From contig JBDTAZ010000033.1 in assembly GCA_039924325.1 (NCBI GenBank), positions 1-48,679 of the forward strand: 48,679 nt of DNA, in the 5' to 3' direction. Source of the stretch: Gemmatimonadaceae bacterium. Lineage in GTDB: Bacteria; Gemmatimonadota; Gemmatimonadetes; Gemmatimonadales; Gemmatimonadaceae. The position numbers were made by a program, and so were the translations under genes. The notes beneath the pieces were generated by a model. That model had not been told where the DNA came from and made no database searches. It saw only the letters and a list, made by a program, of their open reading frames with translations. Position 1 is the stretch's first letter, and each line of letters opens with the position of its first letter. Below are positions 1 through 48,679 of the stretch, in pieces.

Positions 1-79
1 TGACGGGGCCCTCGTCCGACCGACGCGCCAAGTGCAGGGCACAGATTACGCCGTACTCGGCCCAGGTGGTGATCCGCAT
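1..79 (-). CDS. Rrf2/IscR-family transcriptional regulator, N-terminal fragment running off the left edge
   Basis: Open-ended, so absent from the ORF track. The minus-strand ATG at 79..77 reads MRITTWAEYGVICALHLARRSDEGPV..., a typical Rrf2 N-terminal wHTH opening. No clear SD upstream. Confidence 0.5.
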   Translation of the reverse strand, partial: MRITTWAEYGVICALHLARRSDEGPV

Positions 80-177
80 ACATGGAGGATACCGGGGCGG
101 ACGGCGCGGAGCAAGGGTTGAGGGGCTCCGCATCGACGCGGCACCCCTATCCTGCTCGTACTGGAACTGTCAAAGAC

Positions 178-3100
178 TTACTGTGAGAAGTACATCCGGA
201 TGGACTTACCGTTCATAAAATCGGTGATGAATTGGGATAGATACGGCATCTGCGACGAGGAGAGGATTCCTCGAATTAACGGCCGCTCGCGCATCGTTAT
301 AGCCTCCGCGGAATCGGAGCTTGCCCGACTGAATTCAAGTAGCTCCGCGGACGTTCTATTATCGGAGTTAATGACTATCACCTCAGCAAGTACATGCCAT
401 ACGGAATCCATGCGTGCGCGGTACGGGATATCCGCTGAGCCAAGGCTGTCGAACTGTGCGCGCGACAGGAATAACGAGTCGCTCTCTTCGCGAATTTCCT
501 GATACACGTCAGGGACCGAGCGCGAGTAACGAGCCTGAATCGCTGCAACACGTTCAGTTTCGGAGCCTGTGTGACGTGACGCATCCTCGATTGACCGGCC
601 GAACATCTGCTCGTCAGTCGGCTTGGAAAGATCGATACTCACTTGAAAGCTGACAATAGGGTTCTGAACGTATGAAGGCCTTCCGAAATGAGCGTTTGGT
701 CCAAGTGCGAACGCCTGCTTCGTTGCTGAAAAACCTGTGACGTAATATGCAATCGGGTCCACGCTGGCCGCACCTGCCCAATGCGCGCTGTTGACTGCCG
801 CCAGCGGATTGTCGACAACGAGGCTGATCGTCGTCCGCTGGGATAGGTGCAGCGATTGGCCTTGAGCATCGAGGCGGACCATAGCCAACGCCTGCCAAGG
901 ACCACGGCACCCATTGGTTCCAACCATTCGGCCGGCAGCGCTCTGGAGACACGCCACCGCCGCCTTGTCGCCGGCAACTGGGATGGCGGGATCCGAAAAG
1001 GCGCGGTCGTTGATGAATCCATCCCCGTTCACGTCGCCACCGACGATGGGTGTGTACGGCAGCCCGGACCTAACTTTAACATACGCAGACAACGCCAGAG
1101 CGCGCGGACCATACATCCCACCCATCATCACGAGTTGGTGACGAACATCGTTGCTCGTTGGGCCGTTCGAGAAGTCGAGCGGGTTTCCAGCTGTTGTGCC
1201 TTGGAATCCCTGCATCCGCCCCGTAGTTCGCGAGAGAACGTATGTAAGCGCCCAGAATGGGCGTGGAAAAACACGCGGTGACTGGAGTTCCAGCGTCACC
1301 TGACGACTCAGAGACCTTGCGTCCGATTCGAGGCTGTTCAGATGTACTGCCTGCCGTGGCGCGACGTCTCGCTGCGGGAACGCTCCGCTCGACGCATCTA
1401 TGCTGGATGCGGAGACGTAAACGGGGCGCCCGTTCGCAAGATTGAAAACGGGGTTCCCGGAAAATTGCCGGTCAACCCAATCGGGCTGATCGATATTCAG
1501 CGAAAGTGTCGCATCGGCAGATACAACGAGACGTTTCGTTGGACGACTCCAACCGACGGATGCGCGAACGCTACGCGCAGGCTTGTAGCTTGAAGAGACA
1601 TTTGCGCCGGTGGCGCGGAACGGCGACGATAGCGACGCATCGCACCCAGGATCGGCGTTTCCGCCGTCTACCGCGCTCCAATCTGGGCCCGTCGTTGGAT
1701 TTATGCACTCCATGCGAGATGCGAGAAGCGCCGAAGATTGAGTCAATTGACTCAGCGTAGACGCGCTCGGCCAACTGCTGCGGAACAGCCCAATTCCGCC
1801 GCGGAAAAGATTTGGCGTTTGGGAGGGAAACAATCCAAGCGGTTCCTGGCTGATGTGGAATCGCGGTCCCCACTTGATCCAGCGAAATCCAATTCGCGGG
1901 CTGACTGTCACGTCGCGCAAGGCAGGGCGCTGATCGGCTATGCTGCGCACCAGATCCGAACTCGTGAGCTTCGCGAAATCTGCATCGATTCGTCCACCCA
2001 TCAACACTTGCATTGTCTTGCTTTGACTCCACGTGTCGCCGAACCAAGCGGAAGCCCCGTACGACTGCTCTCGCCACAGGCCCTCATTGCTTGACATAGT
2101 CGCAAAATTCGGCGCGTTGGATTCCAACGCACCGAGACTTTTGTAAGCGAACGTGTGCTGCACCGCGTTGCCGTCTCCAACGCGACTGCCTGTCAGGTTG
2201 ATTGTGGCGCCGTATTTCAGTCGGTGTTTATTACCGCCAACTATCATCTGATGCTCTCGACGCAGCTCGATTCCAGACGTGACGTCGATGTATCCGGACG
2301 GGACTCCTCCCAGTCCTACGCTGCGCAGCGAAGTTGAACCGGTGCTTGGCGGAACGAGAACGCTTATGGCGGGAAAGAGCCAAAGAGGGTCTGTCGTCGA
2401 GCGATCTTGATAGGCGGTCAGGCGCGTTTCGTGTAAAGCCCTGCTCTTCGTAAACTCGGACGTAAATAGCTGCAAGACTGCGCCGGTTGTTTTTGCCGTC
2501 ATCGCCTGCGAACCTGCCGCGCCCGGATTGAGTCCGACTCCAGTCTGCCGGGACGCCGCGAACTGAAGCAGCGCTCCGGCTGAGCTTCGGGAATACGGAG
2601 ATCTGTCAACACGAAAGACAGACGATAAATCACTCCGCGATACGTTGCCAGGTGAGTTGATCGAAACGGACGGAGCGCCGAGTGATGAAAGAGCGTTACG
2701 CAGGCTGGCGCGGGTCGTTCCATCAATTGCAAGAGCGGCCGGAGTCCCGCCGCCCGGCGCAAAAAGAGACGGCGCCGCGAACGACTGGTAGCTTCCTGTA
2801 ATTGCGGCATCTCCGCGATACTCGGTGCGTCCGAACGGTCCGTCGATTGCCGCAGTCGCCTGAACCGACGGTGCTTCACCCGCACTCGCTGGTGGGTTGA
2901 CGCCCATATCGAGTTTCCGGGTTGTAAACTCTCCACCGGGCAACACATCGAATGCGATGTTTGCTCCGCTGAAGCCGCCGAGCGCGGGATCATACGTGGA
3001 AGTAATCGCGCGCGCCTGAACGCGTCCAAAAGAGGGCAGACTGATCGCGCCCGCAGCGCTTCCGCCCAGCGTGGTACTGTTCTGGTCGGTTCCAAGTCCG

Positions 3101-3642
3101 AGGAATGACGGGCCACGAACTCCATCGCCCACGGCGCCTGGCAGTAACTGCAGGAAACCTGCATCGATCGATCCATTGACCGGCTGCGTCACGACCAGGC
3201 CTCCGGTGGCGTCGGTCTCGGCGTTGGAGAAATCCTTGCCGACGGCACGCCACTTTGGAGGCAACGGCCGTCGAGCAGTGACGTGTACGGCCGAAAGTGC
3301 GACAGTATTCGCGTGAAGTACAAAGTCGGCCGTCACGTTTTGTTGCGTGACGGGGACTGTAACCCTGCGCCGCTGCGACTCGAATCCAGTCGCCGCTACG
3401 TGTACGAGAAAATCGCCGCTCGAATTTGTGATGAACGAGCTGAAATGGCCGAAGCCGTCCGTGGAGTCTTGAACGGTACGGCGCGTGGGGGCGATCGTGA
3501 TTGAAACAACCGCGCCGGCGATTGGTTTGCTTGTTGAGTCACGCACGACTCCGGAGACTCGCTGCGTTGTGTCGACGCTCGCGCGAACAGCCGCAGAAGA
3601 CGAGATCGGCAACGCGATGATTCCAATTGCGAGCAGAATCAT
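178..3642 (-). CDS. Large outer-membrane protein: N-terminal carboxypeptidase-regulatory-like domain, TonB-dependent-receptor-like beta-barrel and a ~148-aa helical C-terminal extension
   Basis: 1154-aa ORF. The N-terminus has a short signal-like segment, then VSGVVRDSTSKPIAGAVVSI...DGFGHF...GDFLVHVAATGF (CarboxypepD_reg pattern). A long Gly/Ser/Asn-rich beta-strand-like body follows. It is a clear paralog of the 45043-48679 protein (GGDVNGDG-x-NDRAF and SVWxxL blocks). Its ATG overlaps the upstream stop (ATGA at 3639..3642). Confidence 0.75.
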   Translation of the reverse strand: MILLAIGIIALPISSSAAVRASVDTTQRVSGVVRDSTSKPIAGAVVSITIAPTRRTVQDSTDGFGHFSSFITNSSGDFLVHVAATGFESQRRRVTVPVTQQNVTADFVLHANTVALSAVHVTARRPLPPKWRAVGKDFSNAETDATGGLVVTQPVNGSIDAGFLQLLPGAVGDGVRGPSFLGLGTDQNSTTLGGSAAGAISLPSFGRVQARAITSTYDPALGGFSGANIAFDVLPGGEFTTRKLDMGVNPPASAGEAPSVQATAAIDGPFGRTEYRGDAAITGSYQSFAAPSLFAPGGGTPAALAIDGTTRASLRNALSSLGAPSVSINSPGNVSRSDLSSVFRVDRSPYSRSSAGALLQFAASRQTGVGLNPGAAGSQAMTAKTTGAVLQLFTSEFTKSRALHETRLTAYQDRSTTDPLWLFPAISVLVPPSTGSTSLRSVGLGGVPSGYIDVTSGIELRREHQMIVGGNKHRLKYGATINLTGSRVGDGNAVQHTFAYKSLGALESNAPNFATMSSNEGLWREQSYGASAWFGDTWSQSKTMQVLMGGRIDADFAKLTSSDLVRSIADQRPALRDVTVSPRIGFRWIKWGPRFHISQEPLGLFPSQTPNLFRGGIGLFRSSWPSASTLSQLTQSSALLASRMECINPTTGPDWSAVDGGNADPGCDASLSSPFRATGANVSSSYKPARSVRASVGWSRPTKRLVVSADATLSLNIDQPDWVDRQFSGNPVFNLANGRPVYVSASSIDASSGAFPQRDVAPRQAVHLNSLESDARSLSRQVTLELQSPRVFPRPFWALTYVLSRTTGRMQGFQGTTAGNPLDFSNGPTSNDVRHQLVMMGGMYGPRALALSAYVKVRSGLPYTPIVGGDVNGDGFINDRAFSDPAIPVAGDKAAVACLQSAAGRMVGTNGCRGPWQALAMVRLDAQGQSLHLSQRTTISLVVDNPLAAVNSAHWAGAASVDPIAYYVTGFSATKQAFALGPNAHFGRPSYVQNPIVSFQVSIDLSKPTDEQMFGRSIEDASRHTGSETERVAAIQARYSRSVPDVYQEIREESDSLFLSRAQFDSLGSADIPYRARMDSVWHVLAEVIVINSDNRTSAELLEFSRASSDSAEAITMRERPLIRGILSSSQMPYLSQFITDFMNGKSIRMYFSQ

Positions 3643-4700
3643 TTTGTTCCTGCCGCGCCGGTCGCGAGCCGCAACCTAAGGATGCGAAGCGGGCGCGTCC
3701 GTCCGATGGCGAAAACGGCGCCCTCCACAGCCATTATTCGCCCCGCACGTTCCGGAAGGACATAGCTATGAAGATATGTCGCTGTCGGTACGTCATACTC
3801 GTCTATCAGTCGATCGCGGTCAAGAGTGCTTCCAGCGAATAGCACGTAAAGTTTGTCTCCGTCAACTGCGATACTGATAGCGGATCGCGTCGATCGCAGG
3901 ACTTCTGTCGTGATGCCATTCGAAGAATCGAACTGGAGCAGATCCGGGAATTTTGTCGCTTCAACGTATACTCCGGTATACCTTCGGCCGGTCGTACTCG
4001 ACACAGTCCAACCGTCGCCGTAGACGAACCCGACCGCCCAGTTGCCGCGACTATCCGTGGTGAGGTCGGTGGCGCGTGCGAGAGCATCGAGCCGCCCATA
4101 AAACGTCCACGGCAACGCAAAACCACGGATTACGCCTCCGGAACCAGCAACCAACAGCACCGGCGAAGCACTCGAATCACTCAACACCAGTAAGGTATCG
4201 AATCCGAACGCCGCTATGCCATCGGCGTTCGTGACTGCCTTAATCGAGACAGGCACACCCGCCCCTCCAACCCGTTTGATGGCGCGGGTCTTCCCGTCAA
4301 GAACCCACGCCCGATCATCGCTCGACGCCGCTAACTCAACCGGAAAGGGAGCCTGCGTATCTGCTGCGAAACGCAAGGAGGCGCGCCATCGCGATTTCAT
4401 CTTCCAGTCCACGGACACCACGGAATCCGCGCTCGCGTCGATGTAGTCGATGCCCGAGTGGGTGATGGCTACGTGTTGGGCATACTGGGGGCCCGCCGCA
4501 CTGAACTGATACACGGTATCCCAGCGCGACAAGACGATTTTCCGTGTGCCCCCGCGTTGCGCTCCTCCAATTGAGTGTTCGGAAATCACTCTAGTATGAC
4601 CATCGCGGGCTCTTGCGCAACCGTCGGATAACGCGGTTATTGTTACGATCCCAACGCAGGCAAGTAAGGTAACTTGCCTGCGAGCTGTGTCAAACGTCAT
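3639..4700 (-). CDS. Hypothetical exported/anchored protein with beta-propeller-like repeats
   Basis: 353-aa ORF with an N-terminal hydrophobic segment (VTLLACVGIVTITALSDGC; the lipobox is not canonical). It has recurring strand-turn motifs such as DDRAWVLDG, DSRGNWAVGFVYGDGW, VDGDKLYVLFAG and EGAVFAIG. There are 4-nt overlaps with both neighbours (4697..4700 and 3639..3642). The fold call is by eye only. Confidence 0.5.
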   Translation of the reverse strand: MTFDTARRQVTLLACVGIVTITALSDGCARARDGHTRVISEHSIGGAQRGGTRKIVLSRWDTVYQFSAAGPQYAQHVAITHSGIDYIDASADSVVSVDWKMKSRWRASLRFAADTQAPFPVELAASSDDRAWVLDGKTRAIKRVGGAGVPVSIKAVTNADGIAAFGFDTLLVLSDSSASPVLLVAGSGGVIRGFALPWTFYGRLDALARATDLTTDSRGNWAVGFVYGDGWTVSSTTGRRYTGVYVEATKFPDLLQFDSSNGITTEVLRSTRSAISIAVDGDKLYVLFAGSTLDRDRLIDEYDVPTATYLHSYVLPERAGRIMAVEGAVFAIGRTRPLRILRLRLATGAAGTK

Positions 4701-5233
4701 AGGGCTTGCCGCACCGTTGCGATAGACACGATTTCGGGTGGTAGGAAAACGCGCGTAATTCGCCCGACGGTGTCGATGAGGATAGCAAATGGGGTTGCAC
4801 GAATCGACAAAGCACCCATCACGAACACCGCATCGCGCGTATCAATCACATGCACACTAGCCTGCAGTCCACTGGCGGCAGCGACAGACTCGGCCTCTTT
4901 CTCAGATAGGTCATCGTCAACAAAGGTAGCATCGACATTAACGATGTTTGAGAGGTGAGAGTCAAGAGCATCCAACGCATCGATGGCGGTCGCGCAGTCG
5001 CGAGGCTGCATTACTAAAACCAACCTTGGCCGTGCGAAATTGCCTCCGCTTGGCGAAAGGCCAAGCATGCGCATGAACGGACGTCGCGTTTCCGCCAGCC
5101 GACGCGCCTGAAGCGCTACGGTCGCCACCAATACCGCCAGAACTATCCAAGGAGCAATGTTCAACACGCGCTCAACGATTTTGGACCGAGCATGACCAAA
5201 CATACCCCTCCTAAGTCTTTCCCACTGTTGCAT
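4697..5233 (-). CDS. Membrane-anchored thioredoxin-fold (TlpA/ResA-like) protein with a monothiol C-A-T-A in place of CxxC
   Basis: 178 aa with one N-terminal TM (IAPWIVLAVLVATVALQA). The layout is TlpA-like: RPRLVLVMQPRDCATAIDALDALD at the position of the usual hhhFWASWCxxC motif, and a later ATPFAILIDTVGRI (cis-Pro loop plus D..G.I pattern). Only one Cys sits at the active-site position. Confidence 0.5.
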   Translation of the reverse strand: MQQWERLRRGMFGHARSKIVERVLNIAPWIVLAVLVATVALQARRLAETRRPFMRMLGLSPSGGNFARPRLVLVMQPRDCATAIDALDALDSHLSNIVNVDATFVDDDLSEKEAESVAAASGLQASVHVIDTRDAVFVMGALSIRATPFAILIDTVGRITRVFLPPEIVSIATVRQAL

Positions 5234-5297
5234 TCAATCAGACATAGGTGCCGCGTGATCGGTTCGAAGGTCACACGGCACCCATTCTGACACACCA

Positions 5298-5516
5298 CTA
5301 CTGCGGATCAGGAAAGTAAAAAGAGTCCGTGTGACAAACCTTGACTAATCCGATGGTCACGCACACTTGCGTAGTGCTACACAGCGGCAGGGTCATGCCA
5401 CTGCAACGCGAGGAATCGGCTCGGACGGCCTTCGTCGGGACTGCAAGCGCGAGGACAACAACGCCGACGCCACTCGCCAAACCAAGTACCTTGAGAACTG
5501 CAACTTTGGTTATCAC
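5298..5516 (-). CDS. Small secreted four-cysteine peptide precursor, copy A (72 aa if started at GTG 5516)
   Basis: The track ORF 5298..5582 (94 aa) is trimmed here. The GTG at 5516 is preceded by GGAG 9 nt upstream and gives 72 aa, exactly the length of copy B, with a gapless alignment. An alternative ATG lies at 5531. It has a Sec-type leader ...ALAVPTKAVRA, then a 39-aa Cys-rich mature part. Confidence 0.6.
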   Translation of the reverse strand: MITKVAVLKVLGLASGVGVVVLALAVPTKAVRADSSRCSGMTLPLCSTTQVCVTIGLVKVCHTDSFYFPDPQ

Positions 5517-5768
5517 TATCCGTATCTCCATGCAGGTGAAACCACGCGGGCGCAGAAAGTGTTCCTGCAACCCATCTCGCATGTATCAGCCCAACAGGAG
5601 GGTCTGCTACGCGATTCATGCGGCATTCCCGATGTACTTCGACTGCGCATGTTGGACAGTTCGCTTGCCTTCGCAAACTGGCCGACGAGCCATAACGGTT
5701 CTCAGTCATGCAGACTGCCGTTATAGCAAACGCGGGTGGTGCTGGCCGTCACGGTCCGCTGACTCGCG

Positions 5769-5987
5769 TCATTCCGGACTTTCGCGGTAGTAGTAGTTCG
5801 TTGTGCAAGTAATCACCTTGAGCAGGGTGTCACAGTGCTGCGTGTGATTGCAACTTGGCGTAACCATACCGTCGCATCCTGTGTCGGCAGCGAGAGCCGG
5901 CTTCGTCGGCACGGCCAACGCCGCAATTCCCGCCCCAATACTCCCCACGAGCGCCACCAGCTTTAGAACGGTGCTTGTCCTTGCCAT
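5769..5987 (-). CDS. Small secreted four-cysteine peptide precursor, copy B (72 aa)
   Basis: ATG preceded by GGAGACAAC (SD about 5 nt upstream). Leader is MARTSTVLKLVALVGSIGAGIAALAVPTKPALA and the mature part is ADTGCDGMVTPSCNHTQHCDTLLKVITCTTNYYYRESPE. It is paralogous to copy A with all four Cys in register. Confidence 0.7.
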   Translation of the reverse strand: MARTSTVLKLVALVGSIGAGIAALAVPTKPALAADTGCDGMVTPSCNHTQHCDTLLKVITCTTNYYYRESPE

Positions 5988-6047
5988 GTTGTCTCCGGTA
6001 AACGGGATACTTCTGTGCCGGGCGCGTGAACACCATATGCTGCACCC

Positions 6048-6658
6048 TCACAATATTTGGTTCCCCTTAGTAAGGTAGTGTTCGCATTTTCGGCCCGCTA
6101 TGCGTTTCCCGGCCAAATGATGCTGAATCCAGCCAAATTCACCGCTCGCATACGCCCACGGCGCGCGAAAGGGTACAAATGGAGTTCGCCAAGTGACTCG
6201 AGGCATATAGTTGCCGATCGCGACGCAACTCGCCGAGACGATTAGTGCGATGACGATTGGTTCGCGGCTGGCTCCGATATACCCAAGCGCTGTACAAATC
6301 GTGAAGACGTGAATCGCCAGCAGGAGCGCCAGAACTGCAACGACGATGGTACCGTACACCGGGCGAGATGTCGACGAATCGGACGCCCGATTCGAGTATC
6401 TGCTGAAGACTGATGCGTCGTAGCGCGGCAGCAAAATGAGCAGCAAAATGAGCAGCTACCAGATCACCAGCATCACGACGGGTGCAATGAGCGCGCCAGT
6501 CAGCGGGCCGCGAAACCATTGGGCTGGCCTGAAAATCCCCAATGCGTAGCAATACGCGCCGGGAGATGTGGATACGCAAACGCGGACAGCGCGAATGCCG
6601 CCACGATGAGTACAACCGAAACTACCCTTGTATGATCACGCATCTGCCTGTCCGTCAT
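6048..6658 (-). pseudogene. SdpI/YhfL-family (DUF1648 + SdpI domain) membrane protein, apparently disrupted by a frameshift and an in-frame TAG
   Basis: The N-terminal piece (ORF 6500..6700; likely start ATG 6658 or 6643) carries the DUF1648 motif YPHLPARIATHWGFSGQPNGF. The C-terminal piece (ORF 6048..6446) carries the SdpI motif IGNYMPRV...FRAPWAYASGE-W. The connecting segment reads GPLTGALIAPVVMLVIW (a good TM helix) in the downstream frame. That segment is cut off from the N-terminal piece by a frame change near 6500-6510 and from the C-terminal piece by TAG at 6458..6456. Confidence 0.55.
6428..6456. repeat. 12-bp tandem duplication GCAGCAAAATGA x2.4 inside the SdpI-like gene
   Basis: Plus strand reads gcagcaaaatga gcagcaaaatga gcagc. 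On the coding (minus) strand this duplicates LLIL -> LLILLLIL. It abuts the in-frame TAG at 6456..6458. Confidence 0.9.
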
Positions 6659-6920
6659 TCGATGAAGCCCGTGTCCATTCAGCGAGCCGCGCCAGGACAT
6701 CCTGAAATACGGTGGTTGCCAACTCGTAACGCATAAACTGACCTTCCTTCTCGGCGCTTATCAGGCCCGCATCCCGGAGCACACTGAGGTGCCGCGAGAT
6801 TGTCGGCCACGATGAGCCGAACTGTTCCGCGATCTCTCCCGAAGTCCGGGATCCGGCACGAAGCTGGTCGAGAATTGCGCGCCGCGTCGGATCCGCGAGC
6901 GCGCGGAATGCGTCGGTCAC
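6636..6920 (-). CDS. ArsR-family transcriptional repressor of the SdpR (autorepressor) type
   Basis: 94 aa: MTDAFRALADPTRRAILDQLRAGSRTSGEIAEQFGSSWPTISRHLSVLRDAGLISAEKEGQFMRYELATTVFQDV... This matches the SdpR-type pattern F.ALADPTRR.IL..L......G.IAE.F..S.PTIS.HL..L..AGL.....GQ...Y.L. The GTG start overlaps the hydrolase stop (GTGA, 6917..6920). Its 3' end overlaps the SdpI-like start. Confidence 0.85.
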   Translation of the reverse strand: MTDAFRALADPTRRAILDQLRAGSRTSGEIAEQFGSSWPTISRHLSVLRDAGLISAEKEGQFMRYELATTVFQDVLARLAEWTRASSNDGQADA

Positions 6921-7897
6921 CGCGATTGCGGCGCCGAACGCACATACGCGGCGATCGCCGAAATGAGTTCCGGAGGAATTGGCACAGATGGATCGGTGTA
7001 CACACCGGCAACCTGCGCGGTTGCGTCGGCAGGCCCGATCTTCAGGACGTGTGTCATGCCGTCAATCTTCAGCAGCTTTGCACCAGGCGCGGCCGCCAGA
7101 AGATTCGCGTCGTCCATCGAGACCTGTATGTCGTGCGTTCCCTGCACTATCAACGTCGCGTACGGCAGCTTTTTCAGGTCAGCGGCTGGGTCGTGGCGAA
7201 ACCACGAAATGAGGTATGGTTGCACACTTGGACGGAACAGCGCGGCGAGCGAAGGGGGAATGCTGTCGACAGTCTTGCCGGTCGAGAGACTGTCGAGAAT
7301 CGGACCGAATATCGCGGCCGGGGCACCGCCTGCTGTGAGCTGTTCGCGGATGACTACGGCTGCGGGCCTGCCAGCGCCCTCGAGCGAGACGAAGCCGTCG
7401 GCCTTTTCGCGCTCGGCGGCGTCCATTCCAACAAGCGATCCCTCGCTGTGACCGACGACAACGACCTTGGAGAATCGAGGATCGGCGCGAAGCAGCTTGA
7501 TCCAGGCCGCGGCGTCGTTGATTCCAGTGTCGAAGCGATAATCGCTCTCGGTGTGTCCTGCCATCGCGCCGGCACTCGCGGCGACGCCACGTTTGTCGTA
7601 GCGGACGGAGGCGATGCCATCGGCCGCGAGATCAGCCGCTAGGATCTTGTACGTGTCAGGATGCAGCAGCTTGCCAGGAACGACCTGAATGGGCGAATTG
7701 CCATCCCGATCAGTGGGGCCGGAGCCAGCGATGATGAGAACCACTGGATGCTTGCCGCCCCCCGGAGGGACGACGAGTGAGCCGAACAGGTCGCCGGTCG
7801 GGGTCTTCAGCGTGATGGGCTGGGAAGCAACGCTGTCGGCTGGCGCGGGAAGCGCCGAACCGGCTGCCATGGAGGCGACGAAGAGCGCGGTGAGCAT
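6917..7897 (-). CDS. Secreted alpha/beta-fold hydrolase
   Basis: 326 aa with an N-terminal signal-like MLTALFVASMAAGSALPAPA and the nucleophile elbow VVVVGHSEGSLVG. PVVLIIAGSGPTDRDGN is a typical pre-elbow strand, and a late GTHDIQV/MTHVLK region could supply the Asp/His. Confidence 0.8.
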   Translation of the reverse strand: MLTALFVASMAAGSALPAPADSVASQPITLKTPTGDLFGSLVVPPGGGKHPVVLIIAGSGPTDRDGNSPIQVVPGKLLHPDTYKILAADLAADGIASVRYDKRGVAASAGAMAGHTESDYRFDTGINDAAAWIKLLRADPRFSKVVVVGHSEGSLVGMDAAEREKADGFVSLEGAGRPAAVVIREQLTAGGAPAAIFGPILDSLSTGKTVDSIPPSLAALFRPSVQPYLISWFRHDPAADLKKLPYATLIVQGTHDIQVSMDDANLLAAAPGAKLLKIDGMTHVLKIGPADATAQVAGVYTDPSVPIPPELISAIAAYVRSAPQSR

Positions 7898-7927
7898 TCT
7901 TTGGGGTCGTTGGTTTAGTTATTAAGC

Positions 7928-7956
7928 AAATTAGCTAAGTAACGAAGCTTACGCAA
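7928..7956 (-). promoter_or_regulatory. Candidate sigma70-type promoter for the hydrolase-sdpR-like operon, with a palindrome over the -10
   Basis: The minus strand reads TTGCGT (7956..7951), 17 nt, TAATTT (7933..7928), about 30 nt upstream of ATG 7897, in the only AT-rich patch here. The perfect palindrome TTAGCTAA (7931..7938) overlaps the -10 and is a possible operator for the ArsR/SdpR-like repressor. Prediction by eye only. Confidence 0.3.
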
Positions 7957-8027
7957 TGTCCGACTGTCTTGCGACCGGATGCGGGGACTCGAGTGTCATC
8001 CCGCCGAAGGCCGGGATGAATATGCGC

Positions 8028-9431
8028 TTACGCGCCCGGAATTCCGATCTCTGTCATCTTCGCAAGATCCAGCACCTTGTCGATCTCGGCGTCGGGAATG
8101 ACATGCTCGCGTTTCACGAGATCGCGAATCAAGACGCCTTCCTTCACAGATCGTTTGCTGATGTCGGCCGCCTTGGCGTAGCCGATCTGCGGCGCGAGCG
8201 CGGTTGCCAGCGCCGCCGAGCGTTCAACCCAGTAGGCACACTGTGCGGCGTTCGCTTCGATCCCGACAACACACTTGTCCGCGAATACGCTGGAAGCGGT
8301 GGATAGAATGTGTTCCGCCAGCAGCACGTTGAACGCGATCACCGGCATCATCACGTTGAGCTCAAGCTGGCCGTGTTCGGTTGCCGCGGCGACGCATGCG
8401 TCGAGGCCGACGATCTGGAAGCAGACTTGGTTCACCATCTCCGCGATCGATGGGTTGATCTTGCCGGGCATGATCGATGATCCGGGCTGCACTGCGGGAA
8501 GTGTGATTTCGTCGAGCCCGGTGCGCGGGCCGCTGACCATGATGCGCAAATCGCTCGCGATCTTGCTGAGATCGATCGCGAGAACCTTCATTGCTGCGCT
8601 GAACGCGGCAGCGTCGCCCATACTTTGCATGAGCTGAATGCGATCAGTACCGGCGCGCAGCTTGCCGTCCAGCATTTCGTTCAAATGCTTGACCATCAGC
8701 GCCGGATATTGCGGCTCAACGTTGACGCCGGTCCCAACGGCGCTGCCGCCGATGCCGAGATCGCGAAGATAATCGGCCGCCTCGTTCACGCGTTTGAGTC
8801 CGCGCGCGAGTGTGCCTGCGAATGCCTTGAATTCCTGACCGAGCCGGATCGGCATCGCGTCCTGAAGATGCGTGCGACCGGCCTTGATGATGCCGTCGAA
8901 TTCCTTGCCCTTTGCTTCGAACGCATCGATGAGCGACTGCATAGCCTTGTTCAGCTTTGGCAACTCGGCGAGGCAGCCAATCCGGATAGCGGTCGGGATC
9001 ACGTCGTTGGTCGATTGCGCCATGTTGACGTGATCATTCGGATGCACGGGCGAGTACTTGCCGCGTTCGCTTCCGAGCATCTCGTTAGCACGATTGGCCA
9101 GTACTTCGTTGATGTTCATGTTGTGCGAGGTACCGGCTCCAGCCTGATACACATCCACGATGAACTGATCACGCCACTTGCCGCCGAGCACTTCGTCTGC
9201 GGCGGCGATGATGGCATCGGCGAGTCGCGTTTCGAGTCGGCCGGTTTCCTTGTGAGTGAGTGCCGCGGCGCGCTTGATGCGCACTACGGAATCCACGAAA
9301 GCCGGAAGCGGGCGCATGCCGCTGATCGGAAAGTTTTGTACTGCGCGCAGTGTCTGCACGCCATACATCGCGTCGGCTGGAACCGCGAGTTCGCCGAGTG
9401 GATCTTTTTCAGTGCGCGTTGCGTTTGACAT
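8028..9431 (-). CDS. aspA: Aspartate ammonia-lyase (class II fumarase/aspartase family)
   Basis: 467 aa. The N-terminus R-EKDPLGELAVPADAMYGVQTLRAVQNFPISG is aspartase-like rather than FumC-like. The family signature GSSIMPGKINP is present. FumC cannot be fully excluded without alignment. Confidence 0.75.
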   Translation of the reverse strand: MSNATRTEKDPLGELAVPADAMYGVQTLRAVQNFPISGMRPLPAFVDSVVRIKRAAALTHKETGRLETRLADAIIAAADEVLGGKWRDQFIVDVYQAGAGTSHNMNINEVLANRANEMLGSERGKYSPVHPNDHVNMAQSTNDVIPTAIRIGCLAELPKLNKAMQSLIDAFEAKGKEFDGIIKAGRTHLQDAMPIRLGQEFKAFAGTLARGLKRVNEAADYLRDLGIGGSAVGTGVNVEPQYPALMVKHLNEMLDGKLRAGTDRIQLMQSMGDAAAFSAAMKVLAIDLSKIASDLRIMVSGPRTGLDEITLPAVQPGSSIMPGKINPSIAEMVNQVCFQIVGLDACVAAATEHGQLELNVMMPVIAFNVLLAEHILSTASSVFADKCVVGIEANAAQCAYWVERSAALATALAPQIGYAKAADISKRSVKEGVLIRDLVKREHVIPDAEIDKVLDLAKMTEIGIPGA

Positions 9432-10059
9432 TTGCTATTCCGTTCAGAAAAGGGTTGCTATCGAGCTCATCGCCGATTGTAGTCGTGCCACCGTGTCCAG
9501 GATACACAGTCGTCTCGCGCGGCAAGTCAGCCATGATGGCCAGCGTCTGCTGCATGTGCTCCGAGTTGGCCATTGGAAGATCGGTGCGACCAATCGAGCC
9601 GGCGAACAGCACATCGCCGGCAAGCACAATTCCGTTGCCAAAGAAAACGACATGCCCTGGGCTGTGACCGGGAGCATGAATTACGTCGAAGTCGAGGCCT
9701 CCGACGTGGACGACATCTCCGTGCGCCAACTCCCGATTCGGAGCTTCGGGCTGCTCAAACGGGACTCCGTACTGCTCGGCGAAGAGCGACGCGGCCTCGT
9801 AGACGGGACCATCGATCGGATGCATGTAGACTGGGATGTCGCCGAATTGACGGCGGATCTCTGAAATTGCTCCGATGTGATCCAAGTGTGCGTGTGTAAG
9901 CCATACTGCGTCGAGTTTGGCACCACAAGACTCGACCATCTCGACAATGTGTTCACCGTCATCGCCGGGATCGACGAGCACCGCGTGCTTTGTATCGTCG
10001 TCGATCACGAGGTACGTGTTTTCCCGGAACGGGCCAACCTCGCGCGAGACTACTCTCAA
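9409..10059 (-). CDS. MBL-fold metallo-hydrolase (glyoxalase II-like)
   Basis: 216 aa with the THAHLDHIG metal-binding motif, then HAPGHSPGH and GDVLFAGSIGRTD. Overlaps the trxB stop by 4 nt. Confidence 0.8.
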   Translation of the reverse strand: MRVVSREVGPFRENTYLVIDDDTKHAVLVDPGDDGEHIVEMVESCGAKLDAVWLTHAHLDHIGAISEIRRQFGDIPVYMHPIDGPVYEAASLFAEQYGVPFEQPEAPNRELAHGDVVHVGGLDFDVIHAPGHSPGHVVFFGNGIVLAGDVLFAGSIGRTDLPMANSEHMQQTLAIMADLPRETTVYPGHGGTTTIGDELDSNPFLNGIANVKRNAH

Positions 10060-11039
10060 ACCGCGTAGCCACCCGTCGCTACAACGCGTCCGACACTCGA
10101 GTCGCGTAGCGACGACAGATACTTCTCCGCTGCAATTGCGGCGGTAGTTCCATCTCCGGCGGCGGTCGTTACTTGTCGCGTGAGTTGGGCACGGACGTCT
10201 CCAGCCGCGAACATGCCGGCTATCGACGTCTCCATGTTCACGTCCGTGAGGAGATAACCCATCTCGTCGTGATCCACATGCCCGTCGATGATTCCGGTGT
10301 TCGGTCGGAATCCGATGAACACAAACAACGCCGTAACAGCAAGGTCCGACGCAACGGCGGTCTTGACGTTGTGCAGTTTTAGATTGCTCACAAACCCCTG
10401 TTCGTCGGCTTCAACACGATCGACAAGCGTGTCCCAGATGACTTCGACCTTGGGGTTCTCCAGAAGCCGCTTCTGCAGCAGCTTGGACGCGCGGAATTCA
10501 TTGCGGCGATGTATCAGATACACCTTGGCGGCATATCGGGTCAGGAAATCCGCTTCTTCGACGGCTGCATCGCCGCCGCCCACAACAGCAATGGTATGTC
10601 CCTTGAAAAACGCGCCATCGCATATCGCGCAGTAGGAAACTCCCTTCCCCGCGTACTCTGTCTCACCTGGGACGCCCAGCCGAATTGGCGTTCCACCAGC
10701 CGTAACGATCGCTGTGGGTGCGTGAAATATGTCGCCGGAATCTGTTTCGGCCTCGAAGGATCCATCAGGCAGCTTCTTGAGCGTCGTGACGGTAGTCTGA
10801 CGAAATTCAGCGCCAAATTTCTTCGCATGATTTTCGAAGCGCTGCGCCAGATCCCAACCCTCGATGTGCTCGAAGCCAGGGTAGTCTTCTATCGTTTCAG
10901 TATTGAGGAGTTCACCGCCTGCAGCTCCACGCTCCAGCACGACGGTCTTGAGCATGGATCTTCCAGCATACATGCCTGCCGTCATGCCAGCGGGGCCCGC
11001 GCCGACGATGATCACGTCATAATCGAAAGTCTGTCCCAT
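10056..11039 (-). CDS. trxB: Thioredoxin-disulfide reductase
   Basis: 327 aa with the FAD motif VIIVGAGPAGMTAG, redox-active CAICDG, the NADPH motif AVVGGGDAAVEEA and C-terminal GMFAAGDV. Confidence 0.9.
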   Translation of the reverse strand: MGQTFDYDVIIVGAGPAGMTAGMYAGRSMLKTVVLERGAAGGELLNTETIEDYPGFEHIEGWDLAQRFENHAKKFGAEFRQTTVTTLKKLPDGSFEAETDSGDIFHAPTAIVTAGGTPIRLGVPGETEYAGKGVSYCAICDGAFFKGHTIAVVGGGDAAVEEADFLTRYAAKVYLIHRRNEFRASKLLQKRLLENPKVEVIWDTLVDRVEADEQGFVSNLKLHNVKTAVASDLAVTALFVFIGFRPNTGIIDGHVDHDEMGYLLTDVNMETSIAGMFAAGDVRAQLTRQVTTAAGDGTTAAIAAEKYLSSLRDSSVGRVVATGGYAV

Positions 11040-11045
11040 GAATCT

Positions 11046-11786
11046 CTAGGAGGTTTTCGCGCCGACGTGTAGAACGTTGAACGCACCATGGCAGTGCGAG
11101 ACGGTCGCGACAAGTACATTGGCGGACTCGACGGCACCCACTCGTTCAACCAGCCGGTCGGCGGCAACAACATCGCGCGTATCGAACATTCCGACTCCGT
11201 ACGCGCGGTGGCTACAGTGAAATATAACGGGGCCCTGGAGCGGCTCGGCGCCGTCCTGGGATCGCCTTACGAGGTCAGACGCGGCGTTCGGCATGGTCCA
11301 GCTTCGCTCCCCGCCGGTATGCGGGCAGAGGCGGGGTTCCACGCAATTTATGGGGCAGGTCCAGGTGGCATAGCTGCCATAAAACGTCCCGTCGGGTGCA
11401 GCGGCGCGCCACGGCGTTTCCGGTTCAAGCGACAGCGGGCGGGTTTCTACAGTCCGATTCGGCCAGCGGCGATGCGCGGAATCCCGCAGCCACTGGTACA
11501 TCAGATGCGGCATCAACGGTGATGGGACTATCGCGTCGTCGGTATTCAATGCAGCGGAGCCAAGGTAACGATCAAAAAATTCGGTCCATTCGGAGACGAC
11601 CAGTTCCACATCGGCGCCCAACTTCGCTACGGCACACTCAGGCGATCGGTCCACAACAAGGATCCTTTCAAACCGAATCGCGTCAGCCGCACTTGCTCGT
11701 TCGAGCTGGCGAACGTAATACGAGCCGTAGCATCCACCGCCGACGACGACTATCGAACCGTACTGTTTCTCGTCACGCGCGGACAT
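11046..11786 (-). CDS. Hypothetical protein with an N-terminal dinucleotide-binding-like motif and a Cys cluster
   Basis: 246 aa with IVVVGGGCYGSYYVRQL (GxGxxG-like) and later TWTCPINCVEPRLCPHTGG plus HCSHRAYG and SHCHG. I cannot name a family. Confidence 0.45.
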   Translation of the reverse strand: MSARDEKQYGSIVVVGGGCYGSYYVRQLERASAADAIRFERILVVDRSPECAVAKLGADVELVVSEWTEFFDRYLGSAALNTDDAIVPSPLMPHLMYQWLRDSAHRRWPNRTVETRPLSLEPETPWRAAAPDGTFYGSYATWTCPINCVEPRLCPHTGGERSWTMPNAASDLVRRSQDGAEPLQGPVIFHCSHRAYGVGMFDTRDVVAADRLVERVGAVESANVLVATVSHCHGAFNVLHVGAKTS

Positions 11787-12504
11787 GTCGTCCGCCGTCT
11801 ACCAGCAGCGTGTCGCCCGTCACGTAGTCGGACTTCAGGAGGTACAGCATCGCGCCAACTACATCGTCGGGTGATCCAATGCGTTGAAGCGGAGTAGTCT
11901 TCGCGAAGTGCGCGCGCGTCTCGTCGCTCCAGTCGTCCGGGAGTAGAACCGCGCCCGGCGCGATCGCATTCACGCGAACTTCGGGTGCGAATACTCTCGC
12001 CATGCCGCGAGTCATCTGAACGATTCCGGCCTTGCTGATCCCGTGCGGGATATACTCCGGCCACGTTTCGTAGGCGGCCAGATCCGAAAGATTCACGATG
12101 CAGCCGTTGACCTTCCTGAGCCACGGGCGCGCCGCCTGAGACATGAAGAACGGTGCGCGCAGGTTGAGCGCGAAAATAGCATCCCACTCCGCTACCGTTA
12201 CATCGTCGACCGGTGTTCGCCGCATCACCGCCGCAGAATTCACCAGTACGTCCAACCCGCCGAAATCGCGCGTAACCCCGGCAACGAGGGCGGCAGGCGT
12301 GTCGGCCTGGGTCAGATCCCCGCGATACGCGCGACACTCAATTCCTGTCGCCGTGAGTTCCGCAACCAGCGAATCAGCTTCGGCAGATGCTGAGTTGTAG
12401 TTGATGGCGACACGCATGCCGGCCTCAGCCAGAGCGGTGCTGAGCGCGCGCCCCACCCGATGCGCGCCTCCAGTAACGAGTGCAACTTTGCCACGCAATT
12501 CCAC
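11773..12504 (-). CDS. SDR-family oxidoreductase (pteridine-reductase/FolM-like N-terminus)
   Basis: 243 aa with ALVTGGAHRVGRAL (TGxxxRxG), NSAA, and Y-x3-K as YIPHGISKAG. Confidence 0.8.
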   Translation of the reverse strand: MELRGKVALVTGGAHRVGRALSTALAEAGMRVAINYNSASAEADSLVAELTATGIECRAYRGDLTQADTPAALVAGVTRDFGGLDVLVNSAAVMRRTPVDDVTVAEWDAIFALNLRAPFFMSQAARPWLRKVNGCIVNLSDLAAYETWPEYIPHGISKAGIVQMTRGMARVFAPEVRVNAIAPGAVLLPDDWSDETRAHFAKTTPLQRIGSPDDVVGAMLYLLKSDYVTGDTLLVDGGRHVRA

Positions 12505-12509
12505 GGTTT

Positions 12510-13364
12510 CTACGACACCCGCGTCGCAAGTCGCACGTCCTGAAGATCAAGCCACGCTTCAGGGACATGCATGTTACCGAGTACTCTGTAGCCTTCCGTG
12601 GCGCCGTGCCAGTCGGATCCGCCGCTCGGGACAAGATCCAGCTCCTGAGCCAGCCGTTCCAATCTCACGACATCTGACGGAGTGTGTCCCGGATGTCGAA
12701 CTTCAACACAGTCGAGTCCGTGCAGAGCAATCCGGGAAAGTCGCTCGCGTGTCCCGTCGCGACCAGGGTGCGCCCACACCGCTAACGCGCCCGCAGAGTG
12801 CGCAAGCCCGATCGCGTCGGCCACATCGAGCCGCGGCTTTGGTACGTAAGCTGGTTTGCCAGCACCAAGGAGGCGATCGAACGCGTCGCGATTGTCGGCC
12901 GCGTAACCGTCACGAATCAACACTCGCGCAATGTGAGGCCGGCCGAGTGCGCCACCAGCTGCCTCGGCAATGACGTCGTCGAAACTGATTGTCGCACCAT
13001 TCCGTGCGAGTCGCTCGACAATGTTCCGACCGCGCTCCGTGCGCTCGCGCTGGAATCCTTCGAGGCTCGGCCTTATCGCACCGGCATCACGGATGTGGAG
13101 CGCAAGCAGATGAACTTCGAAGTTGCCATCGTAGGCACTCAGCTCGCAGCCGCGAACAACGCGGATTCCGAGACTGGCTCCGATCGCAACGGCCTCGTCG
13201 TTGCCAGCAATACTGTCGTGATCAGTGATCGCGATAGCTTGAAGCTCGGCGCGCTTGGCGGCCTCGACGAGCTCGGTTGGGGACACAGCTCCATCAGAAG
13301 CGGTAGAATGGGCGTGCAGGTCTACGTAACGCTCATCGGCCGGCTCAGTGCCGCGGTCAATCAT
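12510..13364 (-). CDS. PHP-domain phosphoesterase (TrpH/YciV-like)
   Basis: 284 aa with YVDLHAHSTASDG, AITDHDS, and a late GGSDWHG. Confidence 0.8.
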   Translation of the reverse strand: MIDRGTEPADERYVDLHAHSTASDGAVSPTELVEAAKRAELQAIAITDHDSIAGNDEAVAIGASLGIRVVRGCELSAYDGNFEVHLLALHIRDAGAIRPSLEGFQRERTERGRNIVERLARNGATISFDDVIAEAAGGALGRPHIARVLIRDGYAADNRDAFDRLLGAGKPAYVPKPRLDVADAIGLAHSAGALAVWAHPGRDGTRERLSRIALHGLDCVEVRHPGHTPSDVVRLERLAQELDLVPSGGSDWHGATEGYRVLGNMHVPEAWLDLQDVRLATRVS

Positions 13365-13627
13365 CGAGCGTAGAAGGCCTCTGGTGATGTAGCGCCAGGT
13401 TGCGATTGCCCAAAGAGCGTGCGCAATTCGTCGTCTGACAGCTCGACGAACGACTGCTCGCGCCAGCGCGCGCCAACCGGAGAGTAGCGGACAACGCGGG
13501 TCTCTCGGTCCGCATCTTCACCACGTGAAAAGATCAGCGCGAACTCGTCTTTCGTGTTGGCGGTGATGTAGCCGGTGGGCTGAACGCGCCACGCGGCGCC
13601 ATCTACTGTTACTGTGCGAAACGGCAT
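13361..13627 (-). CDS. Hypothetical small protein (88 aa)
   Basis: ORF in operon context with a 4-nt overlap with the PHP gene start. No recognisable motif. Confidence 0.45.
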   Translation of the reverse strand: MPFRTVTVDGAAWRVQPTGYITANTKDEFALIFSRGEDADRETRVVRYSPVGARWREQSFVELSDDELRTLFGQSQPGATSPEAFYAR

Positions 13628-13885
13628 CTACAACTCCACTTGCTGGTAAATACGGAGGGGGCCCGATCCGGGCTCCGGTGCCGACGATACCGCCTCTGCG
13701 AGAACAGCGGAATCATCGGCGACGGTAAACTCAACGAACGCGTTTCTGAGTGCAGGGTCTTCGAAAACCCAAAACCGGCAGTTGGCGGCTTCATAGTGCG
13801 CCGCGCGTATTGTCAGACGCGCGAGGTAACGCGCTCGCTCACTTGGCGGGATCGTCGTCCGCTGAATGGTGAGTGAGCGAGACAC
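13628..13885 (-). CDS. Hypothetical small protein (85 aa)
   Basis: Fills the gap exactly between the E2 stop (13886) and the next ORF (13627). No recognisable motif. Confidence 0.45.
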   Translation of the reverse strand: MSRSLTIQRTTIPPSERARYLARLTIRAAHYEAANCRFWVFEDPALRNAFVEFTVADDSAVLAEAVSSAPEPGSGPLRIYQQVEL

Positions 13886-15226
13886 TCAGATCACTCCGTT
13901 CTCAGGAAATGCTTCGATGTTGCGCTTGATCTGCGCGAGAAACTGATCGGCCACTGCACCATCGACAATCCGATGGTCGAATGAGATCGAGAAGTACGCA
14001 CAGGTGCGAATGGCTATCGTGTCCTCTCCGTCCTTTCCGCTGACAACCTTCGCGCGCTTCTCGATCGCGCCGATTCCCATGATCGCAACTTGCGGCTGAT
14101 TGATGATCGGCGTCCCCATTAGCGACCCGTAGCCGCCAGGGTTCGTTATGGTGAACGTTCCCTCCTGGACTTCGCTCGGCGCGAGTCGTTTGCTACGCGC
14201 GCGATTCGCAAGATCGTTGAGCGCGCGAGTGATGCCCGTCAGCGAGAGATCGTCCGCGTTCTTGATGACCGGAACAATCAACCCCCAGTCCAGCGCAACT
14301 GCGATGCCGATGTTGACCTGCGCGCGGTAGATGACGTTAGTACCTGCGATGGACGAATTCATGATCGGATACTGCTTGATCGCGTCGACCGTCGCCTTGA
14401 TGATAAAAGGCATGTAAGACAGCTTCTCGCCTGTCGCAGCCTCGAAATCTCGACGGTTTGCAGCGCGAATCTTGGCGACGCGCGTGAAGTCCATTTCCAT
14501 GAACGACGTGACATGCGCTGATGTGCGGCGCGATGCGACCATGTGGTCGCTGATGAGCGCGCGCATCTTGGACATCGGCTCAACACGGTCTCCGGGCCAC
14601 GGTTCCGGCATCGGTCCGTGAAACTCCCCTCCGCCGGAGGGAGCGTGCATTGAAGGACGCGCCGACGGTCCCGCGGCCATGTGATCCAGCAGGTCCTGCT
14701 TCGTCACGCGGCCCGCAACACCGCTTCCGTTCAGTCCCGTAATATCCACGCCGTGCTCGGCGGCCATCTTCCGAACTAGCGGCGACGACTTGGACCGCAA
14801 CCTTCCCTCGAACGAATCGGGGGCTACCGCTGGTCGCGCAGGCGCTGCGACGGGTTGACGCGGTGCCGGCGCGGATGGCACAACGGCAGTCTTGCTTGTA
14901 GCTGCAGGGACCGTCGCGGCCGCAGGCGACGCGGATGATGGCGCTGTCGCTGCGGTTGCTGCGGTTGCGGCTATTGGTGCATCCTTGCCGGTTTCAATCC
15001 GCGCGACCAGTGTATGCACCGCGACCGTCATGCCCTCTTCCACAAGGATCTCGGCCAGGGTGCCGGCCGTGGGCGAGGGGATCTCCGCATCCACCTTGTC
15101 GGTGGAGATCTCGAAGATGGGTTCATCACGCTTTACATGATCGCCGACCTTCTTGAGCCACTTAGAAAGAGTCCCTTCCGCGATCGACTCGCCCATCTGC
15201 GGCATTGTCACATCAATACGAGCCAT
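13886..15226 (-). CDS. 2-oxoacid dehydrogenase complex E2 (dihydrolipoamide acyltransferase)
   Basis: 446 aa with lipoyl domain (EISTDKVDAEIPSP), an Ala/Pro linker, a subunit-binding domain (SPLVRKMAAEHGVDI) and the catalytic SFDHRIVDGA motif. Confidence 0.9.
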   Translation of the reverse strand: MARIDVTMPQMGESIAEGTLSKWLKKVGDHVKRDEPIFEISTDKVDAEIPSPTAGTLAEILVEEGMTVAVHTLVARIETGKDAPIAATAATAATAPSSASPAAATVPAATSKTAVVPSAPAPRQPVAAPARPAVAPDSFEGRLRSKSSPLVRKMAAEHGVDITGLNGSGVAGRVTKQDLLDHMAAGPSARPSMHAPSGGGEFHGPMPEPWPGDRVEPMSKMRALISDHMVASRRTSAHVTSFMEMDFTRVAKIRAANRRDFEAATGEKLSYMPFIIKATVDAIKQYPIMNSSIAGTNVIYRAQVNIGIAVALDWGLIVPVIKNADDLSLTGITRALNDLANRARSKRLAPSEVQEGTFTITNPGGYGSLMGTPIINQPQVAIMGIGAIEKRAKVVSGKDGEDTIAIRTCAYFSISFDHRIVDGAVADQFLAQIKRNIEAFPENGVI

Positions 15227-15490
15227 CTATGATCTCCGGCGTGTCAGTCTAATAATCGAGACCAGCGGGACGATCACTACCCCCGCGATCATTCCCACCA
15301 GCGCATAGCTACCCCAATTGCACGCCGGAATTCCCTCAATAGGCTTGCACCCCTGATAGGAACCGACGAATTTCGCGACGAGCACCATGATCATACCACC
15401 GCCAAAAAATCCTGCTATGGCGGAGAAACAGCCCGCACCGACAAGCGCACCAGCCGAAGGTCGAGTCGCTTCCGTCGGATCGTCGGCCAT
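15227..15490 (-). CDS. Small (87-aa) two-TM membrane protein wedged between E1beta and E2
   Basis: The track ORF 15227..15622 is trimmed to the ATG at 15490, which overlaps the E1beta stop as TAATG. Its TAG stop is immediately followed by the E2 ATG. Sequence: MADDPTEATRPSAGALVGAGCFSAIAGFFGGGMIMVLVAKFVGSYQGCKPIEGIPACNWGSYALVGMIAGVVIVPLVSIIRLTRRRS. Confidence 0.55.
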   Translation of the reverse strand: MADDPTEATRPSAGALVGAGCFSAIAGFFGGGMIMVLVAKFVGSYQGCKPIEGIPACNWGSYALVGMIAGVVIVPLVSIIRLTRRRS

Positions 15491-16467
15491 TAGTAAGCTA
15501 CAAGGCGTCGCAGCGCGCGCACTATATCGGACGTCTGCGGCAGCACATAGTCCTCCAGGGGTGGCGAGTACGGCAGCGGTGTATCTGCGGCCGTGACCCG
15601 CAGCACCGGCGCATCCAGCCACTCAAAGCAAGTTTCGCTGATTCGCGCGGTGATCTCCCCCGCAATGCCACCGGTCCTGGTATCCTCGTGTACTATCAAA
15701 ACCCGGTTGGTCTTCTTCACCGTGGCGACAATCGCCTCGTCATCGAGGGGAAGTAGCGTTCGCAGATCGATTACCTCCACCGATACGCCGTCTTCCGCCT
15801 GCAAGACTTCAGCTGCCTCCAGAGCCTTCCAGAGCGCAGCCGCATAGCTGATTATCGAGACATCGGTCCCCTCACGTGCAACGCGCGCCTTGCCGATCGG
15901 AACTACGTAATCACCTTCCGGCATGACATCCTTGATGCGCCGGTATAGATACTTATGCTCGAAAAAGAGAACGCAGTCGTCATCCCGAATTGCGGCCTTC
16001 ATAAGTCCCTTGGCATCGGTCGCGGTCGCTGGACTGACGATCTTCAGGCCGGGGGTGTGGAAAAAGGCGGCTTCGGGATTCTGCGAGTGAAAGGGACCAC
16101 CGCGCACGTAACCACCGCTCGGCCCGCGCACGACCATCGGGCATCCGAGTCCAATACGATAGCGTGCGGTAGCGACGTAGTTGGTAAGCATGTCGTAGGC
16201 ATTCGACACAAAGTCCATAAACTGCATCTCGGCGACCGGACGCATGCCCATGTGCGCCGCGCCGGCTGCTGCGCCGACGATCGCAACTTCGGAGATCGGC
16301 GTGTCAATCACCCGCGACGCACCGAACCGCTGCTGCAATCCTTCGGTGACCTTGAATGCTCCGCCGTACGCGCCGATATCTTCGCCGAGGCAGAAGACGT
16401 TGACGTCGCGTTCCATTTCCTCAAACAGCGCCTGCCGGATCCCTTCCAGGTACGTTACTTCAGACAT
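15490..16467 (-). CDS. 2-oxoacid dehydrogenase E1 component, beta subunit
   Basis: 325 aa. The sequence MSEVTYLEGIRQALFEEMERD..VFCLGEDIG.YGGAFKVT.GL is typical of transketolase-like E1beta. Confidence 0.9.
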   Translation of the reverse strand: MSEVTYLEGIRQALFEEMERDVNVFCLGEDIGAYGGAFKVTEGLQQRFGASRVIDTPISEVAIVGAAAGAAHMGMRPVAEMQFMDFVSNAYDMLTNYVATARYRIGLGCPMVVRGPSGGYVRGGPFHSQNPEAAFFHTPGLKIVSPATATDAKGLMKAAIRDDDCVLFFEHKYLYRRIKDVMPEGDYVVPIGKARVAREGTDVSIISYAAALWKALEAAEVLQAEDGVSVEVIDLRTLLPLDDEAIVATVKKTNRVLIVHEDTRTGGIAGEITARISETCFEWLDAPVLRVTAADTPLPYSPPLEDYVLPQTSDIVRALRRLVAY

Positions 16468-17521
16468 CGTATGTCCCCCAGCCTGAAGCGCGTTCGTTGT
16501 TGTCGACTGCGCTGTTCACGTCCTCACGAAACCACAGTGGCGGGACGCTCGGCGAATTGGCGTACACACCGCGGAGCGCTTCGGCGGGCTCCGGCATCGG
16601 TGACGCGTCGGCGATGTCGGTTGCGACATCGATTTCGGCGAGCACTCGCGCGTCGATCGCCCGCAGTTCCGCAGCTTTCACCTTCTCGTGAAGCAACACT
16701 TTTTCGAATCGATCTATTGGATCGTTCTCCGTAGCCCACCGATCTATTTCACCGGCGGGAACGTACGATTGATTGTCATGCTCGGCGTGTCCCTTGCGGC
16801 GATAGGTAATCAGCTCGATGAGCGTCACTCCATCTCCGCGACGTGCGCGGTCGACTGCGCGCTTGGTTACGTCGTACACCGCAACAACATCGTTGCCGTC
16901 TGCCTGCTCTCCCGGGATACCGTAACCGATTGCCTTGTCGACGAACGACTTCGCAGCGGTTTGCCTTGAGACAGGCGTGGAATACGCGTAACCGTTGTTT
17001 TCCACAACGACCACCAGAGGGCAACGCTGAACGGCCGCGAAATTGATTCCCTCATGGAACGCGCCCGTCGAGGTTGCTCCGTCGCCTACGAACACGAGGC
17101 CGACGCGATCCTCGCCGCGCATCTTGGCGGCGAGTGTAACACCGGCCATTACGGGAACCATGTCGCCGAGATGGGATATCTGGCCAACAAATCCACGTTC
17201 GATTCCGCCGAAATGAATATTGAGCTCCTTGCCCTTCGTCGGCGAGTCTCCCTTGGCCATGTACTGGCGAATCACTTCGGTTGGTTCAGCACCACGCACC
17301 AACATCGCGCCGAGGTTGCGGATGAGCGGCGAGAGTATGTCGCCTTTGGATTTGTCGAGCGCGTATGCAGCGCCGACGGCATCCGCTTCCTGACCCAGCG
17401 AGCGAAACAAGCCGCCGATGACCTTGGTCTGTCTGTAGAGATTTACCAGGCGCTCTTCAAGCGAGCGCGTGAGCCGCATGTAGTAATACAGCTCGAGCTT
17501 TTGCTCGCGCGTCAACCGCAT
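16460..17521 (-). CDS. 2-oxoacid dehydrogenase E1 component, alpha subunit (TPP-dependent)
   Basis: 353 aa with YYYMRLTRSLEERL, and a TPP motif region GDGATSTGAFHEGINFAA...VVVENNGYA. Confidence 0.9.
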   Translation of the reverse strand: MRLTREQKLELYYYMRLTRSLEERLVNLYRQTKVIGGLFRSLGQEADAVGAAYALDKSKGDILSPLIRNLGAMLVRGAEPTEVIRQYMAKGDSPTKGKELNIHFGGIERGFVGQISHLGDMVPVMAGVTLAAKMRGEDRVGLVFVGDGATSTGAFHEGINFAAVQRCPLVVVVENNGYAYSTPVSRQTAAKSFVDKAIGYGIPGEQADGNDVVAVYDVTKRAVDRARRGDGVTLIELITYRRKGHAEHDNQSYVPAGEIDRWATENDPIDRFEKVLLHEKVKAAELRAIDARVLAEIDVATDIADASPMPEPAEALRGVYANSPSVPPLWFREDVNSAVDNNERASGWGTYDV

Positions 17522-17531
17522 TGCGTGCTCC

Positions 17532-17825
17532 CTAGTAGGAAGCCGTCAGCTGATACTCCGGATCTTCCGCCCGGTGCAGCTCGACGTAAAACTTCTTCGC
17601 ATTCCGATCGAGTCGACTCTCACCCGTCTGATCAGTATCAATCTCAACGAAGGTGTAATGGCCACCTTCCATCTTCACACTGAGCTTGAGCAGGCCGAGT
17701 GGGCCGGAGAAGGTGCGCGACCGTCGCGCTGATGCCGTCGAATTCTGCAGGATCGTCGGAAAGAAACTGTCTGCAATAGCCAGGACCTGATCCGGCTTGA
17801 GGTGTGATCTATAGAAATGGCGCAT
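17532..17825 (-). CDS. Hypothetical protein (97 aa)
   Basis: ORF 10 nt upstream of E1alpha on the same strand. No recognisable motif. Confidence 0.45.
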   Translation of the reverse strand: MRHFYRSHLKPDQVLAIADSFFPTILQNSTASARRSRTFSGPLGLLKLSVKMEGGHYTFVEIDTDQTGESRLDRNAKKFYVELHRAEDPEYQLTASY

Positions 17826-17827
17826 TG

Positions 17828-18283
17828 TTAGCGTTTATTCGTATCTGTGCTCTGGCCGAGCGGAGGAGCGGGAAGTATCTCCTGCTGCCAATCCTGGGTG
17901 CGCTCCAGCTTGCTCGTGGAGTCGCGTCGGAACTGCAGTCCGATAGCCCAATCACCGGCGACTGGAAATCGGATGTGCGCGTAATAAGTGCCGACCTCGG
18001 GACCCTCGGCGAGACCGTCTCCAGTCTGGGCGTGGTCCTGGCTGGTCGCAAAGATGCGCCCCGCTCCGTGTTGAATCGGCTGACCCGAGGCCTTGTCCAG
18101 CACAACAACCTTTATCACCGTCATCTCCTCCGCGACTGGCGGAGCGGGAACGGCGCTGATGCGAAAGGCAATGTCGTCGGTGTACTGCCTTATCTCTGGC
18201 GGGCGGTTATTACCGCCGCACGCAAACAGGGATGCCGCAGCAACGGCGATCACGCTCCCCCGCATCAGCGTCGCCAACGTCAT
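17828..18283 (-). CDS. Lipoprotein, possibly YtkA/FixH-like Ig-fold
   Basis: 151 aa with lipobox-like AAASLFAC-GG. The later GTYYAHIRFPVAGDWAIGLQF resembles YtkA-type domains. 4-nt overlap with the ino1 stop. Confidence 0.55.
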   Translation of the reverse strand: MTLATLMRGSVIAVAAASLFACGGNNRPPEIRQYTDDIAFRISAVPAPPVAEEMTVIKVVVLDKASGQPIQHGAGRIFATSQDHAQTGDGLAEGPEVGTYYAHIRFPVAGDWAIGLQFRRDSTSKLERTQDWQQEILPAPPLGQSTDTNKR

Positions 18284-19605
18284 GAAGCGTAGTACTCGAG
18301 TCCGAGGTGCGTGATCTGATCCTCTCCCATCAGATGACGGAGAGTGTTCTTCATCTTCGTCTGCTGAATGAAGAGATCATGCTCAGGCTGTAGGCCCGGG
18401 GCGGTCATGGGGCTCTTGTAGAAGAACGACAACCATTCCTGGATACCCTTCATCCCAGCGCGCTGCGCGAAGTCGCTGAACAGAGCAACATCGAGAACGA
18501 GCGGCGCAGCAAGAATCGAGTCACGACAGAGGAAGTTGATCTTGATCTGCATCGGGTAATTCATCCACCCGAAGATGTCGATGTTGTCCCAGCCTTCCTT
18601 GTTGTCCCCACGCGGTGGGTAGTAGTTGATTCGAACTACGTGCGAGAAATCCTTGTACAGATCGGGATACTTCTCGGGTTGCAAAATCGTGTGCAAGACG
18701 GAAAGCTTGGACTCTTCCTTGGTCTTGAACGACTGAGGATCGTCGAGTACTTCGCCGTCGCGATTGCCGAGAATGTTCGTTGAGTACCACCCAGCGAGAC
18801 CGAGCATGCGAGCCTTAAGCCCTGGCGCGATGACGGTCTTCATCCATGTCTGACCCGTCTTGAAGTCCTTGCCCGAAAGCGGGACGCCGTGCTGCTGAGC
18901 AAGCTGCAGGAGTGCGGGAATATCGGACGACAGATTCGGTGCGCCGTTCGCGAACGCCACGTTCTCCATGATCGCGGCGTACGCATACAGCATCGACGGA
19001 GCGATCGCCTCGTCGTTGTTGTCCATTGCACGCTCGAACTGCTCGATGGTTGCGTGCTGCGGGCCAGCCTTGATGAAGATTTCAGTCGATGCGCACCACA
19101 CTATAACAACGCGATCGAGCTTGTTCTTCGCTTTGAAATCACGAATATCCTGACGAAGCTGCTCTGCGAGGTCTCGCTTCGTCTTGCCGGTCTTGACGTT
19201 CGTACCGTGGATACGCGTTACGTAATGGTTGTCGAACACTGCGGGCATCGGCTTGATCGATGCAAGGAAGTCGGCGATAGGGGCGACGTCCTTCTCTTCA
19301 AGAACTCCAGCCTTGCGGACCGCCGTCAGCGCGTCGTCCGGGATAGGATCCCACGCACCAAACACGATGTCTTCGAGCTTGGCCAGGGGAACGAAATCCT
19401 TGATCAGCGGGGCGCGGTTTTCCGTTCGCTTGCCGAGCCGAATGGTCGCGGTCTGAGTAATCGATCCGATCGGTTTTGCCAGCCCTCGACGGATGCTCTC
19501 GACGCCAGCGATGAACGTCGTCGCCACGGCACCAAGGCCAGGCGTGAGGATGCCGAGCTTACCAGAAGCCGGCGCAATTTGGGGTGGAACGGAGCTGTTA
19601 GACAT
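18280..19605 (-). CDS. ino1: myo-Inositol-1-phosphate synthase (inositol-3-phosphate synthase)
   Basis: 441 aa. Motifs seen: GILTPGLGAVATTFIAG, VIVWCASTE, ANGAPNL, SGKDFKTGQTWMKTV. Size and motifs fit the archaeal/bacterial MIPS type. Confidence 0.8.
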   Translation of the reverse strand: MSNSSVPPQIAPASGKLGILTPGLGAVATTFIAGVESIRRGLAKPIGSITQTATIRLGKRTENRAPLIKDFVPLAKLEDIVFGAWDPIPDDALTAVRKAGVLEEKDVAPIADFLASIKPMPAVFDNHYVTRIHGTNVKTGKTKRDLAEQLRQDIRDFKAKNKLDRVVIVWCASTEIFIKAGPQHATIEQFERAMDNNDEAIAPSMLYAYAAIMENVAFANGAPNLSSDIPALLQLAQQHGVPLSGKDFKTGQTWMKTVIAPGLKARMLGLAGWYSTNILGNRDGEVLDDPQSFKTKEESKLSVLHTILQPEKYPDLYKDFSHVVRINYYPPRGDNKEGWDNIDIFGWMNYPMQIKINFLCRDSILAAPLVLDVALFSDFAQRAGMKGIQEWLSFFYKSPMTAPGLQPEHDLFIQQTKMKNTLRHLMGEDQITHLGLEYYAS

Positions 19606-20230
19606 TCACCAGTGGTTTCTTGGATGTTGCGCGATAGACGAAGCTGATGCGCTGGACAGCGGTGATCCACGCCGTAACCGTCAACAGGACGATGATCCCC
19701 ATTAAGACCCAGCCATGCAGTGTCAGGCCGAAAAAAGCCTGTGGTACGGATAATAACACTACTCGCTCCGGACGCTGCATCACGCCGACCTTTGCATCTA
19801 TTCCCAGACCCGCGGCACGGGCACGAGTGTACGAAACAAGGAAGGTGCCGATTATGCCGAACAGGCAGACCACAACCATGTAGACGTTGTGGTAGATCGC
19901 AGAAGAGGCGTAGAAAACAGCCAGGCCCGCGAGGACCCCTCCGTCCGCGACCCGATCCAGCGTGGAGTCGTAAAATGCACCGAAGACGCTGGACTGACCT
20001 GTCCGTCGCGCCACCGTCCCGTCGAGCACATCGAACAATGCGGTGAGGGCGATGATCCAGCCGGCCGTCATGATGTGCCCCGTGGCGTAGACAACAGCCC
20101 CGGTCAGCGTACATAGCGTCCCAACCGTGGTGATAACGTTCGGATTGACCCGCCGCCTGACCAAAAAGTCAGCGACGGGCTCAATGACCCGAATGTATCC
20201 AGCTTTTATTCCGTCCCAGAGCGCCTTCAT
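19598..20230 (-). CDS. CDP-alcohol phosphatidyltransferase (candidate phosphatidylinositol-phosphate synthase)
   Basis: 210 aa, multi-TM, with the signature D-G-x2-A-R-x8-G-x3-D-x3-D as DVLDGTVARRTGQSSVFGAFYDSTLDRVAD. 8-nt overlap with the ino1 start. Confidence 0.8.
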   Translation of the reverse strand: MKALWDGIKAGYIRVIEPVADFLVRRRVNPNVITTVGTLCTLTGAVVYATGHIMTAGWIIALTALFDVLDGTVARRTGQSSVFGAFYDSTLDRVADGGVLAGLAVFYASSAIYHNVYMVVVCLFGIIGTFLVSYTRARAAGLGIDAKVGVMQRPERVVLLSVPQAFFGLTLHGWVLMGIIVLLTVTAWITAVQRISFVYRATSKKPLVNV

Positions 20231-20289
20231 CGGCGTTGAAGCTAGCCCGTGCGGCGCTCTCGGGCTAGGTGTTTCTACTGTGATATCGG

Positions 20290-20622
20290 CTACGGGATCT
20301 GCCAGACGTAAAGGCCCGTCAGTGTGACGTTATTGCGAGTATACGACCGCGAGCCATCGATTGGGGTCGCCTTCAGGCCGACTGTAGCACCCGCCGCGAC
20401 GCCCGGCACGTTCATCGATTCGGTGTCGTTGGCTGGGATCTGCTTGAGAAATACGTCGTTCCCACCGTTCACCACGTACACGTTGGCGGCCTGGGTGAGA
20501 TTGTTCGTCACCTTCAGCGTCACCTCGCTCACGGGCTGTGGACCGGTCTTGACTTCAACCTGTCTCGGCCCGCATGCCGTCGCGGCAACAGCAAGTCCCA
20601 TTAGCGCTATCAGTTTTTTCAT
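20290..20622 (-). CDS. Small lipoprotein (110 aa)
   Basis: Track ORF trimmed to ATG 20622, which has GGGAG 7 nt upstream. Signal/lipobox is MKKLIALMGLAVAATAC. Confidence 0.6.
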   Translation of the reverse strand: MKKLIALMGLAVAATACGPRQVEVKTGPQPVSEVTLKVTNNLTQAANVYVVNGGNDVFLKQIPANDTESMNVPGVAAGATVGLKATPIDGSRSYTRNNVTLTGLYVWQIP

Positions 20623-20670
20623 CGATACTCCCGAAAGATTGGTGGGCTCCTGGCGGTCCGCTCGCAACAC

Positions 20671-22029
20671 CTAGTAGAGCAGATATCTGGCCACGCTCTT
20701 ACGAAAGGCATACGCGGGTCCATACAAGGAGTCGACAACCGCATCCGGGTCTTCCCCGCCCATGATCGCGCGCCGGGCGTCGGGCGAACCGAACAGTCGA
20801 TCGAAACGGGTGCTGTCTACAGTGAATTCCGTGGGATACAGCTTGTGGATCGCTGACAGCAGACCCGCGGTGAGTCGGCTTGTCTGCAGTTCACTTCTCT
20901 GCGTGACTTCGATCCCCAGGCCGTGGACAAGCTGTCCCGAATACTTGCCGTCACCCGGTGCATTTGGGGTGAAGTCGAGCGGCGTGAAGCGGACTCCGCT
21001 AATTCTGTGGTCCTTGAGAATCTCGAGCACTTTCCTGGAATCCATCCACGGTGCCCCGATCCGCTGAAATGCGCTTGCCGTCCCGCGGCCAACCGACAGA
21101 TTCGTCCCCTCGAACGCGACGAGGCCGGGATAAAGCATCACGGCGTCGAACGATTGAAGGTTCGGTGACGGTGCCACGAACGGAAGGTGTGTCCGGTCAA
21201 ACCAGACTTCCCGCGTCCAGCGGTCTGCCGGAACGACGTGAAGATCGGCTCCGATCTTGAGCTTGTCGTTATAAAAGCGAGCGAGCTCAGCCATCGTCAT
21301 GCCATGACGGAGCGGGATTGGGTAGAGCGCGAACGCGAGACCAGGATGCCCTGGCGCGGGGTCATCTGCATTCGAGAGCGCGGAGTCCAGAACGGGGCCT
21401 TCGACGAGCGCGCCCGTCAGCGGGTTGGGTCGATCGAGAACAATAATTGGCTTGTGAGCGCGCGCCGCGGCACGCATCGCGTACACCATCGCCCCTTCGT
21501 ACGTCCATGTTCGGGATCCGACGTCCTGCAGATCCACGACCAGCACGTCAATCGCTCGCAAGGAGGAATCGGGAGGCGGCTCTGTTTGCGATCCGTACAG
21601 GGATATTACCGGGAGACCGCTCTTCTGATCGGTCGATGATCCGATGCCCGTCCTGTCGAGCGACGCGCCGAGTCCGTGCTCCGGGGAGAAGAGTAACACC
21701 AGCTTGACGCCGGACTTCGTCGCTCGCCGGTCATGCTGCAGCAGATCCACATCGCGGTGGCCGTTCTCATCCACGCTCGCGTTGTTGCTGAGAAGAGCCA
21801 GCCGCTTGCCCTGGATCAGGTCGATGCTGTCGCGTAGTAATACGGTGATACCCGGTCGGACCTCGGCTTCCGGAAGTCCCGTTGGATCGTCTACACGGTG
21901 ATAGACGACGGAACATCCCGCGGTAAGGGCCAGCAGCACGAGCAGCGGTTTGGAAAGCAATTGTGGCATGACCTGGGATCCGATAGTTGTGGACGTGGTA
22001 TAATCGCCAAGGACGCGAAGTCCTGCCAT
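20671..22029 (-). CDS. DUF1343 family protein (exo-beta-N-acetylmuramidase NamZ / YbbC-like)
   Basis: Motifs: GKRLALLSNNASV, LFSPEHG, GLPVISLYG, DVLVVDLQDVGSRTWTY, VLDRPNPL, PSPNL, EGTNLSVGRGT. The start is chosen at ATG 22029 (GGGAG 7-8 nt upstream). An alternative is ATG 21969 (MPQLLSKPLLVLLALTAGC). The ORF-track start at 22167 is unlikely. Confidence 0.75.
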   Translation of the reverse strand: MAGLRVLGDYTTSTTIGSQVMPQLLSKPLLVLLALTAGCSVVYHRVDDPTGLPEAEVRPGITVLLRDSIDLIQGKRLALLSNNASVDENGHRDVDLLQHDRRATKSGVKLVLLFSPEHGLGASLDRTGIGSSTDQKSGLPVISLYGSQTEPPPDSSLRAIDVLVVDLQDVGSRTWTYEGAMVYAMRAAARAHKPIIVLDRPNPLTGALVEGPVLDSALSNADDPAPGHPGLAFALYPIPLRHGMTMAELARFYNDKLKIGADLHVVPADRWTREVWFDRTHLPFVAPSPNLQSFDAVMLYPGLVAFEGTNLSVGRGTASAFQRIGAPWMDSRKVLEILKDHRISGVRFTPLDFTPNAPGDGKYSGQLVHGLGIEVTQRSELQTSRLTAGLLSAIHKLYPTEFTVDSTRFDRLFGSPDARRAIMGGEDPDAVVDSLYGPAYAFRKSVARYLLY

Positions 22030-22213
22030 GTTCTTCTCCCTGAATTCATCGCGTCTTACCGCTTTTTTACACCCGGGGTCCCCGGAGACAGCACGTCGCG
22101 CCTGCCGGGCCTGATCCCAGCGCGCTGAGCCGCGCAGGATTTGGGCCGCGCGAGAGGTCCAGCTCAAGGCTGGAAGCCAGGCAATTTCGCTTATATTTCA
22201 GCTTCACAAAGGA

Positions 22214-22579
22214 GTGACCCAAATGGCCGTATCCAGCCAACCAGAGATCAATCTCACCCTCACGCCGGCAGCCGGGGTCGAGATCCAGAAATTCATGGAA
22301 ATCGAGAAGGTCGCGCCTGCGGACGGCGGGCTTCGTGTCAGCATTCAGCCGGGCGGTTGCAGCGGGTTCAAGTACTCGCTCCTGATCGAAGACAAACCTG
22401 CCGAGGACGACCTCATAATCATGCAGGAAGGTTATCGCGTATTCGTCGACCCGTTTTCGGCCCAGTACGTGAATAACGTGACGATCGATTACGTGACGTC
22501 GATGCAGGGCTCAGGATTCACCTTCAAGAACCCGAACGCGACGGGCGGCTGCGGCTGCGGCTCATCCTTCTCGGCTTAG
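22214..22579 (+). CDS. A-type iron-sulfur cluster carrier (HesB/IscA/ErpA family)
   Basis: 121 aa with GGCSGFKYSL and C-terminal GCGCGSSF. AAGGAG SD upstream. Confidence 0.9.
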   Translation: MTQMAVSSQPEINLTLTPAAGVEIQKFMEIEKVAPADGGLRVSIQPGGCSGFKYSLLIEDKPAEDDLIIMQEGYRVFVDPFSAQYVNNVTIDYVTSMQGSGFTFKNPNATGGCGCGSSFSA

Positions 22580-22610
22580 TCCAGACTTTGAGTTACACCG
22601 AGGGCGGTGA

Positions 22611-24125
22611 ATGAGAAACTCGTTCACCGCCCTCGATCTTATCGTACTCGTTGCGTATCTCGCGGGCACGACTCTCCTCGGCGTCTATCTCGGGCGCAAT
22701 CAGAAAAATGCGCGCGACTATTTTGTCGCGAATCACACGATTCCGTGGTGGGCGGTGTTGTTCTCGATCGTCGCGACGGAGACGAGCGCGCTCACAGTCA
22801 TATCGATTCCCGGGCTCGCATACATTGGCGACCTTGGGTTTCTTCAGATCGCAGCCGGTTACATAATCGGACGCATTGTTGTCGCATACACGCTGCTTCC
22901 CCGCTACTATGGCGGCAACCTTGTAACTGCTTATGCGCTGCTCGAGCAGCGCTTTGGCGTTGCGACGCGGCGTTTCGCGTCCGTGGTTTTCATGTTCACG
23001 CGCGCGTTCGCGGACTCGGTTCGCGTATTCGCCACCGCGATCCCGATAGCACTGATCCTCTCGCCGGTGCTCCCCGTGTCAGTTGTAATGCCGGCGGCAA
23101 TCCTGGTGCTTGGCGCGCTCACGCTGATTTACACGTACTTTGGCGGAGTCCGCGCAGTAGTGTGGACAGATGTAATTCAAACCGCCGTGTATTTGATCGG
23201 TGCGGCAGTCGCCGTCGTTATCATCGGGCGCGGAGTTATCGGCGGCTGGCCGACGATACTTCATTCTGCCGCCGCCGCCGGAAAGTTGCGAGTCATTGAT
23301 CTTTACACTGGTTTTGACAGGCCACAGACCATTTTCGCGGGCTTGCTCGGCGGTGCATTCCTCTCGATGGCGTCGCACGGAGCCGACCAGGTAATCGTGC
23401 AGCGACTGATGACGGCGTCGTCGCTCCGGGATGCGCGCCGCGCGCTGATCGGGAGTGGTTTCGCGGTGTTCTTTCAGTTCGCGCTATTTCTGTTGATAGG
23501 CGCAGGACTCTGGGCGTTTTTTGGCGCACAGACCTTTGATTCGCCGGACAAGATATTTCCGACGTTTATTGTCACCGCGATGCCGACGGGGTTGATGGGG
23601 TTGCTTGTCGCCGCGATTCTCGCAGCTACCATGAGCGCGCACTCCGGCGCGATCAACTCACTTGCGGCGGCGACGATTCACGACATTTACCTGCCGATCA
23701 CCAAACGTGACCCCAACGACGCGCGCACCCTCCGCGTCTCCAAGTTTGCGAGTCTTGCGTGGGGCGTCGTACTGCTCATCATTGCCCTGCTCTACCGCGA
23801 GCAGGGTACTCCGGTCGTCATCGTCGCGCTTGCGATCGCTTCCTTCACATACGGCGCTCTCCTCGGCGGTTTTGCGCTGGGCATCATCTGGCCGCGCGCC
23901 CGTCAGCGTGACGCCATCACGGGAATGGGTGTAGGCATTCTGGTCATGAGTGTCATAGTTTTCGCCAAGCAACTTTCCGCGTGGTGGCCGGCACTCGCGC
24001 CCGTTGGGAAGATTGCGTGGCCGTGGTACGTTCTAATTGGCACAACTGTTACAGTCAGTGTCGGGGTATTCACATCGCTCTTCCCTCATGGAAGCGCACG
24101 GATAAGGGTTGACAACGCACAATGA
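22611..24125 (+). CDS. Sodium:solute symporter (SSS) family transporter
   Basis: 504 aa, about 13 TMs. The N-terminus LDLIVLVAYLAGTTLLGVYLGR...ARDYFVANHTIPWWAV.FSIVATETSALT is typical of the SSS family. Confidence 0.85.
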   Translation: MRNSFTALDLIVLVAYLAGTTLLGVYLGRNQKNARDYFVANHTIPWWAVLFSIVATETSALTVISIPGLAYIGDLGFLQIAAGYIIGRIVVAYTLLPRYYGGNLVTAYALLEQRFGVATRRFASVVFMFTRAFADSVRVFATAIPIALILSPVLPVSVVMPAAILVLGALTLIYTYFGGVRAVVWTDVIQTAVYLIGAAVAVVIIGRGVIGGWPTILHSAAAAGKLRVIDLYTGFDRPQTIFAGLLGGAFLSMASHGADQVIVQRLMTASSLRDARRALIGSGFAVFFQFALFLLIGAGLWAFFGAQTFDSPDKIFPTFIVTAMPTGLMGLLVAAILAATMSAHSGAINSLAAATIHDIYLPITKRDPNDARTLRVSKFASLAWGVVLLIIALLYREQGTPVVIVALAIASFTYGALLGGFALGIIWPRARQRDAITGMGVGILVMSVIVFAKQLSAWWPALAPVGKIAWPWYVLIGTTVTVSVGVFTSLFPHGSARIRVDNAQ

Positions 24126-25057
24126 GCGAAGACGAGATAGTTGTTGGAATCGACGCGGGCGGCAGCAAGACCCGCGCAATTGTCGCGAATGCCCAGGGAG
24201 AGACTCTCTCCGAGATTGTCGGCACGGGAGCGTCGATGTCGCCGGGTAACGCCGAGTATTGCGCCAATATTATTGCGGCGCTTATGGCGACTGCACTCGA
24301 AAGTGCCGGAATGAGCGATACGCTTCCGCGGGTACTTTACGCGGGCGTAGCCGGAACCGGTCGGGAGGCAGAGCAGATTGCACTACAGGAGGCGCTTTCC
24401 GAGCGGGATCTCGCGGATGAGGTAGTTGTGGAGACAGACGCGAGCATCGCACTCGCGGACGCGTTTGGCGATCGCTCGGGAGTCTTGCTGATTGCTGGCA
24501 CCGGATCGATTGCATACGGCCGCAGCCCTGCGGGAATGCTTGGCCGCTGTGGTGGGTGGGGAGTGGCGTTTGGCGACGAGGGAAGCGGCGCATGGATCGG
24601 TCGGCGCGCGCTGAGTGTAGTCGCAGCAGCGCACGACGGACGTGAACCTGAAACGGCGCTCACCGGTGCAATCCTGACGGCGGCTCAAGTGAATGAAGTC
24701 GAGCAACTGATTCCGTGGGCAATAGCGGCGGATCGCGAAGCTCTCGCGGCGCTCGCGCCATCCGTGCTCGCGATGGCCATGCAGGCTGACGTGCGCGCGA
24801 ACAGCATCGTTGACATGGCCGTTGAGGAACTCGTCCTCCACGTGCGCTCGCTCGCGCGACAGCTATTCGTCGACGATCGCGCAGCATTTGATCTGGCACT
24901 CGCCGGCGGTCTTCTGCAAAAGGGATCACTCGTCCGCAAGCGACTCGAACGTCGACTGCGCGTTGCCGTACCAGGCGCAACTCTTCATACCGAAGATGTA
25001 GACGGCGCGCGCGGAGCCGTCAAACAGGCGCTCAGATTGGCGACCGCCGCGCTTTGA
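24122..25057 (+). CDS. BadF/BadG/BcrA/BcrD-type ATPase (N-acetylglucosamine/MurNAc kinase-like)
   Basis: 311 aa with VGIDAGGSKTR, LIAGTGS and GWGVAFGDEGSGAWIG. 4-nt overlap with the symporter stop. Confidence 0.75.
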   Translation: MSEDEIVVGIDAGGSKTRAIVANAQGETLSEIVGTGASMSPGNAEYCANIIAALMATALESAGMSDTLPRVLYAGVAGTGREAEQIALQEALSERDLADEVVVETDASIALADAFGDRSGVLLIAGTGSIAYGRSPAGMLGRCGGWGVAFGDEGSGAWIGRRALSVVAAAHDGREPETALTGAILTAAQVNEVEQLIPWAIAADREALAALAPSVLAMAMQADVRANSIVDMAVEELVLHVRSLARQLFVDDRAAFDLALAGGLLQKGSLVRKRLERRLRVAVPGATLHTEDVDGARGAVKQALRLATAAL

Positions 25058-25066
25058 GTCGATAAA

Positions 25067-26074
25067 ATGAGCTCTCCTTTCAGCGGACCCGGATCGACTC
25101 GCTACATCGAAGTAATGCGGCCAGGTGGACCCGAAGAGATGCATCTCATCGATGGCGCTGTTCCGGCAATCGGTCCGGACGAGGTCCGGATTCATGTCGA
25201 AGCCGCGGGCGTCAACCGTGCCGATCTACTTCAGCGCGCGGGTAAGTACGCGCCCCCCGCTACGGCATCGCCAATACTTGGACTTGAAGTCGCCGGGTAC
25301 ATTTCCGCCGCCGGTGAACGCGCCTCAATGATCTGGAAGATTGGCGAGGAGGTCTGTGCTCTTGTCGATGGTGGCGGATACGCGACGGAATGTGTTGCTC
25401 CATCAGTCCAGTGCTTGCCGATTCCGGACGGCTTCTCCATGGTCCAGGCAGCCGCTCTTCCAGAAGCCTTGTTCACGGTGTGGCACAACGTATTCCAGCG
25501 CTGTCGACTGTCGTCGGGAGAGACATTTCTTGTGCATGGTGGCACAAGCGGTATCGGCGTTATCGCAATTCAACTGGCGCGCGCAATCGGCGCGCGGGTC
25601 TTTGCGACTGCGGGATCGCCGGAAAAGTGCGCCGTTTGCCTCAAGCTCGGCGCAGAAGTGGCGATCGACTACAACGCCGCGGATTATTCGGCAGTCGTGC
25701 TCGAAAAGACCGCTGGGCGCGGAATGGATGTGATTCTCGACATGGTCGGCGGCGATTACTTCGAGCGCAACATGCGCGCGATGGCAACTGAGGGCCGTCT
25801 CGTCAACATCGCATACGTGAAAGGCAGCCGGGTCACCGCTGATCTCAAGCCTATCATGCAGAAGCGGCTCACCATAACCGGATCGACCATGAGGCGCCTT
25901 CCGCCCCAGGAAAAGTCGATGGTTGCGCAGGAGCTGATGCTCCGTGTTTGGCCGCTACTCGAGCGCGGCTCCATCATCCCGGTTATCGACTCGACCTTCC
26001 CGATGTCGCAGGCCGCAGACGCGCACCGACGCATGGAAGGGCCCCACATCGGAAAGATCATACTGACTAACTGA
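25067..26074 (+). CDS. NAD(P)H:quinone oxidoreductase (zeta-crystallin/MDR family)
   Basis: 335 aa with VRIHVEAAGVNRADLLQRAGKY, GETFLVHGGTSGIGVIAIQLA and a C-terminal H.GKIIL. Confidence 0.85.
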   Translation: MSSPFSGPGSTRYIEVMRPGGPEEMHLIDGAVPAIGPDEVRIHVEAAGVNRADLLQRAGKYAPPATASPILGLEVAGYISAAGERASMIWKIGEEVCALVDGGGYATECVAPSVQCLPIPDGFSMVQAAALPEALFTVWHNVFQRCRLSSGETFLVHGGTSGIGVIAIQLARAIGARVFATAGSPEKCAVCLKLGAEVAIDYNAADYSAVVLEKTAGRGMDVILDMVGGDYFERNMRAMATEGRLVNIAYVKGSRVTADLKPIMQKRLTITGSTMRRLPPQEKSMVAQELMLRVWPLLERGSIIPVIDSTFPMSQAADAHRRMEGPHIGKIILTN

Positions 26075-26142
26075 ACCAGCGCGGTTTATACCTTAATGGG
26101 AAATTTGACGGTGGTGATCAGTCAGTCCTGCCGCGCAACATC

Positions 26143-27417
26143 CTAAACTTCGGCTGGGGCCTTGTTGAACGGTGGCATGTCGCCTTCCCATCTCGCCATC
26201 ACGGCACTAGCCAGGCAATTGCCCACAAGGTTGATCGTCGTGCGTGCCATATCCATGAATGCGTCAACGCCAAGAATGACAGCAACTGCCTGCAACGGCA
26301 AACCGAACATCGTAAGTGCGCCGGACAATATTACGAGGGCGGCGCGGGGAACTGCGGCAACTCCCTTGCTCGTCAACATGAGCGTCAACATCATGACGAT
26401 CTGTTGACCCAGCGTCATGTGTATGCCGCCGGCCTGCGCGGCAAAGACTGACGCCACGGCCAGGTACAGAGTGCTACCGTCGAGATTGAAAGAGTAGCCG
26501 GTCGGCATGACGAACGCGACGATGCGGGCCGGAACTCCCATCTCTTCCATGTGCTCCATCGCGATGGGAAGCGCAGCTTCCGACGAAGCAGTCGAGAACG
26601 CAATGAGCGCGGGCTGACGGATTGCCTTCAAAAAGGCTCTGAGCGGAATTCGACTGAACACTACAATCGGGAGCAGCACGACAAGCGCGAATACGACCAG
26701 CGCACCGTACAGCGTCCCCACCAACTTGCCAAGACCAACCAGTACGCCGATACCGCTGTGACCCACAGTAACCGCGAGAGCGGCACCGATGCCGATCGGC
26801 GCGTACGCCATCACGATCTCCGTAAACTTGAACATCAAATCGGACAACGATGCGCAGACGTTCAGCATCAATTCCTTCTTCTCGCCTCGCTGCCTTGTCA
26901 ACGCAACGGCAAAGATGATGGCGAAGAAGACGATCTGCAGAACTTCGTTATGATATGCGGCTTCGAAAAAACTCTGTGGAACCGTGTGCTCCAGGACGCC
27001 GGCAAATGTGACCGGGTGCGAAGCGAGTTCGTTGCCGGTCGCCGCGGTAGCAGCACCGAGCGACACGCCGACGCCCGGCTTGATCAGATTGACAGCCGCG
27101 AGCCCGATTATCAGTGCACCTGTGGTCACGAGCTCGAAATAGATCAGCGAACGTAGCGCGAGTCGGCCGACCTTCGACATGTCGTCACCGTGACCAGCGA
27201 TCCCGACGACCAACGTGCTGAAGATCAGCGGCACGATCAATGACTTGATCATGCGCAGGAATATTTGCGAAAGTGGATCGAGCCGAACCGCGAATGTCGG
27301 GAACAATATCCCAATACCAACGCCGATGAACGCAGCAATGATGATCCACTGCGTCAGCGAGACCCGACGCAACCCGCGTCGAGGCGTCTCGCTACGGTCG
27401 CTTGACGCGCTACTCAT
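26143..27417 (-). CDS. Dicarboxylate/amino acid:cation symporter (DAACS, GltP/DctA-like)
   Basis: Track ORF trimmed to ATG 27417 (8-nt overlap with the upstream permease stop). Motifs: FLRMIKSLIVPLIF, SSEAALP, TGYSFNLDGSTLY, and a late VGNCLA. Confidence 0.85.
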   Translation of the reverse strand: MSSASSDRSETPRRGLRRVSLTQWIIIAAFIGVGIGILFPTFAVRLDPLSQIFLRMIKSLIVPLIFSTLVVGIAGHGDDMSKVGRLALRSLIYFELVTTGALIIGLAAVNLIKPGVGVSLGAATAATGNELASHPVTFAGVLEHTVPQSFFEAAYHNEVLQIVFFAIIFAVALTRQRGEKKELMLNVCASLSDLMFKFTEIVMAYAPIGIGAALAVTVGHSGIGVLVGLGKLVGTLYGALVVFALVVLLPIVVFSRIPLRAFLKAIRQPALIAFSTASSEAALPIAMEHMEEMGVPARIVAFVMPTGYSFNLDGSTLYLAVASVFAAQAGGIHMTLGQQIVMMLTLMLTSKGVAAVPRAALVILSGALTMFGLPLQAVAVILGVDAFMDMARTTINLVGNCLASAVMARWEGDMPPFNKAPAEV

Positions 27418-28969
27418 GACCGCTGGGCTGGTCACGCCTGAGCCGCAGTGTCGAGTGTTTGTAGCCGTACGTGAAGTAGAGCACCAGACCAACGGCAAGC
27501 CAGATTATGAAACGAATCCATGTAATCGCTGGCAATTGCGTCATCAGATAGAAACAGGCCGCGATTGAAATCAACGGCGTGATTGGAACCCACGGGACCC
27601 GGAATGGACGCGGCCGGTCCGGATCGGTGCGACGCAGCACGATCACACCAGCCGAAACGAGTACGAACGCGAACAGCGTACCGATATTCGTGAGATCAAC
27701 CACCTCTGCAATGTTCGCGAACGCAGCAAACACGGCAACGAATATTCCCGTGAGGATTGTGCCGACGTACGGTGTCTTGTAACGCGGATGAACCTTGGCC
27801 AGAATCGGCGGGAGCAACCCGTCGCGGGACATCGAAAAGAAGATTCGTGGCTGGCCAAGCTGGAAGACGAGCAAGACGCTGCCCATGGCGATCACAGCAC
27901 CCAACGCCACGATGAATCGCGACGCGTTTAGCAGCGCCGGTGGCCCTGCTGCATACCGTAATGCGGTAATCATCGGCTCGGCGGTACCGAGCTGCTGCCA
28001 TGGAGCCATGCCGGTCATCACGAACGAGATCGCGATATAGAGAATGGTCGTCACGACCAGACTCATGATGATCCCGAACGGCATGTCCTTGCCGGGATTT
28101 TTGGTCTCCTCAGCAGCCGTGGATACGGCATCGAATCCTATGTAACTGAAGAAGATGATCGCCGCTGCCGCACTGATTCCCGCGATCCCGTTCGGGGCAA
28201 AGCCACCTGTCGCTGGATTGTTCCAGTTCGAAGGATGGATCAGGAATAGTCCAACGGCAATGAAGAACAGGATAATTCCAACTTTGAGCAACACCATCGC
28301 GTTGTTTGCATCCGCCGATTCCTTGATGCCGATCACAAGGATGACAGTTATCAACGCAACCACTGCCGCGGCAGGAAGGTTGATGATGAGCGGCAGCCCG
28401 AACAGGTGCGGTGCGGTCGCCCACGCTGATGCGATGTACTGAGTCGTCGCGTCCGCGGCGCTTCCAGCCGTGCCAATCTGCACGAACGCCATGTGTGCCG
28501 ATCGATAATCTGTCGCCAACCACGACGGCAGACTCCATCCGAAGTGCCCGATCAACTCTCGAAAATAGCCCGACCATCCGATGGCGACGCCGATGTTGCC
28601 AACGGCATACTCAATTATCAGATCCCAGCCGATGATCCACGCGATGAACTCGCCAAGCGCTGCGTATGCATACGTGTATGCCGAGCCGGCTATGGGCACC
28701 ATCGCCGCGAACTCGGCGTAGCACAGCGCCGCAAAGCCGCACGCGACAGCGGTCAACAGGAAAGAGAAGATGATCGCTGGCCCAGCCCCGGGCCGCAGCG
28801 GATCACCGACGATCGCCGTTCCGGTCGTGACGAAGATTCCCGCCCCGATGGTTGCACCGACGCCGAGAGCTGTCAGATGCCACTTACCTAACGTGCGCTT
28901 GAGCCCGCCGTGAGTTCTGACGTCGTCCTCGAAGTCCGAAACGGACTTCCGCGCCATGAGGCCCCGCAT
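27410..28969 (-). CDS. APC-superfamily amino acid permease (cationic amino acid transporter-like)
   Basis: 519 aa, about 12-14 TMs, with LKRTLGKWHLTALGVGATIGAGIFV, FIGFDAVSTAAEE.KNP and HPRYKTPY. Confidence 0.85.
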   Translation of the reverse strand: MRGLMARKSVSDFEDDVRTHGGLKRTLGKWHLTALGVGATIGAGIFVTTGTAIVGDPLRPGAGPAIIFSFLLTAVACGFAALCYAEFAAMVPIAGSAYTYAYAALGEFIAWIIGWDLIIEYAVGNIGVAIGWSGYFRELIGHFGWSLPSWLATDYRSAHMAFVQIGTAGSAADATTQYIASAWATAPHLFGLPLIINLPAAAVVALITVILVIGIKESADANNAMVLLKVGIILFFIAVGLFLIHPSNWNNPATGGFAPNGIAGISAAAAIIFFSYIGFDAVSTAAEETKNPGKDMPFGIIMSLVVTTILYIAISFVMTGMAPWQQLGTAEPMITALRYAAGPPALLNASRFIVALGAVIAMGSVLLVFQLGQPRIFFSMSRDGLLPPILAKVHPRYKTPYVGTILTGIFVAVFAAFANIAEVVDLTNIGTLFAFVLVSAGVIVLRRTDPDRPRPFRVPWVPITPLISIAACFYLMTQLPAITWIRFIIWLAVGLVLYFTYGYKHSTLRLRRDQPSGHE

Positions 28970-31123
28970 TTATATGAACAGCGGTGCGAGGACCAAAGTG
29001 ATCGTACTCAACAGCTTGATCAACACGTGCAGCGACGGACCCGCCGTATCCTTGAACGGATCGCCCACAGTGTCACCGACGACAGCAGCCTTATGAGCAT
29101 CGGACCGCTTGCCACCGTACGCACCTGTCTCGATGTACTTCTTGGCATTGTCCCACGCACCGCCGCCATTGTTCAGGAAGCCTGCCATGAGAATGCCAGC
29201 GATCGTGCCGACCATCAGGAACGCCGCTACTGCTTCAGCACCGACACCGAACTGTTTGAACACGAGGCCGACCGCGATCGGGAACAGAACCACAAGTGCA
29301 CCCGGCGCAATCATTGCCTTCAACGCGCCGACAGTGACGATATCGACAGCGGTACCGTAATCCGGGCTCTCCGTACCGAGCATGATGCCAGGCCGCTCGC
29401 GGAACTGACGTCGCACTTCGGTGATCACGGATGACGCAGCTTTCCGAACCGCCGTAAGTGCAAGCGACGAGAACCAGAACACGAGCATCGCGCCAAGCAG
29501 TCCCGCGACAAATATTTCAGGCTGCGCGAGATTTACCTGGATGGGCACACCGCGATAATTGCGAACTTCATCGAGGTAAGCCGAGAACAACAGGAACGCG
29601 GCGAGGGCGGCTGAACCGATCGCGTATCCCTTGGTGAGAGCCTTGGTTGTATTGCCAACCGAATCAAGGCGATCCGTAATGTTGCGAATCTCTTCTGGCT
29701 GTTTGGACATCTCGACAATACCGCCGGCGTTGTCCGTGATCGGTCCGAACACGTCCATCGCGAGTATGTAACCGGCTGTACCGAGCATGCCCATCGTCGC
29801 GACTGCAGTTCCGAACAGACCTGCGTCCGCAACGCCGCTTGCCTTGCCAAGGTGATAACTGGCAATGATAGCGATGGCAATCGTGAATACAGGAAGCACG
29901 GTCGATTCCATTCCGACCGCGAGACCGGCGATGATGTTCGTCGCGGGTCCCGTCTGGCTTGCTTCCGCAATTCCCAGCACGGGGCGGTAGCGATACTCAG
30001 TGTAGTACTGCGTGATGAATACGAAAGCGATTGACGTCGCTATTCCGATCAGGCCGCAGAGAAAGAAATGCCACCATGCATCGGGCGCCGACGCGGGATT
30101 GAGCAGCCAGCGTGTCGCGAAGAAGAAGATGATCGTGACAAGTGCGGCGGTTATGTAATAGCCACGATTGAGCGCCTGCATCGGATCCGCATCCTCTCGA
30201 GTGCGAACCGACATGACGCCGACGATCGAGCAAAGCAGTCCGAGTCCGCCGATAACAAGGGGGAACAGGATACCGGCGATTCCGAACTGCCCGAACAGAA
30301 TCACACCGAGGATCATCGCACCGATATTCTCGGCGGCGATGCTCTCGAAAAGGTCGGCACCGCGACCAGCGCAATCGCCGACGTTGTCACCGACGAGATC
30401 CGCGATTACGGCCGGATTGCGTGGATCGTCCTCTGGGATTCCAGCTTCTACCTTGCCGACGAGGTCAGCGCCCACGTCAGCGGCCTTGGTGTAGATACCA
30501 CCGCCGAGCTGCGCGAAGAGGGCGACGAACGAAGCGCCGAAACCATAACCGACGATGAGGTATGGAATCCGTTGCGCCCAGATCTCTGGAGCAAGACCCG
30601 GGGGTACAAAGTTGTTGATGACCGCGAACAGCCCGCCGACCCCAGCGAGGCTCATGGCAACGGTGAAGAGACCAGATACGGCGCCGGATCGCAACGCCGT
30701 CTGCAGCGCCCCGTTGAGCGACGTAGTAGCTGCCGCCGCAACGCGGATATTCGCGCGTATCGAAATCCACATTCCCATATAGCCAGCGATGCCAGAACTG
30801 AGTGCACCGAGCAGAAACGAGAGAGTGATGTAAAGCGCCAGCAGCGTGGAACTGCTTACCGGATCGGTTGGAATGCTCGTGCGAAGCACGCCGTATCCGA
30901 CAGCCAGCAGGATTGCCACGACGAGTGCAAGCGCTGCGATAGTCTTGTACTGTCGTGCGAGATACGCTTCAGCACCTTGCTGAATCGCATCCGAGATTTT
31001 CTGCATATCGGCGTTCCCTCGACTACGCGAGAGAACCCATCGTGAAAGCCAGATCGCGAATAGCAGAGCAAAAGCGCTGCAGCCAAGGACGATCCACAGG
31101 AGCGATGATTGCGAAACAGTCAT
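28970..31123 (-). CDS. hppA: Membrane-bound ion-translocating pyrophosphatase
   Basis: 717 aa, polytopic. Hallmarks seen: GGGIYTKAADVGADLVGKVE, DPRNPAVIADLVGDNVGDCAGRGADLFES, GGAWDNAKKYIE and AAVVGDTVGDPFKDTAGPSL. Confidence 0.92.
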   Translation of the reverse strand: MTVSQSSLLWIVLGCSAFALLFAIWLSRWVLSRSRGNADMQKISDAIQQGAEAYLARQYKTIAALALVVAILLAVGYGVLRTSIPTDPVSSSTLLALYITLSFLLGALSSGIAGYMGMWISIRANIRVAAAATTSLNGALQTALRSGAVSGLFTVAMSLAGVGGLFAVINNFVPPGLAPEIWAQRIPYLIVGYGFGASFVALFAQLGGGIYTKAADVGADLVGKVEAGIPEDDPRNPAVIADLVGDNVGDCAGRGADLFESIAAENIGAMILGVILFGQFGIAGILFPLVIGGLGLLCSIVGVMSVRTREDADPMQALNRGYYITAALVTIIFFFATRWLLNPASAPDAWWHFFLCGLIGIATSIAFVFITQYYTEYRYRPVLGIAEASQTGPATNIIAGLAVGMESTVLPVFTIAIAIIASYHLGKASGVADAGLFGTAVATMGMLGTAGYILAMDVFGPITDNAGGIVEMSKQPEEIRNITDRLDSVGNTTKALTKGYAIGSAALAAFLLFSAYLDEVRNYRGVPIQVNLAQPEIFVAGLLGAMLVFWFSSLALTAVRKAASSVITEVRRQFRERPGIMLGTESPDYGTAVDIVTVGALKAMIAPGALVVLFPIAVGLVFKQFGVGAEAVAAFLMVGTIAGILMAGFLNNGGGAWDNAKKYIETGAYGGKRSDAHKAAVVGDTVGDPFKDTAGPSLHVLIKLLSTITLVLAPLFI

Positions 31124-31343
31124 GAACGGTCGGTGAGGAGGACTGGAGCGGGAAGGTTATTCATTTGCACGCTTAGTGTAGCCCGCTGCAGCACGGAAAT
31201 TTTGCGTGAATGTAGCGTGCAGCAAGGGTGTAGGCTAGACGCGCGCACCGAGTCGCAGAGTAGCAGGCGAACCTACCACTTTGCGTTGCAGAGTAGTCCA
31301 CATCGCAAAGTCGACGCTCCGTTCCGGCTCACGACCGAACGGA

Positions 31344-32132
31344 TCAGAAGGACATCTGGATGTCGATCGTATCCCGGATCGCGACGCCGTCTGGGCGAAC
31401 CGCTGGGCGGAAGCGAGCGGCGAGCAGCGTCTCGCGAATACGGTTGTTATAGCCCCTGTCGGGCGTGGGGGTGAAGCGGAGCAGCGTCGCCTTCCCCGTC
31501 GAATCAACGTCGAACCAGGCGGTCAGCGTGAATCCCTTGACACTCGCTGGCGTCGGTAGCGGAGGGAGCACGAACTGCTTGAGACTCGGCGGGAAGTTCT
31601 TTGCGGCGCCACCGCCGGTGCCGGGTCCTACGCCGCTTCCCTTTCCCTGGCCCTCGCCGGACCCAACCCCGCCGCCTGTACCGGTGCCCGCTCCCGCTGC
31701 ACCCGTGGTTCCAGCGCCGGCCGCACCCGTCCCGGTTCCGGCACTTGACGCCGTCACCGGCTGAGTCGCAGTGGCAACTGGAGTGGCCCGAGGGACCTCT
31801 GACTTGGGTGCCACAATCGGCGGTGCCACAGGCGGTACCGGAACCACCGGGGGGACAACTGGCGCCGGTTGGACGGGGGCTGCGGTTGGTCGCGGGGTTA
31901 TCTGAACGAAGTGCACACGAGGAGCGCCGTTGTCTCCAAAACCGACGCCACCGCCGCCCCCACCGACCGGCCCGGGACCGCCCGCCCCGTCATGATGGCC
32001 GTAATCGATCCCCGAGTCCATGGCTGGAAGAAAGATGAAAAGCAACAAAAGCAAATGCGCCAGCAGGGATATTATCCACCCTTGCCAGCGCTTTTGCTCC
32101 CGCCGCGGAATACCAACCGGCGGACGATACAA
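31344..32132 (-). CDS. TonB-family protein (N-terminal anchor, Gly/Pro/Ala-rich spacer, TonB_C-like end)
   Basis: 262 aa with anchor WIISLLAHLLLLLFIFLP, a long PxVxP / G-A-T-G spacer, and a C-terminal beta-alpha-beta-like FTLTAWFDVDSTGKATLLRF...ARFRPAVRPDG. Confidence 0.6.
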   Translation of the reverse strand: MYRPPVGIPRREQKRWQGWIISLLAHLLLLLFIFLPAMDSGIDYGHHDGAGGPGPVGGGGGGVGFGDNGAPRVHFVQITPRPTAAPVQPAPVVPPVVPVPPVAPPIVAPKSEVPRATPVATATQPVTASSAGTGTGAAGAGTTGAAGAGTGTGGGVGSGEGQGKGSGVGPGTGGGAAKNFPPSLKQFVLPPLPTPASVKGFTLTAWFDVDSTGKATLLRFTPTPDRGYNNRIRETLLAARFRPAVRPDGVAIRDTIDIQMSF

Positions 32133-32140
32133 GGTGACGC

Positions 32141-32563
32141 TTACTGCGTAACCTTGGGCGTTACGCCGATGACCACGCCGGCGATGGAACCCCGCGCGAT
32201 GTCTATCGCCTGAATGACCTCCTGGTACTTGGCCGCTGGATCACCCTTGACGAATATGATCTTGTCGGGCCGCGTGTCGAACGTCTTATGCAGCATAGCC
32301 GCCAGACCGGCCGGGCCGGGTGGAACTGGCTGCTTATTGATCAGATACGTGCCATCCTTCTGCACTTCCAGCACGATCTGATCCGAGCTTGGCGACGCAG
32401 TTGGAGTTGGTGTCGGATCCGGCAGATTCACGTCAAGCGCCTTGCGCGCCGTCGGCACGATCACCATGAAGATGATCAGGAGTACGAGGAGCACGTCGAT
32501 CATCGGTGTAAGGTTTGGCTCCGAAGTGAAGCCTCCGGTTCCACCACCTGTGGACATTGACAT
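32141..32563 (-). CDS. exbD: ExbD/TolR-family biopolymer transport protein
   Basis: 140 aa with EPNLTPMIDVLLVLLIIFMV. Its start overlaps the upstream stop as TAATG. Confidence 0.85.
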   Translation of the reverse strand: MSMSTGGGTGGFTSEPNLTPMIDVLLVLLIIFMVIVPTARKALDVNLPDPTPTPTASPSSDQIVLEVQKDGTYLINKQPVPPGPAGLAAMLHKTFDTRPDKIIFVKGDPAAKYQEVIQAIDIARGSIAGVVIGVTPKVTQ

Positions 32564-33036
32564 TACTTGCCTCCTCCGGCCGATGTCGCTTCGATATTGT
32601 CGGTCGCGATCACCGACTTGGTACCAGACTGCTGATCCGTGACGAGCGCCGACAGCGCGACACCGCTGTGTGCGGCTACATCAAGCGCATCAGTGATCTT
32701 GCCGTAGTCAAGATTCCTGTCCGCCTTGACGTAGAGAATCTTGTCTTCCGTGCGCTTGCTGTAGATGTTTTTGAGCGCATCGCCGAGCGACGCGTTCGGT
32801 ATTGCCTGACGATTCAGGAAGTACTGACCCTGGTTGTCGATACCAAGGATCTGATCCTGGTCCTGCTGTGGGTGCGGCTTCAGGTTCTGGCCTTGTGGTG
32901 GCTGCGCGTTGACGCCCGACACAAGCGACGGAATGATGACCATGAAAATGATCAGCAGTACGAGCATGACGTCGATCATCGGAGTCACGTTTGGCTCCGC
33001 GCGTACTGCGCTCCCACCCGACGTTGACATTGACAT
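32563..33036 (-). CDS. exbD: ExbD/TolR-family biopolymer transport protein (second copy)
   Basis: 157 aa with EPNVTPMIDVMLVLLIIFMV. It shares the N-terminal MSMST-GG with its neighbour. Confidence 0.85.
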   Translation of the reverse strand: MSMSTSGGSAVRAEPNVTPMIDVMLVLLIIFMVIIPSLVSGVNAQPPQGQNLKPHPQQDQDQILGIDNQGQYFLNRQAIPNASLGDALKNIYSKRTEDKILYVKADRNLDYGKITDALDVAAHSGVALSALVTDQQSGTKSVIATDNIEATSAGGGK

Positions 33037-33131
33037 AGATGCGAATCCTCGAAAAGTGTGGAACCCCGCCGTTCAACATTCCTTGAACATTCACGGAGGC
33101 GGGTTTCCTTCCCTGCCTGATTTTCAGAACT

Positions 33132-33157
33132 CAGGGCGCGGACGAGTCCGCGCCCTG
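33132..33157 (-). promoter_or_regulatory. GC-rich hairpin in the 139-nt exbB-exbD spacer
   Basis: CAGGGCGCGGAC-GA-GTCCGCGCCCTG has 12-nt perfectly complementary arms (effective stem about 10-11 bp). There is no clean T-tract, so it is more likely an intra-operon attenuator or mRNA-stability element than a full terminator. Confidence 0.4.
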
Positions 33158-33175
33158 CGATTCGTCGTTACTTCG

Positions 33176-33916
33176 TTACTTGGAGATCGGGGAGTTGCCC
33201 GCGGTCGCCGTGGTATTGAACTCGCGAGTGAAGCGGCTACGGCCGAATTCGCCCGAGACGTTCTTGATGAGATAGTCGATCATTTCCTTGGACGTGTAGG
33301 TCATCTCAGCCGTGAGATTGTCGACCTTGGTCTGGAAGTAGTTGAACAGCCACACTGCCGGGATTGCGACGAGCAGTCCGAGAGCGGTCGTGATAAGTGC
33401 CTCGGAAATACCGCCGGAGATTGCCGAAAGACCGCCGGAACCAGAAACGGCCATGCCTGTGAAGGCGTTGATGATACCCATCGTCGTTCCGAGAAGTCCG
33501 ACGAACGGCGCAGTTGCACCAGACGTTGCGAGAACACCGAGGCCGCGCTTGAGGTCGGTGATCGTCATCAGCATTTCGCGCTCGATTGCGCGCTCTGCTG
33601 AGTTGATGTCGGCGATGGTTACGGAACCATCCTGAACGAGTGCGCGGGTCTCGGAAAGTGCACCGGCGAGAACGCGAGCAACGTGGGACTTCTTATAACG
33701 CTCGGAGAGGTTCGCGGCCTCAATGAGATTGTCTTCTTCGAGGAACTGTGAGAACTCTGGCGCGAACTTGCGCGTCTCTTTCTGAGCGGCGCGGAGGTCC
33801 CACCATTTCTTGATCGAGATTGACAGAGTCCAGACCGACATGATCGCGAGCACGTACACGATGCCGCGAGCGAAGCCAGCCATCTGGCCCCAAAGGTCAA
33901 TTAGCGAGAGATGCAT
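33176..33916 (-). CDS. exbB: MotA/TolQ/ExbB proton-channel protein
   Basis: 246 aa, three TMs, with the conserved region LATSGATAPFVGLLGTTMGIINAF and SEALITTALGLLVAIPA. Confidence 0.88.
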   Translation of the reverse strand: MHLSLIDLWGQMAGFARGIVYVLAIMSVWTLSISIKKWWDLRAAQKETRKFAPEFSQFLEEDNLIEAANLSERYKKSHVARVLAGALSETRALVQDGSVTIADINSAERAIEREMLMTITDLKRGLGVLATSGATAPFVGLLGTTMGIINAFTGMAVSGSGGLSAISGGISEALITTALGLLVAIPAVWLFNYFQTKVDNLTAEMTYTSKEMIDYLIKNVSGEFGRSRFTREFNTTATAGNSPISK

Positions 33917-33946
33917 TGTTCGTTACTCCGTGGAATGGTGGGACGG

Positions 33947-34663
33947 TTAATGAGCGATCGAGAACGTTAACGGCAGTTGCACTAGCTGCTTGACCTTCCT
34001 GCCACCTACTTCCGCTGGATAGAAGCGCATCTTTGGTAGTGCGCTAAGAACAGCGGCCTTGAAGAGATCATTGGTGGCCTTGGTAATCTTGATGGGCGCG
34101 GCCTGATCTACACGGCCCGTCGTATCCACCGTGAACTCGGCATCCACTTCCCCCTCGATGCCGGCACTGCGCAACGTCTCCGGATAAGCTGGCGATGGCG
34201 AGCCCGGACGAGTAGCCGCCGGCTTCTCCACCTGATAGGAGAAGTACGTCTGGTTGTCCGAAACCGGGCCCGTTCCCCCCACGACGCCGTTGGCGACGCC
34301 ACCCGCAACACCCTTTCCACTGAAGTCAGCAGCGTTCGTGACTTTCTTGGAAAGGTCGATGTCCGGAATCTTCACCGGGACTATCGGGGGCGGTTGCAGT
34401 GTCTGGAATCCCTTTGGCGGTGGCGGTGCAACCGTCACGTCCTTGGGAGGCGGGGGTGGCTCCTTTTTGGGCGGAGGCGGCTCGTCCTTCTTCACCTGGA
34501 CGAACTCGATCTTCTCAGCCTTGGTCTTCTCGTTCTTGATGGCGGCGTTAGCCGTCGCCCACACGGCGAGACCTATCAAGCCCGCGTGAAGACCGATGCT
34601 GAACGCAGTGGTACCCGCGCTGCGCTTCGTCTTGCGTTTCGATTCGATTAGCTGGTTGAACAT
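33947..34663 (-). CDS. tonB: Energy transducer TonB
   Basis: 238 aa with anchor FSIGLHAGLIGLAVW, a KKEPPPPPK proline spacer, and C-terminal YPETLRSAGIEGEVDAEFTVDTTGRVD...RFYPAEVGGRKVKQLV. Confidence 0.8.
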   Translation of the reverse strand: MFNQLIESKRKTKRSAGTTAFSIGLHAGLIGLAVWATANAAIKNEKTKAEKIEFVQVKKDEPPPPKKEPPPPPKDVTVAPPPPKGFQTLQPPPIVPVKIPDIDLSKKVTNAADFSGKGVAGGVANGVVGGTGPVSDNQTYFSYQVEKPAATRPGSPSPAYPETLRSAGIEGEVDAEFTVDTTGRVDQAAPIKITKATNDLFKAAVLSALPKMRFYPAEVGGRKVKQLVQLPLTFSIAH

Positions 34664-34768
34664 TGCGGCAGCAAGCTCCTCAGAATGACCAGGAGGAAGA
34701 ATACAGCCGGAGTATTAAGCAGGAATGGCCAGAAGATTAAGCTTCGGTTAATTCACCCCGAGCCCGAT

Positions 34769-36244
34769 TCACTCAGGCGGTATTTCCAGCTCATCGACGG
34801 TCACGCGATCCGCCACATCCAGCGGAAGCGTCAGTGTGAACAACGATCCTTTTCCAAGCCGCGATTGTACAGTGAGCGAACCCCCGTGTGCCTGCGCGAT
34901 CCACTGACTGATTGCGAGCCCGAGTCCGAATCCACCCCGTTCAGCTGTGCGCGATCGCACTCGATCTGCGCGCCAGAACCGTTCAAAAATCTGCGGCAGG
35001 TCGGCCGCGGCAATACCTACTCCGGTGTCGCGCACAGCGAACGTAACGTTGTCAGGATGGCGACCGAGTCCAAGGTCCACTCGGCCACCTGCGGGCGTGT
35101 ACTTGATCGCATTCGTTACAAGATTCAGTAGCAACTGCCTGAGTCGTGTACGATCTCCGGCAATGGATACTTCGGCAGAGAACGGCATGTTCACGGCGAC
35201 ACCTGCGGCTTCGCCGAGTATCAATGCCGTCTCGTATACTTCGAGCGCGAGAGCGGCGAGGTCGACACGTTCGCGATAGAGATCGAACCTGCCTTCGTCG
35301 GCGCGAGCGAGCGTTAGCAGGCTCTCGACCAAATCGGCCATGCGCGTGGTTTCGTGCAGCGCCTCCTCGAGCGCGACGAGTCGATCGTCCTTGCGCGTGT
35401 TGGAGCTCATAGCGCGTTCGACATCCGCGCGCAGAACGGCGAGCGGCGTCTTCAACTCATGGCTCGCGTCGGCGGTGAATCTGCGCAGTGCGGCGAACGA
35501 AGTCTCGAGCCGCGCGATCATGGAGTTTAGCGTCAGTATGAGGGCCGCAACCTCCGGACTGGCTTCGTCATCGGATAATCGTCGGTGCAGGCTTCGACCG
35601 TCGGTGATGTCAGCGACGCCGCGACGCACCTGTTCGATGCGTCGAAACGTGCCACCAAGGACGAGCCACATCCCCCACGACGCAAGCGCGATGACAACCG
35701 GCATCACGGCAAAAATCGTCGTTGCCAGTTCCGCCGGGAGATTCTGTGCCCCGCGCACTCGCACTCCCGCTACTACTCTGGAGATACCAGTCGTGGTGTC
35801 GGCGATTGCATGCGCAACGAACAGGACCCGCTCATTGCCAATCGTGATGACACCGGCCGGTCCGTCGTTTGGCAGATCCGCGATTCCACGCTGCAAGGTC
35901 GCCCAGTCAGTATCAGGGAGATCGGCCGCATCCGCAGAAGTGTAGACCGCGTTCGCCCTGCGGCTGACTAATACAAGGAATCCGGGAACGATATCGAGCC
36001 GCTCGGCGGCGTTCCGCGAAATCGTCTCGAGATTGGACGAATCCCGGATGACGATTGGTTCACGGCTCCGCGAAGACTGCGCAATGATGCGCATCGCGAG
36101 ATCCGCGTCGGCGAGGGCCTCACGTCCGATAGCGCTATACGCCCCCGCCGTTCGAGATGCAGACACAGCGACTGCAAGCGCGGCGCCCGTCACGATCATT
36201 GCGGCCGTGAAAACCAGCGTCAGCTTGAGCCGGGCTCGAATCAT
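34769..36244 (-). CDS. Sensor histidine kinase (two TMs, HAMP, HisKA, HATPase_c)
   Basis: 491 aa with H-box FTADASHELKTPLAVL, N-box LLLNLVTNAIKYT, G-boxes VRDTGVGI and GGFGLGLAIS. 4-nt overlap with the upstream RR stop. Confidence 0.85.
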   Translation of the reverse strand: MIRARLKLTLVFTAAMIVTGAALAVAVSASRTAGAYSAIGREALADADLAMRIIAQSSRSREPIVIRDSSNLETISRNAAERLDIVPGFLVLVSRRANAVYTSADAADLPDTDWATLQRGIADLPNDGPAGVITIGNERVLFVAHAIADTTTGISRVVAGVRVRGAQNLPAELATTIFAVMPVVIALASWGMWLVLGGTFRRIEQVRRGVADITDGRSLHRRLSDDEASPEVAALILTLNSMIARLETSFAALRRFTADASHELKTPLAVLRADVERAMSSNTRKDDRLVALEEALHETTRMADLVESLLTLARADEGRFDLYRERVDLAALALEVYETALILGEAAGVAVNMPFSAEVSIAGDRTRLRQLLLNLVTNAIKYTPAGGRVDLGLGRHPDNVTFAVRDTGVGIAAADLPQIFERFWRADRVRSRTAERGGFGLGLAISQWIAQAHGGSLTVQSRLGKGSLFTLTLPLDVADRVTVDELEIPPE

Positions 36245-36909
36245 CCGCGCACAACGTAACCAACACCGCGCACGGTCGAGATCAGCTTCTTCTCGTGGTC
36301 GGCGTCAATCTTCTTGCGCAGGTGGTTGATCACGACATCCACGATGTTGGTGCCGGGATCGAAATGGTAACCCCACGCGTACTCGGTGATCAGGGTACGA
36401 CTCATGACGCGACCGTGGTGTCGCATGAGATACTCGAGTACCGTGTATTCCTTGGGCGTCAGCTCGATCAGCGTCTTGCCTCGGTGCACCTCGCGAGTAT
36501 CAACATCGAGTGTGAGATCCGCCACCTGAATGAGCGGAGCCGCCATCGCAGCGGGACGACGTGCAAGCGCCTCCACGCGCGCGAGCAACTCCTCGAACGC
36601 AAATGGCTTGGTGACGTAGTCGTCCGCGCCGGCACGCAGCGTCTGCACCTTTGCGTCCACTGCGTCCTGGGCGGTTAGAACCAGCACCGGCCGCTGAAAG
36701 TGTCTCGCGCGGAGATCATGCAGAACTTCCATCCCCGATTTACCGGGAAGCCGCATGTCGAGGACTATGAGATCGTAGTCGCCCGTCAGCGCGAGCGACT
36801 CTCCCTCATTTCCATTTTCCACTAGATCCACTGTCCAGCGCTGCTCCTCAAGTCCTCGCTTGACGAACTGACCAACGGTCGGATCGTCTTCGATTACGAG
36901 GATCTTCAT
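36241..36909 (-). CDS. OmpR-family response regulator
   Basis: Track ORF trimmed to ATG 36909 (MKILVIEDD), which overlaps the upstream stop as ATGA. Receiver region is DLIVLDMRLPGKSG and the winged helix is LTPKEYTVLEYL...ISTVRGVGYVV. Confidence 0.88.
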   Translation of the reverse strand: MKILVIEDDPTVGQFVKRGLEEQRWTVDLVENGNEGESLALTGDYDLIVLDMRLPGKSGMEVLHDLRARHFQRPVLVLTAQDAVDAKVQTLRAGADDYVTKPFAFEELLARVEALARRPAAMAAPLIQVADLTLDVDTREVHRGKTLIELTPKEYTVLEYLMRHHGRVMSRTLITEYAWGYHFDPGTNIVDVVINHLRKKIDADHEKKLISTVRGVGYVVRG

Positions 36910-38246
36910 CCCTCCGGACGCACCCGCGCAAGTTTGCGCTTCCGTGGCCGATGAAAACCGAACTCGCGCATCTTTCGATACAGAGTCTTGGTCGAGATGC
37001 CCAGCGCCTCCGCGGCTCGTCCCTGGTGCCAATGAAATCGTACTAGCATGGCTTCAATATGCAGCTTTTCCAGGTCGGAAAGGGGCGCTCCCCTCCCTTC
37101 GACGCCGACCGCGCCAGTCGCCAGCAGCAGTCTGAGGTCGCCCGCCGATATGTTTTCCCGTGTGGCCAGCAGCGCGCAGCGGGCGAGAACCACGCTCAGC
37201 TCGCGGACGTTGCCCGGCCAGCTGTACGATGAAAGCACGTCGATCGCCTCAGGCGCGATCGTGTGTACCGGCCCGACCTGGCTCCCAAGCAATTCTTCCG
37301 CGAGGGACGAGAGATCCTCGTGTCGAAGCCTCAGCGGCGGAACACTGAGCCGGACCGCGCCCTCAACTTTCGCGAACGCATCGCGAGCGTTCTCATCCAT
37401 GCAGAGGATCAGTCGCGAAGTCAACGGAACTCGTTCGCTCCCACCAGCGCGAATGAACGACTTCTCCACAAGGACGGACTCCAGCGCGCTCGCACCGTCA
37501 GCACTCAGCGAATCGACGTCTATCACTGTTGTACCGCGATCGGCCGCAAGGAACGCTCCGGCCGGCGTCGGGCCACCAGACGGCGCCCCCTGACGTCCGA
37601 CAAGCGCTGCGGCATCCGTCAACTCGCCGGCGGTACGCCGTATTTCTATGAGCGAATCGCGCACTCTTCCAGACAGCGCATGGATGTAGCGCGCGAGATG
37701 GCTCTTGCCGCTCCCGCGCTCGCCCTGAATAATCACAGGAACGTCCGTCCGCGCGATCTCCGCAACTGTATCCAGCACGTTCGCCATCATTGTGTTCCTG
37801 CTGCTCATCACAGATGGCAGGGGGTGCGAGCGCGAGCGCAACATCACGTTCGCCTTCCCCAACTCCCGTTTCTCCCAGGCGCGGCGGACCATTACGTCAA
37901 TCTCGGCCATGCGATACGGCTTCGAGATGTAATCGTACGCCCCAAGCTTGATGGCGGTGATCGCGGTATCGATCGTGCCATTACCCGTGATGATGATCAC
38001 CTCGGGAGGAGCTGGCTCGTTCTGCAGATGACGCAGGACTTCAAGTCCGTCCATTTGCGGCATCACGATGTCGATCAACGCAACGTCGTACGGAACAGCA
38101 TGCAGCTCGGTCAGGGCGGCGCGTCCGTCACGGCACATCGTTACCGTGTATCCTCGGCCGCGTAAAAAGTGCTCGAGAATCGCGCCAAGATGCTCTTCGT
38201 CTTCAGCGATAAGAACGCGAATCGGAGCTCCATGTTCGGAACTCAT
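36906..38246 (-). CDS. NtrC-like response regulator (receiver + AAA+ + Fis-type HTH) with a degenerate sigma54-interaction region
   Basis: 446 aa with receiver VLIAEDEE...DVALIDIVMPQMDG, Walker A GERGSGKS and HTH AAEALGISTKTLYRKMREFG. The ESELFGHEKGAFTGA block is replaced by AAALVGRQGAPSGGPTPAGAF, and the Walker B region reads TTVIDVDSL. Confidence 0.8.
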   Translation of the reverse strand: MSSEHGAPIRVLIAEDEEHLGAILEHFLRGRGYTVTMCRDGRAALTELHAVPYDVALIDIVMPQMDGLEVLRHLQNEPAPPEVIIITGNGTIDTAITAIKLGAYDYISKPYRMAEIDVMVRRAWEKRELGKANVMLRSRSHPLPSVMSSRNTMMANVLDTVAEIARTDVPVIIQGERGSGKSHLARYIHALSGRVRDSLIEIRRTAGELTDAAALVGRQGAPSGGPTPAGAFLAADRGTTVIDVDSLSADGASALESVLVEKSFIRAGGSERVPLTSRLILCMDENARDAFAKVEGAVRLSVPPLRLRHEDLSSLAEELLGSQVGPVHTIAPEAIDVLSSYSWPGNVRELSVVLARCALLATRENISAGDLRLLLATGAVGVEGRGAPLSDLEKLHIEAMLVRFHWHQGRAAEALGISTKTLYRKMREFGFHRPRKRKLARVRPEG

Positions 38247-39820
38247 GCTTCCTCCACGGGGAGCAGGATTGTAAAGCGAGTTCCCTTGCCCGGCTCGCTT
38301 GAGACTTCGATGCGCCCGCCATGGTCCGCAACGATTCCATGACAGATGGCCAGTCCGAGTCCAGTGCCGCGGCCCGGTTCCTTGGTCGTGTAGAACGGTT
38401 CGAATATCCTCGCCATCTCGCCCCGCGACATGCCACTTCCCTCGTCCTGAACCTCGATCACGACGTGCTTCGCGCCGCGTGGAGCCGGACGCGTCCTGAC
38501 AAGCACACGTCCATACTGCGGCATTGCGTCGGCGGCATTCATTAGAAGCGCAATCATCACCTGAATCAATTGCTCCGAACTGGCGTGAACGCTCTTGAGC
38601 TCCGTTCCCAGCTCGGCTTGCACGGTGAGTTGCTTGAACCGAGCGTGATGCTTGAGCAGGAACAACGCCCGCTCGACGACCGTATTCACCTGAAGCGAAA
38701 CGCGTTCCTGCGCGCGCGGCCGACTGAAGTCGAGCAGTCCGTCGATGATGCGCTTGCAGCGCTGAACCTCGCTCTCGATAATCTTGAGGTACTCGGGCTC
38801 GCCTTCAGCGGTCTTGGTATCCATCGCCATCGACTCTGCACACGCCGCGATGGTTGCGAGCGGATTGTTTATCTCGTGCATGATTCCCGCCGCAAGCCGG
38901 CCAATGGCAGCAAGCTTCTCGCTCTGCGCAACCAGCTCGCGCGCTTCGACCCAATCGGTGATGTCCTCACCTATAGTAATGATGTGCGTCACTTCCCCGC
39001 GCGCATCGCGAATAGGGATCTTGGACAACCTGTAAGTGCGAAGCGAACCGCTCGCGCTTGATTCAGTCTGAAACTGCTGCGTCTTGCCGGTGGCAAATAC
39101 TTCATCGAACTCTCGCCGGACGACCTCTCCCGGCTGGCGATGAAGGATCTCGAAGATCGTCTTTCCGATCGCCTCTTCACGGGACACGCCCTGCATCCCG
39201 GTCTCGCGCTTGCGATTCCATACAGTGATCCGGTAATCGCGATCTATTACATAGAGGCCCAGCGGCAGCAGATCCAGCACGGTCTCGGTGAACCGTTTCT
39301 GCTCCTGCACTTCGCGCATACGAACCTGGAGGTCGCTCTCGAGCCGGCGACTCCGTTCTGAATTGGCGACAAAAGCAGCAATCAATGCCGCCAATGCCTC
39401 GAGGAATCGCTCAACAGGCTCCCCAACATCGGCCTGAAAGCGCGCGATGAGAACTCCAACCCGTCGAGGGCCGAAAGACATCTCACGTGCGACGGCGTCG
39501 TGTGTCGCACCCGCGAGCGCTGCGCCGACTTCCTCGAGCGAAGCCTCGTCCGACCCGGCGCCCCAGGTTCGCGTGAGCACACCGGCCACATCGAGCCAGA
39601 CGGCTAGCTCAGTTGCACCGACAGTCACGTGAGCGCGTTCCAGGACGTCCTGCGCGACCAGCTCCGTAGGCCTGGCATCCGTGAGGCTAACCGCGATGTC
39701 CGCAAGCGCGGCAATCAGCGTGGCTGAATCGGTGTCGTCTGACAGAGTTGCTGTGCTTGAGTTTGGGCGTGCTTTCATGACAAGGTCACTTCCATGGCTG
39801 ACGTCTTGGGCGCGGATCAA
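38243..39820 (-). CDS. Cytoplasmic sensor histidine kinase (N-terminal sensory region, PAS-like, HisKA, HATPase_c)
   Basis: 525 aa with H-box MHEINNPLATI and G-boxes VQDEGSGM and GTGLGLAICHGI. No obvious TM. The ORF-track start at 39820 is TTG; ATG 39778 (MKARPNS) is an alternative. Confidence 0.85.
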   Translation of the reverse strand: MIRAQDVSHGSDLVMKARPNSSTATLSDDTDSATLIAALADIAVSLTDARPTELVAQDVLERAHVTVGATELAVWLDVAGVLTRTWGAGSDEASLEEVGAALAGATHDAVAREMSFGPRRVGVLIARFQADVGEPVERFLEALAALIAAFVANSERSRRLESDLQVRMREVQEQKRFTETVLDLLPLGLYVIDRDYRITVWNRKRETGMQGVSREEAIGKTIFEILHRQPGEVVRREFDEVFATGKTQQFQTESSASGSLRTYRLSKIPIRDARGEVTHIITIGEDITDWVEARELVAQSEKLAAIGRLAAGIMHEINNPLATIAACAESMAMDTKTAEGEPEYLKIIESEVQRCKRIIDGLLDFSRPRAQERVSLQVNTVVERALFLLKHHARFKQLTVQAELGTELKSVHASSEQLIQVMIALLMNAADAMPQYGRVLVRTRPAPRGAKHVVIEVQDEGSGMSRGEMARIFEPFYTTKEPGRGTGLGLAICHGIVADHGGRIEVSSEPGKGTRFTILLPVEEA

Positions 39821-39976
39821 TCATAGGACAGGATGACCGATCATTTGGTAACGCTCGAATTTCGGTCATCGCCATGTCCCAGTATGACCAGGATACGATG
39901 CAGAACGATCGTTCGAACGCCTTTTCCCCCTCCAAACGCGCTTCAGCGACTTTGGAGCAACCAGCCTACTCGTAGC

Positions 39977-40019
39977 AAAAAAGCAGAACAGCCAGGACCG
40001 GGGTCCAGGCTGTTCTGCT
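39977..40019 (-). terminator. Rho-independent terminator downstream of the ornithine aminotransferase gene
   Basis: Arms AGCAGAACAGCCAGGAC (39982..39998) and GTCCAGGCTGTTCTGCT (40003..40019) pair with one central mismatch. On the minus strand the stem is followed by TTTTTT (plus-strand A-run 39977..39982). It lies 23 nt after the stop at 40042. Confidence 0.75.
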
Positions 40020-40041
40020 TTCTCGCAATGCCGAACTCGAC

Positions 40042-41295
40042 CTACTTCGAGGCGAATACCGCCCGAAGCTGCACCAGCGCCCACTCGAGGTCTTCCCGCG
40101 ACGTAACGAGCGGGGGCGAAAGACGGATAACGTGATCGTGGGTTTCCTTGCACAGCATTCCGAGCTCCATGAGCGCTTCGCAGTAGGTACGCGCTGGGAT
40201 GTGCAGTTCGATACCGACCATGAGGCCGCGACCGCGTACGGACTTGATGTCCGGATGGCGAATCGCTGCGACCTGTGACTGGAACCACGCGCCAAGGTCC
40301 GCCGAGCGCTCGACAAGCTTCTCGTCGGTGAGTACATGAATGGCGGTACGAGCAACCGCGCATCCGAGCGGATTTCCACCGAAGGTGCTGCCGTGGGTAC
40401 CTGGGCGGAATACGCCGAGTACTTCGTGGCTCGACACAACCGCGGATACCGGGTAGAAGCCGCCGGCGAGTGCCTTGCCGAGTATGTAGACGTCCGGCTT
40501 CACGTTCTCATGATCGCAGGCGAACATGCGACCCGTGCGTCCAAGCCCGGTCTGAATTTCGTCGGCCATGAACAGGACGTTGTTACTGCTGCAGAGTTCC
40601 GAAGCGGCGCGGAGATAGCCATCCGGCGGAATCAGTATTCCTGCTTCGCACTGAATCGGCTCCATCAAGACTGCGCACGTATTCGGCGTGATCGCGCCGC
40701 GCAACGCATCGATGTCGCCGAACGGAATCAGCCTGAAGCCAGGAGTGAACGGGCCGAAGCCAGCGCGGTACGACGGCTCCGACGAGAATCCAACTATTGT
40801 AGTCGTGCGACCGTGGAAGTTGTTGTCGAACACAACAATTTCGGCGAGACCGTCAGGAATTCCCTTCTTTTCGTAACCCCAACGTCTGGCGGCCTTGATG
40901 GCGGTTTCAACGGCCTCTGCGCCGGTGTTCATCGGGAGCACCGATTCCATTCCGCAAAGGGTGGCGACTTCCTCGCAGAACAGCGGAAGCTGCTCGTTGC
41001 GGAACGCGCGCGATGTAAGTGTAACGCGGTGCATCTGCTCGGCCATCGTCGCCATGATACGCGGATGGCAGTGTCCCTGATTCAGTGCGGAGTACGCGCT
41101 CAGGCAATCCAGGTAGCGCTTGCCATCGACATCATACACCCACGAACCGGCGGCATGTTCGACAACGATGTCGAGCGGATGATAATTGTGCGCGCCCCAC
41201 TCGTCTTCGATCGCGATGAATTCGGCGGAGGTCTTGGGGGCGGATTCGGATCTGCTGGCGACGGCTGTCATACGGAATTGCGGCTGAGGTGGCAC
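40042..41295 (-). CDS. rocD: Ornithine--oxo-acid aminotransferase (class-III PLP aminotransferase)
   Basis: 417 aa with [60 protein letters not shown] and STFGGNPL. The start could also be ATG 41271. Confidence 0.82.
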
Positions 41296-41353
41296 TGTAT
41301 CTAGAAATCTCGCACGATGCTTAATCTTAGTTTAAGTGTTGCACAATTGAAAC

Positions 41354-41399
41354 AACGCTTCACTCGGCGTGCATAATTATGCACGCCGAGTGAAGCGTT
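41354..41399. terminator. 46-bp perfect palindrome between the phosphatase-family gene and rocD (hairpin terminator or operator)
   Basis: AACGCTTCACTCGGCGTGCATAA|TTATGCACGCCGAGTGAAGCGTT has 23-nt perfectly complementary arms centred at 41376/41377. It starts 2 nt after the stop at 41401 and lies about 60 nt upstream of the rocD start. Confidence 0.6.
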
Positions 41400-41400
41400 T

Positions 41401-42504
41401 CTAATTTCTGCGCATCGGGAGTGGCGCCGCAGCGGCGGGAGACCCCGCCCTGTAGTTCTCGCCCAACAGCTCCGCGATCGTCGCGGCAATCTGCGACTGC
41501 GTCACTTGCGCGGATCCTTTCAGTTCGCCGAGTGAATGCGTGTCGGGGCCGATTACGGCGATCCAGATCGACTCGGCGCCCGCGACGTCCGCACCGTGAT
41601 CCGTCCATGCTTCGAGCCCACTGCCGCGACCGTGATCCGCTGTGATGATGAACGTCGTGGAATCACGGTACTGCGGCATTTGCTGCATCTGATTCCACAA
41701 TTCCGACACAAACTGGTCGAACTGGTGTGCGGAACGGAGAACCATGTCGTACCGGCCCGCGTGCGCCCATTCATCGGTCTCACCGTAGCCAACGAACATC
41801 ACGCGTGGTTGCTCGCGTGCAACGTAGTCGGTCACCTCGCCCTGCATGAAGGAATCGTACGCCAGATCATCCCACATGCGTGTTGTCGTTGCGTATAGAT
41901 GTGTCAGCAACGAATCGCGAGCAGTCGGCGGATTCGTCGTGGGCGGAGCGTCGAACGCGGCCCAGATCGGGAGCTGACTGCGTTTCCGATTGAAGATATC
42001 GGCGAACTCGTCCCATGTCCCAAACACCGCGACGTGGCCGGCGAACGCGGGACGCGTGTTGAGCCATTCGAAAACGCTGACATTCGGATTCGGCCCCGCG
42101 CTATTGCTGTTGATGCGCGGATCCGGGTGCCCGGTAATCATTTCATTGTAGCCCGGATACGAGAACTTGAATCCGTTCGTAACATCCGCGTAGCTGTGGA
42201 GTGCGCGGTTGCCAAATATCTCGCCCCGCTTCGCAACCACATTCCAGATGAACGGAAATAGCGCGTCACGAGAAGCGGACTGTGTCTCGCGCGAAAACGC
42301 ACGCCCTAGTCCTGCCGTGTCCTGAACATGACCGAACTTGCGGTTCATCAGCGATTCGTCGGCACCGTTGAACACTTCCTGCCATCGCAGTCCATCGGAC
42401 ACGATGAGAACCACGTTTCTGGTACGGTGGGCCGATTGGGCCGACGCGCGCAACGGCATCACAGCGAGACTCGCGATGCACAGGAGCATCAGGTAGGGTT
42501 TCAT
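41401..42504 (-). CDS. Secreted alkaline-phosphatase-superfamily enzyme (phosphodiesterase/nucleotide pyrophosphatase-like)
   Basis: Track ORF trimmed to ATG 42504 (MKPYLMLLCIASLAVMPLRASA signal); ATG 42516 is also possible. Motifs: NVVLIVSDGLRWQE (metal/nucleophile region), GYGETDEWAH, ITADHGRG. Confidence 0.7.
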   Translation of the reverse strand: MKPYLMLLCIASLAVMPLRASAQSAHRTRNVVLIVSDGLRWQEVFNGADESLMNRKFGHVQDTAGLGRAFSRETQSASRDALFPFIWNVVAKRGEIFGNRALHSYADVTNGFKFSYPGYNEMITGHPDPRINSNSAGPNPNVSVFEWLNTRPAFAGHVAVFGTWDEFADIFNRKRSQLPIWAAFDAPPTTNPPTARDSLLTHLYATTTRMWDDLAYDSFMQGEVTDYVAREQPRVMFVGYGETDEWAHAGRYDMVLRSAHQFDQFVSELWNQMQQMPQYRDSTTFIITADHGRGSGLEAWTDHGADVAGAESIWIAVIGPDTHSLGELKGSAQVTQSQIAATIAELLGENYRAGSPAAAAPLPMRRN

Positions 42505-42660
42505 GTTTGGTCTCATAGCGGCGAAACATACGGCGGCCAGTCGGGCGTTGCCCAAACGCGGGCCTCGCGGCCTTGCTGGCATCGGGGCATAGCCCGCGCC
42601 CTGTACCTTCATAATGAAAACGGTCCGGTCGGCAAGTGTCGAATGCCCCTAAAAGCTCTC

Positions 42661-42702
42661 TTGACAGCACCGGCAGGCGCAATTACTATCGAGTTAGTAC
42701 TA
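42661..42702 (+). promoter_or_regulatory. Near-consensus sigma70-type promoter plus palindromic candidate operator upstream of the blaI-like gene
   Basis: TTGACA (42661..42666), 17 nt, TACTAT (42684..42689). The palindrome TAGTACTA (42695..42702) lies at the predicted transcript start. TTAGTA is repeated at 42694 and 42708. AGGAG lies 7 nt before GTG 42725. Confidence 0.55.
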
Positions 42703-42724
42703 CACCCTTAGTAGGAGCGAGACC

Positions 42725-43096
42725 GTGCAGCGTCTGACACCGCGCGAAATCGAGCTAATGAACGTGCTGTGGGAGCGGGGTCCTAGTACCGTCGCCGAGG
42801 TAAGGGATGCGCTGGACGATGGATCGGCGTACACAACCATCCTGACGTTGTTGCGACTCCTCGAGGAAAAGGGGCACGTCGCACGCGAGGCGGAGGGGCG
42901 AGCGCATCGATATGGCGCCCTCGTCGATCGCGATCGAGCGAGTTCCAGCGCGATTGACCGCGTGCTCGGGCAGTTCTTCAGTGGTTCCCCGGAGGAGCTG
43001 TTGACGCAGATGGTATCGGATCACGATCTGGACGACGCGACGTTGCGTCGCCTGCGGAAGCTCTTGGACGAACGCCTCGAGGAGAACTCGAAATGA
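42725..43096 (+). CDS. BlaI/MecI/CopY-family transcriptional repressor
   Basis: 123 aa: LTPREIELMNVLWERGPSTVAEVRDAL....AYTTILTLLRLLEEKGHV. GTG start. 4-nt overlap with the downstream gene. Confidence 0.88.
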   Translation: MQRLTPREIELMNVLWERGPSTVAEVRDALDDGSAYTTILTLLRLLEEKGHVAREAEGRAHRYGALVDRDRASSSAIDRVLGQFFSGSPEELLTQMVSDHDLDDATLRRLRKLLDERLEENSK

Positions 43097-44865
43097 CATT
43101 TACATTCTTCGTCTATCTGCTGATTGTCACAACGCTTCTCGCGGGAGCAGCGGCTGCGGCCGAGTGGGGAGCGCCTAGGCGCGGTGCGACGAGACACATA
43201 TGGACCGCCGCGATTGCGCTATCGATTCTGGGACCGGCTACTGCTATTACGTGGCAGGTATTGTCCCAGCGCGAAGGCACGGCCGACGTGGTTTCGCTCG
43301 GCGCGCTGACTAGCGGCGTAACGGAACTAGCGCCTGTGCAGATGGGTCCTGCGCATCCATCCGTATGGACCGATATCACACAGGCAGTCACGAGCCTTCG
43401 GTCTGGAGTTGGACGGTTTGCCGAGTCGATGCCTCAGTGGAGTCCGCAAGCAGCCAAATTGGCGCTTGCGGCATGGCTGCTCCTGTCGCTCGCGCTTTCC
43501 ATCTGGCTGCTGGCGAGCGTGTATTCGTTGCGCCGTTCGCAGCGAGAGTGGAAGCGAATGACAATAGACGGCGTCGACGTGGACGTTTCCCCGTCCGCCG
43601 GCCCGGCGGTGTTCGGCTTTACGTCGCATCGAATAGTGCTTCCCGAGTGGGCAACCAGGCTCGAGCTTGAGCGGCGCCAACTGATTATTGCGCACGAGAG
43701 CGAACACATCAAAGCGCGCGACCCGCAGCGGCTTGCGATGGCGCTCGTGACGCTGATGGTTATGCCGTGGAACATCGCGTTGTGGTGGTGTGCGGCGCGG
43801 CTCCGTCGAGCCATCGAACTGGATTGTGACGACCGTGTGCTTCGGAGATTTCCAGATGCCAAGGAGTACGGCTACGTCCTGCTCCACGTCGCGTCGCGTG
43901 GCCGGAACTCAAGTCGGCTCGCGATACCGATGGTGTCGTTGCTGCGAATGCCATCCGAGTTGGAACTTCGGCTTCGGGCAATGAGCCGGACGAGAAAGTC
44001 CGGGTACAGAAGCGCAGTTATGGGCGCTGTGGTCGCGCTGGTTGCGGTGTCGGCTGCGTTTACCGCTCCAGCGCCATGGCCGGCACCAGCTGACGCAGTC
44101 TCCGGTGTAAGCGCGAACTACGCGGCGACTGATCGCGCGAGCGACACCGTGCCGGATAGAGCGAGGCAGCGCCTGAGGGATAGCCTGACCAACGACTCGA
44201 TAGCACGCACCGTTGAGCGCGGTCAAGCCAACCCGAATCAAACGTATTTCGCGTACCAGGTGGAGAAGCCCGCATATATGCGCTCGGGTTCGCCAGAGTA
44301 TCCAGCGAAGCTTCGCAGTGCCGGCATAGAAGGAGAAGTAGACGTCGAGTTTACCGTGGATACATCTGGCCGAGTAGATCCAAATACAGCAATCAAGGTT
44401 ACCAAGTCGACCAATGATCTCTTCGAGGCCGCAGTGCTCAGCGCGCTTCCGATCATGCGGTTTTCACCGGCGGAAGTTGGCGGCAGGAAGGTCAAGCAGC
44501 TTGTGCAAGAACCGTTCACATTCGCAATCAGCAACTCCACGGAGCCAAGCAATCCGCACGCTCCATATTCCGCGAAGCAGGTAGAAAAGCCGGTCGCCTT
44601 CCGCCGGGGGTCGCCGATGCCCCAATACCCGCCTAGTTTGAGGGCGCAAGGAGCGGGAGGCGAAGTGCACGCGCAGTTTGTGGTGGATACTCTTGGGCGA
44701 GTAGAACGAGGATCAATCAGATTGACAATGTCAACCAACCGGCAGTTTGCTGAAGCCGTGTTGACGGCGCTGCCGAACATGCTGTTCATCCCGGCAGAGA
44801 TCGGGGGGAAAAAGGTAAGACAACTCGCGCAGGAACCGTTCACGTTCACAATTTCGCACCAATGA
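43093..44865 (+). CDS. M56 (BlaR1-like) membrane metalloprotease-sensor fused to two tandem TonB_C domains
   Basis: 590 aa with N-terminal TMs and the zinc motif IIAHESEHIKARD (HExxH). TonB_C domain 1 runs about 44238..44535 (YPAKLRSAGIEGEVDVEFTVDTSGRVD...). Domain 2 runs about 44560..44862 (YPPSLRAQGAGGEVHAQFVVDTLGRVE...). Confidence 0.85.
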   Translation: MTFTFFVYLLIVTTLLAGAAAAAEWGAPRRGATRHIWTAAIALSILGPATAITWQVLSQREGTADVVSLGALTSGVTELAPVQMGPAHPSVWTDITQAVTSLRSGVGRFAESMPQWSPQAAKLALAAWLLLSLALSIWLLASVYSLRRSQREWKRMTIDGVDVDVSPSAGPAVFGFTSHRIVLPEWATRLELERRQLIIAHESEHIKARDPQRLAMALVTLMVMPWNIALWWCAARLRRAIELDCDDRVLRRFPDAKEYGYVLLHVASRGRNSSRLAIPMVSLLRMPSELELRLRAMSRTRKSGYRSAVMGAVVALVAVSAAFTAPAPWPAPADAVSGVSANYAATDRASDTVPDRARQRLRDSLTNDSIARTVERGQANPNQTYFAYQVEKPAYMRSGSPEYPAKLRSAGIEGEVDVEFTVDTSGRVDPNTAIKVTKSTNDLFEAAVLSALPIMRFSPAEVGGRKVKQLVQEPFTFAISNSTEPSNPHAPYSAKQVEKPVAFRRGSPMPQYPPSLRAQGAGGEVHAQFVVDTLGRVERGSIRLTMSTNRQFAEAVLTALPNMLFIPAEIGGKKVRQLAQEPFTFTISHQ

Positions 44866-44924
44866 CGACCTATCAAAACATGCGCGGGTGTTGACTGAGC
44901 CTGCAACATTTGCGCATGTAGGAC

Positions 44925-44948
44925 GTGGCCGCTGGTACTGGCGGCCAC
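44925..44948 (+). terminator. Hairpin after the blaR1-like gene (weak terminator/attenuator candidate)
   Basis: GTGGCCGC-TGGTACTG-GCGGCCAC is an 8-bp perfect GC-rich stem with no T-tract. Confidence 0.3.
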
Positions 44949-45042
44949 GCCGAAGCGGGGACATGTTATCGCTGTAACTCGCGCTTACACGGACGGGTAA
45001 GTTCATATTCGACTCGGTGCGCATGAAACGTGATCCATCGCA

Positions 45043-48000
45043 ATGCTTAACTCCGCTCAGGAGATAGCTGCAGCACCGACTCTGAGAGGAATCGGTTCGA
45101 ACTCGCGGCTGCGGTGGTTCACGATTGCGGTCGCGCTTTTCGGAAGCGTTGCGATGGCGAGTGCACTTGCCGCGCAAACTCATCATGACACCATCCGCGG
45201 CGCGGTTACGACTGATAGCGGCGCTGTGATTTCCGGAGCCGATGTCATTATCACCATGGCTCCGGCTCGTGAGTCTCGCGCCACGAAGGCCGACGCCAGC
45301 GGACACTATTCGCTGGAATTCGAACTGGGAACGGGCGACTACCTGGTTCACATCTCCGCTGTTGGCTATGGCACGCTCAGAAAGCGCGTGACTCGAAGCG
45401 GGACGGATTCGGTATTCACGGTTAACGCGAAATTGGCGAAGGCCGGAGTACAGAAACTAGCCACTGTTCAAGTCACTGCAGAAAAGCCGATGCCTCAACG
45501 GATGAACGGAGTGTATGGAACTGGAGTCGGCGCCGCCGAGGACATCGCGGACGGCCTTCTCGGAGCAGTAAACCCGGACCAGGCTGGCAATCTCGCGGCT
45601 ATCGGCGCAACCATTGCTGGAATCGCAATGACGCCTGGCGGCCTCTCGGTTGGCGGACTGCGCGGTCAGAACTCCACCACGCTGAATGGGATGGCGTTCA
45701 GCGGCGCGGATATACCGCGTGCGGCACAAACCGATATCCGGGTGTCGCGCTCCACTTACGATCCGGCACTTGGCTGGTTTGGTGGACTGAACCAAGCCGT
45801 TTACCTGAGCGAAGGAAACATATTCTCGAGTCGCAAAGTGGATCTCACGATCGACACGCCGCTTTTACAGTACACGGATCCGATTTCGGCGCGCATGGGA
45901 CACCGGTTCACGAACATCAATGCAGATTTCGGCGGCGATGGGTCGATCGATCAGGACAAGTACATTTACAGTTACGGCCTTCACGCCGGGCTCCGGAAGT
46001 CTGACGTAGTCTCGCTGGGCGGAGCGGCGCCGGACTTGCTACAGCGCGCAGGCGTATCTGCAGACTCGGCGGCACGGCTGTTCGATATACTGTCGGCCGC
46101 GGGAGTTCCGCGAACAACACAGAAATCTCCGTCATCGCTCGAGTCGCCGGACGCGACGTTCATCGCGCGGATCGACCATGCACCGTACAATTGGACAACG
46201 TTCGAGCCGTCCAAAACTACCTGGGGCCTGCTTGCGTACGGAAAGCTTGCGCACGACAATGCCACAGGCATAACACCGACCGCAACCGCCGCGTATGGTG
46301 GCTCGAGCTCCAGCGCGATCGGCATGCTCCAGGCGCTCTATTCGACATACATCCACGGCGATTATCTGAATGAGGAGCGTAGCGCATTCAGCTATTCGCG
46401 AGACCACTCCGAGCCCTTCCTCTCCCTACCGGGCGGCAGAGTATTGGTTGCGTCGTCGTTTCCTGACGGAACCGGCGGCCTGACTTCGCTTGATTTCGGC
46501 GGCAACGGCGGCCTCCTTTCCGACACCCGGCGATGGACATGGGAGACGACGAGCGAGACGCAGTTCTACGCGCACGGGAGACAGGCGCACCGCGTAAAGC
46601 TAAATGCTGATTCGCGCCTCGACGGTATCAGTGAGGAGACGCCAGTCAACTCGCTCGGCACCTTCGCGTTCAACTCGCTCGCCGATCTGTCAGCAAACCA
46701 GGCTGCAAGCTTCACACGCTCGTTGAACAATCCAGGGCTAACTGGTTCGGTGTGGAATGGATTTCTCGCGGCGAGTGACATGTGGCGGATATCATCGAGT
46801 TTTCAATTGCTTTACGGCGCGCGACTCGAAGGCAATAGATATACATCATCACCCGCCTCCAATCCGGCGGTTGAGTCGACATTCGGACTCCGCACGGATC
46901 AGACGCCAAATACCGCTCACCTGAGCCCGCGAATCGGTTTCACGTGGGTTCGCCACAGTCCCAACAATAGCGGCACCGGCACAGAGTTCAATCGCTTTGG
47001 CCAGTTTCATTTTGGTCCTGTCAGCTACGTCCGAGGCGGAATTGGCGAATTCCGCAGCATACTTCCGGCCGATTTGCTCACCGGTGCGTCGTCAGCTACG
47101 GGGCTTCCCGACGGACATGAATCGATAACATGCGTCGGATCGGCGACTCCTGTTCCGGACTGGAGCCAGTACACGAGTGACTCCGGGCTCATTCCGACGC
47201 AATGCGTCGGCGGTAGTGCTCCAGCGTTCAGCGACGGCGCACCTTCGGTTCAGTTATTCGATCCCGCGTATACCGCGCCGCGGACCTGGCGGGCCAACCT
47301 CGCGTATTCCTCAACGTACAAGAACTATTTCACCTATTCACTCGAAGGCTTGTATTCGCTGAACATCAACCAGGCGGGCCGGCGTGACGTGAATTTTGCG
47401 GACGTCGAGAGGTTTACGCTGTCGGATGAAGGGAGACCGGTCTTCGTCGACCCGGGAAGTATCGTGAGCACGAGCGGCGTGGTGTCCACGGTCGATGCAA
47501 GGGTGTCGCCACTCTTTGGACAGGTGATCGACAACGTGTCAACGCTCACGTCGCGCAGCAAGCAGCTGACGCTCGGGATTTCCCCGCTTCTGCAGGGCGT
47601 CCGCAACTGGTATGTCTCGCTCAACTACACGTTGGCCCAGAGCCGTGCAAAAGAAAGCGGGTTCGACGGTTCGACATTCGGCAGCCCGCTCGCACGCGAT
47701 TGGGGACGCGGCGACCTCGACATTCGCCACCAGGTGCTACTGCGGGGCGGCTATGGGTTCAAGAATTTTTCGCTCACGTTGTTCGGCCGGTTGCAGTCCG
47801 GACTTCCGTTCACGCCGATGGTCGGTGGCGACGTTAATGGGGATGGCTTGGCCAATGACCGCGCGTTTATCTTCAATCCGGCCACGATGGGGGATGCGTC
47901 TCTCGCGTCGGCAACGCGAGCGCTGCTCGCCTCTTCGTCGCAAAACGTGCGCGATTGTCTCACGCAGCAGACCGGTCATGCTGCTGCTCGCAACAGTTGT

Positions 48001-48679
48001 GAAGGGCCGTGGACAACTGCGCTCAATGCGCAGCTCAGCTACAGCCGCGAGATGCCATTCACACAACAATACGGTACAATTTCTCTCGCGTTTTCCAACC
48101 CCCTTGGCGGACTGGATCAGTTGCTCCACGGCGCAAATCATCTGCGAGGATGGGGGACCGCTGCATACCCGGATCCGGTGCTCTACACACCACGCGGATT
48201 TGATCCTGCGGCCGAGCGCTTCAAATACGTGATCAATCCGCGCTTCGGAAATACGCAGCCGTCGAACACGCTACTACGCTCACCGTTCCGCGTCACCCTC
48301 GACGTCTCTTTGACGGTCGGCCGCACTCTGCCGCAGCAACAGCTCAATCAGTGGATCAAGCCGGGCCGCGGCGGACGCAAGGGACCAAAATTGTCTGTCA
48401 AGGAACTCACTCGGCGCTACGCCCGCAACGTCCCCAACCCATACACCGACATACTCGAGCAATCGGATTCGTTGCTGCTGACTCGAGATCAGGCAGACGC
48501 GCTTACCAAGGCGGACACTGCGTATCGCCAACGAATAGACAGCGTCTGGACGACGCTCTCCGAATACCTCTCCGCGCTTCCGGATGATTTTGATTCTGCG
48601 GACGCTTTGCAGCATCAGGAAAATGCGGTGGAAAGCGCGTGGGAACTGACGCGGAACGATCTGAACAAGACCTTACCCA
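45043..48679 (+). CDS. Large outer-membrane protein (CarboxypepD_reg + TonB-dependent-receptor-like barrel + C-terminal extension), 3'-truncated by the window edge; paralog of 178..3642
   Basis: Absent from the ORF track because it has no stop in the window. The frame is open from the TGA at 45031 to the end, with first ATG at 45043. The other two plus frames are broken by listed short ORFs. It reads MLNSAQEIAAAPTLRGIGSNSRLRWFTIAVALFGSVAMASALAAQ, then TIRGAVTTDSGAVISGADVIIT...ASGHYSLEF..GDYLVHISAVGY. Later blocks are GGDVNGDGLANDRAFIF, CEGPW, and NVPNPYTDILEQSDSLLLTRDQADAL...IDSVWTTLSEYL, matching the first OMP. Confidence 0.8.
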   Translation, partial: MLNSAQEIAAAPTLRGIGSNSRLRWFTIAVALFGSVAMASALAAQTHHDTIRGAVTTDSGAVISGADVIITMAPARESRATKADASGHYSLEFELGTGDYLVHISAVGYGTLRKRVTRSGTDSVFTVNAKLAKAGVQKLATVQVTAEKPMPQRMNGVYGTGVGAAEDIADGLLGAVNPDQAGNLAAIGATIAGIAMTPGGLSVGGLRGQNSTTLNGMAFSGADIPRAAQTDIRVSRSTYDPALGWFGGLNQAVYLSEGNIFSSRKVDLTIDTPLLQYTDPISARMGHRFTNINADFGGDGSIDQDKYIYSYGLHAGLRKSDVVSLGGAAPDLLQRAGVSADSAARLFDILSAAGVPRTTQKSPSSLESPDATFIARIDHAPYNWTTFEPSKTTWGLLAYGKLAHDNATGITPTATAAYGGSSSSAIGMLQALYSTYIHGDYLNEERSAFSYSRDHSEPFLSLPGGRVLVASSFPDGTGGLTSLDFGGNGGLLSDTRRWTWETTSETQFYAHGRQAHRVKLNADSRLDGISEETPVNSLGTFAFNSLADLSANQAASFTRSLNNPGLTGSVWNGFLAASDMWRISSSFQLLYGARLEGNRYTSSPASNPAVESTFGLRTDQTPNTAHLSPRIGFTWVRHSPNNSGTGTEFNRFGQFHFGPVSYVRGGIGEFRSILPADLLTGASSATGLPDGHESITCVGSATPVPDWSQYTSDSGLIPTQCVGGSAPAFSDGAPSVQLFDPAYTAPRTWRANLAYSSTYKNYFTYSLEGLYSLNINQAGRRDVNFADVERFTLSDEGRPVFVDPGSIVSTSGVVSTVDARVSPLFGQVIDNVSTLTSRSKQLTLGISPLLQGVRNWYVSLNYTLAQSRAKESGFDGSTFGSPLARDWGRGDLDIRHQVLLRGGYGFKNFSLTLFGRLQSGLPFTPMVGGDVNGDGLANDRAFIFNPATMGDASLASATRALLASSSQNVRDCLTQQTGHAAARNSCEGPWTTALNAQLSYSREMPFTQQYGTISLAFSNPLGGLDQLLHGANHLRGWGTAAYPDPVLYTPRGFDPAAERFKYVINPRFGNTQPSNTLLRSPFRVTLDVSLTVGRTLPQQQLNQWIKPGRGGRKGPKLSVKELTRRYARNVPNPYTDILEQSDSLLLTRDQADALTKADTAYRQRIDSVWTTLSEYLSALPDDFDSADALQHQENAVESAWELTRNDLNKTLP

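Follow-up and report, generated by a model that had tools for sequence, protein, structure and literature searches.

A mosaic locus in a Gemmatimonadaceae genome contains a conserved candidate cassette of four-cysteine peptides, a thioredoxin-like protein and a propeller lipoprotein

Gram-positive bacteriocin operons can encode thiol-disulfide oxidoreductases, as in the sublancin genes sunA-bdbA-bdbB, and lipoproteins for immunity (LanI). The methylamine dehydrogenase cluster comprises a propeller (MauB), a Cys-rich small subunit (MauA), a thioredoxin (Trx)-like protein (MauD) and a di-haem protein (MauG). MacB-type pumps export periplasmic peptides such as the enterotoxin STII. At the outer membrane, Oar, a TonB-dependent transporter (TBDT) that is extended at its N-terminus by a CarboxypepD_reg domain, is needed for PopC to be secreted from the periplasm (PMC6434023). 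Here, we analyzed a 48,679-nt stretch of a Gemmatimonadaceae contig (the window), in which eight minus-strand ORFs stand in a row at positions 178-7897. The initial annotation had read them as one module, in which an SdpR/SdpI sensor pair is coupled to two secreted peptides. Its coordinates, gene order and coupling overlaps were borne out by the ORF coordinates, with 4-nt overlaps between the hydrolase and sdpR genes (6917-6920), the Trx-like and propeller genes (4697-4700), and the propeller and outer-membrane protein (OMP) genes (3639-3642). The eight genes are as follows.

178..3642, minus strand: Oar-type TBDT-like OMP, 1154 aa; start overlaps the propeller stop (ATGA)
3639..4700, minus strand: propeller, 353 aa, NHL-type six-bladed; anchor gene of the conserved cassette
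4697..5233, minus strand: Trx-like protein, 178 aa, membrane-anchored, periplasmic; P-x-[DE]-C80 and T-P cis-proline motif
5298..5528, minus strand: peptide A precursor, 76-77 aa from MEIRIV; ORF open back to an ATG at 5582
5769..5987, minus strand: peptide B precursor, 72 aa; Sec-type leader ending ALA/A (cut at the slash)
6048..6700, minus strand: sdpI pseudogene, a resident gene cut off at the junction; outside the cassette; DUF1648, E 6.6e-15 (N-terminus)
6636..6920, minus strand: sdpR-family ArsR repressor, NF033789 at 106.3 bits; older block, outside the cassette
6917..7897, minus strand: secreted alpha/beta-hydrolase, Hydrolase_4, E 4.9e-12; stop overlaps the sdpR start (GTGA); outside the cassette

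Comparative data did not uphold the single module. On sequence comparison, the eight-gene stretch is a mosaic of three separately acquired blocks with different histories, of which the last five genes alone form a conserved cassette. The region is a nested mosaic in an interval prone to insertions, bounded by aspA and an Rrf2 regulator: the hydrolase-sdpR-sdpI block, common to close relatives, is the older layer, and the five-gene cassette (window ~127-6144) took the place of the 3' end of sdpI. This interval is lineage-specific DNA. The peptide, Trx-like, propeller and OMP genes were found in 0 of 80 related genome loci, while the hydrolase, sdpR and sdpI genes are syntenic in 5-6 of the 80; in L081, L082 and L084, sdpI is followed by an OMP gene without the four genes upstream of it. 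The codon adaptation index was 0.54-0.64 in cassette genes versus 0.63-0.74 in the sampled housekeeping genes of the window (12 of 13 at or above 0.65), and GC3 was likewise lower in the cassette. By blastn, both junctions were sharply placed, at 126/127 and ~6145.

127..177, no strand: right junction, 3' of the OMP stop; homology to relatives is back at position 126
6108..6145, no strand: left junction; sdpI similarity to relatives stops and cassette-specific DNA starts

On the left, window 6145-7822 matches L001 13332-11666, L081 and L013 match from 6143 onward, and SdpI similarity stops at 6108 by tblastn. On the right, window 3-126, which holds the upstream region and first codons of the Rrf2 regulator gene, matches L001 13652-13529 at 86% identity, and the same was seen in most of the 80 Gemmatimonadaceae loci. 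A search for terminal repeats of the inserted stretch found none.

The older block holds what the initial annotation had recognized in it. The repressor exceeds the NF033789 cutoff of 100 bits, and its neighbor has a DUF1648/SdpI-type N-terminus, with PF13630 present in the undamaged orthologs of L001 and L081. The disruption of sdpI consists of a frameshift near 6505, an in-frame TAG near 6447 adjoining a 12-bp (4-codon) duplication, and the loss of the last ~50 codons compared with L001 SdpI, leaving two reading frames. Given these identities and the adjacency of the genes on one strand, SdpR and SdpI could be taken as receptor, immunity protein and regulator for both peptides, in a diderm Sdp cannibalism circuit spanning all eight genes. 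However, hydrolase-sdpR-sdpI stands without a peptide gene at the same locus downstream of aspA in L001-L004, L013 and L081, with hydrolase orthologs (68-80% identical) at the same position in these six loci, and L005 has sdpR-sdpI only, without the hydrolase and again without a peptide gene. Conversely, 12 cassette-bearing loci from elsewhere contain no homolog of sdpR or sdpI. The pair thus occurs without peptides in seven related loci and peptides without the pair in 12, and the proposed coupling therefore fails. In the one genome where both blocks adjoin, sdpI is a pseudogene that lost its 3' end at the junction with the cassette. We regard such a circuit as highly improbable; SdpR and SdpI would have no part in cassette function.

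The expectation that the peptide, Trx-like, propeller and OMP genes belong together fared better, as L103 has the same five genes in an identical order, with Trx-like/propeller and propeller/OMP overlapping or abutting, although its proteins are only 28-39% identical. A core of one or two peptides (Sec leaders, ~40 residues), Trx-like protein and propeller, with overlapping start and stop codons, recurs at 25-35% identity in at least eight distant lineages, its hosts being many distant soil-bacterial lineages. In L088/89, L090/91 and the P0167 contig, the genes encode 71, 75-77, 163-182 and ~357 aa, the last two overlapping or abutting; L093 and L102 have one 2-Cys peptide, a Trx-like gene and a propeller gene; and in L099, Trx-like, propeller and peptide genes are followed by a DsbA-like gene with CPYC, and a transposase is present. 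The fourth component differs between loci: the window, L085 and L103 have an Oar-type TBDT-like OMP, each with propeller-to-OMP coupling, and L104/L105 have an ADOP/MacB-type permease (TIGR03434, E 1e-89) following peptide, Trx-like and propeller genes; no transporter gene is coupled in L088-L091. In two contexts, a di-haem DHOR gene lies directly upstream; it is absent from the window and L103. As to surroundings, the L103 cassette sits in a toxin-antitoxin-rich island, and that of L099 directly adjoins its transposase.

This recurrence supports the five genes as a conserved, undescribed and functionally linked cassette. An accessory or mobile character would be in keeping with the L103 island and the L099 transposase.

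Peptides A and B, which the initial annotation had described as two Sec-leader peptides with four conserved Cys, proved to be paralogs (39% identity), with four invariant Cys, LAVPTK in both leaders and AxA-type cleavage sites. The leader of peptide A ends VRA/D. Both mature peptides are ~39 aa with the spacing C-x7-C-x5-C-x8-C, followed by TDSFYF in A and TTNYYY in B; GGAGA lies 5 nt 5' of the peptide B ATG. Pfam and NCBIfam searches placed neither in a known family. Since spurious ORFs are plentiful in high-GC DNA and a first metagenome pattern scan found no peptide homologs, the small ORFs might be taken as non-coding or their adjacency as chance. Against this, peptide position, leader, Cys spacing and aromatic tail are kept across loci where the flanking proteins are just 25-35% identical. 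Peptide A matches L103 peptide 2 (39% identity, E 7e-11) and peptide B matches L103 peptide 1 (CTKDYYY; E 4e-4). Searched against 22,226 ORF segments, leave-out peptide HMMs retrieved cassette ORFs only, with peptide A among the best non-training matches and peptide B at rank 2 (E 0.0014). Chance or non-coding ORFs, to which we give almost no credence, are effectively refuted by the conservation of the peptides across loci. The 2-Cys peptides of L093 and L102 were not detected by the 4-Cys HMM and are positional analogs only.

For the Trx-like protein, the single Cys of the proposed membrane-anchored monothiol Trx fold was confirmed: C80 is conserved, a second Cys is absent, and P77, C80 and D154 are invariant in the family. 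The fold itself, the exception among fold guesses that were otherwise mostly right, received weaker support. The AlphaFold2 (AF2) single-sequence model (pLDDT 44) has the order beta-alpha-beta-alpha-beta-beta-beta-alpha with Cys80 at a helix N-terminus, and the best profile match in the PDB was the TlpA-like 3lor (E 0.0097), with further weak Trx-fold matches; the cis-proline is missing from two of eight members. The protein probably adopts a TlpA-like thioredoxin fold. It is covered by no known family. Wherever the contig of another cassette locus includes the stretch directly 5' of the propeller gene, an HMM built from four members found a homolog (E 7e-24 to 5e-6); it matched no other ORF among the 22,226 segments.

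The propeller is probably a lipoprotein, with Cys28, near-invariant in the family, following a hydrophobic leader. Searched alone against Pfam and NCBIfam, it gave no match. In a full HMMER search, 399 cluster representatives of ~350 aa each passed E<=1e-3, and 144 passed E<=1e-10. The predicted beta-propeller-like exported protein was corroborated by the family profile, which matches NHL six-bladed propellers (6d69, E 2.5e-31); PF17170, a 6-bladed propeller family, was matched by 19 of 50 members. Also as anticipated, the 1154-aa protein is an outer-membrane barrel: it comprises a CarboxypepD_reg N-terminal domain (PF13620, E 5.7e-12), a plug-like segment of divergent sequence, a large beta-barrel and, unusually, a helical C-terminal domain of ~150 aa. 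HMM searches for a Plug domain and TonB box gave nothing significant. Homologs at 26-32% identity carry PF25183 (OMP_b-brl_4, E 7e-15). The AF2 model (pLDDT 57, pTM 0.52) has long antiparallel strands across residues 240-1004, and its best 50 Foldseek matches in the PDB are all TBDTs (YddB, E 1e-15; FusA, 2e-13).

These matches bear on an uptake system, in which the propeller, at the surface or in the periplasm, would capture ligands for the TBDT as BtuG does for BtuB, and the peptides, as secreted '-phores' that scavenge metals or nutrients or as accessory subunits, would be re-imported. The structural neighbors of the OMP model are all importers, the best two importing proteins; a Bacteroides B12 TBDT with its surface lipoprotein (8bmx) is among the matches; three lineages show translational coupling of the propeller gene with the TBDT gene; and metal binding by Cys-rich peptides is conceivable. 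However, most cassettes lack the TBDT, one cassette has in its place an inner-membrane ADOP/MacB-type permease, which is at odds with outer-membrane import, and the DsbA-like partner in L099 suggests disulfide-bonded Cys rather than free metal ligands. A separate peptide export route would still be needed, because the peptides carry Sec leaders only. We consider uptake rather unlikely.

We give a similarly small probability to a stable periplasmic hetero-oligomer, an envelope enzyme or structural complex resembling methylamine dehydrogenase or quinohemoprotein amine dehydrogenase, with the propeller as large subunit, the disulfide peptides as small subunits and the Trx-like protein as dedicated assembly factor. 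The genes agree in kind, encoding a small Sec-exported subunit rich in Cys, a propeller of ~350 aa and a Trx-like protein anchored in the membrane. The window and L103 have both retained the two peptide types together, aromatic residues next to the last Cys are conserved, and the DHOR gene is the immediate upstream neighbor in two contexts. Propeller and peptides also diverge at like rates, with ~60-65% peptide identity (hand count) and 66% propeller identity between L088 and L090; this pattern is no worse a fit to a stable protein complex than to a diversifying toxin. On the other hand, the peptides have no invariant Trp or single invariant Tyr, and the propeller alignment, conserved mainly at Gly, Trp, Phe, Pro and Asp, has no conserved His/Cys metal or cofactor site. 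The amine-dehydrogenase propeller is seven-bladed rather than NHL six-bladed, DHOR is missing from the window and L103, and a patchy, island-like spread is unusual for a metabolic enzyme.

Our preferred reading, held tentatively and at somewhat below an even chance, is a mosaic locus with a self-contained accessory cassette that would make disulfide peptides, bind them to the propeller and release them where a transporter is coupled. The precursors would cross the inner membrane by Sec and be cut at the AxA sites. In the periplasm, one or two disulfides per peptide would be formed or checked, a step that the single-Cys Trx-like protein would join by a mixed disulfide. The propeller lipoprotein would bind the folded peptides, which have an aromatic C-terminal strand, and serve as their carrier, as a chaperone or for self-protection. 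In loci with translational coupling of a transporter gene to the propeller gene, the peptides would pass across or into the outer membrane and be released as a bacteriocin-like or signaling product; a toxin or signal role is possible. Release from the cell would not be general, because most sampled cassettes lack a coupled transporter. It also counts against release that TBDTs are importers as a rule, and against the mechanism that a single-Cys Trx-like protein cannot by itself be a disulfide oxidase. No gene for immunity, regulation or processing could be identified in the cassette.

Among described systems, sdpABC/sdpRI of B. subtilis resembles the locus in that an SdpR-family ArsR autorepressor adjoins a DUF1648/SdpI-type gene with small secreted disulfide peptides nearby. 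In contrast, the window has no SdpA, SdpB or SdpC homolog, as the initial annotation had stated, sdpI is a pseudogene, and the sdpRI pair is inherited independently of the peptide cassette and together with an alpha/beta-hydrolase, with no toxin. BtuB-BtuG of Bacteroides likewise pairs a beta-propeller lipoprotein gene with an adjoining TBDT gene, and 8bmx is among the OMP model matches; however, BtuG is seven-bladed and unrelated in sequence to the cassette propeller, BtuBG has no peptide or Trx-like genes, and most cassettes have no TBDT. The methylamine dehydrogenase cluster shares a propeller, a small subunit that is rich in disulfides and exported by Sec/Tat, a Trx-like assembly factor anchored in the membrane and, in some contexts, an adjoining di-haem protein gene. 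It differs in that no sequence homology was detected, the cassette propeller is NHL six-bladed, the peptides have no conserved Trp to supply a quinone cofactor, only one Cys is present in the Trx-like protein and MauE is absent.

Like Oar of Myxococcus xanthus, the OMP has a large barrel of TBDT type behind a CarboxypepD_reg extension at its N-terminus and, by analogy, may move a Sec-exported periplasmic product outward. Unlike Oar, it has no detectable Plug/TonB-box Pfam signatures and bears an extra helical C-terminal domain, its putative cargo would be ~4-kDa peptides rather than a 50-kDa protease, and its gene is coupled to that of a propeller lipoprotein; similarity to Oar-class barrels is transitive only, via the 26-32%-identical homologs. 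Gram-positive bacteriocin operons differ from the cassette, which has Sec rather than double-glycine leaders, no C39 ABC exporter, a Trx-like protein with one Cys instead of CxxC, an NHL propeller as lipoprotein and a diderm host. The cassette nevertheless shares with them a pair of small Cys peptides that are secreted, a Trx-fold protein encoded in the cluster, a lipoprotein, a transporter and an island-like, patchy distribution.

The eight consecutive open reading frames at 178-7897, all on the minus strand, are present as the initial annotation had described them, as are the 4-nt overlaps between them.

Genes of the region (window coordinates)
6917-7897, minus strand: alpha/beta-hydrolase, 326 aa (Hydrolase_4, E 4.9e-12)
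6636-6920, minus strand: ArsR-type repressor (sdpR), 94 aa (HTH_5/ArsR)
6048-6700, minus strand: broken membrane-protein gene, sdpI-like (DUF1648, E 6.6e-15)
5769-5987, minus strand: peptide B, small ORF, 72 aa
5298-5528, open back to 5582, minus strand: peptide A, small ORF, 76-77 aa
4697-5233, minus strand: membrane-anchored thioredoxin-like (Trx-like) protein, 178 aa
3639-4700, minus strand: propeller-like protein, 353 aa
178-3642, minus strand: outer-membrane protein (OMP), 1154 aa, N-terminal CarboxypepD_reg

The last five genes are referred to here as the cassette, and the peptide, Trx-like and propeller genes as its core. Searched singly, neither small ORF nor the 178-aa or 353-aa protein had a Pfam match, even with E up to 10; in NCBIfam and in PDB sequence searches the single peptide, Trx-like and propeller proteins returned isolated sub-threshold matches only. 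The spacer between the two peptide genes (5529-5772, minus strand) is unusually long, its equivalents in L103, L088 and L090 (cassette loci from other genomes) measuring ~45-60 nt, and its folding is more stable than that of shuffled sequence (z = -2.46).

The initial annotation had read all eight genes as one unit, a secreted-peptide toxin or signalling module coupled to SdpR/SdpI; comparison with related loci splits them. The window was compared with 80 loci from related genomes, taken with flanks of up to 10 kb per side; its flanking aspartase, with amino-acid identities of up to 93%, places it in Gemmatimonadaceae. By tblastn, hydrolase, SdpR and SdpI lie directly downstream of aspA in five of the 80 (L001, L002, L003, L004 and L013) and SdpR/SdpI do so in L005, while peptide, Trx-like, propeller and OMP genes were found in none of the 80. 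In the closest genome, L001, sdpI is followed immediately by an Rrf2 regulator, smpB, an amidase, pyrD and ribosomal-protein genes. At the nucleotide level, window 6145-7822 aligns to the L001 hydrolase-sdpR-sdpI block and window 3-126 to the start of Rrf2; window ~127-6144 therefore stands in place of ~200 bp of L001 that include the sdpI 3' end. In more distant relatives Rrf2 comes directly after aspA, so that the hydrolase-sdpRI block would itself be an older insertion. Three further loci (L081, L082 and L084) have the order intact sdpI, ~300 bp spacer, OMP (77-79% identical to that of the window) and Rrf2, without peptides, Trx-like gene or propeller.

Judged by gene order, the aspA-Rrf2 interval (window 1-8027; compare L001, L009, L026 and L081) is a hotspot for insertions, found among close Gemmatimonadaceae in four nested states: empty, plus hydrolase-sdpR-sdpI, plus OMP, and plus peptide-peptide-Trx-propeller. 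The cassette genes score lower in GC3 and codon adaptation than a sample of the window's housekeeping genes. Compared with shuffled sequence, the surroundings of the junctions showed no excess of terminal repeats, promoters or terminators, and no tRNA or Rfam element was found in the window. Just upstream of its OMP, L081 has ~20 nt ('AAAGTK*' plus ATGA) that may be left over from the 3' end of the propeller gene; this may hint at a deletion there, and is too short to decide between insertion in the window and deletion in L081. For comparisons by metagenomics or culture, the four states could be used as a natural knock-in/knock-out series.

The individual identifications within the sdpRI block held. 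The repressor belongs to the SdpR family (NCBIfam NF033789, 106.3 bits against a curated cutoff of 100, E 5.4e-31). Within its neighbour, DUF1648 (PF07853) alone was detected of the SdpI-family pair DUF1648 plus PF13630, and the window has no uninterrupted ORF carrying both. As the initial annotation had proposed, the gene is disrupted: aligned to the intact L001 ortholog it occupies two reading frames (a frameshift) and contains an in-frame TAG, and similarity ends ~50 codons short of the gene end, these last codons being absent. By these lesions it is a pseudogene, unlike its orthologs in L081 and L082, which are intact and include PF13630. Directly after the in-frame TAG comes a 12-bp tandem duplication (ctgctcattttg x2, window ~6440-6463).

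The proposed circuit itself was not borne out. The initial annotation had named separate occurrence of the sdpRI pair and the peptides as decisive against it, and each is found without the other: sdpRI without peptides in seven related loci, and peptides without sdpRI in 12, none of the 12 cassette loci elsewhere containing an sdpR or sdpI homolog. Nor did the peptides match any SdpC-like family in Pfam or NCBIfam. An SdpRI-coupled circuit is thus very improbable, and we are highly confident of the joint claim that the region is a mosaic and the cassette independent of sdpRI. The secreted alpha/beta-hydrolase is kept beside sdpR-sdpI in L001-L004, L013 and L081 (window 6636-7897; GTGA overlap, translational coupling). 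Because this coupling is conserved across the clade, it suggests that what sdpRI senses or regulates here has to do with the hydrolase rather than with a peptide toxin. Small ORFs beside sdpRI-like pairs should not be annotated as toxin circuits without synteny evidence.

Homologs of the cassette were sought through its propeller protein. A word-indexed search with the 353-aa sequence found only itself, tblastn against plasmids gave no match, and of the 11 loci matched by a hand-made degenerate DNA pattern, five were true homologs. An exhaustive HMMER search recovered 399 cluster representatives at E<=1e-3, of which 144 reached E<=1e-10; nearly all are ~350 aa long and 22-37% identical to the query. 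The family comprises ~400 clusters at 50% identity.

Cassette composition in the window and in loci from other genomes (L numbers, P0167 contig)
Window: peptides 72 aa and 76-77 aa; Trx-like 178 aa; propeller 353 aa; next, Oar-type TonB-dependent-transporter-like (TBDT-like) protein, 1154 aa
L103: peptides 72 aa and 78 aa; Trx-like 163 aa; propeller 357 aa; next, OMP homolog, 29% identity over residues 3-617, cut by contig end
L085: peptides and Trx-like off contig; propeller C-terminus only, 52% identical; next, 65%-identical OMP, ATGA overlap, different genomic context
L088/L089: peptides 71 aa and 77 aa; Trx-like 180 aa; propeller 358 aa; next, none coupled (convergent genes)
L090/L091 and P0167 contig: peptides 71 aa and 75 aa; Trx-like 163-182 aa; propeller 357-367 aa; next, none coupled
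L104/L105: at least one 4-Cys peptide (cut); Trx-like 155 aa; propeller 351 aa; next, 793-aa ADOP-family duplicated permease
L093, L102: one 2-Cys peptide; Trx-like 173-194 aa; propeller 351-363 aa
L099: one peptide, downstream of propeller; Trx-like 182 aa; propeller 357 aa; next, peptide, CPYC DsbA-like gene, transposase-like gene
L095: no peptide; no Trx-like upstream; propeller homolog 35% identical; next, cut by contig end

The same partner genes recur in nearly every sampled propeller neighbourhood. An HMM built from four Trx-like proteins found a homolog in every other cassette locus with the propeller-upstream stretch on the contig (E 7e-24 to 5e-6) and picked out no other of the 22,226 ORF segments in the 1.4 Mb of DNA retrieved, where the next match had E 0.32. 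By synteny, the peptide, Trx-like and propeller genes of the core form a conserved unit, staying together across proteins diverged to 25-35% identity; in some lineages the core is translationally coupled to a TBDT-like OMP or an ADOP/MacB-type permease. Because the family comprises ~400 clusters with the same partners in nearly every sampled neighbourhood, the cassette is a real, recurrent and apparently undescribed envelope module rather than a one-off, three of its parts lacking Pfam or NCBIfam coverage. The core is very probably a functional unit; that its genes adjoin by chance has next to no probability.

In its sampled contexts, which look island-like, the cassette is patchily distributed. 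The L103 region is rich in toxin-antitoxin genes. In L099 (reverse-complement ~2545-3231, 3795-4982) the cassette is followed by a DsbA-like CPYC gene (FADYECPYCR) and then an integrase/transposase-like gene. A di-haem DHOR gene (PF06537) lies just upstream of the cassette in L090 (3198-4412) and the P0167 contig, and in the L088-L091 subfamily its flanks carry CcmF/CcmH cytochrome-c maturation and Hyp hydrogenase-maturation genes. In L104 (1787-4168) and L105 (1346-3727) the 793-aa ADOP permease, of the duplicated FtsX/MacB type (TIGR03434, E 1e-89), overlaps the propeller gene and occupies the place of the outer-membrane transporter gene.

Peptides A and B are paralogs (39% identity) with four invariant cysteines and a common LAVPTK leader segment, which confirms the two small Sec-leader Cys peptides of the initial annotation. 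Across loci, the leader in this family is of Sec type and has an AxA-type cleavage site, the mature N-terminus is often acidic, and the cysteines are spaced C-x6-7-C-x5-C-x7-10-C. An aromatic run follows 2-5 positions past the last Cys (NYYY, SFYF, YWYWY, RYYWSY), with no aromatic position invariant across the peptides. Peptide A is 39% identical to L103 peptide 2 (E 7e-11). In leave-out HMM searches the omitted 4-Cys peptides were the top non-training matches (window peptide B, E 0.0014; peptide A, 0.02; L103 peptide 1, 1.8e-6; background, 0.04). The 2-Cys peptides are treated as positional analogs only, because the 4-Cys HMMs do not detect them. A metagenome scan with the two-peptide alignment gave no match.

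The Trx-like family is marked by an invariant P-x-[DE]-C and a later Asp, and by a T-P cis-proline motif in six of eight members. The predicted monothiol character stood, since none of the eight has a second Cys or CxxC active site (CATA, CPDA, CGER, CPGL, CPSR, CSTL, CAAS and CTSL from the Cys onward). The predicted fold is probable but not proven. The family profile matches best a TlpA-like thiol-disulfide isomerase in the PDB (3lor, E 0.0097), with further weak Trx-fold matches (3erw, 3fk8, 2cvb, 3drn), the L103 member weakly matches PrxQ, and no member has a Pfam match. A low-confidence single-sequence AF2 model (pLDDT only 44) places a transmembrane helix before a beta-alpha-beta-alpha-beta-beta-beta-alpha succession, with Cys80 at the start of helix 1.

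For the propeller-like protein, a profile of 50 members establishes the suspected fold as an NHL six-bladed propeller (6d69, E 2.5e-31; TRIM NHL domains, E 1e-30 to 1e-24). Nineteen of the 50 match PF17170, the '6-bladed beta-propeller' family, and three match PF01436; the window protein alone falls below every Pfam threshold. A literature search found no paper on 'DUF5128'. Among the 50 diverse members, the Cys that directly follows the hydrophobic leader is conserved to at least 90%, and its near invariance therefore suggests a lipoprotein; the window lipobox, LSDGC, is not canonical. Two other identities were considered and rejected. NHLRC2, which would point to a split Trx plus NHL protein, is missing from the 60 top-ranked PDB sequence matches listed for the profile, and the propeller has no conserved metal-binding His cluster of the kind relevant to a peptidyl-alpha-hydroxyglycine lyase or Vgb-type enzyme.

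The OMP has a CarboxypepD_reg N-terminal extension (PF13620, E 5.7e-12, residues 29-109), about five close homologs and a few at 26-32% identity, two of which carry the Oar-like barrel family PF25183. Its AF2 model, from a 9-sequence alignment, is of moderate confidence (pLDDT 57, pTM 0.52) and comprises an N-terminal beta-sandwich, long antiparallel strands at residues 240-1004 and a confident helical C-terminal domain. The 50 best Foldseek PDB matches are all TonB-dependent transporters (YddB 1e-15, FusA 2e-13; target TM-score ~0.5-0.59), in agreement with the outer-membrane barrel first proposed. On this model the protein can be placed in the TBDT-barrel class, which is 22-stranded, at the level of fold rather than of strand number, model confidence being only moderate. 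The Plug HMM does not match the window OMP and reaches a non-significant E of 0.061 in one homolog; plug-like motifs seen by eye (LLPGAV..., LGLGTDQNSTTLGG, STYDPALGGFSGA) are conserved across homologs, in a segment with pLDDT below 50. With a TBDT beside a putative lipoprotein, the cassette could also be read as a BtuBG-like uptake system, which we consider unlikely.

Past the predicted barrel, the C-terminal ~150 residues (~1009-1143; window 178-~620) are confidently predicted to form an all-helical domain (pLDDT 70-89), and the protein ends in ...RMYFSQ, not in an aromatic residue. This domain is conserved, with invariant positions, in the 26-32%-identical homologs and is unusual for TonB-dependent transporters. 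In L083 (7987-13657) a distant OMP homolog (31% identity) directly follows a BlaI/BlaR1-like pair (Penicillinase_R plus Peptidase_M56), a different recurring partner of this transporter family.

Taken together, the cassette can be described from its genes as a putative secreted disulfide-peptide cluster with a dedicated thiol-redox protein, lipoprotein and transporter, assembled from unrelated parts in a diderm. Because the Sec-type leaders and the L099 DsbA-like gene point that way, we propose that the peptides would be Sec-exported and disulfide-bonded. The propeller lipoprotein and the Trx-like protein would be their interaction partners, and a coupled transporter, where present, would move them outward. 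This whole chain is our best explanation, held tentatively and at somewhat less than even confidence. A simple bacteriocin reading of the same genes is weakened on three counts: a single-Cys Trx-like protein cannot act alone as an oxidase, most cassettes are without a transporter, and the peptides appear to evolve no faster than the propeller (~60-65% identity between L088 and L090 peptides by our own count, against 66% for the propeller).

A more far-reaching proposal, which we regard as doubtful, is a new envelope system widespread in soil Gemmatimonadota/Acidobacteriota-like bacteria, in which Sec-exported disulfide peptide pairs are captured by an NHL-propeller lipoprotein, helped by the single-Cys Trx-like protein, and expelled via an Oar-type TBDT or an ADOP/MacB-type permease. 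Were this so, two very large 'orphan' transporter families would gain a dedicated peptide cargo and a physiological role, in each case for the first time, and TonB-dependent secretion, for which to our knowledge Oar/PopC is the one case documented so far, would have a second and independent example. The optional coupling to either transporter already offers a concrete small cargo for asking whether these expanded families export peptides.

Comparison with known systems sets the cassette apart from several of them. In Sdp-type toxin/immunity circuits the toxin is co-inherited with sdpRI, unlike the window peptides. Class II (two-peptide) bacteriocin clusters use double-glycine leaders and a C39-peptidase ABC exporter, and are further characterised by a dedicated immunity gene and antimicrobial activity, whereas the window peptides have Sec-type leaders with AxA sites and no cassette contains a C39/ABC exporter. 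A stable propeller/small-subunit envelope complex of the MauA/MauB/MauD kind would also bring together a propeller and small partners; it seems improbable, as quinoprotein amine dehydrogenases have a seven-bladed large subunit and a conserved cofactor-forming Trp in the small subunit, whereas the cassette profile is six-bladed NHL and the window peptides contain no Trp. [quoted passage not shown]

Follow-up and report, generated by a model that had tools for sequence, protein, structure and literature searches.

Tandem genes for predicted Sec-exported four-cysteine peptides head a conserved five-gene cassette in soil bacteria

Introduction

Two short open reading frames (ORFs) lie in tandem on the minus strand of a 48,679-nucleotide stretch of Gemmatimonadaceae DNA, the whole of which is referred to below as the window. 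Do these ORFs encode real peptides and, if so, to which family do they belong and with which proteins might they act? An earlier note on this DNA had described them as paralogous, secreted four-cysteine peptides of no nameable family and had likened them to bacteriocin or pheromone precursors. Here, we show that the peptides belong to a family maintained by selection, examine the genes that accompany them, and weigh the functions that this association would allow.

Results

The two ORFs are coding and under selection

The two peptide genes are the following.

5769 to 5987, minus strand: peptide copy B, ATG start at 5987, 72 amino acids, 219 nucleotides with the stop codon; the upstream gene, designated position 1.
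5298 to 5516, minus strand: peptide copy A, GTG start at 5516, 72 amino acids, 219 nucleotides with the stop codon; the downstream gene, designated position 2.

A GGAG ribosome binding site precedes each of them, at 5996-5993 for copy B (spacer of 5 nucleotides to the ATG) and at 5529-5526 for copy A (spacer of 9 nucleotides to the GTG). Both ORFs were thus found where the earlier note had placed them, including the GTG start of copy A with its GGAG 9 nucleotides upstream. This start is supported by the copy A ortholog of locus L011 (P0003), which has the same GTG codon and upstream GGAG and whose frame opens only 8 codons upstream of the GTG. On the same ground, a 94-residue form of copy A starting at an ATG was excluded.

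Copies A and B align over their 72 residues without any gap and are identical at 28 positions, the initiator being counted as Met (BLASTP E value of 5e-16), a similarity far above chance. The gapless paralogy proposed in the earlier note is therefore upheld, together with the in-register four-cysteine framework, and its estimate by eye of about 29 identities is corrected by one. The shared pattern C-x-G-M-x2-P-x-C-x2-T-Q-x-C-x-T-x6-C-x-T-x3-Y-x3-P and the cysteine spacing C-x7-C-x5-C-x8-C are exactly those initially described. Nucleotide identity between the two copies amounts to 39, 41, and 22 of 72 at the first, second, and third codon positions, respectively, the last value being at the random level (pS of 0.82 and pN of 0.43). 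Third positions that are randomized while the first two are retained indicate an old duplication maintained at the protein level. The L011 ortholog is 76% identical to copy A with a dN/dS of 0.17, and six further ortholog pairs of the family gave values of 0.20 to 0.36.

Could the ORFs be chance open frames in intergenic DNA, as the absence of copy A from the gene calls of the protein collection and the lack of database annotations might suggest? This explanation is refuted by the data since, in addition to the similarity between the paralogs and the distribution of their differences among codon positions, all 19 family members collected from metagenomes are intact ORFs, dN/dS ranges from 0.17 to 0.36, and the start codon and ribosome binding site are conserved. 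The earlier note had claimed a real coding sequence under selection and had named beforehand two observations that would speak against it, an absence of homologs and a dN/dS near 1; homologs were found and the ratios given above lie well below 1, so that neither observation was made. The peptide genes are coding and under selection.

The peptides form a family with Sec-like leaders

An exhaustive HMM search of 1.84 billion proteins returned 15 matches besides copy B, 14 of which are real relatives (E values of 1e-29 to 6e-4). The 14 relatives comprise 69 to 92 residues, with a signal peptide followed by C-x-G-x3-P-x-C-x5-C-x8-10-C-T-T-D-Y-Y-Y-F-P, and have in common the four in-register cysteines, the G, the P, and the YYYF tail. 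The family therefore exists. Nineteen distinct members were collected in all, and a 16-member alignment was used for some of the searches.

As anticipated in the earlier note, the family could not be named: the peptides have no credible match in Pfam, NCBIfam, PADLOC, the PDB (sequence profile), or Foldseek. The NVEALA family (PF14055) matched none of the 16 members at E ≤ 1, and TIGR04117 was rejected as the peptide family since it matched a single member of the 16, a match judged compositional. A word-indexed protein search retrieved the window's own proteins only when queried with the peptide pair, and seven proteins only when queried with the 16-member alignment. A pattern scan of metagenome contigs gave no match. 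The sole match of CTT[DEN][YF][FY]YFP in GTDB representative genomes (L010) was spurious, being located inside a subtilase gene on the opposite strand.

Signal peptides and cleavage sites were judged by simple rules alone. According to these rules, all 19 members have a Sec-like leader, with one to three K or R in residues 1-10 and a hydrophobic core (maximum 10-residue Kyte-Doolittle mean of 2.0 to 3.2); ahead of the first cysteine, they have a small-x-small site that is AxA in most cases and that acidic residues usually follow. The Sec-type leader and AxA-type site attributed to the pair are thus a property of the whole family. The predicted products are the following.

Copy B precursor: predicted signal peptide of residues 1-33 (ending in …ALAVPTKPALA and followed by A); predicted mature peptide of 39 residues, ADTGCDGMVTPSCNHTQHCDTLLKVITCTTNYYYRESPE, 4364.8 Da with two disulfides, pI of about 5.0.
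Copy A precursor: predicted mature peptide of 39 residues, DSSRCSGMTLPLCSTTQVCVTIGLVKVCHTDSFYFPDPQ, 4233.8 Da with two disulfides, pI of about 5.3.

Across the family, the predicted mature peptides contain about 38 to 46 residues and four cysteines, and are mostly acidic. In the case of copy A, the AF2 model contains a β-hairpin formed by residues 46-55 and 58-67, with a local pLDDT of up to about 84 and a mean pLDDT of 60, which corresponds to low overall confidence. The mature peptide is probably a two-disulfide β-hairpin, in which the four cysteines would pair with one another, ending in the conserved aromatic tail T-T-D-Y-Y-Y-F-P.

Position-1 and position-2 peptides form separate clades across loci L001, L002, and L016, and the A-type and B-type lineages are both kept in the window's clade. 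Since the two paralogs have been kept together across lineages, they probably act as a non-redundant pair.

The ALAVPTK block of the leader deserves separate consideration. It is invariant among the two window copies and their closest relatives (P0003 and P0004), as the earlier note had found for the pair, and is not invariant family-wide: the c-regions of other clades contain [ST]P[RK][TV]AxA or nothing comparable. The block being limited to the window's clade, the idea that it serves as a recognition element was not borne out. The same observations bear on the possibility that the peptides are RiPP-type precursors, their N-terminal region, including ALAVPTK, acting as the leader for a modifying enzyme such as the NHL propeller described below, and their Tyr-rich tail being modified. 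Four of the seven ALAVPTK codons differ synonymously between the paralogs and the block is nevertheless retained, the Y-Y-Y-F-P tail is strongly conserved, and some six-bladed propellers, NHL proteins among them, are enzymes; one ortholog of the NHL protein weakly matches the scytonemin NHL protein ScyF (E value of 1.8e-5). However, the N-terminus displays every feature of a Sec signal peptide, ALAVPTK is absent beyond the closest clade, and the propeller has no invariant His or Cys suggestive of a catalytic metal site. In addition, no RiPP maturation gene (rSAM, YcaO, LanB/C/M, RRE/PqqD, leader protease, or C39 ABC exporter) was detected by Pfam and NCBIfam searches of the neighboring genes or in precomputed Pfam annotations, about ten loci being covered. 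We consider a RiPP origin very improbable.

The peptide genes head a conserved cassette

The peptide pair heads a conserved five-gene cassette, comprising the two peptide genes and genes for a thioredoxin-like protein, an NHL-repeat protein, and, in most cases, a giant protein that is probably located in the outer membrane. The features of the window located downstream from the peptide genes, and a distant paralog, are the following.

5237 to 5294, minus strand: stem-loop of about 23 bp, directly after the stop codon of copy A and before the next gene.
4697 to 5203, minus strand: membrane-anchored thioredoxin-fold protein, 168 amino acids from ATG 5203 (preceded by AGGAGG), or 178 amino acids from ATG 5233.
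3639 to 4700, minus strand: NHL-repeat six-bladed β-propeller, 353 amino acids, signal peptide present, Cys28; start codon overlapping the thioredoxin-like stop codon as ATGA.
178 to 3642, minus strand: giant envelope protein, 1154 amino acids, signal peptide present, CarboxypepD_reg domain at the N-terminus; start codon overlapping the NHL stop codon as ATGA.
45043 to 48679: paralog of the giant protein (30% identical, E value of 2e-114), located after genes for the repressor BlaI and for a BlaR1 M56 peptidase that bears two fused TonB_C domains.

This cassette, overlooked in the earlier note, is the main source of functional information.

Peptides, often as a retained pair, were found beside the same genes in about ten independent metagenome loci. 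Most contigs of the family are short, and these counts refer to loci as far as the contigs reach. The window, L001, L002, L003, L004-9, L011, L013/14, L015, L016, and the P0004 contig all have peptide, thioredoxin-like, and NHL genes side by side, and wherever the locus is long enough, the thioredoxin-like gene adjoins a peptide of the family. The giant outer-membrane gene comes next in the window, L001, L002, L016, and the P0004 contig, and is ahead of the peptide in L012. Gene order is rearranged in L004 (NHL-peptide-thioredoxin-like) and L013 (thioredoxin-like-NHL-peptide). L016 and L012 have a third peptide paralog after the outer-membrane gene; none was found at the equivalent place in the window (positions 1-177). 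The five genes have diverged together, at similar rates. ATGA overlaps couple the three larger genes to each other, translation of the peptide genes not being coupled to theirs. Synteny of the cassette is conserved.

The stem-loop separating copy A from the thioredoxin-like gene has a ΔG of -36.7 kcal/mol and a z-score of -2.95, one of 200 shuffled sequences being as stable. Among hairpins at the equivalent place in other loci, z-scores were mostly not significant, only that of L003 (-2.18) approaching significance. An Rfam scan of the window gave no match. The stem-loop is a candidate attenuator or mRNA stabilizer that would separate highly expressed peptide genes from accessory genes.

The thioredoxin-like protein is predicted to be monothiol

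An alignment of nine orthologs of the thioredoxin-like protein revealed two invariant pairs of residues, D69-C70, with which helix 1 starts, and T137-P138 in the cis-Pro loop. The second cysteine of a CxxC active site is missing: the motif is C-A-T-A in the window protein, and the nine orthologs have A, T, G, N, or Y at position +3, CxxC being replaced by CxxX. Comparison of the profile with the PDB led to 3lor (E value of 6.7e-4), with 3eyt and ResA below it. The AF2 model (pLDDT of 75.5 and pTM of 0.63) comprises a long N-terminal helix (residues 5-39) followed by a β-α-β-α-β-α-β-β-α domain. Foldseek returned 44 matches to this model at E ≤ 1e-3, almost all of them extracytoplasmic thiol-disulfide oxidoreductases, including ResA (1.7e-5). 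The fold of the protein is assigned: as modeled, the 168-residue protein is a ResA/TlpA/CcmG-like thioredoxin with an N-terminal membrane anchor, a cis-Pro loop, and a single active-site thiol.

The protein has the fold, the N-terminal anchor, and the T-P cis-Pro loop in common with ResA, CcmG (DsbE), TlpA, and StoA, and may resemble them in being dedicated to a substrate, whereas their CxxC is reduced to C-x-x-[A/T/G/N/Y] in all nine orthologs. Its monothiol chemistry would be closer to that of the CxxS isomerase variants of PDI, or of ERp44 (CRFS), which holds its clients by a mixed disulfide. Since the nucleophilic cysteine alone is kept, attack and reshuffling of disulfides or retention in a mixed disulfide is possible and net oxidation or reduction by this protein alone is impossible.

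These properties bear on the possibility that the peptides capture a ligand or metal after secretion, their cysteines being kept reduced by the ResA/TlpA-like protein, in the way that TlpA and CcmG serve copper and haem sites, and the loaded peptide being re-imported by the outer-membrane protein. The four invariant cysteines of the peptides would fit this role, as would a receptor-like outer-membrane protein and a propeller lipoprotein, and the nearest structural relatives of the thioredoxin-like protein, ResA, CcmG, and TlpA, are reductases that prepare cysteine ligands; one member also has a weak SCO1/SenC match. However, the cysteines are 7, 5, and 8-10 residues apart and neither a CxxC nor a conserved His is present, as is usual for structural disulfides rather than for metal sites, and the predicted hairpin would place the cysteines on paired strands. 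Having one cysteine, the partner cannot finish a reduction cycle alone. The chance that metal capture is the function appears slight.

The NHL protein is a probable propeller lipoprotein

The profile of the 353-residue protein matched the NHL domains of TRIM71 and Thin in the PDB with E values of 9e-19 to 1e-18 and three to five matched stretches, followed by TRIM2/3 at about 1e-15, and its fold is assigned as an NHL propeller. Lipobox-like cysteines are present in the orthologs, and the protein is probably a lipoprotein. DUF5128 of Pfam matched two of five NHL proteins (best E value of 1.1e-5) and did not match the window protein; the precomputed annotations label the matches as 'weak'. The window protein had no match in GTDB representative genomes, and the word-indexed protein search retrieved the window's own proteins only. 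NHLRC2-type proteins consist of a thioredoxin-like domain fused to an NHL propeller. The same two folds are found together here, the likeness being one of fold; they are borne by separate envelope polypeptides encoded by adjacent, translationally coupled genes, and the thioredoxin-like part has a single cysteine.

The giant protein is a probable outer-membrane protein

The N-terminal domain of the giant protein (residues 29-109) matches PF13620 with an E value of 5.7e-12 and is also present in its orthologs, which occupy the same position in L001, L002, L016, and the P0004 contig, and in its window paralog. The protein has, in addition, four conserved cysteines and a helical C-terminal domain of about 150 residues. 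The outer-membrane β-barrel family PF25183 was matched below the gathering score by the orthologs of L016 (E value of 8.8e-6) and L001 (0.008). The Pfam scan detected no Plug domain (PF07715), even at E ≤ 5, and no TonB_dep_Rec domain (PF00593), and phmmer and profile searches of the PDB gave no sequence match. In an hhalign comparison with a bona fide CarboxypepD_reg TonB-dependent transporter (L016:1614-4094), the N-terminal domain alone aligned. Judged from these sequence features, the giant protein is probably a highly divergent outer-membrane β-barrel of the Oar/TonB-dependent transporter type.

Oar, a TonB-dependent transporter of Myxococcus xanthus with a PF13620 N-terminal extension, is needed to secrete PopC from the periplasm (PMC6434023). 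The giant protein has the same N-terminal extension on an envelope protein of more than 1000 residues, and its window paralog lies beside TonB_C domains. It differs from Oar by the lack of a detectable Plug or TonB_dep_Rec domain, the weak PF25183 match being confined to orthologs, and by the extra helical C-terminal domain.

The four cysteines of the giant protein imply that the thioredoxin-like protein could serve the giant protein rather than the peptides. The three larger proteins might then be a unit unrelated to the peptides, these being independent small periplasmic proteins expressed from a shared promoter; coupling of the three larger genes to one another and not to the peptide genes would agree with this view. 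Against it, the peptides stay with the thioredoxin-like and NHL genes despite the rearranged orders of L004 and L013, L016 and L012 have a further peptide paralog beyond the outer-membrane gene, and the paralog at 45043, which has the same cysteines, has neither a thioredoxin-like or NHL neighbor nor a peptide. We regard such independence as improbable.

The giant protein could also import or sense the peptides rather than export them. In an uptake or sensing machine, it would be the receptor or transporter, the NHL lipoprotein would be its ligand-capturing partner, and the peptides would be accessory subunits or cognate, autocrine ligands. There is a precedent in Bacteroides, where the propeller lipoprotein BtuG caps the TonB-dependent transporter BtuB. 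The outer-membrane family is tied to TonB-type transduction, as the paralog follows BlaI and BlaR1-TonB_C genes; the peptides are acidic and not toxin-like; and the five genes co-diverge, as the components of a complex would. However, the cassette itself has no conserved gene for a regulator or for signal transduction, and a released peptide would still require an export route. Structural peptide genes first, then a hairpin, then accessory genes is, moreover, the usual layout of a production operon, and is the layout found here. We consider uptake or sensing unlikely.

The cassette differs from known peptide systems

The cassette shares several features with class II bacteriocins that depend on Sec and contain disulfides, and with operons combining a peptide gene and a dedicated thiol-disulfide oxidoreductase: a small precursor gene at the operon head, sometimes in tandem, an export signal, disulfides, and a clustered thioredoxin-fold protein. 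An example is sublancin of Bacillus subtilis, in which sunA is accompanied by bdbA/bdbB, encoding dedicated thiol-disulfide oxidoreductases. In contrast to these systems, the peptides described here have no sequence similarity to bacteriocins and are acidic, the host is diderm, there is no immunity gene or ABC transporter, the partner is monothiol, and there are two additional proteins, the NHL lipoprotein and the giant outer-membrane protein. No small membrane immunity gene, histidine kinase, or regulator is conserved across the loci. The bacteriocin or pheromone function put forward in the earlier note is conjectural: there is no conserved immunity gene, ABC/C39 exporter, or RiPP enzyme, and the mature peptides are mostly acidic.

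Immediately upstream of the peptides, both the window and the P0004 contig have an SdpR-family repressor gene (NF033789, E value of 5e-31) together with an SdpI-like gene, an arrangement reminiscent of the SdpC/SdpI/SdpR cannibalism toxin system of B. subtilis in that both genes are beside secreted, cysteine-containing peptides. However, the peptides are unrelated to SdpC, and there is no SdpA or SdpB gene. The SdpI-like gene of the window is disrupted by a frameshift and an in-frame stop codon, and the SdpRI genes are limited to the window's clade, being absent from the other loci. For these reasons, and in the absence of any peptide family match, an SdpC-like toxin was rejected.

Clusters of Bacteroidetes combine NVEALA small proteins with six-bladed propellers of the DUF5128/BF3164 type and TlpA-like proteins; these clusters are uncharacterized, and a literature search on NVEALA and DUF5128 retrieved no papers. 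They have in common with the cassette a small exported peptide, a propeller lipoprotein, which is weakly DUF5128-like here, and a thioredoxin-like protein. The peptides of the cassette match neither PF14055 nor any other Pfam family, and the lineage is different.

Discussion

We propose that the two ORFs are the structural genes of an undescribed family of Sec-exported four-cysteine peptides that head a dedicated envelope line, a proposal to which we give an even chance of being correct. In this line, the signal peptide would first be removed, releasing the peptide into the periplasm. The membrane-anchored ResA/TlpA-like protein would then act on its cysteines, either reshuffling the disulfides or holding the peptide in a mixed disulfide. 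The NHL propeller lipoprotein would bind the folded peptide, and the giant outer-membrane protein would carry it across the outer membrane or display it, by analogy with secretion by Oar of Myxococcus. The paralogs would probably act in this process as a non-redundant pair. We infer signal-peptide cleavage, disulfide pairing, and each of these protein-peptide interactions, as well as the direction of transport and any extracellular activity of the peptides, whether as toxin, signal, or ligand. Acidic mature peptides, such as most of those predicted here, are unusual for membrane-active bacteriocins.

A bolder version of the proposal, which we think rather less likely than not, is an undescribed envelope pathway of uncultured soil diderms in which a pair of hairpin peptides, possibly a heterodimer, would be proof-read by a monothiol 'isomerase/retention' protein, handed over by the NHL protein, and secreted or sensed by the TonB-dependent-transporter-like protein. 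If true, Oar-like proteins would have a second example of outward transport, this time specific to peptides and equipped with a dedicated redox quality control.

Annotation overlooks nearly all of the small peptides that diderm soil bacteria secrete, as illustrated by the uncalled copy A and by the lack of a Pfam or NCBIfam model for the family. The gain is a defined, conserved peptide family with a clear signature, a five-gene cassette, and concrete masses. As far as the sequences tell, this four-cysteine family of soil bacteria is previously undescribed and suggests a system for handling peptides that has yet to be studied. Should the peptides leave the cell by way of the outer-membrane protein, secretion by a TonB-dependent-transporter-like protein, of which Oar/PopC is the single known case, would extend to peptides and would be linked to a disulfide quality-control step of its own. 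Toxin or signal activity, once established, would make the peptides a new scaffold from poorly sampled phyla.

Two ancient paralogous peptide genes

As the earlier note had claimed, two minus-strand ORFs in the window each encode a peptide of 72 residues:

5987..5769, minus strand, peptide copy B (72 aa; ATG start, GGAG 5 nt upstream)
5516..5298, minus strand, peptide copy A (72 aa; GTG start, GGAG 9 nt upstream)

The GTG start and GGAG of copy A are also kept in its ortholog at metagenome locus L011, and a 94-aa form of copy A starting at an ATG was ruled out because the L011 frame opens only 8 codons upstream. Copy A is absent from the gene calls of the protein collection. The two copies align without gaps, with 28 of 72 residues identical (E 5e-16, BLASTP). 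At the first, second, and third codon positions, 39, 41, and 22 of the 72 nucleotides are identical, respectively (pS 0.82, pN 0.43). Third positions are therefore at the random level, and the copies are old at the DNA level. No alignment was found between the DNA segments flanking the two copies. The ALAVPTK block is common to both, yet its synonymous codons differ at four of seven positions. This pattern reflects protein-level selection since an ancient duplication, and neither recent gene conversion nor chance; that the frames are chance ORFs is extremely improbable.

A family of secreted four-cysteine peptides

A word-indexed protein search with the peptides retrieved the window's own proteins and no others. 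Exhaustive HMMER searching of 1.84 billion representative proteins with a two-sequence profile returned 16 proteins, comprising copy B, 14 real relatives (E 1e-29 to 6e-4), and P0016, a repeat protein rejected as a false positive. A family HMM run over the fetched loci added unannotated members, for a total of 19 distinct peptides of 69–92 aa. No match was found in GTDB representative genomes. The peptides belong to no family that can be named, as the earlier note had stated, since no member matched Pfam, NCBIfam, PADLOC, or the PDB. Copy A is 76% identical to P0003, its L011 ortholog, with a dN/dS of 0.17, and six further ortholog pairs gave values of 0.20–0.36, rather than near 1. The relatives, their conserved cysteines, and these ratios bear out the earlier reading of the gapless paralogs as real, selected coding sequence.

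By a rule-based call, the N-termini start basic, then run through a hydrophobic core to a small-x-small site (AxA in most cases), with acidic residues usually next. Within this predicted signal peptide, ALAVPTK makes up the c-region and is conserved in the closest clade only; the suggestion that it could be a recognition element does not extend to the family. The predicted mature part is mostly acidic, of about 36–46 aa (54 aa in one member), and follows the pattern (D/E)-R-C-x-G-x3-P-x-C-x5(6)-C-x8-10-C-T-T-(D/N/E)-(Y/F/S)-(Y/F)-Y-(F/Y/W)-P, in which C, G, P, C, C, C, and Y are invariant. An AlphaFold2 (AF2) model based on a 16-sequence alignment was of modest confidence (mean pLDDT 60). It predicts a beta-hairpin (46–55/58–67, local pLDDT up to about 84) that sets Cys46 and Cys52 opposite Cys61. 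Foldseek detected no fold related to this model.

Linkage of the peptides to three larger proteins

Downstream of the peptide genes, on the same strand, three genes encode a thioredoxin-fold protein (168/178 aa; 4697-5233), an NHL-repeat protein (353 aa; 3639-4700), and a giant envelope protein (1154 aa; 178-3642), with ATGA overlaps at 4700/4697 and 3642/3639. In all metagenome loci of sufficient length, the same neighbours accompany the family peptides (L001, from forest soil, L002, L003, L004–L009, L011, L013/14, L015, L016, and the JGI contig encoding P0004); the contigs are short, and local HMMs bore out the association. The usual order is peptide(s), thioredoxin-like, NHL, and giant protein. 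It is permuted in L004 (NHL, peptide, thioredoxin-like) and L013 (thioredoxin-like, NHL, peptide), and linkage therefore outlasts rearrangement. The five cassette genes have similar divergence rates. Set against this linkage, a cassette of larger proteins functionally unrelated to the peptides is improbable. It is highly probable that the secreted-peptide family is genuine and has a conserved cassette dedicated to it.

The peptide genes are followed by a predicted hairpin:

5237-5294, minus strand, stem-loop of ~23 bp directly 3' of the copy A stop codon (dG -36.7 kcal/mol, z -2.95)

Other loci have GC-rich hairpins there too, of differing sequence and mostly below significance. The L003 layout departs from the usual one: the thioredoxin-like gene is followed by a gene for a 328-aa protein with HExxH (2967-3953), a possible metallopeptidase with no Pfam match, and by a second DUF5128-like propeller gene (4103-5446). 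Upstream of the L001 cassette, positions 1-9950 look mobile (a phage-type integrase, several Gp49/HTH_37 and PIN toxin-antitoxin pairs, and an Imm40 gene), and this cassette may lie in or beside a genomic island.

Peptide genes occur as tandem pairs in the window, L001, L002, L003, L016, and possibly the P0004 contig, where the upstream 80-aa gene is unreadable. In the tree, the L001, L002, and L016 peptides group by position, those at position 1 in one clade and those at position 2 in another, and the window's clade contains an A-type lineage (copy A, P0003) and a B-type lineage (copy B, P0004). The pair has therefore been anciently retained, an argument against redundancy between its two peptides. 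A third paralog class lies directly after the giant-protein gene in L016 (10448-10669) and L012 (320-541); the L016 copy is 63% identical to P0017 in the mature part and is its sister in the tree. No such peptide was found at this position in the window (1-177), where an Rrf2-like gene starts instead.

Upstream of the peptide genes, the window contains:

6636-6920, SdpR-family repressor gene
6048-6700, minus strand, disrupted SdpI-like membrane protein gene, downstream of the repressor gene

The DUF1648 part of the latter (6500-6700) is out of frame with the rest, and an in-frame stop is present near 6447. SdpI is intact (225 aa) in the syntenic P0004 contig, and the window copy represents a pseudogene or, alternatively, an error of assembly. 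Both genes are limited to the window's clade and, since the SdpI-like gene is also disrupted, they weigh little. The cassette differs from the SdpC system in having no SdpC.

A monothiol thioredoxin-like protein and an NHL propeller

The 168-aa protein had no Pfam or NCBIfam match. A nine-ortholog profile matched the thiol-disulfide isomerase 3lor (E 6.7e-4), then 3eyt and ResA. Its AF2 model (pLDDT 75.5, pTM 0.63) places a long helix at the N-terminus ahead of a thioredoxin-like domain. The top Foldseek matches, 44 of them at E <= 1e-3, were nearly all thiol-disulfide oxidoreductases of the extracytoplasmic kind, most of them membrane-anchored (ResA, DsbE/DsbF, CcmG, TlpA, StoA, and SdbA). 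D69-C70, at the canonical active-site position in the first turn of helix 1, T137-P138 in the cis-Pro loop, L132, and G147 are invariant. None of the nine orthologs has the second cysteine of CxxC, and the protein is therefore a monothiol member of the thioredoxin fold, differing in this respect from thiol-disulfide oxidoreductases. By established thioredoxin chemistry, a lone nucleophilic cysteine can attack and reshuffle substrate disulfides, or keep a client as a mixed disulfide; net oxidation or reduction is beyond it. That the peptides capture a ligand or metal and are kept reduced by this protein is quite unlikely. The start codon of its gene is more likely ATG 5203, which follows an AGGAGG and agrees with the L011 ortholog, than ATG 5233.

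The 353-aa protein is a six-bladed propeller of NHL repeats (profile matches in the PDB to Thin and TRIM71 NHL domains, E 9e-19 to 1e-18), with weak DUF5128 matches in orthologs. A rule-based call predicts a signal peptide, accompanied by a lipobox-like cysteine. No histidine or cysteine is invariant, which makes binding a more likely role than catalysis. The public gene call (316 aa, internal GTG start) omits the signal peptide; orthologs back ATG 4700.

The giant envelope protein and its paralog

The 1154-aa protein has a predicted signal peptide (rule-based), an N-terminal CarboxypepD_reg domain (E 5.7e-12), an additional helical C-terminal domain, and four conserved cysteines. Plug, TonB_dep_Rec, and the PDB gave no match. 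The outer-membrane barrel PF25183 was sub-threshold in orthologs (E 8.8e-6 and 0.008), and the protein differs from TonB-dependent transporters in having no detectable plug and no barrel match above threshold. A paralog lies at the window end, directly behind a repressor and a peptidase gene:

42725-43096, plus strand, BlaI-type repressor
43093-44865, plus strand, BlaR1 M56 peptidase fused to two TonB_C domains
45043-48679+, plus strand, full-length paralog of the giant protein (30% identical, E 2e-114), running to the window end

The giant protein and its paralog have in common four conserved cysteines and a motif, GDVNGDGxxNDR, that resembles a calcium-binding loop (about residues 640-670 and 850-915 of the 178-3642 product). 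The region 42725-48679 looks like a trans-envelope signalling module, and its BlaR1-TonB_C fusion ties the giant-protein family indirectly to TonB-type transduction. A receptor or uptake complex, with the peptides as ligands or subunits, is a less favoured reading and rather unlikely.

Proposed role of the cassette

The evidence best supports a production line, for which we put the whole chain at about an even chance. The peptides would be exported by Sec and their signal peptide cleaved; the monothiol ResA-like protein would proof-read or retain their disulfides; the NHL lipoprotein would bind the peptide, which would then pass through, or dock on, the giant outer-membrane protein. This reading fits the operon layout of peptide genes, a 23-bp hairpin, and three translationally coupled accessory genes.

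The cassette bears some resemblance to Sec-dependent operons for disulfide bacteriocins that include a thiol-disulfide oxidoreductase gene of their own, but it contains no immunity gene. The observations of the earlier note are confirmed, and its interpretation as a whole is supported in part. There is also some likeness to secretion mediated by Myxococcus Oar, a TonB-dependent transporter that shares the N-terminal extension (CarboxypepD_reg, PF13620) of the giant protein and is needed for secretion of PopC from the periplasm (PMC6434023). The cassette contains no RiPP enzyme, and a RiPP-type precursor has a low probability. The peptides gave no match to NVEALA. Exported disulfide peptides with dedicated accessory proteins are known; the peptide family and the architecture of its gene cluster are new.
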